In this document: piece after piece, positions 1-64,000 of the stretch
Layout of the letters: each line of letters begins with the position of its first letter
Position numbering within the stretch: position 1 is the stretch's first letter
Assembly: GCA_000004985.1 (NCBI GenBank)
Contig: GG738893.1
Direction: 5' to 3' (one strand)
From: Naegleria gruberi
Lineage: Eukaryota
Length of the DNA: 64,000 nucleotides
Made by a program: the position numbers and the translations under genes
Notes under the pieces: generated by a model
The model's database searches: none
The model's input: the letters and a program-made list of their open reading frames with translations, nothing else
What the model was told of the DNA's origin: nothing

Positions 1-585
1 CGTTATCACGAATGGTCATGAGGAAGGAGGTTCCAGAGCATGTAGTTCCTTGGTACCAGTAGGTTGCTCTCAAGGCACTTTCGGCTCTGTATACGAAACA
101 AGCAAGGAGAAGAGTGGCAATGAGGAAAATGATTGATTTCATGTTGTGTTGTGTGATTGTTTTTTTCAGGTTGAAAGCAATCAAGTAATTTCGCAGCAAT
201 TTATCAACAAGTGACTTTCGAATAACAATTTTCAAGGAGTAACGATGGGTAGATTTGTGCCTCTTTCTAAAAAAGTTTAATAGTGCGTGCAATATGTGAG
301 CTCGTTACTCCTTGAATTTGGTGCGCTGACTTAGGAATGCAAGACGCATTTCTGCAGTTTCAAGAGAAGGGTACCTTTCGAATAGAATCCCTCCATATAA
401 TTGATCAAATTGATTGAATACAATGAACATCTTCCTAAATCCCGAACATGTTTGATGAATCATCAAGGATTTTGAATATTACAGAATTTTGGCTAAATTC
501 CAACTACAGTTTTTCACATATTTTGCTTTAAACTAAACTTACAAAACTTATCACGTTTGAAACAACTCAGTTTCCAATAAAAAAA

Positions 586-1671
586 ATGGGTCAACTCCTT
601 GTTTCTTCATCGATAGCTCCTTCTCCTCAATTCTTCACTTCCACTTCCGATCAAAAAATATTTCCAAATGATGTTTGCTTGGAAATTTTAAAATTTTTAG
701 AAAATGGAAATTTCATTATTCGGAATTGTTCTCTAATTTCTAAACAATTTTACAATTTGATTGGAGAATATTTGAAATTTGCAATTGTATTTAAAAAGGA
801 GATTAATTTGAAGAGTTTGGCAAAGAGTCAATATTTGAATCGAATTGTATCTTTGAAAACAGTCAATTCCTTTGATGGATCGATAATTGATAATGTGGAA
901 TTATGTGAAATTTTGCAAGGAATGAAAGATTTGAAAGAAGTTTGGATTTATAAACAATTGAAGGGAGTTAAAGGAATTAAAAAGATTGGTAGTCTGAAAC
1001 AATTGACGATATTGGATGTTAGTTATAATGATATAGGATATGGTGGTGTGAAATGGTTGACTCAATTGAGTCAATTGACTGAATTGAGAATTGGAAATAA
1101 TTCAATTTTTGATGATGATATTAAAATGATTTCTGAAATGAAACAATTGACTAAACTTGATCTTTCTAATTGTAGAATCATGGATGGAGTTCAATATTTG
1201 AGTAAATTGGAAAATTTGACATCTTTGAGACTTTGTGGAAATCGATTAACCGATGAGAGAGTTGAATCGATTAGTAATTTGAAACAACTAACTGAACTTT
1301 ATATTGGAGAAAATCAGTTAGGAACAGAAGGAGCTAAATCCATTGGAAATATGACTCAATTGACACGTCTCAATATCCAACAGAATAGAATATCCCAAGG
1401 TGTTAAATATTTAGAAAAATTGGATCGATTGACTGATCTCAATATTAGTAAGAACAAAATTGGTGATACTGGTGTAATAATAATTAGTGAAATGAACCAA
1501 TTGACTAAACTAACAATTAGGGATAATAAGATATCAGAAGAAGGTGCCAAAACTCTAGGCCTGCTACAAAAATTGACCTACCTCGATATTAGTGATAATT
1601 CAGTCAGCAACGTAACGGCCAACTCCATGCAAAAGAACATGAAAAGCCTTAAATACAAAATTCTGTTCTAA
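586..1671 (+). CDS. F-box-like N-terminus plus leucine-rich repeat protein with ribonuclease-inhibitor-type (RI-type) LRRs
   Basis: The 361-aa ORF starts with ATG. The N-terminus (CLEILKFL...ISKQFYNLI) is F-box-like. At least ten 24-28 aa repeats follow the pattern LKQLTxLxIxxNxIGxxGxKxL. It is paralogous to the ORF at 52324..53820. Confidence 0.6.
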   Translation: MGQLLVSSSIAPSPQFFTSTSDQKIFPNDVCLEILKFLENGNFIIRNCSLISKQFYNLIGEYLKFAIVFKKEINLKSLAKSQYLNRIVSLKTVNSFDGSIIDNVELCEILQGMKDLKEVWIYKQLKGVKGIKKIGSLKQLTILDVSYNDIGYGGVKWLTQLSQLTELRIGNNSIFDDDIKMISEMKQLTKLDLSNCRIMDGVQYLSKLENLTSLRLCGNRLTDERVESISNLKQLTELYIGENQLGTEGAKSIGNMTQLTRLNIQQNRISQGVKYLEKLDRLTDLNISKNKIGDTGVIIISEMNQLTKLTIRDNKISEEGAKTLGLLQKLTYLDISDNSVSNVTANSMQKNMKSLKYKILF

Positions 1672-2201
1672 CATTATTTCAGTTGTTTTTGTTGAAATAT
1701 TAAAATGTTAAAAAGACTACAGCACCACAGGTTCCCAAGTTGTCTCCAACCTCAGTACTGATGTGGCTCGACGATGCTTAACTTCTCAAATCGGACGGGA
1801 TGAGGTGCATTCATCGTGATATGGCCGTAGCCATTCATTAACTAAGGTTTTTCAAAATGTTCAAAAAATTGCGAGTTAATTCATTGCAAAAATGTTTGAC
1901 GGCCATGAAGGAATGAAAAATAGGGATGGCTCGCCAACTTTTATCTTTCCATCATAATGAAAAATAAATTCCAATTTCATGATAATCCACCAATAAAAAT
2001 TACTATTATTACTATAAAGATGATGTTGAGATGATGATGCGAAAGTTTGGTGCTTTCATGATGTGAAACCACTCGGAAAATCAGCAATGGTCACAAAGTA
2101 TCATTTGTTGAATATTTTTTCAATATTGTGTTTAATAAATTAATTTATTATTATTAAAAATTACAAATGTTGCCTAACACAACAACATTCATCACACCAT
2201 C

Positions 2202-3125
2202 ATGACAATAACCATTTTCAACAAGCCAATCAACACAAATTCACTCATCAAGAATCTGATCTTCCTCCTCATCCGAGCACTTTTCAATGGCCTTCAATGG
2301 GTAGGCTGGAGTTTGGCCGTTCTAATTTCTCAACAAATTATTCTTTCAGTACTCACAGGATGGCAAGAGCTACGAAATATTATAGTGCCCATTGCAATTG
2401 CCATCAATGAAATTGTATGCTCACAATGTTTTGGTAGAATTTTGTGTAGGCTTGAAATTAAATTTAATTTAATATTTAATATTAGTGATGATGATGAAGA
2501 GGAAAGGAACATGAATCGGAATACTAATAATAATAATGATAATAATAATAATAATATTAATGAAAGTGGTAATACTAGTAATAATCAAACAAATAGGAAT
2601 GAAAATGTGGAAGGAAATACATCAAAGGCTATCACTGCTGTCCATAAGAGCATGATTGGATGTGTGGCTTCGGGAATTGTTTTTGATTTTGTGGATAGAG
2701 CTATAGGAAATATCTATTCAGAATCGGGAATGTATGAAATTACCCTACTGATGAGATGTATTTGTGTGTTTGTGGCTGATAGATTTGTGTTTCATATTGT
2801 AATGGAGATTTTGGATAGGATTGAAGAACAACAATGGACCTTTTCTAATGAAATTTCGAATATTGAGGGTGCCTCATGTGCAGGAATGTCAGCAATTGCT
2901 TATAATTTAGCAACAGAGTTGGGAATTTACATTTGCAAAGAGCACATTGGTACTGATAATGATTGGTTTATTGGATTGTTTTGCATTCCATTTATTGCAG
3001 TTGCTACAGGAATAGGTCTAATAATTGGCGTATTGGAGGGAAAACTCTGGCAGATTTTGGATAGTGCTATGTATTCAAAAGTCCGTAACATAATGACGAG
3101 CAAGAGACATAACATTACTAATTAA
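2202..3125 (+). CDS. hypothetical protein with hydrophobic segments and an Asn/Asp-rich insert
   Basis: The 307-aa ORF starts with ATG. A poly-N/D low-complexity tract lies between predicted hydrophobic helices. I recognised no conserved domain. Confidence 0.35.
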   Translation: MTITIFNKPINTNSLIKNLIFLLIRALFNGLQWVGWSLAVLISQQIILSVLTGWQELRNIIVPIAIAINEIVCSQCFGRILCRLEIKFNLIFNISDDDEEERNMNRNTNNNNDNNNNNINESGNTSNNQTNRNENVEGNTSKAITAVHKSMIGCVASGIVFDFVDRAIGNIYSESGMYEITLLMRCICVFVADRFVFHIVMEILDRIEEQQWTFSNEISNIEGASCAGMSAIAYNLATELGIYICKEHIGTDNDWFIGLFCIPFIAVATGIGLIIGVLEGKLWQILDSAMYSKVRNIMTSKRHNITN

Positions 3126-3348
3126 TTTCTCCACTACAAATTATCAAAGCAAATAAAGCAATTCAATTTTGGAAGTCCCAACAATTCTTAAACGTAAATT
3201 GATAGCTTTACTGGTAGGCGGGGAGATACCACAACCTCTCAAATAACATCAAACACGAGATATTTACAAATGTGCATCACGTAACTGACACAGTTTGTAA
3301 TCATGCGAGCAATTACCTCAAATCTTGTCAATCCAAACATTTAAAAAA

Positions 3349-6300
3349 ATGAATATGAGCGAAGTAGGTGGCTCTGTAATAGCAGAGTCTGCTATTGAGT
3401 CTCAAATTAATAGAAATTCAGTTGTCAAGCAGGCCAACAACAAATTTACCTCAATGGTGCTATCTCTTCAGGTCAATACACCAAGAATTGGATGGAAATG
3501 GTACTTGATTTCATTGGCATGTATGATTATACAGTTGTGGAGCACCATTTTGCTTCCAACCTTGAATCAAACTTGGGGTTCGACTTCTAAACTGATTTTT
3601 GACATTCTGAATGTGCCTAATACATTCTTTGTACATTATTTAACTCATGACCAAGCAATAATAATTGCATACATTTGCGTTGGTTTTGTATTCCTTTGCA
3701 TAGCCATTGCATGTGCTTGTATTTGGTCCATCACAAATGCCACTAAGCACATCACCAAATTCAAATATCTATTATTTGTATTCGCCTCAATAGCTCAAAC
3801 GTTTTCCATATTTCTCCTTTTCAATTTTGTTGGTTTCTATGATTGCAGTATTACCAATATCAATGAAGATACATTAGAGAGGACGCTTTCTAGATTTCCC
3901 TCCAATTCATGTTTTAGTGATACAATTATTATTGCACTTTGCATAGCTGGTTCATGTGCTTTATTTGTATTGGTAATTCTCTCTCGATTGATTTCTCATG
4001 ATTTGCATCCTTTGAGCAATACTCCATTTGTTTCAATGACTCCAAAATTGATGGTCATGATGGATTTCGTTAATTTGTTTACAATGATTTTGTTATTTGT
4101 CATACCTCAACCTTATCTTTTCGTGACAAATGCCATTAATATGATCGCTTCATTAGCCATGATGATTGTTCATGGTAAATCTTGTCATTTTTTCAAACGA
4201 ATGGACAATTCATTATTTATGGGAGTATTGGCAGCAAGATTTGGAACTAGTTTGGGAAGTTTTGTAAATTCCTTAATTACCACACCCCTAATCAATATGC
4301 CAAATTCTGAGTCTTTCTCCCTTTATATTGGTTTTTCTACTACTATTGGTTTGGCTCTGATGTTTGCACTTATTGGATTTGTTGCTATTGAAATTTATAC
4401 AAGAATTGTTGTTAAATTAATTAGAGACATGACATTGACTGATTTCCTAGGTTTAATTCATTCTAATCAACCTCTAAATATTCACAAATCAAAGAAAGCA
4501 ATTATGAACTATATGGAAACCAAAGCGCAAATCTACATTCAAACATTCAAGTTGAAAAATACTCTACATCAATTGACAATGTTTTTCAGATTTGCCAACA
4601 AGTCAACTTATGAAATTTATAGTGGAGTTCAAGGTGATGATGGGTTGGATATTTATTTGAGTGATAAAGATCTCTCTCTAATTTATTTGAAAACTCTGTA
4701 CAATAGAAAATCAAGAGAAATTGACTTGTTGTACAATTTATCAACTCTAATGGCTTACGACCATTTTGGAGACGACGAATGTCATACACCGAAAGCTTTG
4801 CAAGTAATGAACAGAGTGTGCAAAAAATCAAGTTTTTGGAATCACTTGGATTATCATTATAGAGCTAAGGAAATTCAACAGTATGCAACTGACACTGGTA
4901 CAGCAGATGCAAGTCAAGAGAATGATGCAAAAATGTTACTACTCAAGGAGAATCAAGATAAGTTGTTATGCTTACACAGAGACTTCTGGAAAGAAATGAT
5001 CAATGAACCAGTCAAGCTGTCAAGTGTTCAGAAAATTTGTGAAAAGATATCCGATATTTCAGAAGAATGCGAAGAAACATTTATGGAAGCACTTTCAGAT
5101 CGTAAAAACAAAGCCTATCTAAGAATGTATGCAACCTATGTTGAATTATTCCATTTTGATAAGGATCTAGCTCAAGCAATTCACATGGAAGCTAATCAAC
5201 TCGACCAAGAAATGAAAGTTACTCAAAGCATTAACAAAATCAAAAAGAAGCAAGTAGTACCTAGTGCTTCTAGATCTTCTTTAAAATCCCTGTTCAGATC
5301 AAGAACCAGAATTAGAGAATCAATGACTGACCAAATGAGCGACGCAGGATCAGACGTTTCAAATCAAATTCCAAATGGGTTTACTGAACATTTTGACCAA
5401 TTTGATGATAGTGCAAGTGTTGCAGGTGATAATAATGCTCCTGAAGCTGCGGAACAAAAGAAGGATTACTTATTTAGAAATGCTTTGAAAGCTAGACGTC
5501 CAGAAGGTGTCAAGTATTTATTGTATTTCTTATTTTTGTTTTGTTGCGTTGCCATTATGACAGGTGGTTTGGTCATGTCAATAATCAATAGTTCCAAAAT
5601 TAAGCAAAATATCATTAATTTGAAAGATGTCTGTATTCCACAAACAGCTCCTCTTTCAATTATTAGAAATGTAAGAAATATGCAAAATTGGATTTATGTA
5701 TTCTTTGTGAAAAAGTATGGATGGCCTTCGAGCTTTGGAACCACAGCCACTGTTTCAAAAACCGTAAGTATCTCTTAAAGAATTCTGAATATTAAATGAA
5801 ATAGGAGTTCATGTCATACTTTAAGGAAAGGCTAGATAAAGACAAAGATGGTCTGTTAAGTTTGCTTGTATTGGGACAGGATATTCAATTTGATTTTGAA
5901 ACTTATACTCAATATGGTAAATCAATGTACCAAACCTACATTCCTAGCTCTTCTACGACTGGTACAAACTTAACATTTAATACCAAAGTATATATAGGAG
6001 AACCAGAATTGAGAAATGTCTCAGTTGTTGAAATTACCAACTCTATCATCAAATATCTCGATCTTATCAAAGACGATGATTTTCCACAAGCAGAATTAGA
6101 AAAGTTGCAAGAAATGGACCTAAACTCTGCTGCTGCCCAACAAGTTATTGATTCTATTCTTTCAAAACCGTTCATGTTTCCAATTTCCAATTACAATTTC
6201 ATGTATTTATGGTTGAACAAGTTTGGAATTACACACATCTATGAAGATTTTTGTAATGCCTACGTTGAAAGAAGCAAGAAATCTACTGTTACATTGATGG

Positions 6301-8715
6301 CTGGTTCAGAATACTATTTTTATGCAACTATTGGTTTGATGATCGTAATTGGATTGCTTCTTATCGCTTATATTCAATACGATTTATTATTCTTTAAAAG
6401 ATTAGTCAAATTAATTGAAAAGGAGCTGAACAAGGATGGTATTGGAAAAATTTATCAACAATTGAATAAGAAAACTTCTATGGAAGCTTCCTTAGATTCT
6501 AATATTGTTAGCAAATCACTTCATGCAAATGCTAGTTTAGTAATTGCAATTGCATTGCTTGCTGTGTTTATTCCATTATGTATTGGAATGTTATACTTGG
6601 AAACATACAAGAACGCAAAGAGTGCTCTATTTACTTTCACCAATGTTGGATTATCTTCAAATGTAATTGAACATTTACAGTTTGCTTCATTTTATTTGGG
6701 AGAAATTCTTACACTTTTTGGTGTAGCTCACTTATCCAATAACGATGCCAGATTGTTCAATAGCAAATTGTCAAGTGGAAATTTTGAACAAATTTACAAA
6801 TCATTGAGATATGAAACTGATTTTACTGCAGCAAATTAGTAAGTAGTTTTGGAATTTTAACAATTTACTAGAATCAATGTTCAGCCAAGAATTGATATAC
6901 GGAGATGTTACTAAACCTGATGATGATCCAGTAATTGGTTTGTATCCATCTTTGGATAAGCTACTCAAACAAGGAGTTGATAATTGTACTCTTTATTTAG
7001 AACAGCATAATTTAACTCTCACACTCAAAACGAAAATTCAGTACTGTACAGGAATTGATAAAGTAATGACTGATTTCCTAACTACCATTACACAGACCAG
7101 TGAGAATACTCGAGATTTCTATACAAAACAAAATGCTGTATTTGCTGCTAATGGAACAATTTTAGATCCAACTGAAATATTTATGGAACATTACAAGTTA
7201 AATGTAATGTCTCATCCTCTGAATGACAAACTATTGATATTCATGAATGAATTTGTTAGAGTCTCTTCAGAACTATCACTAATATTACTTTTAATATTTA
7301 CTTGTTTAGGATTTTTACTCACAGCAGTCATTGGAAGACTCATATTGGCAATGATCAAGAACAAATCAAATCAACTCTACCACACCAGAATGCTAATGAA
7401 CTATATTCCAGTAGAAATGTTAGATAGAAATGAAAAACTCAAAAATGTTGCATTATTTAACTCTTTCCCTAATGCACTAGTTGAAAAGTTGAATAGAAAA
7501 GGAAAAGAGGGTTCATCTGAAAGTGGATTTAATGGCGTTGCGAATATTATCAATTCTTCAGTTGATGGATCTGCTTTGTTAAATGAAAGTGGAGATATTG
7601 AGATTTTCAACCCAGCAGCACATCGAATGTTTAATTCAACTTCAGTCGATGTATTGGGTACAAAGCTTTGTTCTTTATTTGAGGAATCGATTCAGGAAAC
7701 TATTAGAAAGACATTTGAATCCATAATAGAGCAATCTAAGAAATCTTATAATTCTGGAGGAAATGGACTCGCTCAGGAAACATTAGAAGCTGAATGTATG
7801 AGAAGAAATCAAACTAAATTCCCTGCCAAGATTAGTCTATTCACTACTCATCTTTCAGATCGTGGAACTATTGTTGTTTGTACCATTAAGGATGTGACCT
7901 CAGAGAAGAAACAACAAGCTCTCCTTGCGGACGAAAAGAAACACTCTGATAATCTACTCAAAAACATTCTTCCAGAAAATGTCGCTTCAAGACTAAAGAA
8001 GGGAGAAACATTCATTGCTGAAAAACTTTCTGATATTACATGTTTCTTCTCAGATATGGTTGGTTTCACAAAAATCAGCTCAACCATGCAAGCTACTGAA
8101 TTGGTGAAAATGTTAAATGCAGTAGTTAATGGATTTGACAATTTGACAGAGCTTTATGACCTGGAAAAGATTAAAACCATTGGAGATGCTTACTTTTGTG
8201 TAGGTGGTCTTCATGGTTCTTCAGATCACCCAGAAAGAATGTTAAAATTTGCCATGTCAACCTTCCAAGTCATTAACGATTTTAATTCTGGAAAATTTGG
8301 AGTCATTCTAGAAAATGATAATCAACTCGATATCAGAATTGGTATCAACACAGGTTCTGCTCTTGCAGGTGTGATTGGAACCAAGAAATTTGCCTACGAT
8401 TTGTGGGGTGATACCATCAATACTGCCTCAAGAATGGAATCAACTGGTCAACCAGGAAGAGTTCAAATAAGCAGATCAACCTACGAAAGAGTTTATGATA
8501 TGGGATTGGAATTTGAGGAGAAACGAGTGGAAGTAAAAGGAAAGGGAATTATGCAAAGTTATTTATTGAGTGCACGTCATCACATAAGCACCAAGGTTGA
8601 CTTGATTATTCCAATCGAACAGAAAACACTCCAAGATTATGAAATTGACAATGAACCTTTAGAACAATTAAAACTAGATAATAACACATCGTCAAGTCAA
8701 AACTCAATGGAATAA
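3349..8715 (+). CDS. multi-pass membrane class III nucleotidyl cyclase (adenylyl/guanylyl cyclase family), 3 exons: 3349..5763, 5805..6838, 6885..8715
   Basis: Three consecutive long ORFs (3325..5778, 5811..6839, 6877..8715) are joined in frame by two introns: 5764..5804 (GTAAGT...ATAG, 41 bp) and 6839..6884 (GTAAGT...TCAG, 46 bp). The first ATG is at 3349; the track start at 3325 is TTG. Exon 1 has more than 10 hydrophobic helices. Exons 2 and 3 add more. The C-terminus is a class III cyclase homology domain (FFSDMVGFTKISS...KIKTIGDAYFCVGG...AYDLWGDTINTASRMESTG). Confidence 0.75.
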
Positions 8716-9159
8716 CTTGTTCTAAAGAATAAAATCAATAACATTTTTACAACACAATTTTGCATTTCTGCTTTGATCTGAAAAATCCAACCCAAATTTG
8801 TCCAAATGATTGCCTTGCTTAATTACGCGCCATTATTTCACCACAAAAAATACCTCAACTGCTCAGAGTTTCATTTCTCGCTCTTCATCACGTTTTTCAT
8901 ATCGGAGGATTTTTATTGTTGTTACTCTATTGTTGAAGGCACATCATCACGATGAAGAAGTATATTTCTGTATTATTATATTGTTATTGTTGGCTTGTTT
9001 GCAAATTGTTGATGCGCTTTCTATTCAAGTGAAAAACAACAAGGAAGATCCACTAATTCATGATGATGAATTTATTAGACAGTTAATCAGGCACAAAAGT
9101 ATTGGACTGCTGGAAGAAATGGCAAATTTAATGGAAAGAAGAAGTCGGATCTTGTCAGA

Positions 9160-10007
9160 ATGTTGGGAAAGTACAATGTCAAGATGATGACTTCATCACA
9201 AAATATTGTTGAACAACCGACAAGACCAGCAATATCATCATTGGATATTCCAACAAATTATACACTCACAACTGATCCAAAATATATGAATTGTACTCAA
9301 CTTCACAAGATTAGAGATCAAAGCCAATGTGCAGCTTGCTATGCGTTTGGAGTTGCTGAAATGGTTGCTGACAGATATTGCATTTCATCTCAAGGGAAGG
9401 TCAATACCATTCTTTCACCACAATTTATTTTGAGTTGTGATGAATATGAAGGAAATTGCTATGGTGGAGATATTGGAAATACTCTTCTCTATGTTAAAAA
9501 TTATGGAATTGTTACTGATAGTTGTCTTCCATTCCTTGCTAGAAATGGCTCCAATCTCAGTTGTCCGAACAAGTGTCTCGATGGATCTAATTGGAAATTG
9601 AGATACAAGGTAAAGAATCCAAATCAAATTGCTCAAGATGATATTCAAGGAATGCAACAAAGCATTTTACAAGGTGGATCAATCATTGCTGCCTTTCAAG
9701 TTTATGAAGATTTTGCTCACTACAAGGGAGGAATATATGTTCATACAGGTGGTGCTTACATTGGTGGACATGTTGTAAAGATTGTTGGATTTGGTGAAAC
9801 TCCAAGTGGAATTCCATATTGGGTTGTTGCCAATAGGTAAGTTTATTTGTTGCTTAATATAATAATATAATATTTATTGTACCCTTTCCTGTTAATCTTG
9901 CTAGTTGGGGAGTTGACTGGGGATTATCTGGTTACTTTTATATAATTAGAGGAAAGAATGAGTGTGGATTTGAAAGTTATATTTGGCAAGCTACTCCATC
10001 TCTTTAA
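9160..10007 (+). CDS. cathepsin B-like papain-family (C1) cysteine protease, mature region, 2 exons: 9160..9836, 9905..10007; 5' signal/propeptide exon(s) unresolved
   Basis: The active-site Cys motif QCAACYAFG is present, as is the His motif GGHVVKIVGFG. After intron 9837..9904 (GTAAGT...CTAG) the C-terminus reads [27 protein letters not shown], which is typical of cathepsin B. The upstream ORF 8810..9187 is in a different frame and probably encodes the pro-region. The ATG at 8952 gives a signal-like peptide that then hits a stop. Confidence 0.6.
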
Positions 10008-10394
10008 TTCATTTCAACTTGCTAATAAACTTTGAGAAATATTAAGGCCACCTAACCATGTAGCATTTTATGATCAATGCAATTCAATAGAGATAATTAT
10101 CATCATTGTAAACGAAAGTCAACTGTCAATATGTCAATTATTGACACTTCTCAAAGCTCATAGCCCAAACCACATTAATACTAAACGAAGATACCAACAG
10201 TGTTACAATGATTTCAATAATCCATTACAAAATCCAAAAAGCATATGACCATTATAATCAACCTCATCCAAAAATAATTTACCAAATATTTTCATCGCGC
10301 AACAACGAAGATTCAAACCAAAGCACAAAAAGCTTCTTCGCATAAAACGGCGCGAACTCTTCCAAGCCTAAAAAATCATCCTTAAAAAAAAAAG

Positions 10395-11365
10395 ATGAAA
10401 CTCTTCCTCGCTGTTTTTTGCTTGTTGAGCGTTGTCGCTTCTGCCTATTGTTCCTTGATTGCCAGTGGTGCTAGTTTGCGTTCAACCACTGCTTTGAATA
10501 TCAGATCAGGCCCATGTACATCAAATGGTATTGTTACTAGTGTTGGTGCTGGTACTACTTTGAAGTTTACTGGTAGCGTCCAATCTGGATGTGGTTATAC
10601 ATGGTATGGTGTTGAAGTTAATGGTAAAAGAGGACATGCTGCTTCTAATTTCTTGACTGAAGTTAATAATGGAGGTGGTGGTGGTTCTAACACTGGTGCT
10701 TCTATCAGTGTTGATGCCTTGAGAAGAATTATGCCAAACTTGTCATCATCAAAGGCTAACCAATATATTGGATATTTGAACAGTGCTTTGGCTGCTGGTA
10801 ATATTAATACTTGTTGCAGAAAGAGTGCTTTCCTTGCTCAACTTGCTCACGAATCTGGTGATTTGAATTGGTTTGTTGAATTTGCTTCAGGTGCTGCTTA
10901 TGAAGGTAGAAAGGATTTGGGTAACATTTATCCTGGTGATGGTGTTAGAGTAAGTTATCTTTGACATTTTGACTTTTGACACTTTTTGACATTTTCAATT
11001 ATTATTAATTTATTAATTATATTATAGTACAAGGGTAGAGGTCCAATTCAAATTACTGGTCGTGCTAATTATCGTGCTGCTGGTCAAGCCCTCGGAATTG
11101 ATTTGGAAAATAATCCAACCAGAGCTGCTGATCCAGATGTTGGATTCCGTACTGGTAAGTAGTTAGTTGAAAACTGTTAATAATGTTTATACTAATCAAC
11201 ACAATAGCTGTTTGGTTCTGGAACTCAAGAAGTTTGAATCAATATGCTGATCAATGTAACCAATCTGGTTTTGATATCACTACCAGAAGAATTAACGGTG
11301 GTTACAATGGTAAGGCTGACAGAGATGCTCACTGGACCAGAGGTAAGAGCGTTTTGGGATGTTAA
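10395..11365 (+). CDS. secreted glycoside hydrolase family 19 (chitinase/lysozyme-like) with an N-terminal SH3b-like domain, 3 exons: 10395..10949, 11028..11154, 11208..11365
   Basis: The protein starts with a signal peptide MKLFLAVFCLLSVVASA. An SH3b-like stretch follows (ALNIRSGPCTSNGIVTSVGAGTTLKF...YTWYGVEVNGKRGHAASNFL), then a Gly linker. The GH19 catalytic motifs are [24 protein letters not shown] | [15 protein letters not shown] and INGGYNG. The introns are 10950..11027 and 11155..11207 (GTAAGT...YAG), with phases checked. Confidence 0.7.
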
Positions 11366-11503
11366 TAAATATCAAAGATTTATTCCAAATTATCTTTCTA
11401 TTTTTGAGTTTTACAAAAGTTTACAATGGCGTTAGTGAAATGGAGGTCGGCGACCTCGTCGTAATTGAATGATCCAAGCAATTAACGATTTGAAACTCGG
11501 TTG

Positions 11504-12399
11504 TTACTGGATATTTTTCTTGGGCATTACAAAATCATAAGAAAAGAACAGATTATAATTTGATTTGGGAGCAAAATAATATCCACTCACATTCTTAAAC
11601 GACATGACAGTGTAGGTTCTATGATCTCTATCTCGAAATTCATTCAATGAATAGCCACTTCCACCAAATAAAAATACATTCTTATTTAATCCTAAATAAA
11701 CATCATTCTCAGCATGGGAAATAATTTCATATTCTGATATTCGGTCATAATCTGCAGGTGATTCATACTCTTGAGTTTCTAATTCGGTATGGGAATAGGT
11801 AAATGCATTAAATTTCTGCCTCAGAAATGCTCTCTTCTTTGTAAGACAATAATTTTTCAATTCATAATCGTATGTAAAATCTTCATTCAATGGAGAAATC
11901 GATTTTGTAATCCTCTTCCAAATATTTTTCAAGTTATTGTACCAATTTGAGCAAACTGTATCAGGTCTCTGTATTAGAATATCAATAGGAGGCAAGAATT
12001 CAAATATTTCTTCCACAATTTCTGATGGCAGTAATGTAAACTGATATCCACTGACCAATGATGACAATTTAAGGGAAAATTCATCTGTGGAATCAATTGA
12101 GGTTTCAAATTTATATTTTACAATTTCTTTCAGCAATGAATTAAAAAGAAACCATACGAAATATTATCCTTTTTAAATACATTATATTGTTCCGAACAAT
12201 AATTTGCCAAATTCGTAATACATTCCGTTTGGTCGAAAGATAATTCTAGATGCTCATTTAATTTACATTTCTTTGAAATTGACTCAGAATCTTCTTGGCT
12301 TGATTCCGAATTTTCTTGTTCTTCTGCTTCTTCATCCTCTTCTTCGCTCTGCGGGGAACGATTGAGTAGTTGATCAGCCACAGTTCGATCTCTTTTCAT
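11504..12399 (-). CDS. F-box-like protein; two ORFs (12130..12399 and 11504..12136) that need a frameshift or unrecognised splice to join
   Basis: The N-terminal ORF is acidic. The second ORF contains an F-box-like LLPSEIVEEIFEFLPPIDILI...VCSNWYNNL. The frames overlap by 7 nt and I found no GT..AG intron of plausible size there. Confidence 0.4.
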
Positions 12400-12597
12400 T
12401 TTTTTTTTAAATTTTAAATTACTTTTCCCGCCAAAATTGGATTTAAAACTTTAAAAAAATTAACAAATTTGCCTTAACGAATTTCTCAAACCAAATTTTA
12501 ACGATTTTTTCTCGTTCTTATTCTTCAGCATCAACTGAATACAAACGCTGCCTCGAGACGACAACAACAAGCCTCCGATAAAAGGAGTGTTCTCTCG
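12400..12597. promoter_or_regulatory. divergent intergenic promoter region between head-to-head genes (11504..12399 on - and 12598..13386 on +)
   Basis: This 198-bp AT-rich spacer has homopolymer T/A runs and lies between two ATG starts on opposite strands. The assignment is positional only. Confidence 0.3.
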
Positions 12598-13386
12598 ATG
12601 GGTATTCCCAGTGTTTTGATCACTTGTTTAATTTGGTTTCTTGCTTACCAATCTCCTCTTCTCAACAATATGATGATGAAGAATAATAATTATAGTAATT
12701 TAATGAATAATAATAACAACAATATCAATCATGGTCATCCGATGATGATGCAACATCAGAAGAATCCAAATATTCATCCCGAACATTACAATATTAAGAA
12801 GAGCAATAATAATGGAGTTCCGGATGATGGTGGTGCTCAATATTCATCAGGAATGGAAACATTGAATGGTAATATTAGTAACGCTGATCGATTGGCCTTT
12901 GGTCTCAAATGTATCTTTGTGGCATCCCTTCTCTTTCCATTTATTATTCAACGAATCGCTTCAAAGAGATTGAATTCCGAAGCAATTAATCCATTGTTAT
13001 TGGAGGAAAGAGCACTTTCTATTTCTTCATCAGGCTCATCTACTGTTTCATCATCCTCAACAATGGTACTTGATCAACAAGTCAAGTTGGATTTCATGTT
13101 TATTCAAACCATGCAAAGAATTTTACAGAACACTATTGAGCAGTTTATTATCTTTTCAATGAATGTATTGATATTGAGCTTGTATTTACACCCAAAGGAT
13201 TTTAAGATTATCATATTTGCTACCATTACTTTCATTGTTATGAGAATTGCTTTTTGGATTGGATATTTGAGACACTATGTAATGAGAGCAATAGGATTCT
13301 CAGTTGGTATGATAATGAATATTGTGTTGGCAATTAGTGGGTTGTATTTACTGATAACAAATGATGTTCTACCACATGTTTTATAG
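12598..13386 (+). CDS. hypothetical membrane protein with an Asn/Met-rich low-complexity N-terminus
   Basis: The 262-aa ORF starts with ATG. Several hydrophobic helices follow an N/M/H-rich tract. Confidence 0.35.
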   Translation: MGIPSVLITCLIWFLAYQSPLLNNMMMKNNNYSNLMNNNNNNINHGHPMMMQHQKNPNIHPEHYNIKKSNNNGVPDDGGAQYSSGMETLNGNISNADRLAFGLKCIFVASLLFPFIIQRIASKRLNSEAINPLLLEERALSISSSGSSTVSSSSTMVLDQQVKLDFMFIQTMQRILQNTIEQFIIFSMNVLILSLYLHPKDFKIIIFATITFIVMRIAFWIGYLRHYVMRAIGFSVGMIMNIVLAISGLYLLITNDVLPHVL

Positions 13387-13926
13387 AGAGATGATATCTT
13401 CAGACGGGAAGAATGGTCTACCATCAACAGCATTATACGATACCGTATTGGATCAAATATTCAAATATGCAAAGACAACGAGATATGTACATATTGAGCT
13501 CTCAACTCAACCAAAATTTTCATGCGCATAACTTCAACTTTGCCATTTATGATCATTTTTCAGATTACCATATTTACTCACTCTTCATTTGTAACTTTTT
13601 GTTTCAATTAACAAATTTCATTTCCTTTTATGATGAATTTGTACCGCTCTAAAATGCTCGTGCAATTAGTTTGTCATGAAAAATAGGAAAGTTTCTAACT
13701 ACGATACCATCTCCTTTCAGCATATTTCATTGATTTTTACGTTATCGCTGACCTGATTATCATATTTTTCACTAATCAAACTACAAACAAGTGATGACTG
13801 ACTCGAATAAGGCTTCCCCTATAGAGTATCGAATCTTTGTAGTAGCGTATTGGATTGACAACGCAATTATAAAATGTTTCAGACTGAAGTTAACTGAGAA
13901 AGTATCATTAAACAACCAAAAACAAA

Positions 13927-14376
13927 ATGTCAAACACCAACCAAACAAAAAGTAATAGGTCGAAAGCCCAAAGTAACTGGAACCAAGCCATGCTAGAGAG
14001 CTCGATAAATTCCAGCCGGCTGATAATATGGAAAGTGGCCAAAGATAAAACTATCAAATCCACACAGGAGAGAAAATCCATCAAGAAACAAAAGACGAAA
14101 GTGACTGTCGATGGAATTGTGAGGAATCGAATGATTTCTGATAGAGAGATTATGCAAGTTTTACATTTACCACAAATGCAAGCATGTAAAATATTGAATT
14201 GTAGTTTATCCACTTTGAAAAGAAGATTTTACGAATTGAAAGATGGTTTTGGATTAGACAGATGGCCCAATAATTTGCTTGTTGCCAGACATTTGCCAAT
14301 TTTCAAAAAGATTTATCCAATGTCTTTGGACTTTATTCTGAATCATGACGACGAAACATCTACCACTTCTCAATAA
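13927..14376 (+). CDS. small RWP-RK domain transcription factor (MID-like size)
   Basis: The RWP-RK domain reads RMISDREIMQVLHLPQMQACKILNCSLSTLKRRFYELKDGFGLDRWP and ends in the conserved tail HLPIFKKIYPMSLDFILNHDDE. The ORF starts with ATG. Confidence 0.75.
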   Translation: MSNTNQTKSNRSKAQSNWNQAMLESSINSSRLIIWKVAKDKTIKSTQERKSIKKQKTKVTVDGIVRNRMISDREIMQVLHLPQMQACKILNCSLSTLKRRFYELKDGFGLDRWPNNLLVARHLPIFKKIYPMSLDFILNHDDETSTTSQ

Positions 14377-14468
14377 AATCATCTACTAATTTCTAACTGA
14401 ATTTCGAACTAGAATACATGTTTATTTTCAAACAAATATTAGAAAGTCAAATGGATGACAGAGAATCT

Positions 14469-15680
14469 CTAACTAAGAATATCACCAACAGCTTTATAAC
14501 AATAAAATTCATATTTCAAAAACTCAAACGAGCCATCTCTTATTCCCAACGCCAAACAACTCGAATTAATTTCCTCTCCATCAGTCACTCCTCTATAATG
14601 CAACTCTTCCTTCATGAAACAAGTATAAACATGATTGAATTGTTGATTCTTGAGCAACTTTTCAAATTCCACTTCAACGCCATCGTGAGCTGTTTGATGT
14701 GGACAGCAATCAGCAATATTTGAATGGAATGATAATTGATGAGGAGCAGAATATTCAGAATGCAAATAGATCAGTAAATTGAAAAGTGCTTCCTTTGCAA
14801 AATTAACTTTCAAAACTCCAGATTTGTGACAATTAACTACAAAATCATTAATCCATTGATTGAAATTTTGAGTAATTTCGTTTGGAACTTGTTTTTCAAT
14901 TTCAACATCAACTTCATTGTAATCAAAATCATCAAAACCTGTAACAATGTGTGAGGAATCAATGAAATCTAACTTGAAAGAAGTTATCTTTCTGATATTT
15001 CTAACAATATCATGTTGATAAGTTCCAAAAAAATCATTCGATTCTACATAAACTCTACAACTTTCATTGTAATAAATCTTTTCCAAATCCTTTACAATTT
15101 TTTCATCAATTTTTTCAACAATTCCATTGATTAAGAAATGATTCTTGAAAGAGGTTGGACTTTCTTCTTTCTTTTCATTCGAAACATGACTAATCAGAAG
15201 TGGAAAGAATAAGAAATCTTCATAACTAAACCGAAAACGTTTCTGACACCAAATCAGCTCCATATCCATTCCAATTAATTTAGCCAACTCGTAAATTACA
15301 CCTTTGGCCTTCAATTGCTTTGGAACTTGATCAAAATTTTGTGGTTTTTCAAGTAAAATTTTGCCAAATGTCAAAACATTTTTCTTCATTGGACGTCCTA
15401 CTTCAAACTCGAATAACTTCTCAGTTAGACAAGATTCAATAGAATAATAAGCTTTTGATAGATAGTATAGCATGGAAACCTCATGAATATTGATAGGTTT
15501 CGGAAAATCTTGTTCGAAATCTTTCACAATTGGCTGAAGGAAAATATTTAAATTTTGTTCGATCAGGAATTTCCATTCCTTGTTCACGAGAGTGAATTTT
15601 AGGATATCTTTCAGGGTGGAATAGTCGAATAGGATGGAGAGGAAGGTGTCGATGTGGTGTGTGAGCGGATGTTGTGTCAT
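14469..15680 (-). CDS. hypothetical protein with an F-box-like N-terminus
   Basis: The 403-aa ORF starts with ATG. The N-terminus (FLSILFDYSTLKDILKFTLVNKEWKFLI) is F-box-like. Confidence 0.4.
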   Translation of the reverse strand: MTQHPLTHHIDTFLSILFDYSTLKDILKFTLVNKEWKFLIEQNLNIFLQPIVKDFEQDFPKPINIHEVSMLYYLSKAYYSIESCLTEKLFEFEVGRPMKKNVLTFGKILLEKPQNFDQVPKQLKAKGVIYELAKLIGMDMELIWCQKRFRFSYEDFLFFPLLISHVSNEKKEESPTSFKNHFLINGIVEKIDEKIVKDLEKIYYNESCRVYVESNDFFGTYQHDIVRNIRKITSFKLDFIDSSHIVTGFDDFDYNEVDVEIEKQVPNEITQNFNQWINDFVVNCHKSGVLKVNFAKEALFNLLIYLHSEYSAPHQLSFHSNIADCCPHQTAHDGVEVEFEKLLKNQQFNHVYTCFMKEELHYRGVTDGEEINSSCLALGIRDGSFEFLKYEFYCYKAVGDILS

Positions 15681-15761
15681 TTGCTATTTTTTTAGTTTCG
15701 AATAAAGTTTTATTTTTAATGAAAGTGTGAAACAGTGTTACATTCGGCTAAATTGAAAAGT

Positions 15762-17066
15762 TTACAATTTGATAATATCAGATTCTAAAATTTTCTTATA
15801 TCCTCCAACAGTTTGTTGTGAACTTTCACTATTCGAATCTTTTGATAATTGTGAAATTGGATTTTCCGTCTTTTCAAAAACAAATGTCGTGTACAACTTG
15901 ACAACTGTCCAAAAATCCTCATTCATATCTCGAACATTTAATCTTGGACGACTATTCTCAGTTTCTCTATTATTTCTGTATTTTTCATAAAAATCATAAA
16001 AATTCAAATTCTCAACCAATGAAAGATTGAATTCCTTGGCCATTTCTATAAATATTTGAGGGTTGACTAGATATTCAGGACATGGATCGACGGCATCTTC
16101 CAATTGGAATGTATAGCAATTTCCAAATGGTTCCTCAAATGATTTGTCATCAGAACATTGAAAATTAGCTTGAAATACTGAATTTTTCAATGTCTTTCCC
16201 TCAACTTTCTTTAACATGCTTTGTAAAACGTTGGAATCAAGTGTGGTGACGATGAATTTGCCTCCCTTCTTCAATCTACTGGTGGCATTTTGCAATGCAG
16301 TTTTAACATGTTCCTTACTTTGAAAAAAGTAGTGGAAGGCAAATTGACATGAAACTGTATCAAATTCCACATTGGAATCAAGTGCACTTTCAATTGACAC
16401 TTTCCCAACATCTGCATGAATTAATTTGGCAGGAAACTTCAAATCTCTTCCTCCATTATATCTTTCACTCAAACTCACCAATGAATTGAATGAAATATCA
16501 ACTCCTACATAATTCTTAATATTTCTAAAACTGAATTTGAATAAATCACCTCCCTTTCCACAACACAAATCCAAAACAGTGCACTCATTCGGAACATATT
16601 TGTAAATCAAAACTCCTTTCAGCCAATTATTAAAATCCTTAATTGGTTTAATTGGTGAATTGTTTCTTTCTTCCCTCGATTGATTCTTCCTCTGATCATA
16701 CATCTCCTCCGGTGTAAATGTTCTATTATTGTAATTCCTATTATTACTATCACGATGATGATAATTACGATTATTGTTGTTATTATTATTGTAATATCTA
16801 TTATTATTATTATTATTTGAATGATAACGTTCTTGTTGTTTATATTGTTTTTGAATTCCTCTTGATTCTCTATTATATGATGATGATGATGAATTATCAT
16901 CTCTATCATTCATTCTCCTATTATTATTATTGTTATTATTATTTTGATGATGATGAGAATTGGAAACATGATCATTCCGATATTCTCTTCTCCTCTCTGT
17001 ATTGTTATTGTTGTTGTTGTTGTTGTTATTACTGTGATGATGAGAGGCTGAGTCTTGTGCTGGCAT
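15762..17066 (-). CDS. mRNA cap guanine-N7 methyltransferase with an Asn/His-rich N-terminal extension
   Basis: Methyltransferase motif I reads VLDLCCGKGGDLFKF. The cap-MTase signatures are YVGVDIS and FDTVSCQFAFHYFFQS...GGKFIVTTLDSNVL. A poly-N/H/R low-complexity tract covers about 130 aa at the N-terminus. Confidence 0.75.
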   Translation of the reverse strand: MPAQDSASHHHSNNNNNNNNNNTERRREYRNDHVSNSHHHQNNNNNNNNRRMNDRDDNSSSSSYNRESRGIQKQYKQQERYHSNNNNNNRYYNNNNNNNRNYHHRDSNNRNYNNRTFTPEEMYDQRKNQSREERNNSPIKPIKDFNNWLKGVLIYKYVPNECTVLDLCCGKGGDLFKFSFRNIKNYVGVDISFNSLVSLSERYNGGRDLKFPAKLIHADVGKVSIESALDSNVEFDTVSCQFAFHYFFQSKEHVKTALQNATSRLKKGGKFIVTTLDSNVLQSMLKKVEGKTLKNSVFQANFQCSDDKSFEEPFGNCYTFQLEDAVDPCPEYLVNPQIFIEMAKEFNLSLVENLNFYDFYEKYRNNRETENSRPRLNVRDMNEDFWTVVKLYTTFVFEKTENPISQLSKDSNSESSQQTVGGYKKILESDIIKL

Positions 17067-17158
17067 TTTTTTTTAAATTGTTTGAACAAATATTATAAAG
17101 ATATTTAGGATAATTTTAAATCATGTAATATCATGTAATAACAACACTACAAAATATT

Positions 17159-18044
17159 AAAATTAAGGTGGCACTGTAGCTGACAATAAAAGGAAATTCG
17201 GTAAAAATTTTTGGTTAATTATTTTTTACAATTCTTGCTGAATGACGAAGTAATTTATTAAAGTTTGAGAGGTTCTCCTACACTCTCCTACAAATTTGGA
17301 GACTTGGTTAGAAGACAGCATCTTCTCTTATATGTGAATAGTTTATCCCTACTTTACTTTGCTTTACTTTTCACTCTCTTTAGAATAAATAATGAAATCC
17401 CAACATGATCCGATTGTTCTTCATCATCGTAACGGTAAAAAAATTAAAGTTTTAACCTTCTCCTACACTCCAGTAACAAAATTAAACATTGCAAAAAACA
17501 AGATATGGTCTAGATGTGTTGTTATGTTTGTACCAACTTTACTTTGCCTTCTTATTGTGTTTCCGTATTGAAAATAAGCAACTAAAAGTACTATCAAAAC
17601 CAATTAATTTTATTTTCGGATGTTCTACAAATTTTAAATGAAATTGCATCACGAAGTTCTCAACCATCAGATAGGATTCAACTGTTTCTGTAGCATGCAA
17701 AAGAGAATATTCTAAGAACAATACTGAATGTGTATGTAGATCACTGGTGTGGAAATTATGACAAGTGCTATGGAGAAAAAACAAGATGCTTGTTGTAAAA
17801 TTGACGAAAGAAGTGCATAGTTTCAGAAACACAATCAACAGAAATTAATTTCCGAAAAAGAAAGAAGAAGAAAATAGATCATGGTGTTTCATGTTCATGT
17901 ACTGCAAAAGTTGTCCTTGTAAATCAGCTCGTGTGTTGTGTGGCAATGATTGTCACAAAGGACAAACAAGATGTAAACTGTTTCGACTTGTTATTTTTTT
18001 TAAAATTTTGGTGAACAATGAACAATAGTGCCACCTTAAGACAT
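17159..18044. mobile_element. candidate non-autonomous TIR element: 15-bp imperfect inverted repeats each abutting a TTAA
   Basis: The left end TTAA-GGTGGCACTGTAG (17163..) and the right end ATAGTGCCACC-TTAA (..18040) are reverse complements (14 of 15). About 860 bp of non-coding-looking sequence lies between them. There is no transposase ORF. Confidence 0.25.
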
Positions 18045-18312
18045 TATTCTTGGATAATTTTTCGAAACACACGAAAGAAAAGAATAAATGTTGAATGGAT
18101 TACCTGAAGCAGCCAATAATTTTATTGTTCATATTTGTTAGGTTGCATTTCCTTTTAGAGCGAATTGAGCTGAAAAAACGTGTTGTGGGTTCCTGGTTCA
18201 AGAAACCGTTTTGACGGCTGTGGCAGCTGACACGCGTTATTTTGATGTTGGCGTTTAAATCGTCATCAACAACATGCTGATTATTAAATAATAATAATTA
18301 TTGTTAATAATA

Positions 18313-18789
18313 TTAGTCTTCGTTGAGAATGAATTGAAGGCTCATTGGATAAAGTTTGTTAAATATTGGCAAGTGACGTATTTCAAAAAAGTATTGTGGC
18401 CATCTCTCTAATCCAAATCCATCCTTCAATTCGTAAAATCTTCGTTTCAGAGTAGATAAACTACAATCTAATTGTTTACATGCTTGAATTTGGGACAAGT
18501 GCAATACCTGTAACATTTCCTTCTCAGAAATTATTCTATTTCGTCTTGGTTTTGAAATTTTAGTTTCAACAAAATGTGAAGAACCATTAGAGGATATCTT
18601 TCTCCAACATGTAGTCATGAATTGAGCAGAACCAGAGCCATTAGTATTTGTCTTTCTTGTATCAACTTGAAAGGATGAAGAATTCAATTTCTTGTTTTTG
18701 TCTGAAGATGACCCAGAAGATGAACTTGACAAGTCAGAACTCTTGAAATTTGCCGTGCTAGTTGACTGACATGGGGTGGTTGAATGCAT
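18313..18789 (-). CDS. small RWP-RK domain transcription factor
   Basis: The RWP-RK domain reads RIISEKEMLQVLHLSQIQACKQLDCSLSTLKRRFYELKDGFGLERWPQYFFEIRHLPIFNKLYPMSLQFILNED. The N-terminus is Ser-rich. The ORF starts with ATG. Confidence 0.75.
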   Translation of the reverse strand: MHSTTPCQSTSTANFKSSDLSSSSSGSSSDKNKKLNSSSFQVDTRKTNTNGSGSAQFMTTCWRKISSNGSSHFVETKISKPRRNRIISEKEMLQVLHLSQIQACKQLDCSLSTLKRRFYELKDGFGLERWPQYFFEIRHLPIFNKLYPMSLQFILNED

Positions 18790-19894
18790 TTTGATTTTGT
18801 GTTGTTGGTTTTTTTTGTGTTTTGATAATTTCTTCTTCTACACACAGCGTGTCTTTCCAAATTATGAAGCAGGAAGGCAACAATGAAGTGTCACACAAAT
18901 AACTGTCACATCTTCTACAACAGTAGAGCCTTCCTTTTAGAGAACCTATCCATGAAATTTGGAATTTTAACAAAGGCAACGAAATGAGATAAGCATGTTC
19001 GTGTGGTTTTCTTTGGGTAAGTGTTGAATTTAAACTCTCCTTTTAGGCCAACCAATCACTTGTGTTGACACTATTTGGGTTTTGATACGTTTTGATTTGG
19101 GCCTTGCTTGGCCACAAGTCCCTTATGGACCAATAACACTCATCTATTCTAGTACATTTAGGTAAATGTTAATATATTTAATGTTCAGAGCTGTTGTGAG
19201 AAGTTTTCTTCTTGTTTTTGTCGTTACCAAATGTACTCGGTAAATCATGATAGTGCCAAAATTACTCTGTAGAGAGGTGTTATTTCAACTGTTGAGATGA
19301 TTGTGTATTAGCAATATCAATTGTTCTTATCACTGATGAGAGTTCGGATGCATCTCCCGCATCAACAGAACTCCCTTTTCTCCCAACAAAATAGATTTAG
19401 CCATGGTAAATAAGAATCAGAATGTAATCAGGCTAAAAAACACTATTCTCACACCTTCGGCAATGAACTTTGCTCTTCTTGCCTTTTAAATTTGCTCTCA
19501 AAATCTTTACTATTTTCAAGCCTTCATAATGATCAAGACAACAACACGAAACCGTTCTCTATGCAATAATACATATATGTGTTCAAGAGAGAAATCAATA
19601 CAAAGGTTTTGAGGCTTTTTTATTAAGAATTTACAGTTTTCTTGGCGCCAAAAATTTTACTTTTAAATTAAACGTTTGAAAAAAATGGTGCGATGAATGA
19701 GAAGGAATTTTTGATCAAAATTCACGAAGGAGAAGTGCCATAGAGTTTGGTGTGAGATGATTGAATATGGGAGGTTTTATTTGATTTGATGCATTAATTT
19801 GAATAGCTGATCTATGATAATTATTTACAAGTGTATTAATAATTATTAGTAATTATTAATAATCAAAACATGAGTAAACATCATGATAATTTTT

Positions 19895-20395
19895 CTAATT
19901 GTTGAGAAGTTGTGGTTTTACATTTTCATCAGTTTGAATATTTGTGCTTTTGCTTCTGTACTCTGGATCGGCATATTTGAGCAAATTTAAAGTGGAACTA
20001 TTCAACTTTCTTGCTGGCTTTGAAATCCTATTGTTTGGTTTCAAGCTTTTCAGAACAAGTTGATGAGGACTGGAAGATTTCTTGATGAGGATTGGCTGGG
20101 TATTTAGTCTTGTGCTTATTAGAATTGGATTGGCTCTGTTAATGATTGTCCCATCATTAACATTATGTGTATTATTACTATTATTAAAGAAATCAATATG
20201 GCCCATCAACAGGTTCGTTTCATCTTGGAGAGGAGTTTGAATTGGATAATGCATTGCTAAATTATCGGAATGATGATATTGATCTCCTTCTTGTCCAAAT
20301 ACTTCATGTGCTTGTGGTGTTTGTTCTTGTGGAAAATATTCAACAACAATTTCTTCAACCTCTGATGAAGACAATGAATCTCTCGACCTGTTCAT
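19895..20395 (-). CDS. hypothetical Ser/Asn-rich protein
   Basis: The track ORF 19895..20473 starts at TTG, and the first ATG gives 20395. No domain was recognised. It may be an exon of a larger gene. Confidence 0.2.
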   Translation of the reverse strand: MNRSRDSLSSSEVEEIVVEYFPQEQTPQAHEVFGQEGDQYHHSDNLAMHYPIQTPLQDETNLLMGHIDFFNNSNNTHNVNDGTIINRANPILISTRLNTQPILIKKSSSPHQLVLKSLKPNNRISKPARKLNSSTLNLLKYADPEYRSKSTNIQTDENVKPQLLNN

Positions 20396-20573
20396 CACTA
20401 AAACACGTGTTGTATTTTTCTTTGGAAATGAAAACGATTGTTGACGGGCGCTAAAATACCAACAATCTTTCAATATGATTTAAAATAACAATATTTTTTG
20501 TTCCTACCCAAAAAAAGGTAAATTTGCTGTTGTCATAGAATGGAATGGAAATGGATTAATAGGTCGAATCTAT

Positions 20574-21206
20574 CTATTCCTCATCACTGTTGAGAATGAA
20601 TTGTAAATTCATTGGATAAATCTTTTTGAAAATTGGCAAGTGACGAATTTCAAAGAAATATTGAGGCCATCTTTCCAATCCAAAACCATCCTTCAATTCA
20701 TAGAATCTTCTCTTGAGTGTGGAAAGACTGCAATTAAGTTGTTTGCATGCCTTTTGTTGTGATAAATGCAAAACTCCAAGAATTTCCTTTTCAGAGATGA
20801 CTCTCTTCTTTTCCACTGAATTGAATGAATTCGTTTCCACAATATAATTAGCAAAAGTTGATGATGTGCATCTCCATTTGGTGATGGTAGGTGTTGTATT
20901 ATTAGATGAACCAACAGTAGGTAAGTTTCTATTACTGACATGTTGCCAAACATTTGCACTTAGATTCGATGCAGAGCTGCTGCTCTTAGGAGATCCACTG
21001 CTAACACTGCTCATACATGCATTATTGCTTCTAACACATTGTTGTGAATGAGAAGGATATTGAAATGTCTGATCTACCACATGCATGCCTTTCTGAACTA
21101 TCACATGTTTAGATATGCTCATTGCTGGCTGTTGTTCCAGCACAATGGTCAGCTTGTTTCCTGACATTTTCTTACTCTTTCCAATCTTGTTATTATTGCT
21201 ATTCAT
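20574..21206 (-). CDS. small RWP-RK domain transcription factor
   Basis: The RWP-RK domain reads RVISEKEILGVLHLSQQKACKQLNCSLSTLKRRFYELKDGFGLERWPQYFFEIRHLPIFKKIYPMNLQFILNSDEE. The ORF starts with ATG. Confidence 0.75.
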   Translation of the reverse strand: MNSNNNKIGKSKKMSGNKLTIVLEQQPAMSISKHVIVQKGMHVVDQTFQYPSHSQQCVRSNNACMSSVSSGSPKSSSSASNLSANVWQHVSNRNLPTVGSSNNTTPTITKWRCTSSTFANYIVETNSFNSVEKKRVISEKEILGVLHLSQQKACKQLNCSLSTLKRRFYELKDGFGLERWPQYFFEIRHLPIFKKIYPMNLQFILNSDEE

Positions 21207-21924
21207 CTTGTTGCTATTTTTTTTTGAAAATTATTGAAAGAATTGATATTTGGATTTGTGTCATTTATATACGAATTAAGAAGCAAGAATCATCTCTGGT
21301 TTGATGTTTTTTTCTCTTTTTGCTCGAATGTCACTGAGAATCATGATCATAGTTTGTTCGAGATGAAACGAATAGAATGGACGAAAGAGATACGTAAGGA
21401 GATGGTGTTTCTAGTTTTGATATTCTTGATGAAACAGGAGAACTTTTCTGTCCCTTTCATGTAATACGTGTTCTTTTTGAAGAGTACGGTAACATGTCAA
21501 ACACAAGTGTTAAGGAGATTGTTTAATCTTTGGATTACATGTGATTAATGGCATTTCTAATCTAGTTGAGCATGTTCAGAAACAACTCATCTATCTTTGA
21601 AATCAAGCCCTAAATACTTCAGAGATGATGAAACATGATTTCAACCATATTGATCATTATTCAAGTCGTTTGACTTTTGACAATTATTGAATACTTTAAA
21701 AGGAATCATCAAGTTGACATTATGATGATTTAATCGATGGTGAACCTTTAGCTTATCCTTCAAAACAAACTTCAATAATAATCGAGTCCAGTAGTTTAGA
21801 AATTGAAAACACAGTTTGTATTTTTTTACTGATGAGATTACTTCAACACGACAAACTAATTCATTCCACATTAGTCAACCAAGGCAACCTCAATCAAATA
21901 AGACAAATATTTTGACATCTTTCT

Positions 21925-22308
21925 TCAATCATTCAAAATGAATTGCAAACTCATTGGGTAAATCTGTTGGAAAATTGGCAAATGTCGAATTTCATGAAAA
22001 TATGTCGGCCAACAATTTAATCCCAAGCCATCCTTCAGTTCGTAGAATCTTCTTTTCAAGGTGGATAAACTACAGCCGAGTTGTTTGGATGCTTGTTGTT
22101 GGGAGAGATGCAAAACCTTGATCATTTCTTTATTGGATATGATTCGATTTTTTGTTTTCTTTCGTTTATTTCCTTCAATGAATTTGTTACCAATAGAAAC
22201 TCGTTTGAGGACGAAAGAGAACTCATTTGAAGAATGAGTTGTCGATTTGGTTGGAGAAGGTTTCTTTTTCACTATTGAAGTAATTTCAGATGTTTCAATT
22301 CTTGACAT
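21925..22308 (-). CDS. small RWP-RK domain transcription factor
   Basis: The RWP-RK domain reads RIISNKEMIKVLHLSQQQASKQLGCSLSTLKRRFYELKDGLGLNCWPTYFHEIRHLPIFQQIYPMSLQFILND. The ORF starts with ATG. Confidence 0.75.
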   Translation of the reverse strand: MSRIETSEITSIVKKKPSPTKSTTHSSNEFSFVLKRVSIGNKFIEGNKRKKTKNRIISNKEMIKVLHLSQQQASKQLGCSLSTLKRRFYELKDGLGLNCWPTYFHEIRHLPIFQQIYPMSLQFILND

Positions 22309-22454
22309 TTTGTTTGTTTTGCTTTCGTATACTTACTGTTAACATTTATATAGTACTGGATTGGTTGTAATCATGGGAGATTGAATATCATAATCAGGTG
22401 AGATAGTCTCGTCTCAATCCCAAAATGGATATTTTTATTTTGATTAGTCTTGAC

Positions 22455-22510
22455 AATTTTTGAGAATGAATTGAAAACTCATTCAATGATTTCTTCAAAT
22501 ATTGGAAAAT
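22455..22510 (-). pseudogene. decayed remnant of an RWP-RK gene 3' end
   Basis: The segment TTGAGAATGAATTGAAAACTCATTCAATGATTTCTTCAAATATTGG matches the conserved 3' ends of the RWP-RK paralogs at nucleotide level. The 18313 copy has TTGAGAATGAATTGAAGGCTCATTGGATAAAG...AAATATTGG. The reading frame is not intact. Confidence 0.3.
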
Positions 22511-22653
22511 TATGATAAGGGAGTTTCCAATTACCATTGATTTTATATACCATGATGATTGATGGTAACTTTTCAAGATAAAAACCTGCAACTTCTACAA
22601 CAGAAATTGATCAAAGACAATAACTAATACATTTATTAGCACCAGCCTCGAAT

Positions 22654-23157
22654 TTATCTGTTATTCATCTTGTTTACCTCTTTATTTAAGTTGTTAATCT
22701 GATTTATAAGCACAGCGTTCTCATTCTTTAAGAGTTTAACTTCCTTTCTAAGACTAGTACATTCACCACAACAAACTGGCGAGATTGGAGTTTCCTTTTT
22801 CTTTGATTTGCCTGCTTTTTTATCACTACGTTTCTCTGCCAACAGAATTCCTTCTAAACTCCTTGCTTGTTCTTCCAAGGCCTGATTTTTAGTGATAATA
22901 TCTGAAAAGGAAGAATTGGTAGGAAGGAAAATCAATGGTGCATTCTCAGTACTAAGAGAAGAATTCACAAAGAAAGTTGGAATTGGTTTAGCCAAATCTT
23001 CATCAACTACATTCTCAAAAATTACCATATCACCAATGCAAACTGGTTTTTGCAACGGGTTATTAAATGGTGGCTCCAAATGAGAAGTTTCAGATAGGCT
23101 TTTAGGAGTGCAATCTAACAACTTTCCCTTCTGCAGGTCTTTGCTAACAATAAGCAT
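22654..23157 (-). CDS. hypothetical protein with a C-terminal leucine zipper
   Basis: The first ATG is at 23157; the track start 23196 is TTG. The C-terminus has heptad leucines L-x6-L-x6-L-x6-L-x6-M (LRKEVKLLKNENAVLINQINNLNKEVNKM), preceded by a Lys-rich stretch. Confidence 0.4.
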   Translation of the reverse strand: MLIVSKDLQKGKLLDCTPKSLSETSHLEPPFNNPLQKPVCIGDMVIFENVVDEDLAKPIPTFFVNSSLSTENAPLIFLPTNSSFSDIITKNQALEEQARSLEGILLAEKRSDKKAGKSKKKETPISPVCCGECTSLRKEVKLLKNENAVLINQINNLNKEVNKMNNR

Positions 23158-23437
23158 TTTCAGAAGTGAGGGATTTTTTTTTAATTTATTTTTCAAGGTG
23201 ATTACGGTTTGCGCGGGAAATGTTGGTCATGTGATAAAGCAACATTGGTGGAATCATTAAGCTTGAATTGTTGCTTGTGAAAGTAAGATTGCAAACATGA
23301 GTATTAAGGAAACTTCTTTTGATCTATTCCAATTCAATTTTTTCAACAAGTTTCCAATAAATCTATCCGAAATCAGCACTTGGAAATCAAATTAATGTTA
23401 AAATTGTTTAAAATACAATAATTTCGAATAGATTTTA

Positions 23438-24622
23438 TTACACAATTTGGTCATTTATACAATTCTTCCAATTTCCATTAAAGAAAAATGAAAAACTCTT
23501 TCTAAAACTCTTCTTGATATGTTTTCCAGTTGACTTGACTCCCTTATGATATTTCCAAATATATTCTTTCAAAGTTACCAAAATTGTACAAATAATAAAA
23601 AAGGCAAGAACTGAAGCCACAACCATCGAACAAGCAGCAATGATTGGATCATTTCTCTGTTGATCATAAATAGCATAAGTTGCCCATGAAAGAACTGCTG
23701 TATACGGAGCATCTCTTCTCCACCACAAAAAGATCATTCCAATAATCAAGACGATTGCCAAGAGTAAACAAGCCCAATTCGAATAGGACATTCCAAGGAG
23801 AATCTTATCAGTAGAAGGCCATGTGTAAGTAATGGCAATGGTAATATTCAAAGTTGTGGCAACAGTCAACCAACCCATATAAATACTAATCATTGGTTGA
23901 ATAATCCAATATTCCCACAAATTACATTCGGCATGATTCCACAACTTTCCCTTCGTATATAATTCACTCTTTTGAGGTTCCAAATAATTTACATTGACAC
24001 GTACGTACATGATTGCCAAGGTCAGTAACATTAAGGCAATGAACACAACTGCAGCCCATTGAGATCCATAATTTCCTCTCGCACTAAAATGAAATGGAAA
24101 GAACCAAATAATATTCAATAAAAAATTCAAAGGAAGGAAAATTGTCATTTTGTGGTTGATTAAAATATTATCTCGACCGAAAAGTAAACTTTGGATAAAG
24201 TTAATGACGACTACGGCTGCTACGAAGGTGTAGATGAGACCCCAGATGGAGAATGCCCATCCTTTTGGTGTGAATGGTGTGAAATATTCAGTAGAAATGT
24301 CAGATGTCTTGATGCCATTAATGATATTTCCAGCACTTGACAGAATATTCATAATTACCAAACCAATAAAGAAGATTGTGTTCAGAATTGGAATTAATCT
24401 CACTCTGACCTTCTTATAAATTGGTGAATGTTTTTCTGAATGTGTTTCTTTCAGTAAGAATGTTGGAGTTTCGTAATAAATATTCGATTCCTTATATTGT
24501 TTCTCGTCAGTCTTTGAAGAGCCAGAAGTTGTCGACCTTTCACTATTCACTTCTGCATTCACTGTCTTTTCGTTGGCTTCAGAATTTTGCACTGCTTGTG
24601 GTGGTGAAATCTTTTGAGTCAT
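23438..24622 (-). CDS. multi-pass integral membrane protein, Trp-rich, family unknown
   Basis: The 394-aa ORF starts with ATG. After a hydrophilic N-terminus there are about 8 hydrophobic helices with many Trp and Tyr residues. The domain is unassigned. Confidence 0.45.
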   Translation of the reverse strand: MTQKISPPQAVQNSEANEKTVNAEVNSERSTTSGSSKTDEKQYKESNIYYETPTFLLKETHSEKHSPIYKKVRVRLIPILNTIFFIGLVIMNILSSAGNIINGIKTSDISTEYFTPFTPKGWAFSIWGLIYTFVAAVVVINFIQSLLFGRDNILINHKMTIFLPLNFLLNIIWFFPFHFSARGNYGSQWAAVVFIALMLLTLAIMYVRVNVNYLEPQKSELYTKGKLWNHAECNLWEYWIIQPMISIYMGWLTVATTLNITIAITYTWPSTDKILLGMSYSNWACLLLAIVLIIGMIFLWWRRDAPYTAVLSWATYAIYDQQRNDPIIAACSMVVASVLAFFIICTILVTLKEYIWKYHKGVKSTGKHIKKSFRKSFSFFFNGNWKNCINDQIV

Positions 24623-24952
24623 TTCTTACAATATACACTATTTTAAAGAGATATTAATTTGTTATAAGGTGAATTTCAAAATGTTGTTGAGATTTTGATG
24701 TTTGCTTATTTTTTTCTAACTGGTTTTTAAGGATCTCCATTGAAATAACAATTGTGTTCAGTAAAAATCAGCGAAATCTCAAGATTCGAGATTATACTTG
24801 AAGTTGTACTTGAGGTTGAAGAGATTTTTCTTATACTTGAAGAGATTTACATATTCATCTTTGGTTTGGTCATGGATAAGATGTTGTTTTCAAGTGCTTT
24901 ATTGTGAGTATCAAGTGCGAATTGTAGCGTTTCCTCTTCCATTGTAATATTC

Positions 24953-26024
24953 TTATTGATCTTGATAGAGAATTACATTTTGTAATAATTCAAAATTGGA
25001 AAGTGAGTTTTGAATGAATCTGTTGAAACATGCTTGAATTGCTGCTAATTCTTGTTGATTTTTGAATGATTGATCTTCTGTTGCATCTAATTGTGCAATA
25101 ATTTCATAATTGGTCAATTTGGAATTCTTTACAATTTTCACAAGTTTTTCCTTTACAAAATTTAAATTTTCCAGCAATAAATTGTCTTCCAATTCAGTTT
25201 CATAAGTATGAATGTAGATAATTAATGGAAAATCTGGAGTATCTTTGATCATGTGAATGGATTCAATGAAAGATTCAATTCTTTGATAATCCTTCTTCAA
25301 TGGCCATGAGGGAATCAACAATATGAAAGCATTTCCATTTCTATAATGATCACAGTGGTATCTATCCTCCTTCTCATGCGCAATTTCAGCTGTATAATGT
25401 CGATAAATAATCAAAATTCTGATAAAACTTACCAATGTCAATAAGTTTAGTTTCACATTTCAAATATTCAAGATATAAACTTTTTAATCCAATGTGATTG
25501 TAATTCACTGAAACATTAACAGTATTTTGTCTTGAACGATACTTTGAATATTTGTAATTTTTTAACGTTTCATATGAAGTGTATGGATCTAATTTCTTAT
25601 GGAATTCACTTCTTCCAGTTTTTTTATCTGAAAGTAGAATTATTGACAATTCTTTGGATTTCAATAATTCTTTCATCATCTTTTGTTTCCATGTCAATAA
25701 TTTACAAATAGAACTATTTAATTGCTTTCTTTCCAATAGAGATTGACATAAATTATTAGCAAGTAATGATCGGCTAGTATTTACCAATTTACCAAATACT
25801 AGGCTCCATATTTTGTTAAAGTAATCCTCCATCAATTCATTCAATTCGGGAGAAATCAATGAAAGATTATTCACTTGTTGGAACAGTGTTGCTGATTCCG
25901 TATTGGTACTGCCAATATTTTCAAATACAAGAAGATAATCGAAAATAATTGCGAATATTTCTGAAGGTAGCTTGTGAATAATTGTTCTTTCTTGTTCTTG
26001 TTGATGAGGAGATGATGCTAACAT
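24953..26024 (-). CDS. F-box-like protein, 2 exons: 26024..25433 and 25389..24953, with a 43-bp intron at 25390..25432
   Basis: The N-terminus (LPSEIFAIIFDYLLVFENIG) is F-box-like. The two overlapping track ORFs are joined by a GTAAGT...TACAG intron, giving ...KLIDIAEIAHEKEDRYH... in frame. Confidence 0.5.
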
Positions 26025-26076
26025 TTTTTTTTGTTACAGCACATAATAGAACTTCCTATTTTGAATCAAATTCTAT

Positions 26077-27525
26077 TTATTCCATGGCATCACCTGGTGA
26101 TTTAACTCCTGGAGACTTTTTGACTACTTTTGTTGTTACGGTGGCCTTTCTTATTATTCCTTTTTGTACAATTTGTGGTCGAGAAATAGGTGAAGAGGAA
26201 TAATCAGATCCATTATCTGATAGGGCAGGAGAATTGATTGGAGTTATTGGTGACATTGGAGATGTACCAAGAGAGTTTACAGTTGGAACTTTACGAATAA
26301 TCTTTCTGATTATTTTAACTGGTTCTGATGGAGAAGGATTTTGGTGGAGTGGAATGGAATCTATTGTATTTGGTGAATCACTGACCTCGTCATCCATAAC
26401 TGAGGAAGCATTGGAGAGCATTGAAAGAGTTCTATCGGTAGAGCATGACGATATCGATGATACTGAGCTCACAGATGAAGAGTAGAGAGAGTTATTTCTA
26501 TTGTTACTTCCGTTTTGTGAAATGATCGAACCATGATCTGGTTGTTTTGTTGTTGTCACTATAATCGATCCATTTGTGGTTGATGATGAAGATGGTGCAG
26601 TAGAGGAGTTCTTATTAGAATTTCTTCTCTTAAACGAGTGTCCTGTTGACAATGAATTTTGGTTTTCACCACCTGTTGCTGATTTGTGTGAATTTGAATT
26701 CTTTCTTCTTGATGTTACACTAGGAGGAGGCACATGTGAGCTTGCAAGCCAAATTAAATGATGCAAAACCTCATCAATCGACACATCATTCAGTGAAGCC
26801 TTTACTGTGGCCATCTGGAAAAGCCACCTCTTATTTGTATCAGCCGAATATCTAATCAACATTTCAGCAACCTCACAAGCTACTTGACTATTCTTTACAT
26901 TCATCGTAAGCCAAGATTGTTCCGTATTACTATTGTTAGCATTCAAATTTAATCGCAAGCCATCATCATTGCTGTTATTATTTGGCTTATTAAGAATTTG
27001 ATGATGATCGCGTGAGGAAGAGACAATAGAACGTGGCGAGGTTGATGTTGAGGCTTTTTTTCCCTCCAACATGATCTGTAAAAGATTGGCGCGCTTTGAT
27101 TCTTCCATAAAATGATAGAAAAGAACATGATCAAAGGCTACGGGTGAAGCATTGGAAGCAGCAGAGGACAGAAAGATTGGAAGTTGGCTCGATGAATTAT
27201 TATAGGAGGTAGATTGAATTCGGGAGGAGGTGGCTGGCTGTGGATGTTGTTGTTGTTCATTAGAAAAATTTAAAGATTGATTATTATTGTTATGATTTGA
27301 ATTTTGAATTGTTGTTGTAGTAGTAGCCGAAGATGATGAAGATAGAGTGATGGTATTAGAGGAGGAGAGAACGGAAGTTGGTGAAGGTGGAGTTTGGTGA
27401 AGGAAATGTGCTGAAGTCGATGATGTCGACATGTAACTACCGCTCATCATCATCATGTTGTTATTATTATTATTGGGAGGTGATGATTCAGGTAGTTGTT
27501 GATGAGGAGAACCATGATGAATCAT
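26077..27525 (-). CDS. Ser/Asn/Thr-rich low-complexity protein, hypothetical
   Basis: The 482-aa ORF starts with ATG. Composition is strongly biased, with one short non-repetitive central block. Confidence 0.35.
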   Translation of the reverse strand: MIHHGSPHQQLPESSPPNNNNNNMMMMSGSYMSTSSTSAHFLHQTPPSPTSVLSSSNTITLSSSSSATTTTTIQNSNHNNNNQSLNFSNEQQQHPQPATSSRIQSTSYNNSSSQLPIFLSSAASNASPVAFDHVLFYHFMEESKRANLLQIMLEGKKASTSTSPRSIVSSSRDHHQILNKPNNNSNDDGLRLNLNANNSNTEQSWLTMNVKNSQVACEVAEMLIRYSADTNKRWLFQMATVKASLNDVSIDEVLHHLIWLASSHVPPPSVTSRRKNSNSHKSATGGENQNSLSTGHSFKRRNSNKNSSTAPSSSSTTNGSIIVTTTKQPDHGSIISQNGSNNRNNSLYSSSVSSVSSISSCSTDRTLSMLSNASSVMDDEVSDSPNTIDSIPLHQNPSPSEPVKIIRKIIRKVPTVNSLGTSPMSPITPINSPALSDNGSDYSSSPISRPQIVQKGIIRKATVTTKVVKKSPGVKSPGDAME

Positions 27526-28050
27526 CTTTTTCGTTATTTAATTAATTTAATTATAATATCGTCTTCTTTAGGATCAATGGATAATAGGAGAGAAAAAGTC
27601 TGCCTTTCACCCTCTGCTGATAATAATAATTTAGAATTTAAAGATTTGATGATGATCGAAAGTTAAAGTAGATATCTAATAATTATTGGAAGAATATAGT
27701 CTCACAATCTCATCACCACAAAAAGACAAGGTTAATGATTCGGTCACTTTGTTTTTTTTGTTGGCGTAAAGCAAATCGTTTGATTCTTGACATGGAAACG
27801 AAGGAAGATTCGGCTGACACCATGACATGCCATATTTTGTTCAAGAAAGTTTACAAATTCTCTTTGTAAATGTAATGACCTTTTTTCAAAGGCTTTAACC
27901 CTTCCAGATATGAACAGTCATTAAGCAACACAAGGTTCACAAATGTCACCATAGCATACAACTGTCAAACATATTTCTGTAAATGCCATTAAGAAAAGCA
28001 TTCCCAAAAAGATCCTCATCATCTCAGAAAAGAGTTTCAAAAAAATAGTA

Positions 28051-28485
28051 TTGGTCAATAACAGTTCTTTTACTATTATTATTATTATTGGCATGAAAAT
28101 AGAAATGAGCTGCTACATGAGAGCCATTGTAGTATGGTTTGTTATCATGTTGAGTGAGACAGTCCATGGAATATTGAGAGGATTACTATTGGTGCCACTG
28201 GTTGGTGATTTCCGAGCTCGACAAGTTTGTGTCTTTACAGGAATGTTATTAATTTATTCAATTGTTAAAAGGTTTAAGAGGTGGATTAATGTTCGGAATG
28301 ATGATCATGTTCAAAAATTTGGAATTGGACTGATGTGGGCCTTACTCACAATTTTCTTTGAGATTGGACTTGGAAGATTGGCTGGCTTTTCATGGGAACG
28401 AATCATGGAGGATTATAATCTACTTCAGGGAGGTTTCATGATCATTGGATTGGTGTTCATGTCTCTTGTGTTGAGAATTGTATGA
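28051..28485 (+). CDS. small hypothetical membrane protein
   Basis: The 144-aa ORF starts with ATG and has 3-4 hydrophobic helices. Confidence 0.3.
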   Translation: MVNNSSFTIIIIIGMKIEMSCYMRAIVVWFVIMLSETVHGILRGLLLVPLVGDFRARQVCVFTGMLLIYSIVKRFKRWINVRNDDHVQKFGIGLMWALLTIFFEIGLGRLAGFSWERIMEDYNLLQGGFMIIGLVFMSLVLRIV

Positions 28486-28651
28486 ATTACAATTATCAAA
28501 AAATTTAATTGGTTGATTCTTCCTATTGGCAATATTTGTTGTTACATGTACAATTATTAATTACATAATATATTAATAATATTAAATTATTATTATTAAT
28601 TCATAATTCATGTTGAATTTCTTCATGCCAAATCAAATAATAATAATAATA

Positions 28652-29475
28652 TTAAATTGTTTCAATCACTCCTCCACTCGAAATATTCGGAATTGAATTA
28701 TTAAACAATTCATTATATGAAGAAATATGATCCGAATGGAATGACGATGAATTTTCATCTTGTTGTTTTTCTTCATTCAATATGAATTGCAAAGACATGG
28801 GATATAATTTGTTAAATATTGGTAAATGTCTAATATCATGGAAATATTGTGGCCAACGTTTCAATCCGAGTACATCCTTCAATTCGTAAAATCTTCTTTT
28901 AAGAGTTGAAAGACTACATATAATTTACATGCCTGTTGTTGGGAAAGATGTAAAACCTGAATCATTTCCTTCTCGGATATCACTCGATGTTTCCTCACTT
29001 TGGCCATTTCGAGATAACTTTGAATCTTCTTCTCCTTGAATGAGGAAGAACCTTGTGGAGAGAGAACCTTCTTCCAACACACTGTGAGCTGATTGCAACT
29101 GGAATTCAGATGAGGTTGGGATGTTGATGATGAACCTGCTACTGATGATGAGACACATGTATGACAAGTGTTGGAACTTGTATTAAGGAGTTGGATGGAA
29201 CTACTTGAGAGAGATGTGGTAACTGTAGTGGTGTTAGTATTATTGGAGGGAGAAGTGGATGGATTAGTTAATATTACATTGGAAAAACGACCACTATTAA
29301 TGTCTGCCTTAACATGTGTTATGGTATGTTGTCTCTGCCTTAACATATTGCGAGGTTTTGGAATACCGTTGACGTACTGTAGATAGTGTTGTTGTGAGTT
29401 GAAAGATGTGGAAGAAGAACTACTAGAGCAACAAGAAGAACTGGATGATGTATTTGCAATGCACAAAAAACTCAT
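28652..29475 (-). pseudogene. RWP-RK family member disrupted by a 4-bp deletion inside the RWP-RK domain
   Basis: The upstream ORF ends in ...VLHLSQQQACKL and then runs into a frameshift. The downstream ORF resumes in another frame with (STLKRRFYELK)DVLGLKRWPQYFHDIRHLPIFNKLYPMSLQFILNEE. Alignment to the paralogs shows CAACTTAAT replaced by TTATA. The first ATG of the upstream part is at 29475. Confidence 0.5.
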
Positions 29476-29900
29476 TATGAATTCAGTTGATTGGTATCGA
29501 TAGTTGATTGGAATGTTTGGTAGTTTTTTTGGATTCACCAACCAACTGAATGCACAACAAGGTGTGGGATTCAAAATTGGTGGTGTGAAAGATGGAGTTG
29601 TGTTTAATCTCCTATGGACATATATAGTGGTTGTGAAAAATGGAAAAGCACCCCTCAAATTAGTTGTGGACTTTTTTCAAGTTCTTCGTTATGTTGGTTG
29701 AGGCAGACGATTAAGGATGTGAGGACTGTGCTTGCTTTAGAAATATGATATACTTCATCTTAACATGGCTTTATCGGCGAAAAATAGTTCGTATTAGCCA
29801 TATGTCCTCAATATGAAAAGAATCATTTTTCCTTTATGGACTGCTCAACTATTTATTTGCTTGTTCTAAATGACAAAACTTGATTCTTCCACATTTGAAA

Positions 29901-30815
29901 TCATTTCTTGGCGAGCCTCCTCAGTGGTAATGATACTTCTTCCTCTATACCGTCTACTTGTTTTCTCTTCCATTGTTGTGGAACTGGCTCTGACATCTCA
30001 GCTAGGTCTTCAATCTCCTCTGGAGTTGGTAATGGCTTTGTGTGGTGCTTGTCATTGAGGAGGTAACAAGTGGTCATTCCCTTTCCTTTAACTTCAATGT
30101 AACGTTCCTCAAATTCAAATCCCAAATCATGAACACGTTCATAGGTCGATCTGCTGATTTGAATTCTTCCTGAGAGTGATGTTGATTCGATTCGAGAAGC
30201 TGTATTCACTGCATCACCCCACAAATCATAAGCAAACTTTTTAGTTCCAATCACTCCTGCAATTACTGAACCAGTGTTAATTCCTGCTCTAATATTAATT
30301 TGTGTTGTTGGATTTTTAACATTAAAGTCATGAATCGCATCAAATGTTCCCATTGCAAATCTCAGGATGCAGATTGAGTATATCCAATTCCACTAACACA
30401 GAAATAAGCATCTCCAATGGTCTTGATCTTTTCCAAACTATACTCATCTGTCAAGGCATCACTGTAAAGTTAGCTCTGTGAACCACTCTCAAAACAGATG
30501 TTCCATGTTTGATATTCAACATTGTATAATAGGAAGAGTTTACATTAGTTTCAGATTCTAACAGAATCAATCCACAACACTAGGTCACAAAAACCACACA
30601 ATCACAATTCCATATATGAAGAACAAATTTCTAGATTGATTGAAACTATTCTTTGGCAAGTGAATGGCCACACCATCATCATTCTTTATACCAATTTGGT
30701 GATATATTTTACCAACTACATTCTTGGATAAGGAAGTATTCATCAGATTCAGCACTTGTTTAAATTGAGACATTTCTCTTCTAGTTATCATGAGATAGAC
30801 AAGGAATGCAACCAA
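29901..30815 (-). pseudogene. decayed duplicate of the class III cyclase catalytic domain
   Basis: The minus-strand translation is recognisably similar to the catalytic domain at 7900-8600, but the matching pieces lie in different frames. The fragments are LMNTSLSKNVVGKI..., DCVVFVT*, ...MLN..., LYSDALTDEYSLEKIKTIGDAYFCVSGIG and then, in another frame, RFAMGTFDAIHDFN...IRAGINTGSVIAGVIGTKKFAYDLWGDAVNTASRIESTS...RSTYERVHDLGFEFEERYIEVKGKG. There are several stops and frameshifts. None of them can be removed by a GT..AG intron. Confidence 0.5.
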
Positions 30816-31257
30816 AAAGCTACCTAGAATGTGATTGTGACTTGATTGAATATTCTTTTCACAAAAGTGGTATTAGGTATTATTATTATCTGGGGAATTT
30901 TAGCAATTTCCATTTGATGAATCTCTCACCAATTGATGCTAGTACATTAGAAACTTCTACCAATGATGTGTTCTTCTTACCATACTCATGAGTTGTTTAT
31001 TGTCAATTTTGATTGCTTCAAACAGTCATCCTCTTCACAATGGAAACATCAACTTGTCAAGCCATGATGTTATTTTTCAATTGTTTTGGAATATTTGCAA
31101 ATGTAATCATTTCCAATGCATATGTATGAGATTTTTAGTAGTAAGAAATTGTAAAGGATAACAGATTACACTGTAATTCTATTACTGCGCTCCTTTAAGG
31201 CAGATTTTCTTAATCGCCCCTAACGCTCAATTATTTTTAAAAAATCTTAAAAAAAAT

Positions 31258-31824
31258 ATGAAACACTTCTTCCTTATTGCTGGCGTCTTGTTGGTCGTCT
31301 TGATGATCAATGCCGTTAGCGCTTCCACTGAAAATGTTGTCGTCGGTTCAGCAGCAATCAGCAAGATTGACGCCGAAGAACAACAAGCTATGAATCTTAT
31401 TGATAGATTGCGTGGTAATGTTAGAGGTTCTGGTGCTAATTGTAGATTTGAAAATACTGATGCTACTATTAAGACCTTTATTTGTGATATTACATTTGAA
31501 AAGAAGGTTTTGGTTAAAAAGGTTAAGGCTTCTGCCACTGTCTCTATTGTTGCTAATTTGGCTTCTTCTAGAGTCACTGTTAAGATTCAATCTCATGGTG
31601 CCACTCTTTACAATAAGGATTATCCAATTGGTCAAGTTAACCTTGATCCTATCTGTGTCAATGTTATTCCTGAAGTTGGTTTCTGTCTCCAACTCAGAAA
31701 TCTCAGATTTAACACCAATCCACCAGGTTGTGTTTCCATTGATTTGACTGGTTACTTTAATGCATTTGGTTTGCATGAAAATGTTCTCAAGCAACCAATA
31801 GGATGGAATGCCAACAAGTGTTAA
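31258..31824 (+). CDS. secreted hypothetical protein
   Basis: The 188-aa ORF starts with ATG. The signal peptide is MKHFFLIAGVLLVVLMINAVSAS. There are 6 Cys residues. Confidence 0.45.
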   Translation: MKHFFLIAGVLLVVLMINAVSASTENVVVGSAAISKIDAEEQQAMNLIDRLRGNVRGSGANCRFENTDATIKTFICDITFEKKVLVKKVKASATVSIVANLASSRVTVKIQSHGATLYNKDYPIGQVNLDPICVNVIPEVGFCLQLRNLRFNTNPPGCVSIDLTGYFNAFGLHENVLKQPIGWNANKC

Positions 31825-31993
31825 TAAAACTCTATTAACACAAAGATTCGTTCCTTCTTTGTAGTAGAAGCTTAAAACTTCGCTGTTAAACTTCCTGTTA
31901 GAACGTTTTCTTCAATTTTCACCAAGTTATCCAAGCCGAAAGGTTCGTTGTCTCGTTACTGTCACGTGTCATCAAAAAACATAATTAAAAAAA

Positions 31994-33982
31994 ATGACGC
32001 AACAAGGAGAGTCTTCAACCTCATCATCATTAGAGGAGGACCACAGCAGCACACAACAAGCACCACCAACCAACGAAGAGATGACATCTCCCTCACTACA
32101 ATCCATCACTTCTAATCTCACAGAAACCAACAACACACCTCAACAACTTGAATCCAATTTGACTATTGACAACAACTCACCTCCACCACAACAAACATCA
32201 CGAGAGGAAGAATTGGCAACAGCTTTAGCTCTTGAAGAACAATCAAAACAACAAATTGCTACCACTTCCATTATTGAAAAATCTTCATCACCATCAGCAG
32301 TGGAAGGAAAGGATGAAGCAATTTCTGAAAATGATGTGGAAGTTAATATTGTAAAGGTTTCTCCACGTTCTCCAAAATCTCCACGTAGAGAAAATTCACA
32401 AAAATTGATTGTTGAACCATCTCCTTCAAATGTTGTTGCTGGTAATGGTGCTGCTGCTGTTAATCAATCGACAACTTCATTGGAATCAACAGTTGGTACA
32501 GAGAGTACTCCATCCGAAGCAGCTAGTGATCCACAAAAGAACTTGTCGAATGGTAATCAGAAACATAATGAAACTTACCGAAAGAAATCTTCCAAGTTTC
32601 CAACAGCTCCAAAAGCCACACACGAAAATAATATTGGATTTTTCAGGTCGTTAAAGAATTATTTCCTCTCAATGATTTATGCTTCTCAAGCACAAAGACA
32701 AGAAACCAAAAATAATCTTACAAAATCTTTAGAATTATTTGAAAAATCACTCAATCATATGAAACAAACTAATAATAATGCAGCAGATGTCAGTTTGTTG
32801 CACTACAATATGGGAATAGTATGGGAAAAGATTTATTCCATTAAATTAACTGCCATGCTCAATGCTAGTTTCAGTTTGGACGATCATCAAAATGTTGCCA
32901 CCACAAAATCCTTCCTCCTCAGAGATAAAACCACTGAAACATTGACCGGACAGCAGAAAGTTGATCATTTGATTGAAAAGGATGGACCAACAGAAAATAA
33001 TACCAAGGAAAAGAAACAAAAAGTTGATCCTGAGAAATTACTCGAAACTAAACCTTCAATTATTGTAATGGATGGAGAATTGGGAGAATTTACTGGAAGA
33101 AGAACAACTGTTTCAGGAATTAACTACTTGACAAGTGTTACTGCAGAGGAAATTCTCTCACACTTGCAATCTGATTATGAATTGGACATGTTTTTGGAAT
33201 ATGAACAAGCAATGACTGAAAGATTCACTGAAAAGGATGAAATTTCCAATGCTGAGAGAGCCACAATGATCAAGAATATCTTTACTCACTATGCAGAGAG
33301 TTTGAGATTGAATCCAATGCATTTGGAAACCTATTTCCAACTTGCAAACATGTTCCAAAGAGTGGGCTTGTACTATCATGCTATAGCTCTATTTGAAAAA
33401 ACAGTTGAAATTCAAGAAGAATTCTCAGAGGGTTACAATTGTCTTGGTGTTTGTCTATTTAACATGGGTCAATTGGATAAGGCATCCTATTTTTACAATA
33501 AGGCACTCAAATATGATTTGAAAAATCCAATCATTTTTGCCAATTTGGGTGAAGTTTTATACGAAAGAGGAAAATTTGCAGAAGCTCTCAACATGTTTTC
33601 ACGTGCCTTTTATTTGGCTCCATCTCTTGGATCTTTGTATTGTTACTTTGGATTGTATTATTTGGAACAGGAGAAATCAAAGGAAAAGGCCCTTCAAATG
33701 TTTGAAAAGGCAATGGAACTCTCTCCTACTTCAGGAGATGTTCAATTCTACTATGGACGTTTTTGGTTAGAAATTGAAGATTATGATAAGGCCCTAACAC
33801 ATTTTGAAAGAGCAAGTCAATTAGTCCCACCAAATCGTCAAATGTACTATTATACAGGATTGGCATTGACAAAAGTTGGATCCAAGGAAGAAGCCATTTC
33901 AAATTTAAGTAAGTCAGTTGAATTGGCTCCAACATTGGATTTGTATAAGGAAACTTTGGAAAAGGTAAAAGCTGAGGTGTAA
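31994..33982 (+). CDS. TPR-repeat protein with a Ser/Thr/Gln-rich N-terminal half
   Basis: The C-terminal about 250 aa contain at least 6 TPR-like 34-aa repeats, for example YFQLANMFQRVGLYYHAIALFEKTVEI and AEALNMFSRAFYLAP. Confidence 0.6.
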   Translation: MTQQGESSTSSSLEEDHSSTQQAPPTNEEMTSPSLQSITSNLTETNNTPQQLESNLTIDNNSPPPQQTSREEELATALALEEQSKQQIATTSIIEKSSSPSAVEGKDEAISENDVEVNIVKVSPRSPKSPRRENSQKLIVEPSPSNVVAGNGAAAVNQSTTSLESTVGTESTPSEAASDPQKNLSNGNQKHNETYRKKSSKFPTAPKATHENNIGFFRSLKNYFLSMIYASQAQRQETKNNLTKSLELFEKSLNHMKQTNNNAADVSLLHYNMGIVWEKIYSIKLTAMLNASFSLDDHQNVATTKSFLLRDKTTETLTGQQKVDHLIEKDGPTENNTKEKKQKVDPEKLLETKPSIIVMDGELGEFTGRRTTVSGINYLTSVTAEEILSHLQSDYELDMFLEYEQAMTERFTEKDEISNAERATMIKNIFTHYAESLRLNPMHLETYFQLANMFQRVGLYYHAIALFEKTVEIQEEFSEGYNCLGVCLFNMGQLDKASYFYNKALKYDLKNPIIFANLGEVLYERGKFAEALNMFSRAFYLAPSLGSLYCYFGLYYLEQEKSKEKALQMFEKAMELSPTSGDVQFYYGRFWLEIEDYDKALTHFERASQLVPPNRQMYYYTGLALTKVGSKEEAISNLSKSVELAPTLDLYKETLEKVKAEV

Positions 33983-34082
33983 TAAACAATCAGTTACTTC
34001 AAGACTTTCAATCAAACTATAGTTTACAAAATATTAACAATTAATTATGTAAAAAAAATATTTCAACACCAACACAAATCCA

Positions 34083-34487
34083 TTGATTATTATTATGAGT
34101 AGATACGGATTACGTTTCTTTAGAACTCCAAGCCAAAAGGAAGATCGTGCCCTAACAGTAGAACCATCCAATGAGAGTTTAATCACTGTGAGGAAATTAT
34201 TCATGATTGAGTGCAAGATGGAAATTCTAAATATTTTGCAATTGGCAAGTGATCATGAATCTGTAATGGGAAATTTAAAAGAAGATGAAACTGATTCTGA
34301 TTCTGATAAAAAAATAGTATCAAAATCTTCAGCTGAAGAGAGAATTAAATATTATTCGAATCAGTTGGAGGAATCAAAAAAGATTGTGCAAGATTTGGAC
34401 TTTATTCAATTGGTTGAGAATGAAAATAATTTGGACGCATTGGAAAGATTAAAAATTCGAGTGGTGGATCCAGAGGAAATAAACTAG
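34083..34487 (+). CDS. small acidic hypothetical protein
   Basis: The 134-aa ORF starts with ATG. No domain was recognised. Confidence 0.25.
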   Translation: MIIIMSRYGLRFFRTPSQKEDRALTVEPSNESLITVRKLFMIECKMEILNILQLASDHESVMGNLKEDETDSDSDKKIVSKSSAEERIKYYSNQLEESKKIVQDLDFIQLVENENNLDALERLKIRVVDPEEIN

Positions 34488-34583
34488 TTTCGAATACTAA
34501 ACAAAATATTCGAATACTATTTCATTCTTTATCATTTGTGAAAAGTCAATTTCGATATTTACAAAAAAAAATTACAAAAAAAA

Positions 34584-36341
34584 ATGCAACAACACGATCA
34601 TCACCACAGTGATGACCATAAATTACTCGACTTGCCCTCCGAAATCTTTGAATTACTAGTCAGTTATATTCCTTTTAAGGAATCTTATCATTTCAGAGTT
34701 TCGCATCGATACTTTCTTTCCGCCTTTTTAAATTATTTTCGTAGAACATTTCGGAATTATTTGAATATTTATAATGAACATTTGATTGATAAATTTAAAT
34801 TAGTGGATTTTGATGATGATGATGAATATAGAGAAATGTATCAGGTAGAATTTGAGAGAATTCAGAATGAATTTAATTGTAAAATTCCATTTATTTTGAA
34901 GGAATTATTAATGATGACTAGACATTTCAATGATGAATCGAATGGTGGCACCTATTCCTATTCACAATATCCAGCACATTGGTTCAATCCAATCAAGTCA
35001 TGGAAGAAGGAGGGAAATATTGTAAGAATTAGTAATTGTGTTGGCCTAGTTCCAAATGGAAAGTATAATAATTTATTGCTTTTAATTTCAGAGTTTAGTT
35101 CAGAGGTAGATTTGAATTATTCACTTTTTTATCCAAATTCTTCCTTGTTTAAGATTCAGGGTGATAGTTTTCCAAAGTATTGCAAATTGGATTTTAATAG
35201 AGGTTTTGCTTACTCCACTTCTAATATAACATCCATTCCTCTAGCTCTTTGTGCTCTGAAATATTTCACAACAATTGACCTTTCTCCAAGGAGGATTTCT
35301 CTTTTAATTTCAAGATTTTCTCCAGATTTATTCAGTAATAAGGAATTCCTTTGGAAAGCTGTCAATATTTACTACAAGATTGGAGAGCAAATACCTGAAA
35401 CCCTTCTCAATGATAGAGATTTTTGTCTCAGATTGGTCAGATCACACGGTAAAGCACTAAAGTATTGCACCAAATTTGTGAAAGATAAGGAAATTGTAAC
35501 TCAAGCTCTGAAACAAAATGGATTTGCTATCAAGTATATCAGTTCACAATATCTGAGATACAATCAAGACTTGTTAGAAATTGCTGTCGAAAGCAAACCA
35601 TTCTCTTTGAATTATGTTCAGAATTCGACTCGTAATTTCAAATCAATGGTCATCAAAGCACTCCAAAATATGAAAGAAATGACCACTATACCACTATTCG
35701 TGGATAATGATGAGTTTCTACAAGATAAGGAGATTGTGGAAATAATTTTAATGAAAAATCCTAAACTCATGGAACAAATGCCAAATATTTGGAGGGAATG
35801 TAGACCTCTAGCAAGAAAGATGCTTTCAACTAAATCTTCTATAACTGGCTTTTCTCAAAAAGTAATTGAGGATCCAAGATTTTTCAAAATGGTTGCCGAA
35901 ACTAAACCAACTTTGCTTATAGAAGAGAAAAAAGACACTTCCAAACTTGTGAAAAAAGTAATGAATGCATGGGGCTTACAATTCAACCATAGAGATGATG
36001 AAGAAACCATGACCAAAATTCTAGAACTAGCAAGAAAGAATCCAGATATTTATTCATTCATGTTACAAATGCCTCGTTTTGGTTGTGGGTATTCTGATTC
36101 ATTGCGATTTACATTTCTGAAAGAGGGAGTTTCACATGATCCTCTCATTATTTGTAATAAGCGAGTAAGGAATATTGTAAGCCTGATTGATTTGGAACAA
36201 CAAGAAGAAATTCTCAAAATATTCCTTAATAATAGGGATAACTCAAAAACAATTTCAGTCACCCTTTCATTTGATAAGCAGCTTTTAAAAAAATATGCAT
36301 TGGAGGGATACAAGAAGGGAATTAAATTGTGCAAATATTAA
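34584..36341 (+). CDS. F-box-like protein with DUF4116-like repeats
   Basis: The N-terminus is LLDLPSEIFELLVSYIPFKESYHF. Internal repeats such as ALKYCTKFVKDKEIVTQALKQNGFAIKYISSQYLRYNQDLLEIAVESKPFSLNYV resemble the DUF4116 repeat. Confidence 0.45.
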   Translation: MQQHDHHHSDDHKLLDLPSEIFELLVSYIPFKESYHFRVSHRYFLSAFLNYFRRTFRNYLNIYNEHLIDKFKLVDFDDDDEYREMYQVEFERIQNEFNCKIPFILKELLMMTRHFNDESNGGTYSYSQYPAHWFNPIKSWKKEGNIVRISNCVGLVPNGKYNNLLLLISEFSSEVDLNYSLFYPNSSLFKIQGDSFPKYCKLDFNRGFAYSTSNITSIPLALCALKYFTTIDLSPRRISLLISRFSPDLFSNKEFLWKAVNIYYKIGEQIPETLLNDRDFCLRLVRSHGKALKYCTKFVKDKEIVTQALKQNGFAIKYISSQYLRYNQDLLEIAVESKPFSLNYVQNSTRNFKSMVIKALQNMKEMTTIPLFVDNDEFLQDKEIVEIILMKNPKLMEQMPNIWRECRPLARKMLSTKSSITGFSQKVIEDPRFFKMVAETKPTLLIEEKKDTSKLVKKVMNAWGLQFNHRDDEETMTKILELARKNPDIYSFMLQMPRFGCGYSDSLRFTFLKEGVSHDPLIICNKRVRNIVSLIDLEQQEEILKIFLNNRDNSKTISVTLSFDKQLLKKYALEGYKKGIKLCKY

Positions 36342-36498
36342 TGTGGACCACTCATATTTATGTTTAAACGATGTATTTTTCAAAGCTAAATGCTATTCGT
36401 ACTCCTTGTGCCATTAAGTATTGTTCAATTATTCACTGTTTCATCAATAACGAATCTATTACAGTAAAGTTTCTTCAACATTTATTGGTATTATATAA

Positions 36499-37951
36499 TT
36501 ACAGAGCTATCTTTAATTGTTCACCATAATGTTTACGAAGACCTCCAATCACATTGTGAAGAATGGTATTTTCCTTCTTACTTGTTGCTGATCCCTGACT
36601 ATTAGATTGACTATTACTGTATGTAACTCCAGCACCTGTCAAATCAATAAATTGCAAATTATCACAAGCTAAATTCAAACTCTTCAAATTTTCACACCAA
36701 TTAAGTTGGAGCCTATTTAGGGCTGGGCAAGAAATAAATGGCTTGCTCAAATATTTACAGTCAATAATTTTGATTTCTTCAATGGTGTTACTTTGAATGA
36801 CAGGATTTGTCAGAGGTTCACATTCGGTCAAGTAAAGTTTTTTAAGAGAACCATACTTTCTATTCTTTACATTTCTGGCAGTATCAAAAATAGAGTCATC
36901 ATCATTATCAGCAGGTTTTCCCTCCAAATCATTTTCCTCTGTTTGTGAATTTGTATTCGAAACGGATTGCAAGTGTGCAACTTCTTCATATAATAAAGAT
37001 TTCAATGTTGCCAAGAGAAGAGTATCACCAAGACCTGTACATTTAAAGCAGATGAGTCTATCCAACTTGGAGCATTGTATAATCTTCAAGCACTTTTCAA
37101 AGGAAGAATCGTAAAATTCGAGAGAGAGTAAATTCTTTAAATATCCAACTTCAAAAGATGTAAATTTGATAGCACTGAATCGAAGCACTTTAAGCTGTTG
37201 AATAGAAGGAATATATTCGGTATCTGATGATTGTGAGAAGGACTCAGAGTTCATACTCTTCTTATCCAGTATAATTGGTGAATCGAGAGGACATTCACGA
37301 ATATGAATCTCTGAAAGGTGTGGTGGTAAATTTCTATTTTTTCAAAAAATTAAATATTTTAAAAATCCAATTTTTTTGTAACGAACGTTTTGTTGATGGG
37401 GATATATTATCCAATAAATTAGTTAAATATATGATTAATTATTATTATGTAAGAAGATGAAGTACATGACAAAAGTATTCCACAAATATTTAACATGACA
37501 AGGTTTGATCGTTATTAATATCAAGATGATGAAGAATAACTACTTACTCTACAAGTTTGGAAAGGCAAACATCAGTGAAAAAGTCGAGTCCGTCCAGGGA
37601 GAGAACCTTCAGTGATGGGAATCTATTCACAATATCAATCATGTTTGTCATGTTGTGGTTTTGTTGTTCTTCCTCACTTAAATGTTCAACATCACCAAAA
37701 TTTGTATTTTCACTGTCCAATGTTAAATGTTCAACAGAGTGATGCACAGCATAATGTGTTGCCTTTGAAACAAGTGCAACAGTATGGATCAACTCATCAA
37801 AATCAAGAAATGATAATATATTATAAATTGGATGTGTAAGGTTTGTATCTTGATGAATAATCAATGATGATGATTTATATTTCAAAGAGGAAGGAGAAGC
37901 CAATTCCATAGTACTATCCTCCACAACGGCAGCAGACGACGATTCTTGCAT
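36499..37951 (-). CDS. F-box/LRR (FBXL-like) protein, 2 exons: 37951..37548 and 37333..36499
   Basis: Exon 1 carries an F-box (IYNILSFLDFDELIHTVALVSKATHYA) plus LRRs. It ends at a GTAAGT donor at 37547. An acceptor AATAG at 37334 gives in-frame ...LSKLVE-E-NLPPHLSEIHIRECPL...MNSESF. The intron is about 214 bp. Exon 2 has cysteine-containing LRRs. The first ATG is at 37951; the track start 37969 is TTG. Confidence 0.45.
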
Positions 37952-38537
37952 TGGTATTGACTTTAACAAGGAAACAAAATTATTAAAAATTGGAACATTG
38001 TGATGCGAACGTTTTACCCTCTTACTTCCATTGTTGTTGTTATTAGCTATTCAGATGATGAGCAGTGTTGCTATTTTCTTGTTGTTGATTTGATGCGGAA
38101 TCTTCTTCTGGTGAGGAACGTTTCATTTTTGCTGTTTTTTTTAGAAATTGTAAGCAGAAGAATTTCCAGAGAAAACTGGTTGTTGGTTTGGCGCCAATTT
38201 GAAAGGAATGTTATGCAATAATATTGAAGATTTAAGAAGATGAAAAAAATTACCTTACATTGCATTGTGTGTGTAGGAATGTGTTTTGGGGATGAGGATT
38301 TTTTTAATTAGAGGAGAGGAAATTCAACAAATAATTGGATGTAGATAATAGTATGAATTAGAATTTTTCAAATCCAACTAAATAATTTGTTCCGAAACAA
38401 AATTATCACACTGAAAGGCTTCCGATATTAATAGAATACCAAACACAATTTTCTTCCCGATATCAGTTGGTGTTTATGTCTACTTTCACGTAGAACAAAA
38501 AAAATGAGTGACTCAGAAAAAGGTCGAGGAAGTTATC
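37952..38537. promoter_or_regulatory. divergent promoter region between the F-box/LRR gene (-) and the SNF2 ATPase gene (+)
   Basis: Positional only. The two genes are head-to-head with a 586-bp spacer. Confidence 0.25.
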
Positions 38538-41500
38538 ATGCCGAGAAGATCAACTCGACAACGTACCGTTAAAAAGCTGGATGACGATTATGAATACGAA
38601 GATACAGCAGGAAAGAAGAAAAAAGCAGCTGCTAGTACAACAACACCTAAGAAAAATCAAGCAACAAAAAGAAAGGCTTCAACGGAAGAGGTTGAGGAAG
38701 AAGAGGATGTAAAACCATCATCATCAACAATTTTACTCTCTGCTCCACCGGTGCAACCTCCTAAAGAGAAAAAGACTACGAAAAAACGTAAAACAAAGAA
38801 GGAAAAGGAAGAGGAACAGAGGGAAAGTCTCAAGTTGAGAGAAAAATTGCACAAGGAAATGGAGGAGGCAAAGGAAATGGAAAAACGTAACATGGAGGAA
38901 ATGATTAAAAAAGAGAATGAAAAGAAGAGACTAGAGGAAGAAGCTAAGAAAAAAGAGGAAGATGAAGCTAAAAATTCAACCACCTCTCCATCTCCATCAT
39001 CAACAACTTCATCAACACCTGCATCATCAAAATCATCAAAATCATCAAAAAAGAAGCCTAAGGAAGTTGAACCACAACAACAGGACATGAGTGACGATGA
39101 AGAAGAGGAAGAAGATGAATCTCTTGGATTTTCCGATTTACAAAGAGTGATAAATCTCTCTAATGATGCATTGGAAAAACCAGTACTTATCCATGGTGGA
39201 TTTATAAAGGTACTTAAACCTCATCAATTGGAAGGAATTCGTTTCTGTTGGAAGCACATTTCAAAAGGAAGAGGATGTGTTTTGGCCCACAGTATGGGTC
39301 TAGGAAAGACCTTGCAAATGATTGCTCTCGTGCATACATTAATGATTTCTAGCAATATGAAAACAAGAAATATTTTAATTGTGTGTCCTAAGAGTGTCAT
39401 TTTGAATTGGGATGCAGAATTTAGACAATGGCTTGATAAATGTGTTCATGCTACAGTCTCAATACGTACCATTAAGGATAGGGACAAGAGTTATGAAAGT
39501 AGATTGAAAAAGTTACAAAAATGGAAAAAGAGGGGAGGTATTCTCATTCTCTCCTTTCAAATGTTTCACAGATTCCTTGGTCACTACAGCAAAGATAAAG
39601 ATTATGAAAGTTTAGCCTATCAGAAAAATCAACTCCAACAATACAAAGTTCAAAAAGAAACAAGGAGATCACTGGGAATTTCTACTCTGGATCTTGAAGC
39701 CACAATTAAGGATTTGGTAGAACAAACTGAAAAAACAGAAAAAAAGCTTCGACAGAGAGAAGATTTCGAAGAAGAAGCAAGTGATATTATCATTAATGGT
39801 ACTCAGCTAGTTATAGTTGATGAAGCTCACAGAATGTGTTCCAACACAGATATCTACATCAATCAAGCTCTTAATAGACTCGAAACTCAATTAAGAATTG
39901 CACTTACAGGAACTCCAGTTCAAAACAATTTGATGGAATACTACGCAATGATAAATTGGATTAGAAAGGGATATTGGACAAATGAGGAATTTTTCGGATT
40001 CTTTTCCAAACCAATTCAATCAGGTATGAGAAAGGACTCTGATGATCAGGCTGTAGAAGAAATGAAAAAGAGTTCCTTTTTATTGGTGAAAGAATTGGAA
40101 GAATTTATCCACCGTAGAGATCAATCGGTTTTAAGAGATAGTTTACCTCCAAAACACGAATATGTCATTAGTTTCAGAGTGAATCCATTACAAGCCAAGC
40201 TATACAAGGCCTTTGCTGATGCTCGTCAAAGAGAAGAACGTAAATATGGAGCAGGATCTGCTTCAGGCTCTGGACTTTTTGATCCAAAGTTTTATAGTCA
40301 ACCGTTAACGAGAGAGCAAATTGATAGCTCCTCTAAAACTTTATTTTATCTTTCAGTTTTATTGAACAAGATTACAAACCATCCTGACCTTGTCAGAATG
40401 TACTGTGAAAGAAGAGATTTTACTTATGAAGATGCCATGAAGCACCCTGGAGTTTTCATTACCAGAGAGGAAATGCAAGAAAAGAGATATCAAAACGAAG
40501 AAGATGAGGATGGAATGTATGATGAAGATGAACCAGAAACTCCAAAAGTCAAAAAGAGTGAATCTCCAATCAAAACTGGCTCAGCTAGTTCTATCAAGAA
40601 TGAATCTCTCAAGAGAGAATCATCTTCATCTGGTGTGAAGAGTGAGCCAATTTCATTAGATGACGATGAAGATTTGTTCAGTATGGACTTGTTGGGCTCA
40701 ATATCATCACAACCAAAAACACCTTCTTCTTCAACAACCAAAAAGGAAAGTCCCTTCTCTGAAGACAAGAAATTACAACCTAAGAAAGAGGAACCTAGAT
40801 CCAAAAAATCCTCTGCCAAGTCTAAAAAGGAAGATAATGACACTCCTAAATCTAAGAAGAATAAGATTAAATCCTCCCTTGATGAAGAGGATGAACTGGA
40901 AGAAGATTTTGATAATGTTAACGCTAAGGCCGAAGAGGAATTGGGGCATAATCTCTTTTGGGCAGCACCAGTTCTAGCAAATGACTACAAATTACACAAT
41001 GCTAGGAATAGTCCAAAAATGGAATTCTTGTTGAGAATTATTGAAAAATGTTATCTCAACAATGAAAAGATATTAGTTTTCACTCAATATGTAGAAATGT
41101 TGGATGTTATGGAGGCTGTTTTCAAACATACTCCAATTGTGGTTGGAACCGAGGAAGATGAAGATAATCAAACTGTTCCTATTAGGAAAACTCTTTCTAA
41201 GGGAGATGATTATCTTAGAATGGATGGATCAATTTCAGGCAGAGCCAGACAGGACTTAGTCGATAGTTTTACAGAAGAATCAACAGCTCATGTTTTTATT
41301 ATCAGTACAAAGGCAGGTGGTTTAGGTATCAATTTGATAGCTGCAACACGAGTCGTTATTTTTGATCCGTGTTGGAATGATACTTGGGACAAGCAAGCAT
41401 TGTTTAGAGCATATAGATATGGTCAGAAAAAACCTGTCTATGTGTATAGATTTGTTACTTATGGATCCGCAGAGGAAAAGATTTTCAATCTGAGTACTGC

Positions 41501-42638
41501 CAAAGCTTGGTTGGCAAAACGTATTGTAGACGACAAGACTCCAGATCTCATTATGAAGAAGGGTGATTTGGAAATTTTGAATCAGGCCCTTAGTATTGAG
41601 GAAACCATGACTGATAAGCTTCTTCTCAATCCTAAACAGTATCAGGAAGATCCAATACTAAAAGATTTATTGGGTGTTAATTGGAACTATTCTGAAGAAG
41701 TTATTGATCCACTCAAGCCAGTACACATCACTATTGATGAAGACGAGGAAAAACCAGAGGATAAACAAGCCAAGAAACCAGATACATTCTATCCAGAAGA
41801 GGAGGAAGATCTCTCTGGCGAATTCAATGTCCAACGTAAAATTAAGAGTGTTTTCAGATATGATTCCCTCTTTGTGGAAAATGAGAGTCTTCGTCTTGAA
41901 GAGAGTGAACAAGAACGTAGTATCTCTGAATATGAACAAAGGAGAAAGGATGCACGTGAAAATCCAGGTAAATTACTTGCTGAGATTATGGCAGATGATC
42001 TCTATGATCCTAGCATGCTTATTTCACCTTCTGCACTTGTACCTTCATCGGTGGGAGTTTTACCAAACGTGGATGGTCCATTGACTCCAGCTTTAGAGTC
42101 ATCCAGATTGGGTTTATTGGCCAGATTACAACAATTCATTCAAGCTCAGGATAATAATGCAGATAATGAAAGTAATGCCGATAGAGAGGCAACCACAACA
42201 CTCAATACTATGTGGCAACAAGTTTCTGCTAACGAAGGTGTAATGAAAATGATTAACAAATTGAGGAAGAGAAGACAGAGAATGATTGCAGCCCAAGGAT
42301 TATCTGCATCACAAGCAAACACTCCTCAGAGTATGACTCCTACCACACCAAGTCTGCCACCTTCTTCATTCACATTTGATGCATTGCAACAAAATAATGG
42401 TTATGCATCCTCACCACCACCATTCAGTTTTAACAACCCATCTCAATTTAACTTGATGCCACCACCATCTTCCTCATCAGTTGCTTCATCCTCTCGTGGT
42501 CCAATTTTCTCAATTCCTGTCATTTCAGCAGATGAACCAATTGAAATTTCACCTCTCCCTTCCTCAACAGCAACAAGAAGAACCAATGCAACACCTTTTA
42601 ACAATTCCATTTCTTTAGACTCTGACGATGATGAATAA
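38538..42638 (+). CDS. SNF2-family DNA-dependent ATPase, ATRX/RAD54-like
   Basis: Walker A reads LAHSMGLGKTLQ and the DEAH box reads LVIVDEAHRMCS. Motif III is LTGTPVQNNLMEYYAMINWI. The helicase-C region is GGLGINLIAATRVVIFDPCWNDTWDKQALFRAYRYGQKKPVYVYRF. Both tails are Lys/Glu- and Ser-rich. The track start 38508 is GTG; the first ATG is 38538 (MPRRSTRQ). Confidence 0.8.
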   Translation: MPRRSTRQRTVKKLDDDYEYEDTAGKKKKAAASTTTPKKNQATKRKASTEEVEEEEDVKPSSSTILLSAPPVQPPKEKKTTKKRKTKKEKEEEQRESLKLREKLHKEMEEAKEMEKRNMEEMIKKENEKKRLEEEAKKKEEDEAKNSTTSPSPSSTTSSTPASSKSSKSSKKKPKEVEPQQQDMSDDEEEEEDESLGFSDLQRVINLSNDALEKPVLIHGGFIKVLKPHQLEGIRFCWKHISKGRGCVLAHSMGLGKTLQMIALVHTLMISSNMKTRNILIVCPKSVILNWDAEFRQWLDKCVHATVSIRTIKDRDKSYESRLKKLQKWKKRGGILILSFQMFHRFLGHYSKDKDYESLAYQKNQLQQYKVQKETRRSLGISTLDLEATIKDLVEQTEKTEKKLRQREDFEEEASDIIINGTQLVIVDEAHRMCSNTDIYINQALNRLETQLRIALTGTPVQNNLMEYYAMINWIRKGYWTNEEFFGFFSKPIQSGMRKDSDDQAVEEMKKSSFLLVKELEEFIHRRDQSVLRDSLPPKHEYVISFRVNPLQAKLYKAFADARQREERKYGAGSASGSGLFDPKFYSQPLTREQIDSSSKTLFYLSVLLNKITNHPDLVRMYCERRDFTYEDAMKHPGVFITREEMQEKRYQNEEDEDGMYDEDEPETPKVKKSESPIKTGSASSIKNESLKRESSSSGVKSEPISLDDDEDLFSMDLLGSISSQPKTPSSSTTKKESPFSEDKKLQPKKEEPRSKKSSAKSKKEDNDTPKSKKNKIKSSLDEEDELEEDFDNVNAKAEEELGHNLFWAAPVLANDYKLHNARNSPKMEFLLRIIEKCYLNNEKILVFTQYVEMLDVMEAVFKHTPIVVGTEEDEDNQTVPIRKTLSKGDDYLRMDGSISGRARQDLVDSFTEESTAHVFIISTKAGGLGINLIAATRVVIFDPCWNDTWDKQALFRAYRYGQKKPVYVYRFVTYGSAEEKIFNLSTAKAWLAKRIVDDKTPDLIMKKGDLEILNQALSIEETMTDKLLLNPKQYQEDPILKDLLGVNWNYSEEVIDPLKPVHITIDEDEEKPEDKQAKKPDTFYPEEEEDLSGEFNVQRKIKSVFRYDSLFVENESLRLEESEQERSISEYEQRRKDARENPGKLLAEIMADDLYDPSMLISPSALVPSSVGVLPNVDGPLTPALESSRLGLLARLQQFIQAQDNNADNESNADREATTTLNTMWQQVSANEGVMKMINKLRKRRQRMIAAQGLSASQANTPQSMTPTTPSLPPSSFTFDALQQNNGYASSPPPFSFNNPSQFNLMPPPSSSSVASSSRGPIFSIPVISADEPIEISPLPSSTATRRTNATPFNNSISLDSDDDE

Positions 42639-42731
42639 ACATTTACAATACCAACCTTGAACAACGAACCCTTTCCCACTTCCAAAAACAGATTCTAGCT
42701 GCAACCAGCAGTCACCAATCAGTAAAAAAAA

Positions 42732-43991
42732 ATGCTTTCTCAATCAACAGTGTTTGCCAGTGGTAAAAACAGAGCCTTTCAGCTCGGAATTGACTCCAAA
42801 GACACATCACTATTAGATGATATTCCCTTCACTCGTGTTGCCTTCTTTGATCGGAATCCACATTTAAAAATTGTGAATATTTCTAGCTCGAGTATTTCTA
42901 CATTTTTTCTAATTGATGAATCATTATCTGCACATGAAAGTGGACAGTTATCGTTGTATGGATGTGGTTGTAATCAATTCGGTCAATTATCATTGGGTGA
43001 GATTTCCTTCATCAAGGAAATTACAAAAATTCCACTCCATGATGAAAAATTGTGGATTGACAAGATTAGTTGTGGAACGAAACATAGTTTGTTATTGACT
43101 GTGAATGGAGATTTGTATGCTTGTGGAGCTAGTGATGATGGTCAATTGTCAATTCAACCAGGAGAATGTGTTACAAAGTTTACAAAAATATTGGAAAATG
43201 TTCAAATTGCAAAAGCTATTGGAAAGAGAACAATGATTATTACTCGAGATTGTAAATTATTAGTATGTGGAGAAAATCAATTTGGTCAACTGGGAATGGG
43301 AGATGCAAAAAATCGACTGACACTCGTTCCACATGAATTCTTTACCGATTTACTCATTCAAAACAATGAATTTCCAATAGATATCGATGGTGGAATTTCA
43401 CATACGATTGTCATGACAAACAAGAAGAGAATTTTCTATTTTGGAAATACTTTTCAAGCATGTTCATTGAAACCAATTGAATTATCCTTCTCCTCACCCA
43501 AATCTATCAAGTGCACCAATTATGCAACATTCGTCATTACAGAACGAAACAAAATCTTTAGTTGTGGATTGTGTGGAAGTGGTCAAATTCCATTTGATTC
43601 GAAACTTCTTCCAAAATCATTGATTAGTTGTAATTCAATGATTTCTCTTGTGGAATTGAGTAAATCTTTAGATAGAGATGAAATTGTGGTGGATATTAGT
43701 GGTGGATCGAATCATACTTGTTTTCACACCAATTTTGGAAGAGTTTTTATTTGTGGGAAACGTTTCGAAAATTCAAACGAACTTCAAAAGCCAATTTTAA
43801 TGGAAAATCCATTCGATTCGATTGAAAATTTACAAGATTATAAGATTATGCATTATTATGGAAGAAGTTCATTCTTTGTTACAAAAACATTGCACAGTTA
43901 TATTGTAAACTTTAAGAAACAATTATTGAATTGTTCAATATTTGATGTGTTTATAATAACATTTCAAAATTCGCAACAGGATGACGATTAA
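42732..43991 (+). CDS. RCC1-repeat (regulator of chromosome condensation-like) protein
   Basis: The glycine-rich RCC1 blade motifs YGCGCNQFGQLSLG, YACGASDDGQLS and LVCGENQFGQLGMGD are present. Confidence 0.65.
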   Translation: MLSQSTVFASGKNRAFQLGIDSKDTSLLDDIPFTRVAFFDRNPHLKIVNISSSSISTFFLIDESLSAHESGQLSLYGCGCNQFGQLSLGEISFIKEITKIPLHDEKLWIDKISCGTKHSLLLTVNGDLYACGASDDGQLSIQPGECVTKFTKILENVQIAKAIGKRTMIITRDCKLLVCGENQFGQLGMGDAKNRLTLVPHEFFTDLLIQNNEFPIDIDGGISHTIVMTNKKRIFYFGNTFQACSLKPIELSFSSPKSIKCTNYATFVITERNKIFSCGLCGSGQIPFDSKLLPKSLISCNSMISLVELSKSLDRDEIVVDISGGSNHTCFHTNFGRVFICGKRFENSNELQKPILMENPFDSIENLQDYKIMHYYGRSSFFVTKTLHSYIVNFKKQLLNCSIFDVFIITFQNSQQDDD

Positions 43992-44197
43992 AGATCACTG
44001 AATTTTCGAATAATATATTGAGTTTACTTTAACTTTTATTCGAAACTTGTCTTCATGAAGTGAAGGTAGTGCTTCGCTGTTTTGTAACTTATTCGATTCA
44101 CTGCCACTTTCGAATATCATCAAGGCCGACTGTCAAATGTTGAGATGAGCTTGATGCCATTTAACGGCTTTCAATTGTCAAATTTCAAAAAAAAATA

Positions 44198-47195
44198 ATG
44201 GAGGTCAAACAGAGGACGCTCCTTGTCTCGGGTGATAATGACTTTGGTTTGTTATCAATAATTTGAAAATAATACTAAACAATATTCTAAACCTTTCCAA
44301 TAACTAAAACAACATTTTTTATAATAGGACAACTTTGTACGGGAAACAACAAACCCACAAAAAAACTTGTGGAACCAAAACTCCCGCCAGAATTAGTCAT
44401 TCAACAAGTTGCTGTTGGTTATGATCATACGTTGATTTTGACTGGTAAGTTTTATAGTAGTTGTAGATTTTTGGAGGGAAAAAATTGTGTTGCTTGTTGT
44501 TGTGCTTTTTATTGCGGAATTTTTCTTCTTGTTGTATTTTGTGTGCTGTTTTTTATAATGATTTATATCATCATCATGGGATGATTTTTATTTATATATT
44601 TAAATTTAATTATACTGTTTATGTGTAATACAATAATAACATCATCATCATGATAAAACAATAATAATAACAAATTCATCATCTCATCATCATCTTTCAA
44701 TATTACTCTATATTGTAACAACTGTTAATAATACTAAATGTGGTGTATTATTGATTTGATTAAAAATAATAGATACCAATGAATTGTACGTTTGTGGAAG
44801 TAACGCCTATGGTAAACTAGGAATGGGCAAACATCAAGAAGAAATTAACAAATTAACACGAGTCGATTTTTCACATTTGCATCAACGAAGAACAACTTTG
44901 GAAAGTCCATTCACTGGATCACCTATGAAATTTGCTGCGACAGATTTTGATGAAACACAATCAATGCCACAAGCTCTTCATCATTTGACAAATATTGGAT
45001 ATGGAACATTGAGAACGAACAAGAAGAAGGTAGCTTCGGGTAATAATTCGAGCTCTGTTTTTAAAATGTTTCAATCCAATACAAATGCAAATGATGCACT
45101 GGGTGATTTGGCAGATTTTAGAAAGAGAAAGAATATGATGAATGGTACTGGTAATAATGGTGATGAAAATTCTGCAGAAACATTTTCAACGAGTGCTCCT
45201 ATCACGAGTGAAACTTTTTTAACACAAAATGTGGCAGATTCTAATACATTTTCCTCTCCTATTGGATCAAGTGGTTCGGGATCTCCATTTGGAGAAAGTT
45301 TGGAAATTAGAGAATCTGCATTGAATTCAGTTTCTCCCCAACAGAATAATTCTACAGGAAGTAATACAGTCAATCAAGTACCATTTGATGCTTCTCTCTA
45401 TGATTCAAGCCATTCAAAGCGAAGGGGACATACAAAATCATCTAGTATTGCAACATCTCCACTCGAATCTGAATCTACATCCTCCACACAAAGCCGATCG
45501 AATTTTGTAAAGGAATTGGTTTCAAATGATGGAGATTTTAGATTGAGTGTGAGTGGTGAATCCAATCAAGCAGTTCATATTCATCAACAACAACATCAAC
45601 AACAGGATAGTGATGATATCAACATTGTAACAACTTCTCCATCTCCAATTTCAGCTTCAGTAGGTGGAACTCCCTCTGCATTATTATCACCAAACTCTGA
45701 TCAATCTGCAACTGGATCACGTCGATACAGTGATGCACACCCACCAACCCATGTTCGATACGATTCTGCTTCGCTTCCAACTATTAATACAGCTACTGTC
45801 AAGGCCACTAAACATAATACTAGAGATATGGGAAGTTTTGACTTTGATAATGTTGTCTTTTCAGTGGGCAGTGATCCAGGTATGACACCAATTAGTGAAG
45901 AAGATGCAAACATGACATCTAGCACTGATGAGGATAAGGAAAAGAAGAGAAATAGTGGAGGATTGAAACCATTTGGATCTCTTTTAATTAGACAAAGAAA
46001 GTCTTCAAATGCCACAGTGAAAGAAGTTCCAAAATTGAAAACTGACAATTCAGATTCCCGTGCCCAGTTGGATTTCTTACGAGATGTACATCTACAAACA
46101 ACTCCAAACACTGCAAGAAATTCAGGAAATGGTCAAATTCCACCATTTGAAATTAAGAGTATTTTCTGTGGAAGAAATAATAGTTTCATTCTAACAAAGG
46201 ACGATGAAATTTATTGGTGTGGTGAACGTTCATCATGCTATTTTAAGAGATTGCAAGATGAAGAATTGGAAGGAAAGAAGATTAAATTATTTTCGACATC
46301 ACCTTTCGCAGATCATTTCCTCATTGTTACTTCACAACAGGAGGTTTTAGTGAGTGGTAATAATAGTAATGGTCAATTGGGAGATGGAACAACATTGGAT
46401 TGTTATGGATTTTTGAAAAAGATTCAATTTGATTTTGGTGAAGATTATACGGATGAAGAAAAGAAATATGTTGATTTCAAATTTGGTGCTTGTGGTAGAG
46501 CACATACCTGTCTTGTTGCTACATTGAATGGAGGCATTGATGTTTTCTACAGTACAGGAAATAACCAATTTTCACAATTAGGTTATGCTCTACCAGTTGA
46601 GAGAGCATACTTTGAAAATCCACCATCTCTCCCATTCGAAAGAAAGCCAATCAAGGATTTAGCATGTGGAGCCCAACATACAATTGTATTGACAGAGGGA
46701 AATGAAATTTGGGCATGCGGTAAAGGAGATTTAGGTCAATTAGGTAACGGTTCTTATTCACCAAAGAATGTTTTCCAAAAGATTGACCTTCCAACCAATT
46801 ACATTATTAGACGAGTTTTTTGTGGAGGTGGTTATACTGTTTTATTGACCACAGATAATGTAGTGCTCAGATCTGGAGGTAACTATTATGGACAAGCTTT
46901 CTTGGGCAGTACTGAGATGGTTTGCGATTATAAGGAACAGAAAATTGAAAAGATTGGTTCCTCCTACAAGGTCTATTCCATACATCCAACAACTCTCTTC
47001 TGTATCATACAATGTACCAAGACAGTTACTACTGGTAAAAAATCATCTCGAACCGTAGAGACTCCAACACAAGAGAAGGAAAAGAGTTCCACCTTAAAGT
47101 CAGGCATGTTCTCTTCCAAATCTAAACTCAATTTGAAATTAGATCTGTCAGGAGTACAGGATAGTGATAGTTACAGGCCCAACACAACTAGATAA
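44198..47195 (+). CDS. RCC1-repeat protein with a long Ser/Thr-rich insert, 3 exons: 44198..44246, 44328..44444, 44773..47195
   Basis: Exon 1 reads MEVKQRTLLVSGDNDFG and uses a GTTTGT donor. Exon 2 reads ...QLCTGNNKP...VAVGYDHTLILT and ends at a GTAAGT donor at 44445. A 328-bp AT-rich intron follows. Exon 3 begins DTNELYVCGSNAYGKLGMG. More RCC1 blades lie near the C-terminus (WACGKGDLGQLGNG). Confidence 0.55.
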
Positions 47196-47605
47196 ATGTA
47201 TCATATATTTTACATTGTTTATTTTGTCTTGTACTTTTGTACAATATTAAGCAAAGGTTGGATTTTATCTTTCATTCTTTCCAAATAGTTTGGTAATTTG
47301 GAAGAAAACTCTTCTAGTGTGCAATGTCGTGTTTTAGCTGTCAAGAATGTGTTCCTCGTTACAGGTTTAAGGAAAGCGACTGAAGGTAAGGATGTGTGTA
47401 AATTAACCCACTTTTCGTTCATTGTACTGGTGGACTTGCAATTTACTGGAATAATCTTTCTGCCCATCATTATCATTAAGCCAACAGGACATCCTTAATA
47501 GCAACATCTTCGAAAGGAAAATTATATGATTCTCCAAATGATGTATGCTGGTTTATCAATTCGCAAAATCTTTCAACTTCAGATCTATTGAGAGTTAGGC
47601 CATTT

Positions 47606-49928
47606 TCAAAACTGAAGCCCAAATTCATCCTTATTAAAAAGTAAGTGTGCTCTGACAATTCTTAGAATTTGTATTGCTTTTTGTGAAAATCCAAATTGAT
47701 TCATAGTTGTGTCATCCAAAGTACGTACAATAAATGAACTTCCAGTAAACGGATTATTCATATTTGTTGCCTTTTTGATATCTTCTGCACTCAATCCACA
47801 CGTTTTCAAAAGTTGAACCCATTGCATAGATTGTGGTAGAAATGATTTAATTGTATCAGGGTTGAGTTGCTTGGCATAATTGATAAGATTTTGCCTAAAT
47901 TTTTCTGATACATATTCTTCTTTTTCCTTTGGAACTTCTTTTTGAACCACATCGATAATTAATACATCATCATCTTCCATTGCATCCTCAATTTGAGGTT
48001 GTGTTAATACTAACTCCTCTGGATCGTTAATTGGCTCAGCTTCTCTTTGAACTGATTCTTGCTTACTTGGGGAAGCAAGGTTGGTTTGTGATGTACTTGG
48101 ATGGCTCGACATTGGATGAGTGATTGCTGTATTGATTGTATTGTTTGGTGGTGGTATAATTGTTTGGGAATGGCAGTGTCTGTTGTAATTTTCCTACACT
48201 ATTAGTTGAGGAAGGTTGAAAATTGTTTTTCAAATTAACTGTTGTCGAATGTGAATTGCTGGTAACTGGTGATGATGTAATTTGGGTGCCCTTTTGAGGT
48301 GTTGATTTAATGTGGGCAGTCTGATTTCTAATAACTGGGCTAGCAGTACTAGTTGAAATCACATCACTTGGAAGAGTACATTTAACTGATGGAGGTGGTG
48401 GTGTACTGCTATTTGATTTTAATTGAGGTGGTGGAGTTTCTGAGTTCATTGGTAGTGTCATATTATTTGATAGAGTTTTTGGAGTTGATGATGAAATATT
48501 CATTGTTGATTTTTTGATATCTGACTTTCTCATGTACATGTCTTTGTTCAAATAAACCAATTCCAACAACTTCCAAACTTGATCCTCCATACCTTCAATA
48601 GTCACATTATGGAGATCAGATGTCTGTTCAACAATTTGATGATTGCCAACACCTACTGCCAAGTTTTGATTTAAACCTGGTTTGGATTTTGGTTCAAGTT
48701 TAACACAGGAATTTTTGACAATAGTTGCATCAAATTGTGTTTCCTCCTTAATGACACACTTGAAAACCTTGGCAATGATTTTTCTCTCTTCTCTAATGCA
48801 ATCTTCTTCATCACAGTCACTTGCTTCTTGTGGAACTTTCATACATAAGGGAACTACATGCCCATCCTCATTAATCATTCCACGTAGAAACATTTCAGTC
48901 TTCCTCTTTAAAACAGCAACCATATTATTGTGTAATTCCTTTCCATCAATATTAAAATAGGTAATCGTATCATGATTTGTATTGTTGATTAATTTCAAAG
49001 TTATTAATTGATCATTGTCTGGATTTTCCAAACAACAAATGATTTTCTTTGTTAAACCATCATCTTTGATGCAACGAGAAGGTACTGGTGAATGTCCTTC
49101 TGAATTAATAGTACACAAATAGATGGAGAAATTATCGTGGATGATGTTATTGCTACTACTAGTACCAGTACTACTTTGATTATTAATAATATTATTTAAA
49201 TGATTACTATTACTAATGATGCTAGTGTTTGTATTCTTATTATTATTAATATTATTAATATTATGATTAGCCTTTGAAATTGTATTTAAATTAATATTAT
49301 TATGCAAGCCACTAGAAGATGCTGCTGCATTGCCATTATTACTAATATTGGAAGCCTTGCAGCTAGCTTTCTTTTCTCTTACTTGATCAATAACTAATTT
49401 CTTTCCTATGAAGGAATGATCCGAGCTTTCGCTTCCAGAATCAAAGTCTTCATATTTTCTCTTCTTCATTCTAACATCTTCTTCTTCTTCACTTGAGGAT
49501 GACAATAAATCACTGAAATCAAGTTGTGGAGCAATCTTCTTCTCAACCCGTCTGATAAGCTGATTATTATACTTCGGATCAGAATTTGAATATTTTTTAA
49601 TTAATTTTAAATTATTGCTGTTATGATGATTTGATGGATTTGATGAGGAAGGTGTTGAAGTGTTAGTAGGGGTGGTGGGTTGTTTTCTTTTTAAAAGTAG
49701 TGGACGAGTGGTAGGTGTGCTTTGGTTCTTCTTGTTTCTTTGTGGAGTACTAGTTTGGCTTGAAGAAGCTTTCGATGATGAAGGAGTTGTTGCTGTGTTC
49801 ATTGATGAAGAGGATGAAGATGATGATACTGTTCTCTTTGGTGTGCCAGAGGAACCACGTGGTGGTTTTGATAGAAACAAGGATTGGTTCTGAATCACCT
49901 TGTCCTTGTCAGAGCGCAAGAATGGCAT
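47606..49928 (-). CDS. hypothetical Ser/Asn-rich protein; two overlapping ORFs (49928..48063 and 48112..47606) in different frames
   Basis: The first ATG of the upstream ORF is at 49928 (the track start is TTG). The ORFs overlap by 50 nt. The only GT..AG that would join them is a 22-nt pseudo-intron, so this is a frameshift, separate genes, or a sequencing error. Confidence 0.3.
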
Positions 49929-50172
49929 TTTTTTTAGTATGATTGAAAACAAACTTGTTTGTGTCCATCAAATTTTTAAGTACTTGATGGAACCAATCAT
50001 TTTTTATTTTAATAAAAGGCACAAGGGGATACGATAAGCTTAATGAGTCAAAGCTTACAGAGCTCTATCGGACACTACTCGCCACCAATACCAATGGTAT
50101 TAACAGAGTTAAAGTGTATAAATAAAGCTGCGTAAATTTTTTATTTTAATAAAACAAGAGATTGAGTTACAT

Positions 50173-51995
50173 TTATTCGAATGTGTCTTTTGGTACTTTT
50201 TCAATTGTTGTTGATTCCAATTCTTCTTTTGGTTTGTTGATAGTTTTTTTCAAAATTAACGAAACTAAAAACATGAGAATGCTAATGGAAGTCGCAACAT
50301 AAAAAACCAAACGATGGTCAATTGGAAATTTGGACACTGCAACAGAGCTAGCGAATATAGATCCACCAATTATTGGACTAACCATTCTTGAAAGTGAAAC
50401 AAATGATTGAGAAGTTCCGTTCACTTTCCCATAGTTTCTTCTAGAAACACTATTATTGGTGAAAATAAAAGTTCCTAAAAAGGTATAACCCGTTGCAACC
50501 TGTTTAACCAAAAGAATAGATCCAAGAGCGCCCCAGAATAAGATATGTTTCCACATTGGATCAGTATCTGAAACTACCAACCAAATAATTTCAGGAAATA
50601 TGACATTGAAAATTGCTTCAACTATAATACTCCATCTATAACATGTCAATGGACCAAACCTTTGAACTACAAGTGGTGTAATAAACAATTGACTCAAAAA
50701 TAGAATAAATCCCAAAGTTCCACCCAAAACTAAACAATTAATCTACTTTCGAATAGTCTATATACTTACTACCTAACTGATAAGAAGACATGCCTAATCC
50801 TCCTTTGTCTATTGGCATGACTGAAAATAGAGGATAGCATTCGTCAAACATGATTTGTCTCGAACCCAAAAACAAATACAAGAAACAAGTAGCCAATGGA
50901 ACAGGAGAGGACAACATTTCATGTTTTCTGAAATTATTAAAATTTTTCTTGAATTTTTCAAAACGGCTTTCCTTAATAATTGGTTCCTGTTCAGAGTATT
51001 CGAATTCAGTGGTTGGAGAGGACAATAAATTGGTTTTGGAAATGGTAGTGGATGATTTTTGGATGGTCTTTTCAGATTCTTTTGAAATGAACTTTCTGTA
51101 ATACCAACTCGATTGATTAGTTTCTTCCAATTTAAAATAGGCCAAAATGAAAGATAGGAAGGATAAAGTGGAAATGAATAGACTAGGTAAAATATAAGGG
51201 AATTGAATAATAAAGCTTTGTAACCATTCTGGGAATAACATTACAAAACTTGGATATTGTTGGAAAGGCCTTGAAAATAATCCTCCAAGTAATGGACCAA
51301 TGACAGATGCCAAACTAAATGTAATACTTGTAAAAGAAAATGCTCTCGCCTGATTGGTACTATCTGTGATTTCTCCCAAATAACTCTTTACCACTCCTAA
51401 ATTTCTAAGTGAAGTTTAGTTTGATTTCTCTAATTAAACTATTGGAAACCTACCCATTTAATAAACCATAAAAGAATCTACAAATGCATGCCCACCACAA
51501 CCACTTTGAAAATCCAAACATTAAAACACACACTGCTCCAAAAAATGTTCCAAAAAGTAAAACTGGCCTTCTTCCTAAATTATCCGAAATTGTTCCCCAA
51601 AGAAATGAACTAATAAACTGAGATATAAAATAGGAAGCTGCTAATAATCCAACATAATATCCATACTCTCTTGGATTGTCTGTCAAGTTAAAGTCAGCAA
51701 TCATGAACGTGACATATGGAAATAGAGACGTCACGCTCAAACTGTCACACAAATACATGAAAAACACAACTGATAATTTTCCCCATGGTAAAGGTGTTAC
51801 TTTTTCAGGTATTTCTTCAGTTTTCTCTTCATTTTCCAACTGTTTTTCAGTCAATTCTTCCAAATTTCCATTGCTCAGCAAGTGATGATCAATTGGCAAG
51901 GAATTTTCTTCATCAATCTGTTTTGTACTTTTCAATTCAACATCTTCCGATGATGGTTGTGAATTATTCAATTCATCGAAATCCCTTCTGGTCAT
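50173..51995 (-). CDS. major facilitator superfamily transporter, 3 exons: 51995..51454, 51404..50770, 50729..50173
   Basis: MFS motif A reads GTISDNLGRRPVLLFG. There are about 12 hydrophobic helices across the three ORFs. The introns are 51405..51453 (GTAGGT...CTTAG, 49 bp) and 50730..50769 (GTAAGT...TTTAG, 40 bp). Both are phase-consistent. Confidence 0.7.
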
Positions 51996-52323
51996 TGTTG
52001 ATTCTTTTTTTTGATTCTTTTTTGTGTGAATATTGAAACAGGAGAAAGATGCAATTTTAATCCTTCCGCAATTGTTAGTTCCCGGAGTTGAAATTTTCTC
52101 CTGTGAGTTGTTTCAATATTCATTTGTTAATATTTTTATTCATGATTGTAAAATTGAATTTTTTAAGATGATAATTGAAATTATTGCTGTTTTCCTTTTG
52201 AAGAATTAAAAAATGTTAAAAAAAAAGAAAATCAAATTCTCCATGTGAAAATTCCATTAATATATAGTACACTAGAATATGATTTATTCCAATTTTAAAT
52301 AATCTTGATAAAGTTCACTTCCC

Positions 52324-53820
52324 TTAAACATCATAAATACCCACATGATCTGCCAAATTCATTTCTCGAATATATTTTTCACCCTCATCACTTATATTGT
52401 TGTCAACTGTGTTAAGTCTTGTTAATTGCTTCATTCCACATAGGAATTTAACGCCTTCGTCACCAATTTCATTGTAACCAATATCTAGAAAAGTTAATTG
52501 TTCCATTTCACTTATAAATTTGGCTCCCTCATCTCCAACAGCATTGTGATAGATAGAAAGCTGTGCTAGGTGCTTCATTTCACTGATTTGTTTTGCACCT
52601 TTTGCTCCAATATTATTATGAGCACTTATTAGATACGTTAAATTATCCATTTTACAGATATATTGTATACCTATTGGTGTAATATCAATACTAGAAACAT
52701 TAAGTTCAGTTAATTGGTTCATTTCACTTATAGATTGGACTCCGTTATCCCCAATATCATTATCAGAAATGTCAAGCTTAATTAAATTTTTCATTTGGCT
52801 AATGTGCATAGCCTCATACAGTGAAATCAAATTTTTAGCTATAGAAAGATGAGTTAATTGATTGAATGATGAAATGTATTCTACTCCATTCGATCCAATA
52901 CAGCGACTGTTTACATTAAGATCTGTTAATTGTTTCATTTCTCCAAAACACTTAACACCGTCATTAATAGAATTAAAACCAATATTGAGTTTGGTTATAT
53001 TCATCATTTCACTAACATACTTGGCACCGTTCTCGCCTATATTATTAACAGAAATATCAAGATTAGTTAATTGTTTCATTCCACTAATAAATTTAGCTCC
53101 TTCGTCACAAATATTGTTGCCAATAATGTTAAGGACAGTCAACTGTTTCATTTCACTAATAAATTTTGCTCCATCCACAGTAATTTCATTGGCACGGATA
53201 TTAAGAAAAGTCAACTGTTCAAGGCCACTAATATACTTGGCTCCTTCTGGGCCAATATTATTATTAGCAATATGAAGTTGTTTCAATTGCTTCATTTCAC
53301 CAATATACTTGGCTCCTTCTACACCAATATAATTACCCGTAATAAGAAGATAAGTTAGTGATTTCAATGATGGTAAATGTTTAGCAATAGGCAATCTAAA
53401 ATAACAGAAAGTCATATAAAGATCAGTCAATTGTTCCAATGAACATATATACTTGAATCCACTTGGATCAATATTAGAATTATATTCTATATTGAGCTTT
53501 TTCAATTCTTTCATCGAATCCAATATCTCACAATTAAATCCAATTTCCTCATTATTTATCACTCTTAGATTTGCAATATTTTCCAAAAACGGCAATTGAC
53601 CAACCATTTCCCAATCACTACTACGTGTTATCGAGAGGTGTTTACATGAATTTTTAATGACACGAAACCACTGTTTGGAAACCAATGCACACCTCTGTAC
53701 AATAAATTTAAAATCATCATGAAAAGATAAAATTTCAAAGAGCGAATCGTCAGAGAATGGAATATTTTCTACATTTTCTTGCACTTTAGAAGTGATGGAA
53801 TGGCTTGGTTGTGTGATCAT
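52324..53820 (-). CDS. F-box-like N-terminus plus RI-type leucine-rich repeat protein, paralog of 586..1671
   Basis: There are about 15 repeats of MKQLTxLNIxxNNIGxEGAKFISEM. The N-terminus is DDSLFEILSFHDDFKFIVQRCALVSKQWFRVI. Confidence 0.6.
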   Translation of the reverse strand: MITQPSHSITSKVQENVENIPFSDDSLFEILSFHDDFKFIVQRCALVSKQWFRVIKNSCKHLSITRSSDWEMVGQLPFLENIANLRVINNEEIGFNCEILDSMKELKKLNIEYNSNIDPSGFKYICSLEQLTDLYMTFCYFRLPIAKHLPSLKSLTYLLITGNYIGVEGAKYIGEMKQLKQLHIANNNIGPEGAKYISGLEQLTFLNIRANEITVDGAKFISEMKQLTVLNIIGNNICDEGAKFISGMKQLTNLDISVNNIGENGAKYVSEMMNITKLNIGFNSINDGVKCFGEMKQLTDLNVNSRCIGSNGVEYISSFNQLTHLSIAKNLISLYEAMHISQMKNLIKLDISDNDIGDNGVQSISEMNQLTELNVSSIDITPIGIQYICKMDNLTYLISAHNNIGAKGAKQISEMKHLAQLSIYHNAVGDEGAKFISEMEQLTFLDIGYNEIGDEGVKFLCGMKQLTRLNTVDNNISDEGEKYIREMNLADHVGIYDV

Positions 53821-54158
53821 ATTTTTTTTAAATAATTTTATTTTGGGGCTAAAAGTTTCCGGAAACTATTCCGGTCTTAAAAGTAATTCAGAACATATTC
53901 TGCAAGAGAAGGAAGATAGAACTATTGGTTTTGTGATGATTGAAAGAAAACAAGCTTATTTGTGTCCAAAACAATTTTCAAAAGCTGGAAAGTGCACTTA
54001 AACCGAAAAAACAAGTAGAACATTTTCTTCATCAAAAAGAAAGAGCAGTACATTGACTTCCTCTAATTAACCAATAACTATATATTGAAAATATAATACA
54101 AATATTTACATAATTTAAACAGCAACAAATATGATCACATAGAAAAACAAGGCCCTTC

Positions 54159-55111
54159 CTACACAAGCATATTTGCCTTCAACATTTTCATAATTCTAAC
54201 AGTGTGCTCGGAAAGTTCAAACTCTTGCATCCAACAATAACCATAACAAAATTCCCAACCATTGAAAACAATCTTCTTGTAATCATCAGGGAAGAGAAAA
54301 TTACCCTCAACATGAGCATGATCATCATTATCATCATTATGAAATTCATCAAAGCTTAATTCTCTCATCAATTCTTGAGAAGTGAGCATGCAAATTCTAC
54401 TTCTGGAGAGAGTTTTGGCCTTTGCAAGGATTTCTTCTTCAGTAGGAGGTTGCCATACGACTCCGTATCGATGTAGATAAGGTGTTTCGAGTAGAAGGTT
54501 GGCTTCTGGAAGATAGCCTTCCAAGGTATGGTCTAAATCATCATCATCGGAATATAAATTATTATTATTTATATTAATTATTAATAATAATTAATTACTA
54601 ACCTTCTACTTGTTGGACAACAACACCAAGATCAGCCATAGCCACAGCTGGAGCAATATCTTGATCTGAAATTATTCCAAATTATCATCATCAGGAATAT
54701 ATATTTATTTAATTATTATTTAATAATAATAAGTAATATATCAAGTTGTAGAAACTTACCAGCACTTAAATTACCAATAATATCACTTCCGTAATTAAAA
54801 TATGCTTCAACATATTTCAAAGGAGACGTGATGTGTTCTCCGGCGAAGGAAAAGAGAGCAGAAACATCAACAATACGTCTACGAAGATCTCTACCTTCAT
54901 CACGGATGTGAAATTCATATTGTTCATTGTTGTTAGCAACAGAATGAGTAGTAGCTTCAGAAGTTTCAGAAGTGGAAGGAATTGGAAGATTTGGTTCTGG
55001 ACGAGATCGGACTCTACTGGCCAAAACTCTTCTTATCAGCCAATGTTCTCTCTCTTTTCTAGTCAAACGGAAACCTCTTTGTACTTCTTTGCTCACAAAC
55101 CGTCCTGGCAT
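54159..55111 (-). CDS. hypothetical protein, 3 exons: 55111..54760, 54665..54603, 54532..54159
   Basis: Two phase-consistent introns were found: 54666..54759 (GTAAGT...TTCAG) and 54533..54602 (GTTAGT...TTTAG). They join ...GNLSAG-DQDIAPAVAMADLGVVVQQVE-DHTLEGYLPEANLL.... No domain was recognised. Confidence 0.4.
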
Positions 55112-55277
55112 TTTTATATTTATTTAAATTCTGATAAACTTGAGTTTTTCTCTTTCTTTTTTCTGGGTCCAAGGTGATACAAATATTTTTTGACGCCAAA
55201 GAAAAAAGAAAGAGGTAAAAATAAGAAAATTAGCGCGAAAGAGATTAGGTTTGCAATAAACCTGAAAAGGAGCAATA

Positions 55278-56420
55278 TCAGTTTTCACCAGAGTTATTCT
55301 TCGTGTAAAGGTCTGTAAAGAATGATTCTAAATCTTTTGCTGACGGTCTGTTCTGTGGATCAGAATCAACCATTTTTAAAACCATCACACCAAATTCAGT
55401 AATATCCCACTTGATAGTTTTCATTATTAGATGTAAGTTGATATTTTCCTCATCCATAGCATTTTCGAATACTGCAGTGAACACCGTCCTATTTTTCAAA
55501 TATAAAAGTGAAGCTCCAAGGCTGTATATGTCTACTTTTTCATTATAATTGAGCTCTTGGCTAACCTCTGGAGATTTAAACAGAAGAGTTCCCACATTTT
55601 CATTGGCAAGCACAGTTTCGTTTTCTCTCACTTCATAATAATAACCCTTTTCATCCTCTTCAATCTCAAAACTCACACCAAAATCTATTAAAACAAAGCA
55701 TGAAATATTACTTGCGTTATTGAATGATCTTTTCATGATATTGCTTGGTTTTATATCTCTGTGAACTATTTTGTTTGCATGAAGAAAACCCATAGCTATT
55801 GAAATATCACTTGCCAATTTTAAGAGATATGATTCATTGCAATCATCTTCATTAATGGATTGAAGCTTTTCAAATTCAACACTATTGGAATAAATATTAA
55901 GCACTTGTGGAAGGTATAGACAATACTCCTTCCTATTCACTAATCTCATTATTATATTTCTTTCTTCATTATTTACATCCTTAATTACTGAAGTGGTTCG
56001 AACAATGTAGATATCTTCACTATTGTTTACAACTCCAACAACTTGCTTATACTGTTTCATTCTTTTGTGAGGTTTGATTTTTCTGTCTGTTGTAAGTTCA
56101 TCAATTAATCCAACCTGATTTTTAAAGGGTGTCTCTAATGCAGGCCTATATGGCCTCATTTCTGAACCAATATCTTTAGGAACATAGTGTTGAATGAAAT
56201 ATCCAATGTCCAAAAACAATTTCAACATTTGAACTGGACGTGTCGAATATTGGTGCATGTAAATTGAATATTTGGGAACAATTAGCAATTCTTTCTGATA
56301 GTTCACTTCCTCAAAGTTTGCCTCTAAAATGAATAAGTAAACAACTCTTTGAAGATATGAAATTCCCATCACCTTACTGTATTTTGTCATTTCTTCCTTT
56401 TTGAAGGCATATTTTTGCAT
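55278..56420 (-). CDS. protein kinase with a divergent N-lobe
   Basis: The catalytic loop is HRDIKPSN and the DFG motif reads LIDFGVS. An APE-like motif LFKSPE is present. I could not find a canonical GxGxxG/VAIK, so this may be a pseudokinase, or upstream exons may be missing. Confidence 0.55.
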   Translation of the reverse strand: MQKYAFKKEEMTKYSKVMGISYLQRVVYLFILEANFEEVNYQKELLIVPKYSIYMHQYSTRPVQMLKLFLDIGYFIQHYVPKDIGSEMRPYRPALETPFKNQVGLIDELTTDRKIKPHKRMKQYKQVVGVVNNSEDIYIVRTTSVIKDVNNEERNIIMRLVNRKEYCLYLPQVLNIYSNSVEFEKLQSINEDDCNESYLLKLASDISIAMGFLHANKIVHRDIKPSNIMKRSFNNASNISCFVLIDFGVSFEIEEDEKGYYYEVRENETVLANENVGTLLFKSPEVSQELNYNEKVDIYSLGASLLYLKNRTVFTAVFENAMDEENINLHLIMKTIKWDITEFGVMVLKMVDSDPQNRPSAKDLESFFTDLYTKNNSGEN

Positions 56421-56456
56421 GTTTTCTCTAATTTCGTATAAACATAATCTGAATCA

Positions 56457-57339
56457 AATTACGCACCTTAATAAACTCTTCATACATATTATCAACTTGT
56501 GAAAATCAGTTCCCAATTGATACCATTTTTCAGTTTCATCCAAAGCTTTGTCTTCTTTCAGTAAAAAGGTGATTTCCTTATTATATAAATATCCATCATT
56601 TCGTTGATTTATCAAAGGTAATTCATCACTCAACCAAACTGTTGATTGCATATCACTATCAACCGTAAGTAAAAGAGGTTGTAATGACCTACCCATTCAA
56701 ATTAATTGTCCCAAATGAAGAGCAAATCACATCCAATAGACTGTTAATGGCAGAGGAGACTATTAGTTCTCCAATATTAGTTCTACAAGACATATCATGT
56801 AATTTTCGGGTTGCTAATATCAATTCACACAAGCACATTCGTGTAATATTACAATCAGAAAGGATGGACTCAATTTGATTCTTCAACATTTCACAAGCCT
56901 CTGTTTCAAAGCACGATTCTGACTTTTTTAATAATAACTGAGCAATATTGTCTGCATCTTCAATTGGAAACTCAAAGTTTTGATTCCAATCCTTCGGAAC
57001 AACATTTAAGGCATTAAAGAATGAAGCCTTTCCTTCAACCCAACACGGTTGCTTACTAGGTAAAGTTTTTACTCTTTCGCAATAATTTAAAAAAAACTCT
57101 AATTTACAATCATCATCATCAATAGTGTCCAGCAAGGAATTAAGCCTTTGATACCAGAGAGCTTTATCTGTTTTCTTCTCTTGCTTTCTCTTTAGCATTT
57201 TTTTTTTTAAATTTGAAAAAATATTAAGAAGCGCGAGTGCAACAGTTTTGTGATAAGGGATGTTATGGTAAGGATTGTGAAATTGCTGATTTTCATGTGG
57301 AGGAAATGATGGGTAGTAAATGATCCAACTGCAATGCAT
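56457..57339 (-). CDS. hypothetical protein; probable 2 exons joined by a 37-bp GTAGGT...GATAG intron near 56650-56690
   Basis: Track ORF 56689..57339 starts with ATG and reads directly in frame into the downstream ORF after removal of GTAGGTCATTACAACCTCTTTTACTTACGGTTGATAG, giving ...TINLNG-DMQSTVW.... It ends at a TGA that is in frame with the kinase ORF downstream. Confidence 0.3.
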
Positions 57340-57537
57340 TGGAGATGACCCAGTGCTTTATTATTTGACCAAATTCAATATTTGTACAATCTCAATATCT
57401 TTTTTGAATATCAGTGGCTAACCTAACCAACTATTTAACAGAGATCTACTTCTCAAATGTTTTGTGTGAGATTTCAAATATATGTCATTTGGATCGCTTA
57501 CAATAAACAATATTTGAAAAAAACAAACTCACACAAA
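57340..57537. promoter_or_regulatory. divergent promoter region between 56457..57339 (-) and the Nop5-like gene (+)
   Basis: Positional only. Confidence 0.25.
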
Positions 57538-59435
57538 ATGTTTTTCCTACTGGAAACAAAAGCTGCTAGTTATGCCTTGTTCCGTATTTTGGATGAAAGT
57601 AAAATTGGCAGTGTGCAATCAATCAATGAATTGTTTGATTCTAATAATCAATCACTTTCGGAATAGTATGTATATATTTTCTCCAAATAATTACAATTTC
57701 TAATGATGATGATGATGATATATGAAATAGTATTAAATTAGTATCGTTGGAAAGCTTTCAAAATTTATCCGAAACTAATGCTGAATTAAAATTGGAAAAG
57801 TTGGCCAAGTTATTGCATCAATTGACTGATCAAAGTTTATTGATGGTTTGTGATGAAAAACTTGGAGCTACCATCAAGAGTGAATTTGATATTGAATGCA
57901 TCTGTGATGAGATAGCAATTGCCTTGACGAAATTAATTCGTTCTAGATTTGAACACTTGTTGAGAGATGCAAATATTGATGATTTGGAAGAAACTCTTTC
58001 TAATAATCAAGCAAAAATAGAAAAAACTGATACAATGATTGTCCAATCTGTTTCATTATTGGATGAGCTTGAAAAGGAAGTGAATACGTATGTAATGAGA
58101 GTTAAGGAATGGTATGGTTGGCATTTTCCTGAATTGGCAAAGATTTTATCTGATGATTCTCTTTATATAGAGACTGTTTTATGTCTTCAAAATAGAAGCA
58201 ATGCCCAAAATGCTCCATTGACCAATTTTTTAACACAAGCTTTGGCTTTACAAGTTAGAGAAGGAGCCAGTTTTTCAATGGGTGGTGATATTTCTGATGA
58301 AGATATGCTTCAAATTACTAAATTGGCTGAGCAAGTTAAAAGTGTGAGTGAATACAGATCTTCCCTCTTGGATTATGTAAAGAAAAGAATGCAAACCATA
58401 GCACCAAATTTGACTAATCTAGTTGGTGAAATAGTTGGTGCTCGTTTAATTGCTAAATCTGGTGGTTTGGTGAGTTTGGCTAAACAAACATCAGCTTTGA
58501 ATAGTAATAGCAACATTTCTGAACGTGCTCTATTAAGAGCATTATCAAAAAAACAAAACACTCCAAAATATGGTTTATTATATTATCGCGATACACAAAA
58601 AAAGCGTGCTGAATTGGAAAGCGTAGCCAAGGATTCGACTCAAAAGAGAATTCATCAAGTTTTGCCAGCTGATTTATTGCTTGAGATATTTGTAATACTA
58701 TTCGATAGTTTAAACGATGATTGGCAATTCACAACTTTACAAAATTGTTCACTAGTTTGCAAGGAATGGAATGATTTGTTGAATTGGAGAAATTATTCAC
58801 ATGACAGCAATTTGTGGAAATTACTTTTGAGAAATAATTCTATTACATTGGATCAAGAGGAAACTACAGATGTTAGAAAGGAATTATGTAAATATTGGAT
58901 TCCAAGAGGAGAATTGACTGAAATTAGTCCAAATATTGAATTTAGTTATTTTGATTTTGGAAATTATCAAACTTTTGGAGAAATTCATGCTTTCAAAATG
59001 AAAAAGTCATTTGGATTTGGAATTTTAAAACGAATTATTAAGCAAGATGAAGAGATTCATGGATTATTCAAAGAATTCATGACCAATGCCAATCCAGAGC
59101 TTTATTTCCAAGATATTTCCTTAAATTCAGATCTAGTAGACAAGTACGAATCATCTATGGATGATGCCAGAGAGGAATATAATGGAGGAAGAACCTTTGA
59201 GGAAGAAAAGAAGGATTTGGAATCTGATTGTTTATTCTCGCAATTAACTGAACACATCAGAGGAGAAAAGGTAGAGCTATCGGATTTGAATCATTTAAGA
59301 GAATTCATTAAGGAGGAATGTCCTATTGTGGCTGAATATAAGGATTGTATTATTGGTGGTGTATTCTCAATGGCTTTTCTATTAATTACGAAACATGAAC
59401 GATGCGTTTATTTCGAATATTGTGCTGAGGTGTAG
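57538..59435 (+). CDS. Nop5/Nop56/Nop58-family protein (NOP5NT plus NOSIC plus partial Nop domain) with an F-box-like C-terminal module, 2 exons: 57538..57665, 57731..59435
   Basis: Exon 1 (MFFLLETKAASYALFRILDESK) matches the Nop58 N-terminus. Intron 57666..57730 runs GTATGT...AATAG. Exon 2 contains NOSIC (MIVQSVSLLDELEKEVNTYVMRVKEWYGWHFPEL) and the Nop domain (IAPNLTNLVGEIVGARLIAKSGGLVSLAK...TPKYGLLY). The Nop domain then breaks off and the protein continues into an F-box-like VLPADLLLEIFVILFDSLNDDW...VCKEWNDLL and about 230 more aa. Confidence 0.6.
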
Positions 59436-59496
59436 GTTTCTTGGCAATCTCATTAAATAAAATTACAAAAATTAGCATTAGAAAGAGAAAAGGATT

Positions 59497-62235
59497 TTAA
59501 TAGGAAGCCAATGCTTCAAAAGCTTGTTTGGCAGTTGGTCTTGAATCTGGATCCAAATTTAACATGTCAAATGTGAGTTTTTTAAGTGAGGTAATAATTT
59601 CCAAATCTTGTCCAGACCAAGTTCTCTCGATTTGGGTGGTCAAAAAGTCGAATTCACCATTTTGGACTTTTCCTTTCACATCAGTATTAAAATCAAATGA
59701 AAGTAATTGGTAGAACATGACTCCCATCGACCAGATATCTGTTGAGAGGTTGTATCCTCTTCTACTTGACATTTCAGGACTCATATAACTATTAAATTGA
59801 AAATTATTGAAATCTTGTTAATTAAAAGTGAAAACTTACCTTGCAGTACCTGCAACTTGAGTTTCAGTTTTGAGTAAAGTCTTAGCCAAACCAAAATCAG
59901 ACAAGATTGGTTTGAGTGTCTTGTTAGCCAAATCAATGGATTCAATCAAGACGTTTTGAGGTTTGATATCTCTGTGGACAATTGAATATTCTTCATGTAA
60001 ATAGGTCAAGGAATCCATCAATTGTTTCATAATTGAGCCCAATAACTTTTCAGTAATGATTTGAGATTGATTCTTAACAAGCTCATACAAGTCACCATGA
60101 CTGTACAATGGCATGGCGAAACAAAGATATCTCTTTGTTTCAACACCCATAATACCAATGTCAGAGCTTTGAACTTCAAAGACATCTGAAATTCTGGCAA
60201 TGTTTGCGTGATCCAATTGCAACATTTGAATACCTTCTCTCATGGATCTGTTAAAGTTTACAATACTGTCAATTTCAATGTATTTAAGGGCACAAAGAGA
60301 TGGTTTGGTCTCTGTTGAGGAATAGGCATTGGCAGAATAAACACTACCGAAACCACCCTTACCAATACGTTTCAAGATTTGATACTTGTCATTGACCAAC
60401 TGAATATTAGTGTTTCTTTCAATAATTTGACTGATTTGGTTGACTTGGATTTCTTCCTTAATAATTCTAATCTTGGCAACTTTTGGTGATCTAGGAATAT
60501 CTTCAATTCTCTCTAATTCAACCCAATCATTGATAGAATCTTCAAAGTATTCTACAATAACTCCCCTATCAAACAATTCATTCATGCTTTGATGTTCTTC
60601 TTGGATTTGGAACTTTTCAAGAATGGACTTGACAAGTAATGCAAAAGTGATATTTCCAGATTCCTTAGTCTTCTTCTTCTTTCCATTAAATTCAATGAGG
60701 AGAATGAAATCTTCACCTGCTTGTGAATCGTCATCTCCACTTTGCAAATTCTTCTTCAAATCAAATAATTCTTCAATGTAGGTCTTATTGCTGTCAAACA
60801 AGAGTTTCTTACTCTCATTGATTGATGTCTCATAGAAATCATATTTTTCACTATTGAAAAACTTTTCTGGATTATCCTTAACCATATTATACAATCCATT
60901 ACAGAAAAGTCTTTCAATTGGTTCATTTCTCAGCTTGATTAAATCTCCCAATGTAACAACAGCCTCTTCAATGAATGGCTCCACATATTCTGGATATTTG
61001 GCTGCCTCCTTATAGACCTGTGCACAATAACTAGCACAGACAGTTGCTGGCAATTTGGCTGCAAAATAAACTTTGGAATATCTTTGGAAAAACATTTTGA
61101 AATCTACCTTGGCCAATGTTGGATATACAGCTCCCAAAACTGCCTTTGAAGTTTCACTAGCTCCATACTTAATTACCAATTGATTCATATTATCATTCCT
61201 CAAAATATCCAACAATAGGTCAATTTTTTCCTGAGTTCCAAATGCCATTTGAATAAACAATGAAAAGAGTGTAATAATATTCGAATCTTGCTTTTCAATC
61301 AAATGACAATGTCTCAACAATACTTTCACAACCAATCTTAAATCATCTGTCACTTTTCCAAGTGCCATCACTTGCAAAACAGAAGAAATAATCGAATTAA
61401 TTGTAAATATATTATCCATATATAAATCAAGAGTTGTTTTCAAACTGTCAAATGTAAATGCTACAGTAGATGGTAGCTCATCTCTTGTTTGACAATTATT
61501 TTGTTGTAAAATCAAATCTAATTGTCGTTGAATGGGTTGGAGTGAGCTTGACATTGGAGAGGATGAAACAATTGCTTTCAATTCGGAGAGAGAAACTAAA
61601 AATTCACCTTGTTTGGTTGCATCTTGTGGAATTTCCTCTTGATTAGTTTCGGTAGTTTCGTCTGGAATTTGAGGAGTGGTTTCTTCTTGTTCTTGCTGTG
61701 GAATTTCTTGTGTGGAAATGGTTTCTTCTTCTTCTTGTTGTTGTGGAATAGTTTCAGAGGTTTCTTCTGGAATAGTTTCGTCTACTACTTGAGAGGTTTC
61801 TTCCAAGGAATTTTCTGTTGATGATTCTACAATGGATGATGAAGGTAATTCTTCAACAACAATAGAGGATTCGTCTTGAGATTCCAATGGTGCTGAAGGA
61901 GTTTCTTCTTGTGGTGGAACAATAGTTGATGTTGTTTCGTCTTGAGATTCTTCCAATGTTGTGTGAGTTTCTTCTTGTGGTGGAGCTGATGGTTCAATAG
62001 AATTTGATTGATCATTAGAAGTGATTGTTTCGTTTCGAATATTTTCATTAATGATGATATTTGATGGTTTACTACTTTCGTCCGGAATAGTTTGAATATT
62101 CTGTGGTTGGTTATCATCAGAACTAGTTGGTTTCTTGAAAATTGTTCGTTTTGGTGGAATGTTAGAAGCAGTGTTATTATTATTCGATTCTGCTTTCTTC
62201 TCCCACATTGAAAGAAGAGAACTCAACTTGCCCAT
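59497..62235 (-). CDS. Ser/Thr protein kinase with a long acidic N-terminal region, 2 exons: 62235..59840 and 59788..59497
   Basis: The glycine loop reads IGKGGFGSVY. The catalytic loop is HRDIKPQN and the DFG motif is DFGLAK. Intron 59789..59839 (GTAAGT...AATAG, 51 bp) restores the subdomain VIII motif GTAS-YMSPE and the C-lobe (DIWSMGV...DPDSRP). Confidence 0.7.
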
Positions 62236-62599
62236 TTTTTTTTCTAGATGACAAAAAAGTGTTCTGATTTGTTCCCTTTCACATCAACAAATGTTCATCA
62301 TCATCTCCACAAAGAAACATTAATATACAATAAATTGTATAAAAACTAATTAAAAAAAACTATTCGAAACTCAAATAGAGACTCATATTCATTGCATCAT
62401 TTACTTAAATTCTCTATGAATTGAATGTTTTTCAATGGAAATTATTCCACCATCCTCTTCTCCATCCTCATCATTCTTCTCTTTCAAAAACTTGGCTCTA
62501 TATTTAATTTCACTAAATTCACCATGTAAGGTTTGCCATGAATTGCGAGGGAGAAAACTATTCTTTCCCGATCTACATTTCCATTCAAAAGTTTCACTT

Positions 62600-63472
62600 C
62601 TATTGGCGAACTGCTACCTGATCCAAATTTTCCACAAAACATTTGGCTTGCTCTTTATGGTAAATGGACGAAATGCCAATTTTTGAGCTAGTTGACTTTT
62701 CAGAATCGAATAGAATTTTGTAAAAATCTTCAAAATTATCAAATCGAATACAGACACACAGGGCAGCAATTGTCATTTCAGTCCTTTGTAAAATCTTTTC
62801 TTTCGAGTTGACTAGGGAAACAATGACACGATCTGTCCACACATTTGGTGAATACTGTTCAGAACCGAGAATTGTAAGAATGGCAGCCATCTTTGCCAAA
62901 CTATATTTCATTTCAAAATCAAATTCTTCTCCATCCCTTTTAAAGGCAACTTCCACATTTGGTCTAAACGGATTGGGAATTCGAAACTCTGTAAATGTCT
63001 CCAAACTAAATTCTGTAATAATTTCCTCTTCCTCTTCTGAATCATTCTCACTACTACTACTACAACTACAACTACTCAAATCATTATCATCATTGTCATC
63101 ATTCTTTCGTTTCTTTTTGGGTGGTGAAGTAATTTTCTTCTGCCTCTTCTTTCCATCATTATAATACTCGGCCTCATCTTCCTCCTGATACCAAATCAGA
63201 TATCTATGAAATAGTGGAAAACAAAACAAGGTTCTAAATAATAGGTACCAATATTCATCCCGATCAAGCTTTTCGGAAAAGATTAATTGATCACTCCACT
63301 CAAAATCTGCTTCCATCAATAGATCGGAATAGAGCGGAAACCATAGATCATTATGTTTACTTGCCTTGTACCATTTTCTATTGATTAATTGAATGGAATT
63401 GCTGAGCAGTGATTGTGGCGGTAAAAATTGGAAAATTTTGAGGAGGAAAAATTCATTCACTTGTTTTGGCAT
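62600..63472 (-). CDS. F-box-like hypothetical protein with an acidic/Ser-rich insert
   Basis: The 290-aa ORF starts with ATG. The N-terminus is FLLKIFQFLPPQSLLSNSIQLINRKWYKA. Confidence 0.4.
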   Translation of the reverse strand: MPKQVNEFFLLKIFQFLPPQSLLSNSIQLINRKWYKASKHNDLWFPLYSDLLMEADFEWSDQLIFSEKLDRDEYWYLLFRTLFCFPLFHRYLIWYQEEDEAEYYNDGKKRQKKITSPPKKKRKNDDNDDNDLSSCSCSSSSENDSEEEEEIITEFSLETFTEFRIPNPFRPNVEVAFKRDGEEFDFEMKYSLAKMAAILTILGSEQYSPNVWTDRVIVSLVNSKEKILQRTEMTIAALCVCIRFDNFEDFYKILFDSEKSTSSKIGISSIYHKEQAKCFVENLDQVAVRQ

Positions 63473-63552
63473 TTTTTTTTAATGTTTTCGAGCATTTGCT
63501 GGAAGTTTGAGTGAACTTTGTTAATTTTCTATTGGAATGTTGAGTGGGAAAT

Positions 63553-63939
63553 TTATTTGAGAAGAACAGGACTGTATTTACCTCTAGTACAAGCAACCAG
63601 AAGGCATGCCATCCCATAGAATATCATAGAAGTCCATAAAATAATGGTTGGAGCGAGTGGTGTCGTTGCCTGAAGAACATTCGTATAGATGAGCATGAGT
63701 ACTTCACAAATTGTTTGGAAAGCAATAGTTACGAGCATGGTAGTGGATGGATGCACTGGATAGGTAATGTAAACTGTCATTTGAGTCAATAATGATGGAG
63801 TAGGACCTGTGAAAAATCCAATAATGACAAATGCCATTCCTGACATGACTAACATTCCATCATCCTTATACCACAACGTTAGAATGCAAAACCAGAGATA
63901 TCCCAAACTCCCCGAAAAGCTCGTAATGATAGTAATCAA
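63553..63939 (-). CDS. hypothetical membrane protein fragment; the gene may continue beyond the window edge
   Basis: The 128-aa ORF has 3-4 hydrophobic helices. The upstream 60 nt to the window end stay open in a neighbouring frame. Confidence 0.25.
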   Translation of the reverse strand: MITIITSFSGSLGYLWFCILTLWYKDDGMLVMSGMAFVIIGFFTGPTPSLLTQMTVYITYPVHPSTTMLVTIAFQTICEVLMLIYTNVLQATTPLAPTIILWTSMIFYGMACLLVACTRGKYSPVLLK

Positions 63940-64000
63940 TCTAAACTGTTTCGTTCTGTCAAAAAGAAATGAAAAGATAAAAGATCCAATCGTTCCAAAC

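What the first reader, a model, noticed from the sequence alone, without database searches (positions are those of the whole stretch)
3349..8715. Giant polytopic cyclase with adenylyl-type specificity residues
The N-terminal region of about 1550 aa contains many predicted TM helices spread over all three exons. It is fused to a single class III catalytic domain. The substrate-specifying positions read K (KIKTIGDAYF) and D (AYDLWGD). From memory these are the adenylyl-cyclase pair. Guanylyl cyclases have E and C at the same positions (KVETIGDAYM, YCLFGDTVN). With a single catalytic domain the enzyme must homodimerise. This architecture resembles neither mammalian tmACs (two catalytic domains) nor receptor GCs (kinase-homology domain).
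Basis: partly seen in the sequence, partly recalled or inferred. Interest (0 to 1): 0.55.

Follow-up and report, generated by a model that had tools for sequence, protein, structure and literature searches.

The report
Naegleria 12-helix membrane PAS adenylyl cyclase
This is a real three-exon Naegleria gruberi gene for a 1759-residue, 12-helix membrane protein ending in a PAS sensor and one adenylyl-cyclase-type catalytic domain; it is one ordinary member of a large, annotated but unstudied family of such enzymes in Naegleria and its relatives.

Summary
Window 3349-8715 (+) is one gene of three exons (3349-5763, 5805-6838, 6885-8715) with two short GTAAGT...AG introns, and it encodes 1759 aa. 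The DNA is Naegleria gruberi. The public model of this gene (1061 aa) is truncated and mis-spliced.

Architecture:
- eight predicted TM helices
- a cytosolic TPR_TmcB helical domain
- four further TM helices that bracket two extracytoplasmic regions
- a PAS domain
- a signalling helix
- one class III catalytic domain

All canonical catalytic residues sit in the single domain: D1540, D1584, K1580, D1655, N1662 and R1666. K and D align with the substrate-specifying Lys and Asp of adenylyl cyclase 9 C2. The enzyme should therefore act as a dimer with two active sites and make cAMP.

The architecture is not unique. At least 25 collinear proteins of 1400-1800 aa exist. The ten full-length ones looked up are annotated models from N. 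gruberi, N. fowleri, N. lovaniensis and Acrasis kona. K/D is nearly invariant across 46 family domains. The N-terminal 8-TM module matched no solved fold. Its TPR part links it to Dictyostelium TmcB, which is described as a regulator of the cAMP pathway. That link is the only lead worth following.

The parts
3349..5763 (+). Exon 1 (aa 1-805): N-terminus, TM1-8, TPR_TmcB domain, disordered linker, TM9, start of extracytoplasmic region 1
   Evidence: Continuous ORF. ATG at 3349. Homologues align from about aa 8 to 804.
5764..5804 (+). Intron 1, 41 nt, GTAAGT...TAG, phase 0
   Evidence: The homologous gene on L001 has a 44-nt intron at the aligned position.
5805..6838 (+). Exon 2 (aa 806-1149 plus 2 nt): rest of extracytoplasmic region 1, TM10, cytosolic loop, TM11, start of extracytoplasmic region 2
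   Evidence: P0008 aligns in one HSP over aa 815-1656.
6839..6884 (+). Intron 2, 46 nt, GTAAGT...CAG, phase 2
   Evidence: The acceptor at 6871 gives an in-frame TAA. The public model P0001 uses the same acceptor at 6884. The L001 homologue has no intron here and reads through.
6885..8715 (+). Exon 3 (aa 1150-1759 plus TAA stop): rest of extracytoplasmic region 2, TM12, PAS, signalling helix, catalytic domain, C-terminal tail
3493..4461 (+). Eight-helix membrane module (aa 49-371)
   Evidence: AlphaFold2 helices H49-71, 100-129, 135-161, 192-216, 233-251, 254-278, 284-314 and 321-371, with block pLDDT mostly 80-95. Hydropathy agrees. No solved fold matched.
4477..5247 (+). Cytosolic all-helical TPR-like domain (aa 377-633). 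The Pfam TPR_TmcB match covers aa 524-623 (nt 4918-5217).
5530..5586 (+). TM9 (aa 728-746)
   Evidence: Hydropathy 2.48. Model helix H719-761.
5587..6317 (+). Extracytoplasmic region 1 (aa 747-976; spans intron 1)
   Evidence: Topology inferred from the cytosolic position of PAS and the catalytic domain and from TM parity. It carries 3 N-x-S/T sequons.
6318..6374 (+). TM10 (aa 977-995)
   Evidence: Hydropathy 2.43. Long helix in the model of homologue P0008.
6537..6593 (+). TM11 (aa 1050-1068). It follows the conserved cytosolic loop KDGIGKIYQQLNKK.
   Evidence: Hydropathy 2.95. Loop motif conserved in A1/A3.
6594..7278 (+). Extracytoplasmic region 2 (aa 1069-1281; spans intron 2), helical, with the conserved WxxLxYG...NC...C motif
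7279..7335 (+). TM12 (aa 1282-1300)
   Evidence: Hydropathy 2.74. Model helix.
7543..7899 (+). PAS domain (aa 1370-1488)
7900..8016 (+). Signalling helix / cyclase-transducer-element-like segment (aa 1489-1527; ...LLKNILPENVASRLKKGE...)
   Evidence: Sub-threshold HNOBA C-terminal match at aa 1492-1520, E 0.022. Single long helix in the homologue model. 77% identity to the L001 homologue against 37% overall.
8017..8571 (+). Class III nucleotidyl cyclase catalytic domain (aa 1528-1712). Codons: metal Asp D1540 (8053-8055) and D1584 (8185-8187); specificity K1580 (8173-8175) and D1655 (8398-8400); transition-state N1662 (8419-8421) and R1666 (8431-8433).
   Evidence: Pfam PF00211 E 2.4e-52. PDB alignments to AC9 C1/C2, AC8, AC5 and mycobacterial Cya. 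Residue positions. Conservation.

Best explanation
Window 3349-8715 (+) is a single three-exon Naegleria gruberi gene. It encodes a 1759-aa integral membrane adenylyl cyclase of a multigene family known so far only from heteroloboseans.

Shown:
- the gene structure
- the domain order: 8 TM, cytosolic TPR_TmcB domain, TM9, extracytoplasmic region 1, TM10, short cytosolic loop, TM11, helical extracytoplasmic region 2, TM12, PAS, signalling helix, one class III catalytic domain
- the presence in that one domain of both metal-binding aspartates, the Lys/Asp adenine-specifying pair and the Asn/Arg transition-state pair.

Inferred from established class III cyclase enzymology: active sites form at a dimer interface, so the protein works as a dimer. 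A homodimer would have two equivalent ATP sites, as in mycobacterial Rv1625c/Cya. The product would be cAMP.

Inferred mechanism: the N- and C-termini are both cytosolic. Signals perceived by the helical extracytoplasmic bundle, by the cytosolic PAS domain, or by both are passed through TM12 and the conserved coiled signalling helix. This changes the relative orientation of the two catalytic domains and so the cAMP output. The N-terminal 8-TM plus TPR module is an additional regulatory or scaffolding unit of unknown input.
For: Organism and locus: 100% identity to a N. gruberi predicted protein.

Gene model:
- ORFs, canonical splice sites and a clean 1759-codon CDS.
- A single 850-column HSP to P0008 crosses the exon 2/3 junction.
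- The spliced gene on L001 gives 1764 aa, collinear end to end, with an intron at the position of intron 1.
- At least 25 representatives of 1400-1800 aa carry the N-module, mid-module, PAS and catalytic domain in the same order. The ten full-length ones looked up are annotated models from N. gruberi, N. fowleri, N. lovaniensis and Acrasis kona, and further full-length Naegleria models sit in the clusters of the shorter hits.

Domains: Pfam.

Catalytic residues:
- Alignment to AC9 C1 (metal Asp) and C2 (ekiKtig, yDiwgdtvNiasRm).
- 44-46 of 46 family domains keep each residue.
- The E/C-to-K/D switch converts a homodimeric GC into an AC (PMC5967339).

Topology: hydropathy and charge distribution and AlphaFold models with pLDDT 72 and 78.

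Membrane anchors of class IIIa ACs can act as receptors (PMC4821796).
Against: - There is no transcript evidence for this gene. Splicing rests on homology and on canonical signals.
- No biochemical data exist for any family member, so substrate, dimer state and regulation are predictions.
- The mid/C-terminal structure was modelled on a 47%-identical homologue, because a spliced sequence could not be submitted.
- Four-helix-bundle similarity is generic: de novo designed bundles score about the same.
- The PAS domain has no sequence relative in the PDB, so no cofactor can be proposed.
- The 8-TM module has no structural relative, so its role is a guess.
- More than 20 paralogues share very similar signalling helices and catalytic domains, so heterodimers are possible.
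Confidence: 0.8

Rival explanations
1. The three ORFs are three separate genes: a TmcB-like membrane protein, a small two-TM protein and a PAS-cyclase. On this reading they are not exons of one gene.
For: ORF 2 and ORF 3 each contain an in-frame ATG near their start. Prokaryote-style gene callers and some N. fowleri models split homologous loci into separate proteins. The public N. gruberi model omits exon 2 altogether.
Against: - The gaps are only 41 and 46 nt and have perfect GTAAGT...AG boundaries.
- Dozens of annotated homologues are single collinear proteins of 1400-1800 aa.
- The homologue on L001 reads through the exon 2/3 junction without interruption.
Confidence: 0.03
2. The enzyme is a guanylyl cyclase or a dual-specificity cyclase, despite the K/D pair.
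For: Databases label relatives 'Guanylate cyclase domain-containing protein'. Substrate choice in class III enzymes is not always fully predicted by two residues (general knowledge). Receptor and soluble GCs are significant PDB hits.
Against: K1580 and D1655 align with the adenine-binding Lys and Asp of AC9 C2. The best PDB hits are all ACs. The K/D pair is sufficient to turn rhodopsin-GC into an AC with no detectable cGMP (PMC5967339). No family member has the E/C pair: 45/46 have K and 46/46 have D.
Confidence: 0.07
3. The protein functions mainly as a heterodimer with one of its many paralogues, giving combinatorial receptors, rather than as a homodimer.
For: The family has at least 25 representative clusters at 50% identity. 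The signalling helix and catalytic domain are highly similar: 76-77% identity to the L001 homologue and near-identical consensus motifs.
Against: Every residue needed for a complete site is present in each chain, so there is no complementation pressure of the kind seen in mammalian C1/C2 or sGC alpha/beta. The single-domain relatives Rv1625c and rhodopsin-cyclase are homodimers.
Confidence: 0.12
4. The locus is a non-functional or decaying copy, like the cyclase remnant 21 kb away.
For: A clearly decayed paralogue exists in the same window. There is no expression evidence for this gene.
Against: The reading frame is intact over 5280 nt, the splice sites are intact and all catalytic residues are intact.
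Confidence: 0.04

Closest known systems
Heterolobosean TmcB-PAS-cyclase paralogues and homologues (e.g. N. gruberi XP_002670998.1, XP_002682792.1, XP_002672713.1, XP_002671034.1; N. fowleri KAF0972842.1, KAF0974595.1; N. lovaniensis KAG2393812.1; Acrasis kona KAL0483827.1)
   Same: They have the same collinear order of N-module, mid-module, PAS and catalytic domain, and the same K/D catalytic signature. This gene is a member of that family.
   Different: It is a distinct paralogue: 41% identity or less in the N-module to the nearest N. fowleri cluster. Its own public model (1061 aa) lacks aa 1-269 and about 425 internal residues (aa 725-1149, i.e. TM9-TM11).
Mycobacterium tuberculosis Rv1625c / Cya (class IIIa membrane AC; PDB 7yzi, 1yk9, 5o5k relatives)
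   Same: It has a single catalytic domain with all six canonical residues, a polytopic membrane anchor, a helical transducer before the catalytic domain and a homodimer with two sites.
   Different: Rv1625c has only 6 TM helices and no PAS, no TPR and no large extracytoplasmic domain. Here there are 12 TM helices and about 1500 aa of extra modules.
Mammalian membrane adenylyl cyclases (AC9, AC8, AC5)
   Same: They are the best-scoring solved relatives of the catalytic domain (E 1e-52 to 1e-64). The K, D, N and R residues align to C2 and the metal Asp residues to C1.
   Different: The mammalian enzymes are pseudo-heterodimers of 2 x (6 TM plus catalytic domain) with one active site. This protein has one complete catalytic domain and an unrelated membrane part.
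Bacterial (especially cyanobacterial) PAS/GAF/response-regulator-linked class III adenylyl cyclases
   Same: They share the PAS-helix-catalytic-domain cassette. Identity to the catalytic region is 45-52%.
   Different: They are soluble or simply anchored and lack the TmcB-like and mid membrane modules.
Dictyostelium TmcB (tiny macrocysts protein B; Pfam PF25474 TPR_TmcB)
   Same: The TPR domain at aa 524-623 meets the Pfam threshold. TmcB is described as a regulator of the cAMP pathway (PMC12750705, citing Muramoto et al. 2005).
   Different: As far as I know, TmcB is a stand-alone protein without a cyclase domain. Whether its membrane part is homologous to the 8-TM module here could not be tested.
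Other protist cyclase fusions (Paramecium/Plasmodium K+-channel-AC, apicomplexan P4-ATPase-GC, fungal rhodopsin-GC, trypanosome receptor ACs)
   Same: They follow the same principle: a class III domain fused to a large membrane or sensor module. Rhodopsin-GC also has 8 TM helices and a homodimeric single catalytic domain (PMC5967339; the rest is from my own knowledge).
   Different: No fold similarity of the 8-TM module to rhodopsins, channels or transporters was detected. The membrane module here is separated from the catalytic domain by about 1100 residues.

Membership tests
Class III nucleotidyl cyclase (Pfam PF00211) | Catalytic domain matches the family profile above the curated threshold | tested here: met
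   177.7 bits against a cut-off of 21.9, aa 1528-1712, profile positions 3-182 of 183.
Class III nucleotidyl cyclase (Pfam PF00211) | Two metal-binding Asp residues plus the transition-state Asn and Arg | tested here: met
   D1540, D1584, N1662 and R1666 align to AC9 C1/C2. Each is conserved in 44-46 of 46 family members.
Adenylyl (not guanylyl) cyclase specificity | Lys and Asp at the two purine-specifying positions (Glu and Cys/Ser in GCs) | tested here: met
   K1580 and D1655 align with 'ekiKtig' and 'yDiwgd' of AC9 C2. The functional meaning of the pair comes from PMC5967339. Enzymatic product: not testable here.
Class IIIa subclass (mammalian ACs/GCs, Rv1625c) | Closest relatives are class IIIa enzymes, and a cyclase-transducer-element helix precedes the catalytic domain | tested here: inconclusive
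   The best PDB hits are AC9, AC8, AC5 and mycobacterial Cya. The pre-catalytic helix is conserved (77% identity) and helical. It matches the HNOBA C-terminus only below threshold (E 0.022). No formal subclass phylogeny was made.
Mammalian-type tmAC | Two catalytic domains (C1, C2) and two 6-TM bundles in one chain | tested here: not met
   One catalytic domain only. The TM helices are arranged 8+1+1+1+1.
Receptor guanylyl cyclase | Single TM helix, kinase-homology domain and E/C specificity pair | tested here: not met
   No kinase domain in Pfam. 12 TM helices. K/D pair.
Heterolobosean TmcB-PAS-cyclase family | Collinear homology over the N-module, mid-module, PAS and catalytic domain | tested here: met
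   Global alignment to the 1764-aa L001 product.
TmcB family (Pfam PF25474 TPR_TmcB) | TPR repeat domain matching the profile above the curated threshold | tested here: met
   41.6 bits against 27, aa 524-623. Also found in paralogues P0133 and P0137.
TmcB family (Pfam PF25474 TPR_TmcB) | Homology of the membrane part to Dictyostelium TmcB itself | not tested
   No TmcB sequence could be retrieved. The profile search failed and the AlphaFold database library was unavailable.
PAS domain | Profile match above threshold and the PAS fold | tested here: met
Four-helix-bundle (4HB_MCP-like) extracytoplasmic sensor | Antiparallel four-helix bundle between two TM helices, with structural similarity to chemoreceptor ligand-binding domains | tested here: inconclusive
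GPCR / microbial rhodopsin-type 7-8 TM receptor | Structural similarity of the N-terminal TM bundle to 7TM receptors | tested here: not met

The most novel reading that the evidence does not exclude
The N-terminal 8-TM plus TPR_TmcB module may be a previously unrecognised membrane sensor or regulator that acts directly on class III adenylyl cyclases. Its covalent fusion to a cyclase in Heterolobosea would then be a 'Rosetta stone'. It would explain how the stand-alone Dictyostelium TmcB regulates the cAMP pathway: by binding and controlling an adenylyl cyclase. The 8-TM bundle would also represent a new membrane fold with no solved relative.
Probability: 0.2. Interest if true: 0.55.

Novelty: new member of a known kind. 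Interest (0 to 1): 0.3.

Why it matters
There are three reasons, all modest.

- It corrects a public gene model from 1061 to 1759 aa. The correction restores 269 N-terminal residues (TM1-5 and most of TM6) and an internal block that holds TM9-TM11.
- It documents that Naegleria, including the pathogen N. fowleri, and Acrasis carry a large family of about 1500-1800-aa, 12-TM, PAS-containing, AC-type cyclases. Nothing functional is published on them as far as my searches reached. They are candidate environmental receptors feeding cAMP signalling in organisms that switch between amoeba, flagellate and cyst forms.
- The fusion with a TmcB-type module gives a testable hypothesis for how Dictyostelium TmcB touches cAMP signalling.

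None of this overturns anything. The catalytic chemistry and the principle of sensor modules fused to a class III domain are textbook.

Tried and rejected
- Acceptor at 6871 for intron 2: it gives an in-frame TAA, so it was rejected in favour of 6884.
Exon 1 alone was used instead.
- The full-length query in the word-indexed search gave only 7 hits. The profile of N-modules gave only the self hit. These were dead ends caused by candidate pre-selection.
- P0004 (1842 aa, unknown protist) looked architecturally similar by eye. Its N-terminal part is not detectably homologous: BLASTP shows similarity only in the catalytic domain and hhalign gives probability 3.5%. It was dropped.
- The AlphaFold database fold library was unavailable.
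- The PAS domain against PDB sequences gave no hit at E<=0.01, so no cofactor can be inferred. The LOV reading was rejected because I saw no flavin-binding Cys motif when reading the sequence.
- In alignment A1, MAFFT misplaced the isolated exon 2 fragment. Pairwise and global alignments were used instead.
- Literature searches for TmcB and for Naegleria cyclase architecture found only genome-level counts of cyclases. The primary TmcB paper is not held.
- The upstream ORF 2202-3125 is not conserved next to the homologue on L001 and has no Pfam family. It was treated as an unrelated neighbour.


Full report
**Source and locus**

The window is AT-rich (about 33% GC). The product of the region is 100% identical to a 'predicted protein [Naegleria gruberi]' of 1061 aa (P0001). 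The window is therefore N. gruberi nuclear DNA.

**Observation**

Three ORFs lie on the + strand at 3325-5778, 5811-6839 and 6877-8715. Reading the junctions gives the following.
- The first ORF runs into GTAAGT at 5764. A TAG acceptor ends at 5804. This is a 41-nt, phase-0 intron.
- The second ORF runs into GTAAGT at 6839. The first acceptor (6871) would create a TAA. The next acceptor, CAG ending at 6884, restores the frame. This is a 46-nt, phase-2 intron.
- Joining 3349-5763, 5805-6838 and 6885-8715 gives a 5280-nt CDS with a single terminal stop, encoding 1759 aa.

The public model P0001 starts at an internal Met (aa 270). It skips from about aa 724 to aa 1150 and uses the same acceptor at 6884. 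It therefore lacks TM1-5, most of TM6 and TM9-TM11.

**Is it one gene?**

Four results say yes.
- P0008 is an 840-aa ORF from an environmental, Naegleria-like contig. It aligns in a single HSP with aa 815-1656 of my product (46.7% identity over 850 columns), straight across the exon 2/3 junction.
- That contig (L001, 7.8 kb, 34.5% GC) has three ORFs in a row: an 821-aa ORF with TPR_TmcB, then the 840-aa PAS-cyclase ORF, then a 97-aa ORF with the rest of the cyclase domain.
- Splicing the L001 ORFs at canonical sites gives a 1764-aa protein that is collinear with mine end to end (37% global identity). It has an intron at exactly the aligned position of my intron 1 and no intron at the position of my intron 2.
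- A filter-free HMMER search of 1.84 billion representative proteins with exon 1 alone found 77 hits with E<=0.001 and 59 with E<=1e-10. At least 25 of them are 1400-1800 aa long and carry the N-module, mid-module, PAS and catalytic domain in the same order.

The ten full-length hits I looked up are annotated models of N. gruberi, N. fowleri, N. lovaniensis and Acrasis kona. The shorter N-module-only hits I looked up share 90%-identity clusters with further full-length Naegleria models; two are N. fowleri models annotated without a cyclase, one of them adjacent to a PAS-cyclase model, and two come from unnamed environmental contigs. Most N-module-only hits are therefore fragments or split models, for example FDP41_003060 plus FDP41_003059. 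The 'three separate genes' reading is effectively excluded. Transcript evidence is still missing.

**Anatomy**

Pfam finds three domains above threshold.
- TPR_TmcB at aa 524-623 (E 1.4e-10)
- PAS_9/PAS at aa 1370-1488 (E 6.4e-13)
- one Guanylate_cyc domain at aa 1528-1712 (E 2.4e-52)

A sub-threshold match to the C-terminal helix of HNOBA lies at aa 1492-1520.

AlphaFold2 on exon 1, with 15 homologues, gave mean pLDDT 72 and values of 80-95 in the membrane part. It shows the following.
- eight TM helices between aa 49 and 371
- a small beta hairpin in the loop at aa 166-180
- an all-helical domain at aa 377-633
- a disordered linker at aa 635-700
- TM9

Hydropathy and a second model (homologue P0008 with 35 sequences, pLDDT 78) give TM10 (aa 977-995), TM11 (aa 1050-1068) and TM12 (aa 1282-1300). 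They also show long helices continuous with a helical extracytoplasmic bundle, then the PAS domain, one long helix and the catalytic domain.

The PAS and catalytic domains must be cytosolic, and the basic loops lie on the same side. The inferred topology is therefore N-in and C-in with 12 TM helices, and two extracytoplasmic regions at aa 747-976 and aa 1069-1281.

**Catalytic domain**

phmmer against the PDB puts AC9, AC8, AC5 and mycobacterial Cya first (E 1e-64 to 1e-42). Receptor and soluble GCs follow. The printed alignments show that the single domain combines two sets of features.
- The C1 features: metal Asp residues, ffsDmvgft against lfaDivgft and tigDay against tlgDcy.
- The C2 features: ekiKtig, yDlwgdtiNtasRm and KGKG.

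In my numbering these are D1540, D1584, K1580, D1655, N1662, R1666 and K1701. In 46 family domains each is conserved in 44-46 sequences. No member has the Glu/Cys pair.

The Glu-to-Lys plus Cys-to-Asp exchange converts homodimeric rhodopsin-guanylyl cyclase into an adenylyl cyclase with no detectable cGMP formation. The mutant crystallises as a homodimer with two sites (PMC5967339). The prediction is an adenylyl cyclase active as a dimer with two complete sites. The mycobacterial single-domain enzyme Rv1625c is the precedent (PMC4821796).

**Sensor parts**

Designed helical bundles score similarly, so the last group is only suggestive. The PAS domain has no sequence relative among solved structures, so no cofactor can be proposed.

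Conservation against the L001 homologue rises towards the C-terminus: 8 TM 21%, TPR 26%, extracytoplasmic region 2 47%, PAS 49%, signalling helix 77%, catalytic domain 76%. This pattern fits diversified input modules on a conserved output.

**Mechanism (inferred)**

1. A dimer forms through the catalytic domains and the preceding helices.
2. Input from the extracytoplasmic bundle and/or the PAS domain travels through TM12 and the signalling helix.
3. This sets the orientation of the catalytic domains and thus the cAMP output.

The N-terminal TmcB-like module is an additional regulatory or scaffolding unit. Dictyostelium tmcB is described as regulating the cAMP pathway during sexual development (PMC12750705, citing Muramoto et al. 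2005). The fusion seen here could reflect a direct TmcB-cyclase partnership. That is a hypothesis, not a result.

**Comparison and novelty**

The catalytic chemistry and the principle of sensor modules on a homodimeric class III domain are well known from Rv1625c, bacterial PAS/GAF cyclases and protist fusion cyclases. The catalytic region is 45-52% identical to cyanobacterial cyclases.

Genome papers already report that Naegleria encodes many membrane-bound cyclases: 'at least 81' in PMC9928731. Cyclase domains are also reported as abundant in Acrasis (PMC11589745). The exact architecture exists as many annotated models.

This locus is therefore a new, previously mis-modelled member of a known kind. 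I found no paper that describes the TmcB-PAS-cyclase architecture as such. The held library is incomplete, so this is not proof of absence.

**Verdict**

Interest is modest (0.3). The only lead with upside is the uncharacterised 8-TM/TPR_TmcB module and its possible functional link to cAMP signalling.

Noticed in passing
window 29976-30830 (- strand): A decayed paralogue of the same cyclase family. The C-terminal two thirds of a catalytic domain (55% identical, K and D intact) is preceded by recognisable remnants of the TM10-loop (..VGKIYHQIG..) and TM11 with an in-frame stop. Extracytoplasmic region 2, TM12, PAS, the signalling helix and the first metal-Asp region are missing. It is probably an internally deleted pseudogene.
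   Followed up: partly
window 3349-8715 versus public protein P0001: The public N. gruberi model of this gene (1061 aa) starts at internal Met 270 and splices from about aa 724 directly to aa 1150. It omits 269 N-terminal residues and about 425 internal residues, including TM9-TM11.
   Followed up: yes
window 9160-9840 (+), possibly with 8810-9187: A papain-family (Peptidase_C1) cysteine protease ORF lies immediately downstream of the cyclase gene (Pfam E 2.3e-36). It may have an upstream exon.
   Followed up: partly
window 2202-3125 (+): A 307-aa ORF lies 223 nt upstream. It has hydrophobic segments and an Asn-rich insert and matches no Pfam family. It is not conserved next to the homologous gene on L001.
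   Followed up: partly
L001 3867-3910 and 6425-6479 versus window introns: Intron positions differ between the two related genes. Intron 1 is shared. The window's intron 2 is absent from L001. L001 has an extra 55-nt intron inside the catalytic domain (just before ..KKFAYDLWGD..) that the window gene lacks. This indicates recent intron gain or loss in the family.
   Followed up: partly
catalytic region, window 8017-8571: The catalytic domain is 45-52% identical to those of cyanobacterial response-regulator-, GAF- and PAS-linked adenylyl cyclases. This hints that the PAS-helix-cyclase cassette has bacterial affinities. No phylogeny was made.
   Followed up: no
window 31994-33982 (+) and 26077-27525 (-): A 662-aa ORF whose C-terminal half looks TPR-like by eye, and a 482-aa Ser/Asn-rich low-complexity ORF. 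They flank the cyclase remnant. Neither was analysed.
   Followed up: no

Follow-up and report, generated by a model that had tools for sequence, protein, structure and literature searches.

The window analysed here, a 64,000-nucleotide stretch of Naegleria gruberi contig GG738893.1, contains one copy of a three-exon gene on the plus strand (10395-11365). Its start codon (ATG) lies at 10395 and its stop codon (TAA) at 11363-11365, and the spliced sequence of 840 nt encodes, in frame, a protein of 279 amino acids that is letter-for-letter XP_002673010.1 / EFC40266.1 / D2VS08_NAEGR, an "uncharacterized protein" of N. gruberi in RefSeq. The exons and introns are as follows:

10395..10949, + strand: exon 1, codons 1-185; signal peptide, SH3b, Gly linker and first half of GH19; ends ...PGDGVR
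10950..11027, + strand: intron 1, 78 nt, phase 0, GTAAGT...TATAG, 82% A+T
11028..11154, + strand: exon 2, codons 186-227 plus one base; ...GFRT; includes Thr195
11155..11207, + strand: intron 2, 53 nt, phase 1, GTAAGT...AATAG, 75% A+T
11208..11365, + strand: exon 3, codons 228-279 plus TAA; ...RRINGGYNG...SVLGC; includes Cys244 and the C-terminal Cys279

The original prediction had proposed two canonical GTAAGT introns, and the gene model, which reproduces the RefSeq protein exactly, bears this out. Within intron 1, the hexamer TTTGAC is present in four copies.

Bacterial contamination, a chimeric assembly or an annotation artefact might be suspected from the bacterial-type domains of the product and from the annotation, which reads 'predicted protein' only, but the data already refute this explanation, to which we give practically no weight. 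Both introns are canonical and AT-rich, and their removal gives an uninterrupted alignment, the intronless homologue of Willaertia magna aligning unbroken over both splice junctions of the N. gruberi protein. The flanking genes are eukaryotic (PAS-cyclase, papain-type protease, F-box, MAPEG and mRNA cap methyltransferase genes), and the papain-type protease gene has a GTAAGT intron of its own. Genomes of Myxococcota, the bacteria that carry the closest non-eukaryotic relatives (see below), are very G+C-rich, whereas the GC3 of the gene (0.25) equals that of the host (0.28 +/- 0.03 in neighbouring genes). An environmental metagenome independently yielded this locus, with the same two introns, on a contig that is 98.6% identical (three CDS substitutions, all three synonymous), and homologues sit on long contigs in N. 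lovaniensis and Willaertia. Spliceosomal introns, host neighbours, host-like codon use and the exact RefSeq model thus show that the gene is integrated in the host genome and is not contamination, as had been argued from the start.

Domain architecture and type of the GH19 domain

The protein consists, in this order, of a predicted signal peptide, an SH3b domain (Pfam SH3_3), a Gly linker and a compact GH19 domain. This combination in one gene had been predicted, and it was recovered with the Pfam SH3_3 and GH19 profiles, the signal peptide being called by eye from the sequence. Its parts are located as follows:

10395..10445, + strand: predicted signal peptide, residues 1-17, MKLFLAVFCLLSVVASA; putative cleavage after A-S-A, before Y
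10452..10670, + strand: SH3b domain (Pfam SH3_3), residues about 20-92, with a putative Cys41-Cys66 pair (GPCT...GCGYTWY)
10665..10691, + strand: flexible Gly-rich linker, residues 91-99, NNGGGGGSN
10692..11362, + strand: GH19 catalytic domain, endolysin type, residues 100-279, interrupted by both introns
10851..10853, + strand: codon of Glu153 (AHESGD), predicted general acid; E49 of SPN1S, E79 of C25GH19B
10878..10880, + strand: codon of Glu162 (FVEFASG), predicted general base, nine residues past Glu153; E58 of SPN1S, E88 of C25GH19B
11055..11057, + strand: codon of Thr195, predicted water-coordinating residue, nearly invariant; T130 in endolysin numbering

A basic n-region and a hydrophobic core are recognisable at the N-terminus, together with an A-x-A site in keeping with the -3/-1 rule for signal peptide cleavage; in the AlphaFold model this region forms a helix (residues 3-15) of low pLDDT. 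Past the signal peptide, the linker is the sole low-confidence stretch (pLDDT <50 at 93-99).

Pfam PF08239 (SH3_3) matches residues 33-87 (E 9.2e-8, 32.6 bits, cut-off 27), SH3b structures in the PDB (2krs, 4krt) match the N-domain, and AlphaFold models it as all-beta, with seven strands at 27-90 (pLDDT 89-98); both this fold and the profile score, which exceeds the curated threshold, identify it as SH3b. When the SH3b domain was used as a profile against 1.84 billion representatives, 13,250 proteins were retrieved, and all seven that were scanned against Pfam carry SH3_3. This search sorts by whole-protein score, multi-repeat bacterial SH3b proteins taking the top 150 places and single-domain orthologues not being listed, and the domains were re-scored locally; the best bacterial repeats found are ~40-44% identical and occur on Amidase_2-, subtilase- and deacetylase-SH3b proteins, the nearest of them on Amidase_2 wall hydrolases. 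Judging by its family annotation, the domain would bind peptidoglycan.

Pfam PF00182 (Glyco_hydro_19) matches residues 135-236 (E 5.3e-15, 56.3 bits, cut-off 25.5), and the motifs noted earlier lie at residues 151-156 (AHESGD), 169-200 (a long motif across intron 1) and 256-262 (INGGYNG). E153 and E162 are unchanged in 125 of 125 aligned homologues, and their spacing equals that of E49/E58 in SPN1S and E79/E88 in C25GH19B; with T195, the domain has the two catalytic Glu and the Ser/Thr for the nucleophilic water expected of GH19.

The GH19 domain is of the bacterial/phage endolysin type, not of the plant class I/II chitinase type, in agreement with the original prediction. It is matched by endolysin families of PHROG (phrog_181 at 7.5e-51, another at 8.4e-40), and its top PDB sequence matches are 9eoi, 9ms7 and 9hnv (E 1e-27 to 1e-29), its closest relatives of solved structure being muramidases of phages or prophages, whereas plant chitinases in the PDB give partial alignments only (55-100 residues, E 1e-12 to 1e-15). 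In Foldseek, the AlphaFold model (pLDDT 91.6) superposes on the PWe2 endolysin 9ms7 with a TM of 0.91 and an rmsd of 1.6 A, and fifty GH19 structures of the PDB match by fold (E <=0.001). The GH19ED endolysin signature (I33, R109, G118 and L/Y173, in SPN1S numbering) is matched at three positions by I137, R172 and G183, according to motif register and the alignment with 4ok7; at the fourth, position 173 of SPN1S (L or Y), the N. gruberi protein has N238, next to an invariant L237. These signature residues are statistical, not mechanistic, and 10 of 12 characterised endolysins likewise show three of the four. Plant class I/II chitinases have a 'loopful' catalytic domain of ~240 residues, to which class I adds a hevein domain (CBM18). 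The GH19 domain studied here comprises only ~180 residues and superposes on loopless endolysins; the Pfam scan gave no CBM18 (hevein) match, and the chitinase loop-3 disulfide (Cys97-Cys105) is absent, no Cys being found between residues 141 and 244. Nor is the protein a phage endolysin in the strict sense, although it probably functions in the way of an endolysin: its gene is chromosomal and eukaryotic, contains introns, has eukaryotic neighbours and specifies a signal peptide.

Relatives and origin of the gene

The closest sequences overall are eukaryotic: the 37 eukaryotic and eukaryote-like sequences (64-85% identity) stem from Naegleria, from Willaertia and from contigs that belong to uncultured protists. 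Named eukaryotic matches are Naegleria and Willaertia only, joined by contigs whose gene content is eukaryotic; Diplonema and metamonads are further GH19 carriers known from the literature. A placement with eukaryotic GH19 chitinases had been named as the outcome that would speak against a bacterial affinity: the very best matches are indeed eukaryotic, but they belong to the endolysin-type family and not to the eukaryotic chitinases. An apparent absence from N. fowleri was dropped, because the match table names cluster representatives only, as was seen with the cluster of the query itself.

Bacterial affinity, as had been proposed, is evident from the non-eukaryotic relatives, the closest of which are overwhelmingly Myxococcota (up to 71% identity). 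Among the 120 best matches, named bacterial sequences are nearly all Myxococcota (60-73%), and this phylum accounts for almost all of the ~50 best loci (56-71%) in species representatives of 185,579 bacteria and archaea, with Pyrinomonadaceae next (50-57%) and then cyanobacteria and proteobacteria (<=56%), the dominance of Myxococcota reflecting in part which genomes are sequenced. Identity thus declines from Myxococcota to Acidobacteriota, to others and finally to phages. Most likely, the catalytic module derives by horizontal transfer from a bacterial endolysin-like GH19 lysozyme, nearest to those of the Myxococcota, these predatory soil bacteria being the presumed donors and eukaryotes the presumed recipients.

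Neighbour-joining trees with bootstrap were calculated from two samplings (~171-176 columns). In the point-estimate tree, with backbone bootstraps <50%, the Cys-type eukaryotic clade (see below) is nested among Myxococcota; heterolobosean monophyly received 40% and the Cys-type eukaryotic clade 15% bootstrap support, and there was no well-supported bacterial sister. The nearest non-eukaryote was a member of the Myxococcota in 126 of 150 bootstrap resamplings. Because the backbone is unresolved, these trees do not establish the donor, the number of transfers or their timing relative to the Naegleria-Willaertia split, and a firm claim on one versus several transfers, or on a specific donor genus, was rejected. 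The transfer does not appear to be recent, and it predates the Naegleria-Willaertia split if heterolobosean monophyly holds.

A phage or another virus with a GH19 endolysin, e.g., a phage inside ingested prey, might have been the source instead of a bacterial chromosome. The family is primarily one of phage lysis (1,666 phage records), its best phage match, Mx1 (53% identity), infects Myxococcus, and Mx1 falls among the myxobacterial sequences in the point-estimate tree, again with backbone bootstraps <50%. However, over the whole domain neither the phages sampled nor 2.9 million viral contigs exceed 53% identity, against 71% for chromosomal myxobacterial genes, and we regard a viral source as improbable.

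Cysteine residues distinguish the eukaryotic sequences further. C140 and C279 are present together in 24 eukaryote-like sequences, to which C141 and C244 are added in eight of eight heterolobosean sequences, and neither pair occurs in any of 91 bacterial, phage and other sequences. From their co-occurrence, these cysteines may form the disulfides C140-C279 and C141-C244, and a C41-C66 disulfide may be present in the SH3b. A similar distribution was found for the domain fusion: in neither the 80 best bacterial nor the 80 best viral loci did an SH3b lie within 1.5 kb of GH19, and the nearest bacterial or viral relatives bear LysM or PG_binding_1 or no extra domain. At one locus (L139), an apparent extension into residues 54-277 turned out to be spurious. 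Among the sequences examined, the fusion and the two Cys pairs are thus restricted to eukaryotic or eukaryote-like sequences. The architecture had been described as typical of bacterial and phage enzymes; this holds for each of the two modules, which are bacterial-type, but not for their combination, which is absent from the nearest bacterial and viral relatives. The SH3b-GH19 fusion therefore seems to be the product of a rearrangement, presumably in eukaryotes, that joined two modules of bacterial type, and not a bacterial architecture imported wholesale.

Whether relatives share the introns had been proposed as a check, and this was confirmed for one of the two: intron 1 agrees in position and phase with intron 2 of the N. 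lovaniensis paralogue P0001, whereas the remaining introns are lineage-specific. Intron 2 is missing in both N. lovaniensis paralogues and in Willaertia, and a homologue from an uncultured protist has an intron at a third position. No synteny between the N. gruberi and N. lovaniensis loci was detected by blastn and tblastx outside the gene itself. The intronless Willaertia copy, together with intron positions that vary among the Naegleria paralogues and the uncultured protist, points to a late gain of introns.

This also counts against an ancestral presence of the gene in eukaryotes, followed by transfer from protists to Myxococcota or by vertical descent with many losses. Such an ancestry could account for the eukaryotic nearest sequences and would exploit the uncertain rooting of the tree, but endolysin-type GH19 is spread, with graded similarity, over many bacterial phyla and >1,600 phages, while its eukaryotic carriers appear to be few and patchy. 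Moreover, a transfer from eukaryotes to bacteria would have left the opposite of what was found, namely Cys pairs and an SH3b fusion in no bacterial sequence examined, so that we consider this ancestry highly implausible.

Predicted function and comparison with known systems

The N. gruberi protein resembles the GH19 lysozymes of myxobacteria (C25GH19B; Archangium, Cystobacter, Stigmatella and others) in sequence (56-73% identity), in size (~180 residues), in the Glu-x8-Glu dyad and, as predicted from its signal peptide, in being secreted. The myxobacterial proteins, however, carry LysM or PG_binding_1 repeats or no module, never this SH3b, and have neither the Cys pairs nor introns. C25GH19B of Corallococcus silvisoli is a lysozyme whose optimum lies at pH 4.5-5.0 and which lyses Gram-positive cells as well as Gram-negative ones (PMC9098779); the homologue P0104, 64% identical to the query, has the same E79/E88 numbering. 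Phage and prophage endolysins of the family (PWe2, 9ms7; PaGH19Lys, 9eoi; SPN1S, 4ok7; the GH19 of mycobacteriophage LysA) share the fold (TM up to 0.91) and the catalytic residues at 26-40% identity, and one of them, PaGH19Lys, has been proven to be a muramidase and shows no activity on chitin. The N. gruberi protein differs from them in that it is not phage-encoded, has no holin/spanin association and would rely on a eukaryotic signal peptide for export; the three-helix insertion of SPN1S is absent. With the GH19 chitinases of plants (class I/II/IV) and Streptomyces, it shares the GH family and the catalytic core, but only 55-100 residues align, and it is devoid of hevein/CBM18, CBM5/12, the chitinase-specific loops and the loop-3 disulfide.

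The most likely function, judged from characterised homologues, is the digestion of bacterial walls by a muramidase that would be secreted or act in phagosomes; the product would be a peptidoglycan hydrolase that is secreted, stabilised by disulfides and cationic (pI about 9.4), its substrate and cellular location both being presumptive. We assign a probability of about 0.72 to the whole reading, i.e., a nuclear N. gruberi gene for a secreted peptidoglycan hydrolase that was acquired from bacteria, became naturalised and serves to digest bacterial prey. In the course of naturalisation, the gene would have taken on a signal peptide of eukaryotic type, the codon usage of the host, spliceosomal introns specific to individual lineages and new Cys pairs, and an N-terminal bacterial-type SH3b would have replaced the LysM or PG_binding_1 modules of the bacterial relatives. 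The signal peptide would direct the protein into the ER and from there to phagolysosomes and/or the medium, where the SH3b may dock it to the bacterial sacculus; GH19 would then cut the beta-1,4 MurNAc-GlcNAc bond by an inverting mechanism, with Glu153 as acid, Glu162 as base and Thr195 positioning the water, and the bacterial prey would be opened for digestion.

The GH19 family also includes chitinases and bifunctional enzymes, and the protein could instead act on chitin, either in the cyst wall of the amoeba itself (encystment/excystment) or in fungal prey. The Pfam family is named 'Chitinase class I', JGI labels metagenomic homologues as 'predicted chitinase', in a survey of 2026 the GH19 proteins of N. 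gruberi figure as chitinases whose catalytic and binding residues are conserved, and the GH19 chitinases of Streptomyces and moss are alike in structure (TM about 0.69). Yet the closest characterised relatives are all muramidases, and those assayed on chitin were inactive; endolysin profiles far outscore chitinase profiles, three of the four endolysin signature residues are present and the loop-3 disulfide is missing. In addition, SH3b is by family annotation a peptidoglycan-binding module whose nearest bacterial relatives sit on Amidase_2 wall hydrolases, and the Pfam scan shows no chitin-binding module. We therefore consider a chitinase unlikely, although this is the alternative to which we give the most weight, and prefer the muramidase.

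A close parallel is found in Trichomonas, whose class B GH19 proteins (TGA_001274700, TVAGG3_0677660) are muramidases, not chitinases, that were laterally acquired from bacteria and have been proposed to be an antibacterial tool (Hart et al. 2025, PMC12612818). Like these, the N. gruberi gene is a protist gene encoding a signal peptide, an N-terminal SH3b and an endolysin-like GH19 with two catalytic Glu. The Trichomonas proteins have two SH3b copies and the N. gruberi protein has one, and the hosts belong to different supergroups (Metamonada and Heterolobosea, respectively). No Trichomonas protein occurs among the 120 best matches, a list filled by Myxococcota, which suggests that the two lineages may have acquired GH19 separately. 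The SH3b was stated to be unique to the GH19 proteins of Trichomonas (Hart et al. 2025, PMC12612818), a claim at odds with the Naegleria gene and its relatives.

Bacteria are grazed heavily by free-living amoebae, whose bacteriolytic enzymes are poorly catalogued. Naegleria, like Trichomonas, has a bacterial/phage-type GH19 fused to a presumed wall-binding SH3b, and its closest bacterial relatives are lytic enzymes of myxobacteria, which are bacterial predators as well. We infer an antibacterial role, which is well motivated, and a compact, presumably disulfide-stabilised and probably acid-active enzyme may be a candidate for antibacterial use. A signal peptide-SH3b-GH19 muramidase was already known from Trichomonas (2025), as were the "chitinases" of the GH19 family in N. 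gruberi (2026), and protists are well known to have acquired peptidoglycan hydrolases laterally, so that no new category of biology is involved. The results correct the literature with respect to proteins labelled 'chitinases' or 'uncharacterized', to the restriction of SH3b-GH19 to Trichomonas, and to GH19ED, according to which endolysin-type GH19 is confined to phages and bacteria.

Tentatively, the heterolobosean genes and ~25 signal peptide-(SH3b)-GH19 sequences of uncultured protists might constitute one family, derived from a single ancient transfer from Myxococcota to eukaryotes, which then would have added the SH3b together with one or two disulfides and spread the gene between lineages of protists; we find this scenario possible but doubtful. 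If true, protists would have made a 'designer lysozyme' that converged on the architecture built independently by Trichomonas. The same Cys-bearing SH3b module was also found on a Peptidase_C39-like protein (P0170), which hints that eukaryotes possess a shuffled toolkit of enzymes aimed at cell walls.

Gene model and genomic setting

Read from the sequence, the SH3b-GH19 gene runs on the plus strand from an ATG to a TAA, and removal of two short AT-rich introns leaves an 840-nt frame of 279 codons. The spliced product matches XP_002673010.1 (EFC40266.1, D2VS08_NAEGR) at every residue, and the gene model of the original prediction is thus the published RefSeq model. This identifies the window as nuclear DNA of N. 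gruberi. The gene is already in RefSeq without a functional name ('predicted/uncharacterized protein NAEGRDRAFT_81026', Naegleria gruberi), and it is single copy within the 64-kb window. The genes around it are ordinary eukaryotic genes.

Features of the SH3b-GH19 locus
6877-8715, plus strand: PAS-adenylate/guanylate cyclase, an intronless 612-aa ORF with PAS domains and a cyclase catalytic domain
9160-~10005, plus strand: papain-family (Peptidase_C1, cathepsin-like) cysteine protease with its own GTAAGT intron from near 9847
10395-11365, plus strand: SH3b-GH19 gene, ATG at 10395, TAA ending at 11365
10950-11027, plus strand: intron 1, 78 nt, GTAAGT...AG, phase 0
11155-11207, plus strand: intron 2, 53 nt, GTAAGT...AG
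Downstream of the SH3b-GH19 gene, minus strand: F-box protein gene
Neighbour of the SH3b-GH19 gene: MAPEG protein gene
Neighbour of the SH3b-GH19 gene: mRNA cap guanine-N7 methyltransferase gene

The exact translation of the cyclase ORF is absent from the protein collection searched, so its public gene model probably differs. The Peptidase_C1 gene lies directly upstream of the GH19 gene, about 390 bp away on the same strand, which places two probable secreted or lysosomal hydrolases side by side.

The GC3 of the SH3b-GH19 gene is 0.25 versus 0.28 +/- 0.03 for 22 long ORFs of the window, and its codon choice is strongly biased (GGT for 29 of 37 Gly, GCT for 27 of 31 Ala, AGA for 14 of 18 Arg). 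Contamination or mis-assembly is excluded by the eukaryotic neighbours and by a GC3 close to that of the window ORFs; together with the introns, these bear out the earlier claim that the gene is not bacterial contamination.

An environmental contig from an independent assembly (ENA ERZ929261) matches the locus at 98.6% identity and shares its introns. The coding sequences differ by three substitutions, all synonymous, plus one codon indel, and the introns (133 nt) by three substitutions and 10 indel columns. Eight of these columns fall in intron 1, which carries TTTGAC four times inside about 30 nt (TTTGACATTTTGACTTTTGACACTTTTTGAC), and fit repeat-length variation. Relative to the window, the contig has about 275 additional bases at ~11536 and lacks about 267 bases of 12127-12393, in or beside the minus-strand F-box gene; these differences may reflect indels or small mobile elements.

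Catalytic domain and predicted function

Two Pfam domains score above their curated thresholds: SH3_3 (bacterial SH3; residues 33-87) and Glyco_hydro_19 (residues 135-236). The AlphaFold model of the 279-aa protein, built on a 58-sequence alignment (mean pLDDT 91.6), comprises in order an N-terminal helix (the putative signal peptide), an all-beta domain (27-90), a disordered Gly linker (93-99) and an all-alpha domain (106-277). Judged by eye, the N-terminal sequence (MKLFLAVFCLLSVVASA/Y) resembles a classical signal peptide and includes an A-x-A site, and the mature protein is basic (computed pI 9.4).

The GH19 family comprises chitinases and phage-type lysozymes ('endolysins'), and by sequence profiles and fold all comparisons place the N. 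gruberi domain with the latter. It matched PHROG endolysin families at 7.5e-51 and 8.4e-40, and the top solved structures by sequence were 9eoi (PaGH19Lys), 9ms7 (PWe2 endolysin) and 9hnv (1e-27 to 1e-29), with plant chitinases aligning over only 55-100 residues (1e-12 to 1e-15). The best fold match of the model was 9ms7 (TM 0.91 on target, rmsd 1.6 A, 40% identity), followed by 9eoi and the SPN1S endolysin 4ok7. All 125 homologues examined retain Glu153 and Glu162, whose nine-residue spacing equals that of E49/E58 of SPN1S and E79/E88 of the myxobacterial lysozyme C25GH19B; Thr195 aligns with T130, the water-positioning residue of endolysins. Three of the four endolysin-recognition residues of the GH19 Engineering Database (GH19ED) are present (I137, R172, G183), and the fourth position aligns to N238, adjacent to an invariant L237. 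The chitinase-typical Cys pair was not found in the GH19 domain.

Naegleria is bacterivorous. Among characterised relatives, PaGH19Lys cleaves the MurNAc-GlcNAc bond and leaves chitin untouched, and the Corallococcus enzyme C25GH19B, a lysozyme most active at pH 4.5-5.0, binds peptidoglycan and can lyse Gram-positive as well as Gram-negative cells (PMC9098779). The SH3b-GH19 proteins of Trichomonas are likewise muramidases, not chitinases (PMC12612818). From these relatives, together with the signal peptide, the putative wall-binding module, the protein's positive charge and the bacterivory of the amoeba, we predict that the most probable role is to kill or digest bacteria, inside phagolysosomes and/or extracellularly. 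A 2026 survey of kinetoplastid chitinases counts four GH19 'chitinases' in N. gruberi; the main rival reading, a chitinase for cyst-wall turnover or fungal feeding, seems unlikely beside the endolysin-type catalytic domain.

The SH3b module and its fusion to GH19

A heterolobosean-type SH3b profile found 13,250 proteins, the top matches being multi-repeat proteins. SH3_3 was present in all seven matches scanned with Pfam, six of them bacterial-looking and several with adjoining Amidase_2, subtilase or polysaccharide deacetylase domains; at best, single repeats of these proteins share ~40-44% identity with the N. gruberi domain. The predicted SH3b-like N-terminal domain is thereby upheld and is bacterial in type. 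The arrangement had also been described as bacterial or phage-like, which fits each module but apparently not the fusion: no SH3b occurred within 1.5 kb of GH19 in the 80 closest bacterial or the 80 closest viral loci. In GH19ED, moreover, only LysM and PG_binding_1 were recurrently joined to endolysin-type GH19. All observed fusions of GH19 with this SH3b subtype thus come from eukaryotic or eukaryote-like sequences.

Two SH3b subtypes exist among these sequences, and in that of N. gruberi a Cys pair (GPCT...GCGYTWY) replaces the Ser/Gly of bacterial repeats. The metagenomic protein P0170 (JGI contig, 926 bp) carries this Cys-bearing subtype twice (GPCT...CGYTW), followed by a Peptidase_C39_2-like domain and no GH19, which suggests that shuffling has carried the eukaryote-type module into more than one kind of wall-targeting enzyme.

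Neither the Naegleria pangenome paper nor that on the N. fowleri genome discusses the gene. Among published systems the nearest is the Trichomonas toolkit, which works on the same principle and differs little in architecture; SH3b was there described as unique to Trichomonas GH19s (PMC12612818). Added here are the assignment to the GH19 endolysin subfamily, the strong Myxococcota affinity of the catalytic domain, the eukaryote-only fusion and Cys pairs, the intron history, and a wider family in uncultured protists.

Relatives, origin and intron history

A search of 5.8 billion clustered proteins, of which the best 120 matches were listed, recovered a tandem pair in N. lovaniensis (69% and 64% identity) and a Willaertia magna protein (67%). 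In both species there are, besides, paralogues that combine a signal peptide with GH19 alone (P0013, P0015, P0016, P0018). The tandem genes lie at 6001-7084 and 7576-8677 of PYSW02000023.1, where the N. gruberi window has one copy; no synteny of the flanking genes was found between the two loci. About 25 of the best 120 matches are metagenomic proteins with a signal peptide, often SH3b, and a C-terminal ...LGC. Two of these metagenomic proteins sit on contigs of eukaryotic gene content, one with RWP-RK and split HSP70 genes, the other a 320-kb contig (JGI Ga0606064_0003) with leishmanolysin, DAG kinase, F-box/LRR and ankyrin genes, which encodes P0014 at 8001-8993. The P0014 gene is interrupted by a 57-nt intron (GTATGC...TTTTAG) in frame with the coding sequence, which prokaryotic gene calling turned into 19 spurious residues; with the gene content, this makes the metagenome annotation 'predicted chitinase' wrong in organism type and protein sequence.

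Myxococcota matches (Archangium, Cystobacter, Stigmatella, Hyalangium, Melittangium, Corallococcus, Pyxidicoccus) have LysM or PG_binding_1 repeats followed by a GH19 domain that shares 60-73% identity with the query. Across 185,579 bacteria and archaea (one genome per species), the best 80 loci all match residues ~88-279 only; the top ~50 are almost all Myxococcota (56-71%), followed by Pyrinomonadaceae (50-57%) and then cyanobacteria and proteobacteria (<=56%). The domain is carried by 1,666 of 50,697 phage genomes, usually annotated as endolysin, the closest being Myxococcus phage Mx1 (53%), a whole-domain identity not exceeded by IMG/VR contigs among the best 80 viral loci.

In neighbour-joining trees, which are distance-based and weakly supported and leave out Trichomonas, Diplonema and N. 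fowleri sequences, the eukaryotic sequences fall among Myxococcota ones with no supported sister group; with wider bacterial sampling, the point estimate groups all Cys-type eukaryotic sequences in a single clade (15% bootstrap). More robust than topology is the finding that 126 of 150 resamplings gave a myxobacterial sequence as the closest non-eukaryotic relative of the N. gruberi domain. The best reading is at least one bacterium-to-eukaryote transfer, probably from a Myxococcota-like donor. The proposed horizontal acquisition agrees with the identities and with the point-estimate trees, whose nesting among bacteria is weakly supported (low backbone bootstrap).

Four proteins with signal peptides (P0038, P0041, P0048, P0103) form a separate GH19 clade (100% bootstrap); they have a different SH3b-like or Cys-rich N-terminal module, end in ...LGA, lack Cys140/Cys279, and may represent another eukaryotic acquisition. 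Cys140 and Cys279 co-occur in 24 eukaryote-like sequences, Cys141 and Cys244 additionally in all eight heterolobosean ones, and none of the four in the 91 remaining sequences (bacterial, phage or other). Such strict co-occurrence points to two putative extra disulfides, which would suit a secreted or lysosomal enzyme.

Intron positions, proposed as a check, are shared in part: intron 1 (phase 0) of N. gruberi is common to intron 2 of N. lovaniensis P0001, but intron 2 is unique among the compared heterolobosean genes and the Willaertia gene has no introns. A phase-1 intron at FL/AQ occurs in both N. lovaniensis paralogues and not in N. gruberi. At least one intron is older than the N. gruberi-N. 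lovaniensis split and the remaining ones arose later, so the transfer is not recent. Heterolobosea form a clade with weak support (40% bootstrap, neighbour-joining), and we infer that the transfer may be older than the Naegleria-Willaertia split.

What the first reader, a model, noticed from the sequence alone, without database searches (positions are those of the whole stretch)
13927..29658. Cluster of five small MID-like RWP-RK transcription-factor paralogs plus remnants
Five genes lie within 16 kb: 13927..14376 on +, and 18313..18789, 20574..21206, 21925..22308 and 28652..29475 on -. Each encodes a short protein of 127-260 aa. Each consists essentially of one RWP-RK domain with the same C-terminal tail (RWPQYFxEIRHLPIFxKIYPMSLQFILN). 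Their N-termini are highly divergent and Ser-rich. Minimal RWP-RK proteins of this size are what volvocine algae use as the MID sex-determination factor. Local tandem expansion, diverged N-termini and co-located decay products are typical of a fast-evolving regulatory locus. I saw no other transcription-factor family in the window.
Basis: partly seen in the sequence, partly recalled or inferred. Interest (0 to 1): 0.7.

Follow-up and report, generated by a model that had tools for sequence, protein, structure and literature searches.

The report
Naegleria RWP-RK transcription factor cluster
This stretch of the Naegleria gruberi genome holds an old local cluster of four intact and one frame-shifted small RWP-RK-type DNA-binding genes; the family is already known to be large in this amoeba, and nothing here ties the cluster to sex determination.

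Summary
The window is Naegleria gruberi, and five paralogs of a small RWP-RK-like protein lie at the stated coordinates. They share about 70 residues of helix-turn-helix core plus the tail RHLPIFxxIYPMSLxFILN.

Corrections to the observation:
- The fifth copy lacks 4 nt inside the domain, so it is a frame-shifted pseudogene or a sequencing error.
- The motif is RWP-QYF, not RWPxRK.
- Only one short relic (22458-22510) has statistical support.

- RWP-RK is already catalogued as the third-largest transcription-factor family in Naegleria, with 39 genes in N. gruberi and 26-27 in N. fowleri.
- The tail subfamily also occurs on at least six other N. gruberi scaffolds and in N. lovaniensis, N. fowleri and Willaertia. 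Tail-less relatives occur in Acrasis.
- Small size is the family norm (median 188 aa), so it is not a MID-specific trait.
- The copies are old (synonymous sites near or at saturation), and their domains are under purifying selection (dN/dS about 0.08-0.2).
- The flanking genes are ordinary.
- g4 and its flanks recur at 94% identity in an environmental relative.

Verdict: an ordinary, old local duplication cluster of a lineage-specific divergent RWP-RK subfamily. Interest is low to moderate. A link to mating type is not excluded but has no evidence.

The parts
13927..14376 (+). g1: intact 149-aa RWP-RK-like gene (NAEGRDRAFT_71772, D2VS10). Domain plus tail is at 14134-14343; the motif is RWPNNL.
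   Evidence: ORF. Pfam RWP-RK 30.6 bits. Identity to the NCBI protein. An environmental relative, P0007, groups with it at 99% bootstrap.
18313..18789 (-). g2: intact 158-aa RWP-RK-like gene (NAEGRDRAFT_71775, D2VS13). Domain plus tail is at 18322-18531; the motif is RWPQYF.
   Evidence: The AlphaFold2 model of residues 50-158 has block-mean pLDDT 86-93 over model residues 41-90 (75-80 in the flanking blocks).
20574..21206 (-). g3: intact 210-aa RWP-RK-like gene (NAEGRDRAFT_71777, D2VS15). Domain plus tail is at 20589-20798.
21925..22308 (-). g4: intact 127-aa RWP-RK-like ORF with CWPTYF in place of RWP. Domain plus tail is at 21931-22140. The exact product is not in the protein collection.
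   Evidence: It is conserved, with its flanks, in metagenome contig L003 (94% nt identity over 1405 nt).
28652..29475 (-). g5: frame-shifted copy. The first frame (ATG at 29475) ends at stop 28879-28881 after helices 1-2. The second frame (28918-28655) carries CSLSTLKRRFYE...FILN. The lesion is at 28919-28923, where 5 nt stand in place of 9.
   Evidence: Sequence, DNA alignment, codon dissection, profile hits in two frames.
22439..22530 (-). Short decayed relic of the tail-coding 3' end of a sixth copy, about 150 nt upstream of the g4 start codon.
   Evidence: nhmmer E 6.5e-4 (alignment 22458-22510). Direct repeat D8 with the 3' end of g2. It is also present in L003.
19685..20473 (-). Possible, unproven, heavily decayed copy between g2 and g3: a 192-aa ORF plus a downstream 'PIFNHLTPNSMALLLRE' piece, collinear with the gene layout.
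   Evidence: Only weak matches: tblastn E 0.1-0.7 and profile E 4.9. No DNA-level match. No Pfam hit.

Best explanation
The region is an old, locally duplicated cluster of a Heterolobosea-specific subfamily of small, divergent RWP-RK-domain proteins in Naegleria gruberi.

Each intact copy (g1-g4) has three parts:
- a disordered, Ser/Thr-rich and basic N-terminal region;
- a three-helix helix-turn-helix core (VLHLsQxqAckxLxCSLSTLKRRFYELK);
- a WP loop followed by a conserved C-terminal extension (RHLPIFxxIYPMSLxFILN), which the structure model packs with the core into one confidently predicted unit.

The most likely function, which is inferred and not shown, is sequence-specific DNA binding through the third helix. 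The variable N-termini would provide paralog-specific regulation or activation. This would make them ordinary members of Naegleria's large RWP-RK transcription-factor repertoire.

Likely history: ancient local duplications, including one inversion (g1), followed by long retention under purifying selection. Unrelated genes now lie between the copies. At least one further copy decayed (the relic upstream of g4). g5 was disabled recently by a 4-nt deletion, unless that deletion is an assembly error.
For: - Organism and gene identity: g1, g2 and g3 are 100% identical to N. gruberi predicted proteins on a 337,165-bp scaffold.
- Family: Pfam RWP-RK hits in g1-g4 and in 33 of 33 aligned subfamily members.
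- Published catalogue: RWP-RK has 39 genes in N. gruberi and 26-27 in N. fowleri, the third-largest TF family (Herman et al. 2021, PMC8296547, Table S3).
- Distribution: tail-subfamily members occur on at least six other N. gruberi scaffolds and in N. lovaniensis, N. fowleri and Willaertia; tail-less family members occur in Acrasis.
- Family size in the 1.84-billion-protein representative library: 216 representatives at E<=1e-3 and 34 at E<=1e-30.
- Purifying selection and age: pN 0.09-0.20 against pS 0.59-0.82; dN/dS is 0.08-0.20 where dS can be computed. DNA similarity is limited to 220-232 nt at 73-81% identity.
- Local duplication recurs in this family: a tandem pair in N. lovaniensis, adjacent gene numbers g10375/g10377 in N. 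fowleri, and two genes 3.6 kb apart on environmental contig L006.
Against: - No direct evidence of expression, DNA binding or regulatory targets was available for any copy.
- The Pfam scores are borderline: two of four full-length proteins are below the 29.3-bit cut-off.
- The RK dipeptide that names the family is missing.
- The NJ tree on 75 columns gives weak support (38%) for g2-g5 forming one clade. P0012, on another scaffold, is as close to g2/g4/g5 as g1 is. 'Purely local' duplication is therefore not proven.
Confidence: 0.8

Rival explanations
1. One reading: the cluster is a MID-like sex- or mating-type-determining locus. Small RWP-RK factors would specify gamete or mating identity in Naegleria, with fast evolution and presence/absence variation between mating types.
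For: - Naegleria is inferred to be sexual (meiosis toolkit, HAP2, heterozygosity, recombination), but no mating-type genes are known (PMC9928731).
- MID is a small RWP-RK protein, and small MID-like proteins outside volvocines have been noted as candidates (PMC4086717).
- The N-termini of the paralogs are divergent.
- One copy is disabled and at least one relic is present.
Against: - Small size does not discriminate: the median is 188 aa across 179 family proteins.
- N. gruberi has 39 RWP-RK genes, and the tail subfamily sits on at least six other scaffolds.
- The canonical RWPxRK of MID is absent.
- The domains are conserved rather than fast-evolving, and the duplicates are old.
- The neighbours are ordinary genes such as the cap methyltransferase, MAPEG, cyclases, kinases and SNF2, and composition is uniform.
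- g4 and its flanks are present and collinear in an environmental relative.
- The one published expression datum for a Naegleria RWP-RK gene concerns mouse-passaged N. fowleri, not sex.
Confidence: 0.04
2. The ORFs are non-functional leftovers: a decaying array of pseudogenes that merely still have open frames.
For: - g5 is frame-shifted.
- A relic lies upstream of g4.
- The g4 and g5 ORF products are absent from the protein collection.
- No expression data were available.
Against: - Synonymous sites are near or at saturation, yet about 70 residues stay 67-88% identical between copies, with dN/dS 0.08-0.2. That is not possible for long-dead genes.
- g4 is about 98% identical in protein to an environmental ortholog, with no substitutions in the HTH core and one conservative change in the tail, while the intergenic DNA carries indels.
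- 21 columns are invariant across species as distant as Willaertia.
Confidence: 0.04
3. The helix-turn-helix genes belong to a mobile element or a viral insertion (for example a transposase-derived HTH, or giant-virus DNA as known in Naegleria) rather than to host transcription factors.
For: - Multi-copy, dispersed across scaffolds, in mixed orientation.
- Isolated weak hits to HTH_Tnp_ISL3 and Xre-like HTH in 1-2 of 33 members.
Against: - Repeats between copies are confined to the domain-coding 220-232 nt, with no terminal repeats or shared flanks.
- No transposase or viral hallmark genes are nearby.
- No relative was found in 2.9 million viral contigs.
- GC content is uniform at 0.30-0.37.
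- Orthologs are conserved across Naegleria and Willaertia in different genomic contexts.
Confidence: 0.02

Closest known systems
Naegleria RWP-RK transcription-factor family as catalogued by Herman et al. 2021 (BMC Biol 19:142, Table S3)
   Same: Same organismal genus and same Pfam family. The domain strings listed for N. fowleri (e.g. ...VLHLSQPQACKVLNCSMSTLKRKFYQMKNELGMDKWPQY) are plainly the same subfamily as g1-g5. g1-g3 are existing N. gruberi gene models.
   Different: That catalogue gives counts only. It does not describe this cluster, the conserved C-terminal tail, the loss of RK, the frame-shifted copy or the relic. The exact g4 ORF product is not in the protein collection, so g4 was probably not counted.
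MID (minus dominance) of Chlamydomonas, Volvox and other volvocine algae
   Same: A small protein with a C-terminal RWP-RK-type DNA-binding domain and a lineage-specific N-terminal region (PMC4086717).
   Different: - MID has the canonical RWPYRK (PMC7399023); these copies have RWPQYF-type motifs and a 4-residue insertion before the WP.
- MID is a single gene confined to one mating-type haplotype and induced by nitrogen starvation. Here there are five linked copies within a 39-gene family, with no evidence of haplotype restriction.
- Orthology to MID was not tested.
Plant RKD and NLP subfamilies, and oomycete or amoebozoan RWP-RK proteins
   Same: Same Pfam domain and the same predicted helical DNA-binding module with a conserved W-P. 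In oomycetes too, the R and K of the motif are less conserved than W and P (PMC7399023).
   Different: - There is no PB1 or GAF-like domain as in NLPs; Pfam finds only RWP-RK.
- The conserved tail IYPMSLxFILN and the fixed 12-residue spacing between KRR and the WP define a heterolobosean subfamily.
Bacterial LuxR/GerE/NarL-type helix-turn-helix effector domains (structural analogues only)

Membership tests
RWP-RK domain family (Pfam PF02042) | Match to the PF02042 profile at or above the curated gathering score (29.3 bits) | tested here: inconclusive
   g1 scores 30.6 and g3 29.6 (above). g2 scores 28.4 full-length and 29.5 when trimmed. g4 scores 25.7 (below). The g5 halves give no hit. All 33 aligned subfamily members hit PF02042 at E<=0.01, best 1.8e-8. 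Many homologs carry a precomputed PF02042 hit and the UniRef name 'RWP-RK domain-containing protein'. Taken together, family membership is well supported even though individual scores are borderline.
RWP-RK domain family (Pfam PF02042) | Conserved RWPxRK hexapeptide | tested here: not met
   W-P is invariant. R is kept in g1, g2, g3 and g5, and is C in g4. The x-R-K positions read QYF, NNL or TYF. Only 3 of 179 related proteins have [RK]WPx[RK][RK]. The Pfam match stops at profile position 43 of 49.
RWP-RK domain family (Pfam PF02042) | Helical, HTH-like DNA-binding fold | tested here: inconclusive
RWP-RK domain family (Pfam PF02042) | Sequence-specific DNA binding and transcriptional regulation | not testable with these tools
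   This needs DAP-seq, PBM or genetics. No literature exists on these gene IDs.
MID (volvocine mating-type/sex determinant) | Gene confined to one mating-type or sex haplotype | not testable with these tools
   No population or haplotype data are available. The only hint is that g4 and its flanks are present in an environmental relative. No mating-type locus is known in Naegleria.
MID (volvocine mating-type/sex determinant) | Canonical RWPYRK motif in a C-terminal domain | tested here: not met
   The motif here is RWPQYF, RWPNNL or CWPTYF. MID carries RWPYRK (PMC7399023).
MID (volvocine mating-type/sex determinant) | Small two-part protein (lineage-specific N-terminal domain plus RWP-RK domain) | tested here: met
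   The intact copies are 127-210 aa with the domain at the C-terminus. This feature does not discriminate, because the median length of 179 family proteins is 188 aa.
MID (volvocine mating-type/sex determinant) | Phylogenetic affinity to the MID/RKD clade | not tested
   No verified MID or RKD sequences were obtained. The named hits of the profile search are all Heterolobosea; the rest are unnamed environmental sequences.
MID (volvocine mating-type/sex determinant) | Induction by nitrogen starvation or gametogenesis | not testable with these tools
   No expression data are accessible for these genes.
NIN-like proteins (NLP) | RWP-RK domain combined with a C-terminal PB1 domain and a long N-terminal region | tested here: not met
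   Pfam finds only RWP-RK. The proteins end 2-10 residues after the tail.

The most novel reading that the evidence does not exclude
The cluster, or part of it, could be a developmental switch locus in Naegleria. Paralog-specific small RWP-RK factors, expressed on starvation, would select between cell fates (mating or gamete identity, encystment, or the amoeba-to-flagellate transition). This would echo the RWP-RK role in gamete specification in green algae and plants, and would extend that role to Discoba, implying an ancient eukaryotic link between RWP-RK factors and sexual or starvation differentiation. Nothing here excludes this, because no expression or haplotype data could be examined. 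Nothing specifically supports it for this cluster over the other 30-plus family members.
Probability: 0.05. Interest if true: 0.8.

Novelty: new member of a known kind. Interest (0 to 1): 0.25.

Why it matters
Its importance is mainly for annotation and classification. It shows that the Naegleria/Willaertia RWP-RK expansion includes a well-defined subfamily with three shared traits:
- a fixed 4-residue insertion before the WP;
- loss of the RK dipeptide;
- a conserved 25-residue C-terminal extension that co-folds with the HTH in the model.

It also shows that the family grows by local duplication, and that at least one intact member (g4) is missing from the protein sets searched.

For anyone looking for regulators of Naegleria differentiation or the still-unknown mating system, these genes are candidates. 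They are no better candidates than the rest of the 39-gene family. The 'MID-like' label should not be propagated on the basis of size.

Tried and rejected
- The look-up of encoding contigs with N. gruberi proteins (g2, P0009, P0012, P0023, P0001) returned nothing, because this genome is not in that index. I could not inspect the other N. gruberi loci for further clusters. I also withdrew my initial idea that g2 was unannotated: it is XP_002673082.
- Searching the supplements of Herman et al. for the N. gruberi domain strings or locus tags found nothing. Only the counts and the N. fowleri rows were usable.
- A literature search for the three locus tags and accessions gave no papers.
- A profile search against PDB sequences gave only chance-level hits (E>=0.3).
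- The first AlphaFold2 run, on full-length g2 with 13 sequences, was poor (pLDDT 59.5). It was replaced by the 33-sequence run.
- Foldseek against afdb50 was unavailable.
- There is no synteny between the window and the N. lovaniensis or Willaertia loci beyond the RWP-RK genes.
- No 8-mer is shared by at least 4 of the 5 upstream regions, so there is no evidence for a common cis element.
- No viral relatives were found.
- The Biopython bootstrap timed out and was replaced by my own NJ code.
- The putative remnant at 19685-20473 was examined at DNA and profile level and could not be substantiated.
Full report
**Source and observation**

The window is AT-rich eukaryotic DNA (GC 0.30-0.37 throughout).
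- g1 (13927-14376, +) is NAEGRDRAFT_71772.
- g2 (18313-18789, -) is NAEGRDRAFT_71775.
- g3 (20574-21206, -) is NAEGRDRAFT_71777.

All five loci exist as described. tblastn, a nucleotide profile and a protein family profile run on the six-frame translation each find exactly these five copies in the 64 kb. E-values run down to about 1e-41.

The shared block covers about 70 residues: I-S-x-K-E-h-h-x-VLHLSQxQACKxLxCSLSTLKRRFYELKDGFGLxRWPQYFxEIRHLPIFxxIYPMSLQFILN. Across nine sequences reaching as far as Willaertia, 21 columns are invariant. The N-termini are 14-27% Ser and only weakly alignable.

**Corrections to the observation**

- *g5 is not one frame.* After ...LHLSQQQACK the other copies have 9 nt (QLx). 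g5 has only TTATA (28919-28923). The rest of the domain (CSLSTLKRRFYE...FILN, 28918 downward) is therefore in another frame, and the first frame stops at 28879-28881. The flanking domain sequence is still as conserved as in the intact copies (pN 0.12-0.17 to the others). The lesion is therefore either very recent or an assembly error.
- *The motif is not RWPxRK.* It is RWPQYF (g2, g3, g5), RWPNNL (g1) or CWPTYF (g4).
- *Remnants.* One relic is supported. At 22458-22510(-), about 150 nt upstream of the g4 start, lies a decayed copy of the tail-coding 3' end (nhmmer E 6.5e-4). It also forms a direct repeat with the 3' end of g2 (D8). A second candidate at 19685-20473(-) is collinear with the gene layout but statistically insignificant.
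- *The array is interrupted.* Unrelated genes sit between the copies, and g1 is inverted. These genes are:
  - a 403-aa ORF with no Pfam hit;
  - the mRNA cap guanine-N7 methyltransferase at 15762-17066;
  - a 180-aa ORF with a sub-threshold bZIP hit;
  - several further ORFs with no Pfam hit.

**What the proteins are**

Pfam assigns only RWP-RK (PF02042). Scores are 30.6, 28.4, 29.6 and 25.7 bits against a 29.3-bit cut-off, and the match covers profile positions 4/5-43 of 49 (2-36 for g4). All 33 aligned subfamily members hit PF02042 at E<=0.01.

An AlphaFold2 model of g2 residues 50-158, built with 33 homologs, has these features:
- Block-mean pLDDT is 86-93 over model residues 41-90, and 75 and 80 in the flanking blocks. 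The N-terminal 30 residues (41-51) and the last residues (60) are low.
- It shows three helices (model residues 40-46, 51-58, 62-76), the WP loop, and two short helices formed by the tail (94-97, 101-105).
- The tail is therefore predicted with fairly good confidence as part of the same folded unit, not a separate motif.

I therefore treat these as divergent RWP-RK-type HTH proteins. DNA binding is inferred, not shown.

**Family context**

- Herman et al. 2021 (PMC8296547) list RWP-RK as the third-largest DNA-binding-domain family in Naegleria, with 39 genes in N. gruberi and 26-27 in three N. fowleri strains. The N. fowleri domain strings they list are of the same type as g1-g5. Their text notes one RWP-RK gene up-regulated in mouse-passaged N. 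fowleri.
- My profile search gave 88 proteins at E<=1e-3. The sequences show tail-subfamily members on at least six other N. gruberi scaffolds (P0009, P0012, P0018, P0023, P0031 and the C-terminally truncated model P0033). Members also occur in N. lovaniensis, N. fowleri, Willaertia magna and many environmental contigs. P0041 (N. gruberi) and the Acrasis kona hits belong to tail-less relatives.
- An exhaustive HMMER scan of 1.84 billion representatives found 216 relatives, 34 of them at E<=1e-30.
- Among 179 family proteins the median length is 188 aa and 83% are <=310 aa. Only 3 have a canonical [RK]WPx[RK][RK]. The tail subfamily has a fixed 12-residue spacing between KRR and the WP, against 8-9 in most others.

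Small size and loss of RK are thus properties of the whole lineage-specific family. They are not a MID-like peculiarity of this locus.

**Age and selection**

Between the five copies, pS is 0.59-0.82, which is near or at saturation (the Jukes-Cantor dS cannot be computed for four of the ten pairs). pN is 0.09-0.20, and dN/dS is 0.08-0.20 where it can be computed. Nucleotide similarity is confined to 220-232 nt of domain-coding sequence at 73-81% identity. The duplications are old, and the domains are under purifying selection.

An NJ tree on 75 columns shows:
- g2, g3, g5 and g4 group together, with weak support (38%).
- g1 pairs with an environmental ortholog (99%).
- P0012, on another scaffold, is about as close to g2/g4/g5 (74-77%) as g1 is (67-74%).
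- The N. lovaniensis and N. fowleri sequences form their own group (62%).

This is consistent with lineage-specific expansion but does not prove it.

Local duplication recurs in the family:
- N. lovaniensis has a tandem pair, a 556-aa and a 280-aa gene. The second has an intron immediately before the RWP codons.
- N. fowleri has neighbouring gene models g10375 and g10377.
- An environmental contig has two small RWP-RK genes 3.6 kb apart.

**Tests bearing on the mating-type idea**

- There is no synteny with the N. lovaniensis or Willaertia loci.
- The rest of the window encodes ordinary genes:
  - LRR proteins and PAS-adenylate cyclases;
  - a papain-like protease and MAPEG;
  - an SNF2 helicase and RCC1 proteins;
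  - kinases and Nop.
- A 1405-bp metagenome contig (L003) is 94% identical to window 21617-23058. It carries g4, the relic and the upstream neighbour in the same order. The g4 protein is about 98% identical, while the intergenic DNA has indels. At least this part of the block is therefore not peculiar to one strain.
- The literature confirms that Naegleria is inferred to be sexual but that no mating-type genes are known (PMC9928731). Small MID-like proteins outside volvocines are so far only speculation (PMC4086717).
- Haplotype restriction and starvation-induced expression could not be tested here.
- No viral relatives and no mobile-element signatures were found.

**Conclusion**

The finding is a real but ordinary feature: an old local cluster of four intact genes, one frame-shifted gene and at least one relic. 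The genes belong to a lineage-specific, divergent RWP-RK subfamily within a family already known to be expanded in Naegleria.

The useful new points are descriptive:
- the definition of the subfamily (insertion, loss of RK, co-folding tail);
- the disabled fifth copy;
- an apparently unannotated g4.

The MID or sex-locus reading has no positive evidence and several points against it. I give it about 4-5%.

Noticed in passing
window 22654-23196 (-): The 180-aa ORF immediately upstream of g4 has a sub-threshold bZIP_1 hit (E 4e-4, 20.9 bits against a 27.6 cut-off) at its C-terminus. It may be a second transcription-factor type in the block. Its 3' part is conserved in environmental contig L003.
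   Followed up: partly
window g1 ~14018-14080, g2 ~18570-18615, g3 ~20850-20885, g5 ~29040-29090: A semi-conserved motif h-h-W-[KR]-[KR]...F lies about 25-35 residues upstream of the HTH in g1, g2, g3, g5 and several homologs (P0006, P0007, P0009, P0012, P0015, P0023, P0027). AlphaFold2 places a low-confidence beta-hairpin there. The N-termini are therefore not entirely unrelated.
   Followed up: partly
L001 10001-10942 (N. lovaniensis): The N. lovaniensis homolog P0005 has an intron inserted directly before the RWP codons, whereas all five N. gruberi copies are intronless in the domain. A second gene (556 aa, ending in an RWP-RK domain) lies 1 kb upstream, forming a tandem pair.
   Followed up: partly
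window 21925-22308 (-): g4 has CWP instead of RWP, and the same change is in its environmental ortholog P0002. The exact g4 product is absent from the 15-billion-protein collection, so it is probably missing from the N. gruberi gene set and from the published count of 39.
   Followed up: partly
window 19895-20473 (-): A 192-aa ORF between g2 and g3 has no Pfam hit. It is weakly collinear with the RWP-RK gene layout (CW..., ARKLNSSTLNLLKY..., then PIFNHLTPNSM downstream after stop codons). It could be a very old decayed copy or an unrelated orphan gene.
   Followed up: yes
window 6877-8715 (+) and 29901-30353 (-): Two adenylate/guanylate cyclase catalytic-domain genes lie in the window, one on each side of the cluster. 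One has PAS domains. The second ORF covers only the C-terminal half of the domain, so it presumably has an intron.
   Followed up: no
window 15762-17066 (-): The mRNA cap guanine-N7 methyltransferase gene carries a long His/Asn-rich low-complexity N-terminal extension of about 110 residues before the catalytic domain.
   Followed up: no
L006 5890-6390 (-) and 10001-10498 (+): A 41-kb JGI metagenome contig from an unidentified eukaryote carries two small RWP-RK genes (166 and 165 aa) 3.6 kb apart on opposite strands, with a Zn_clus-like gene between them. This points to a recurring habit of local pairing in this family.
   Followed up: no
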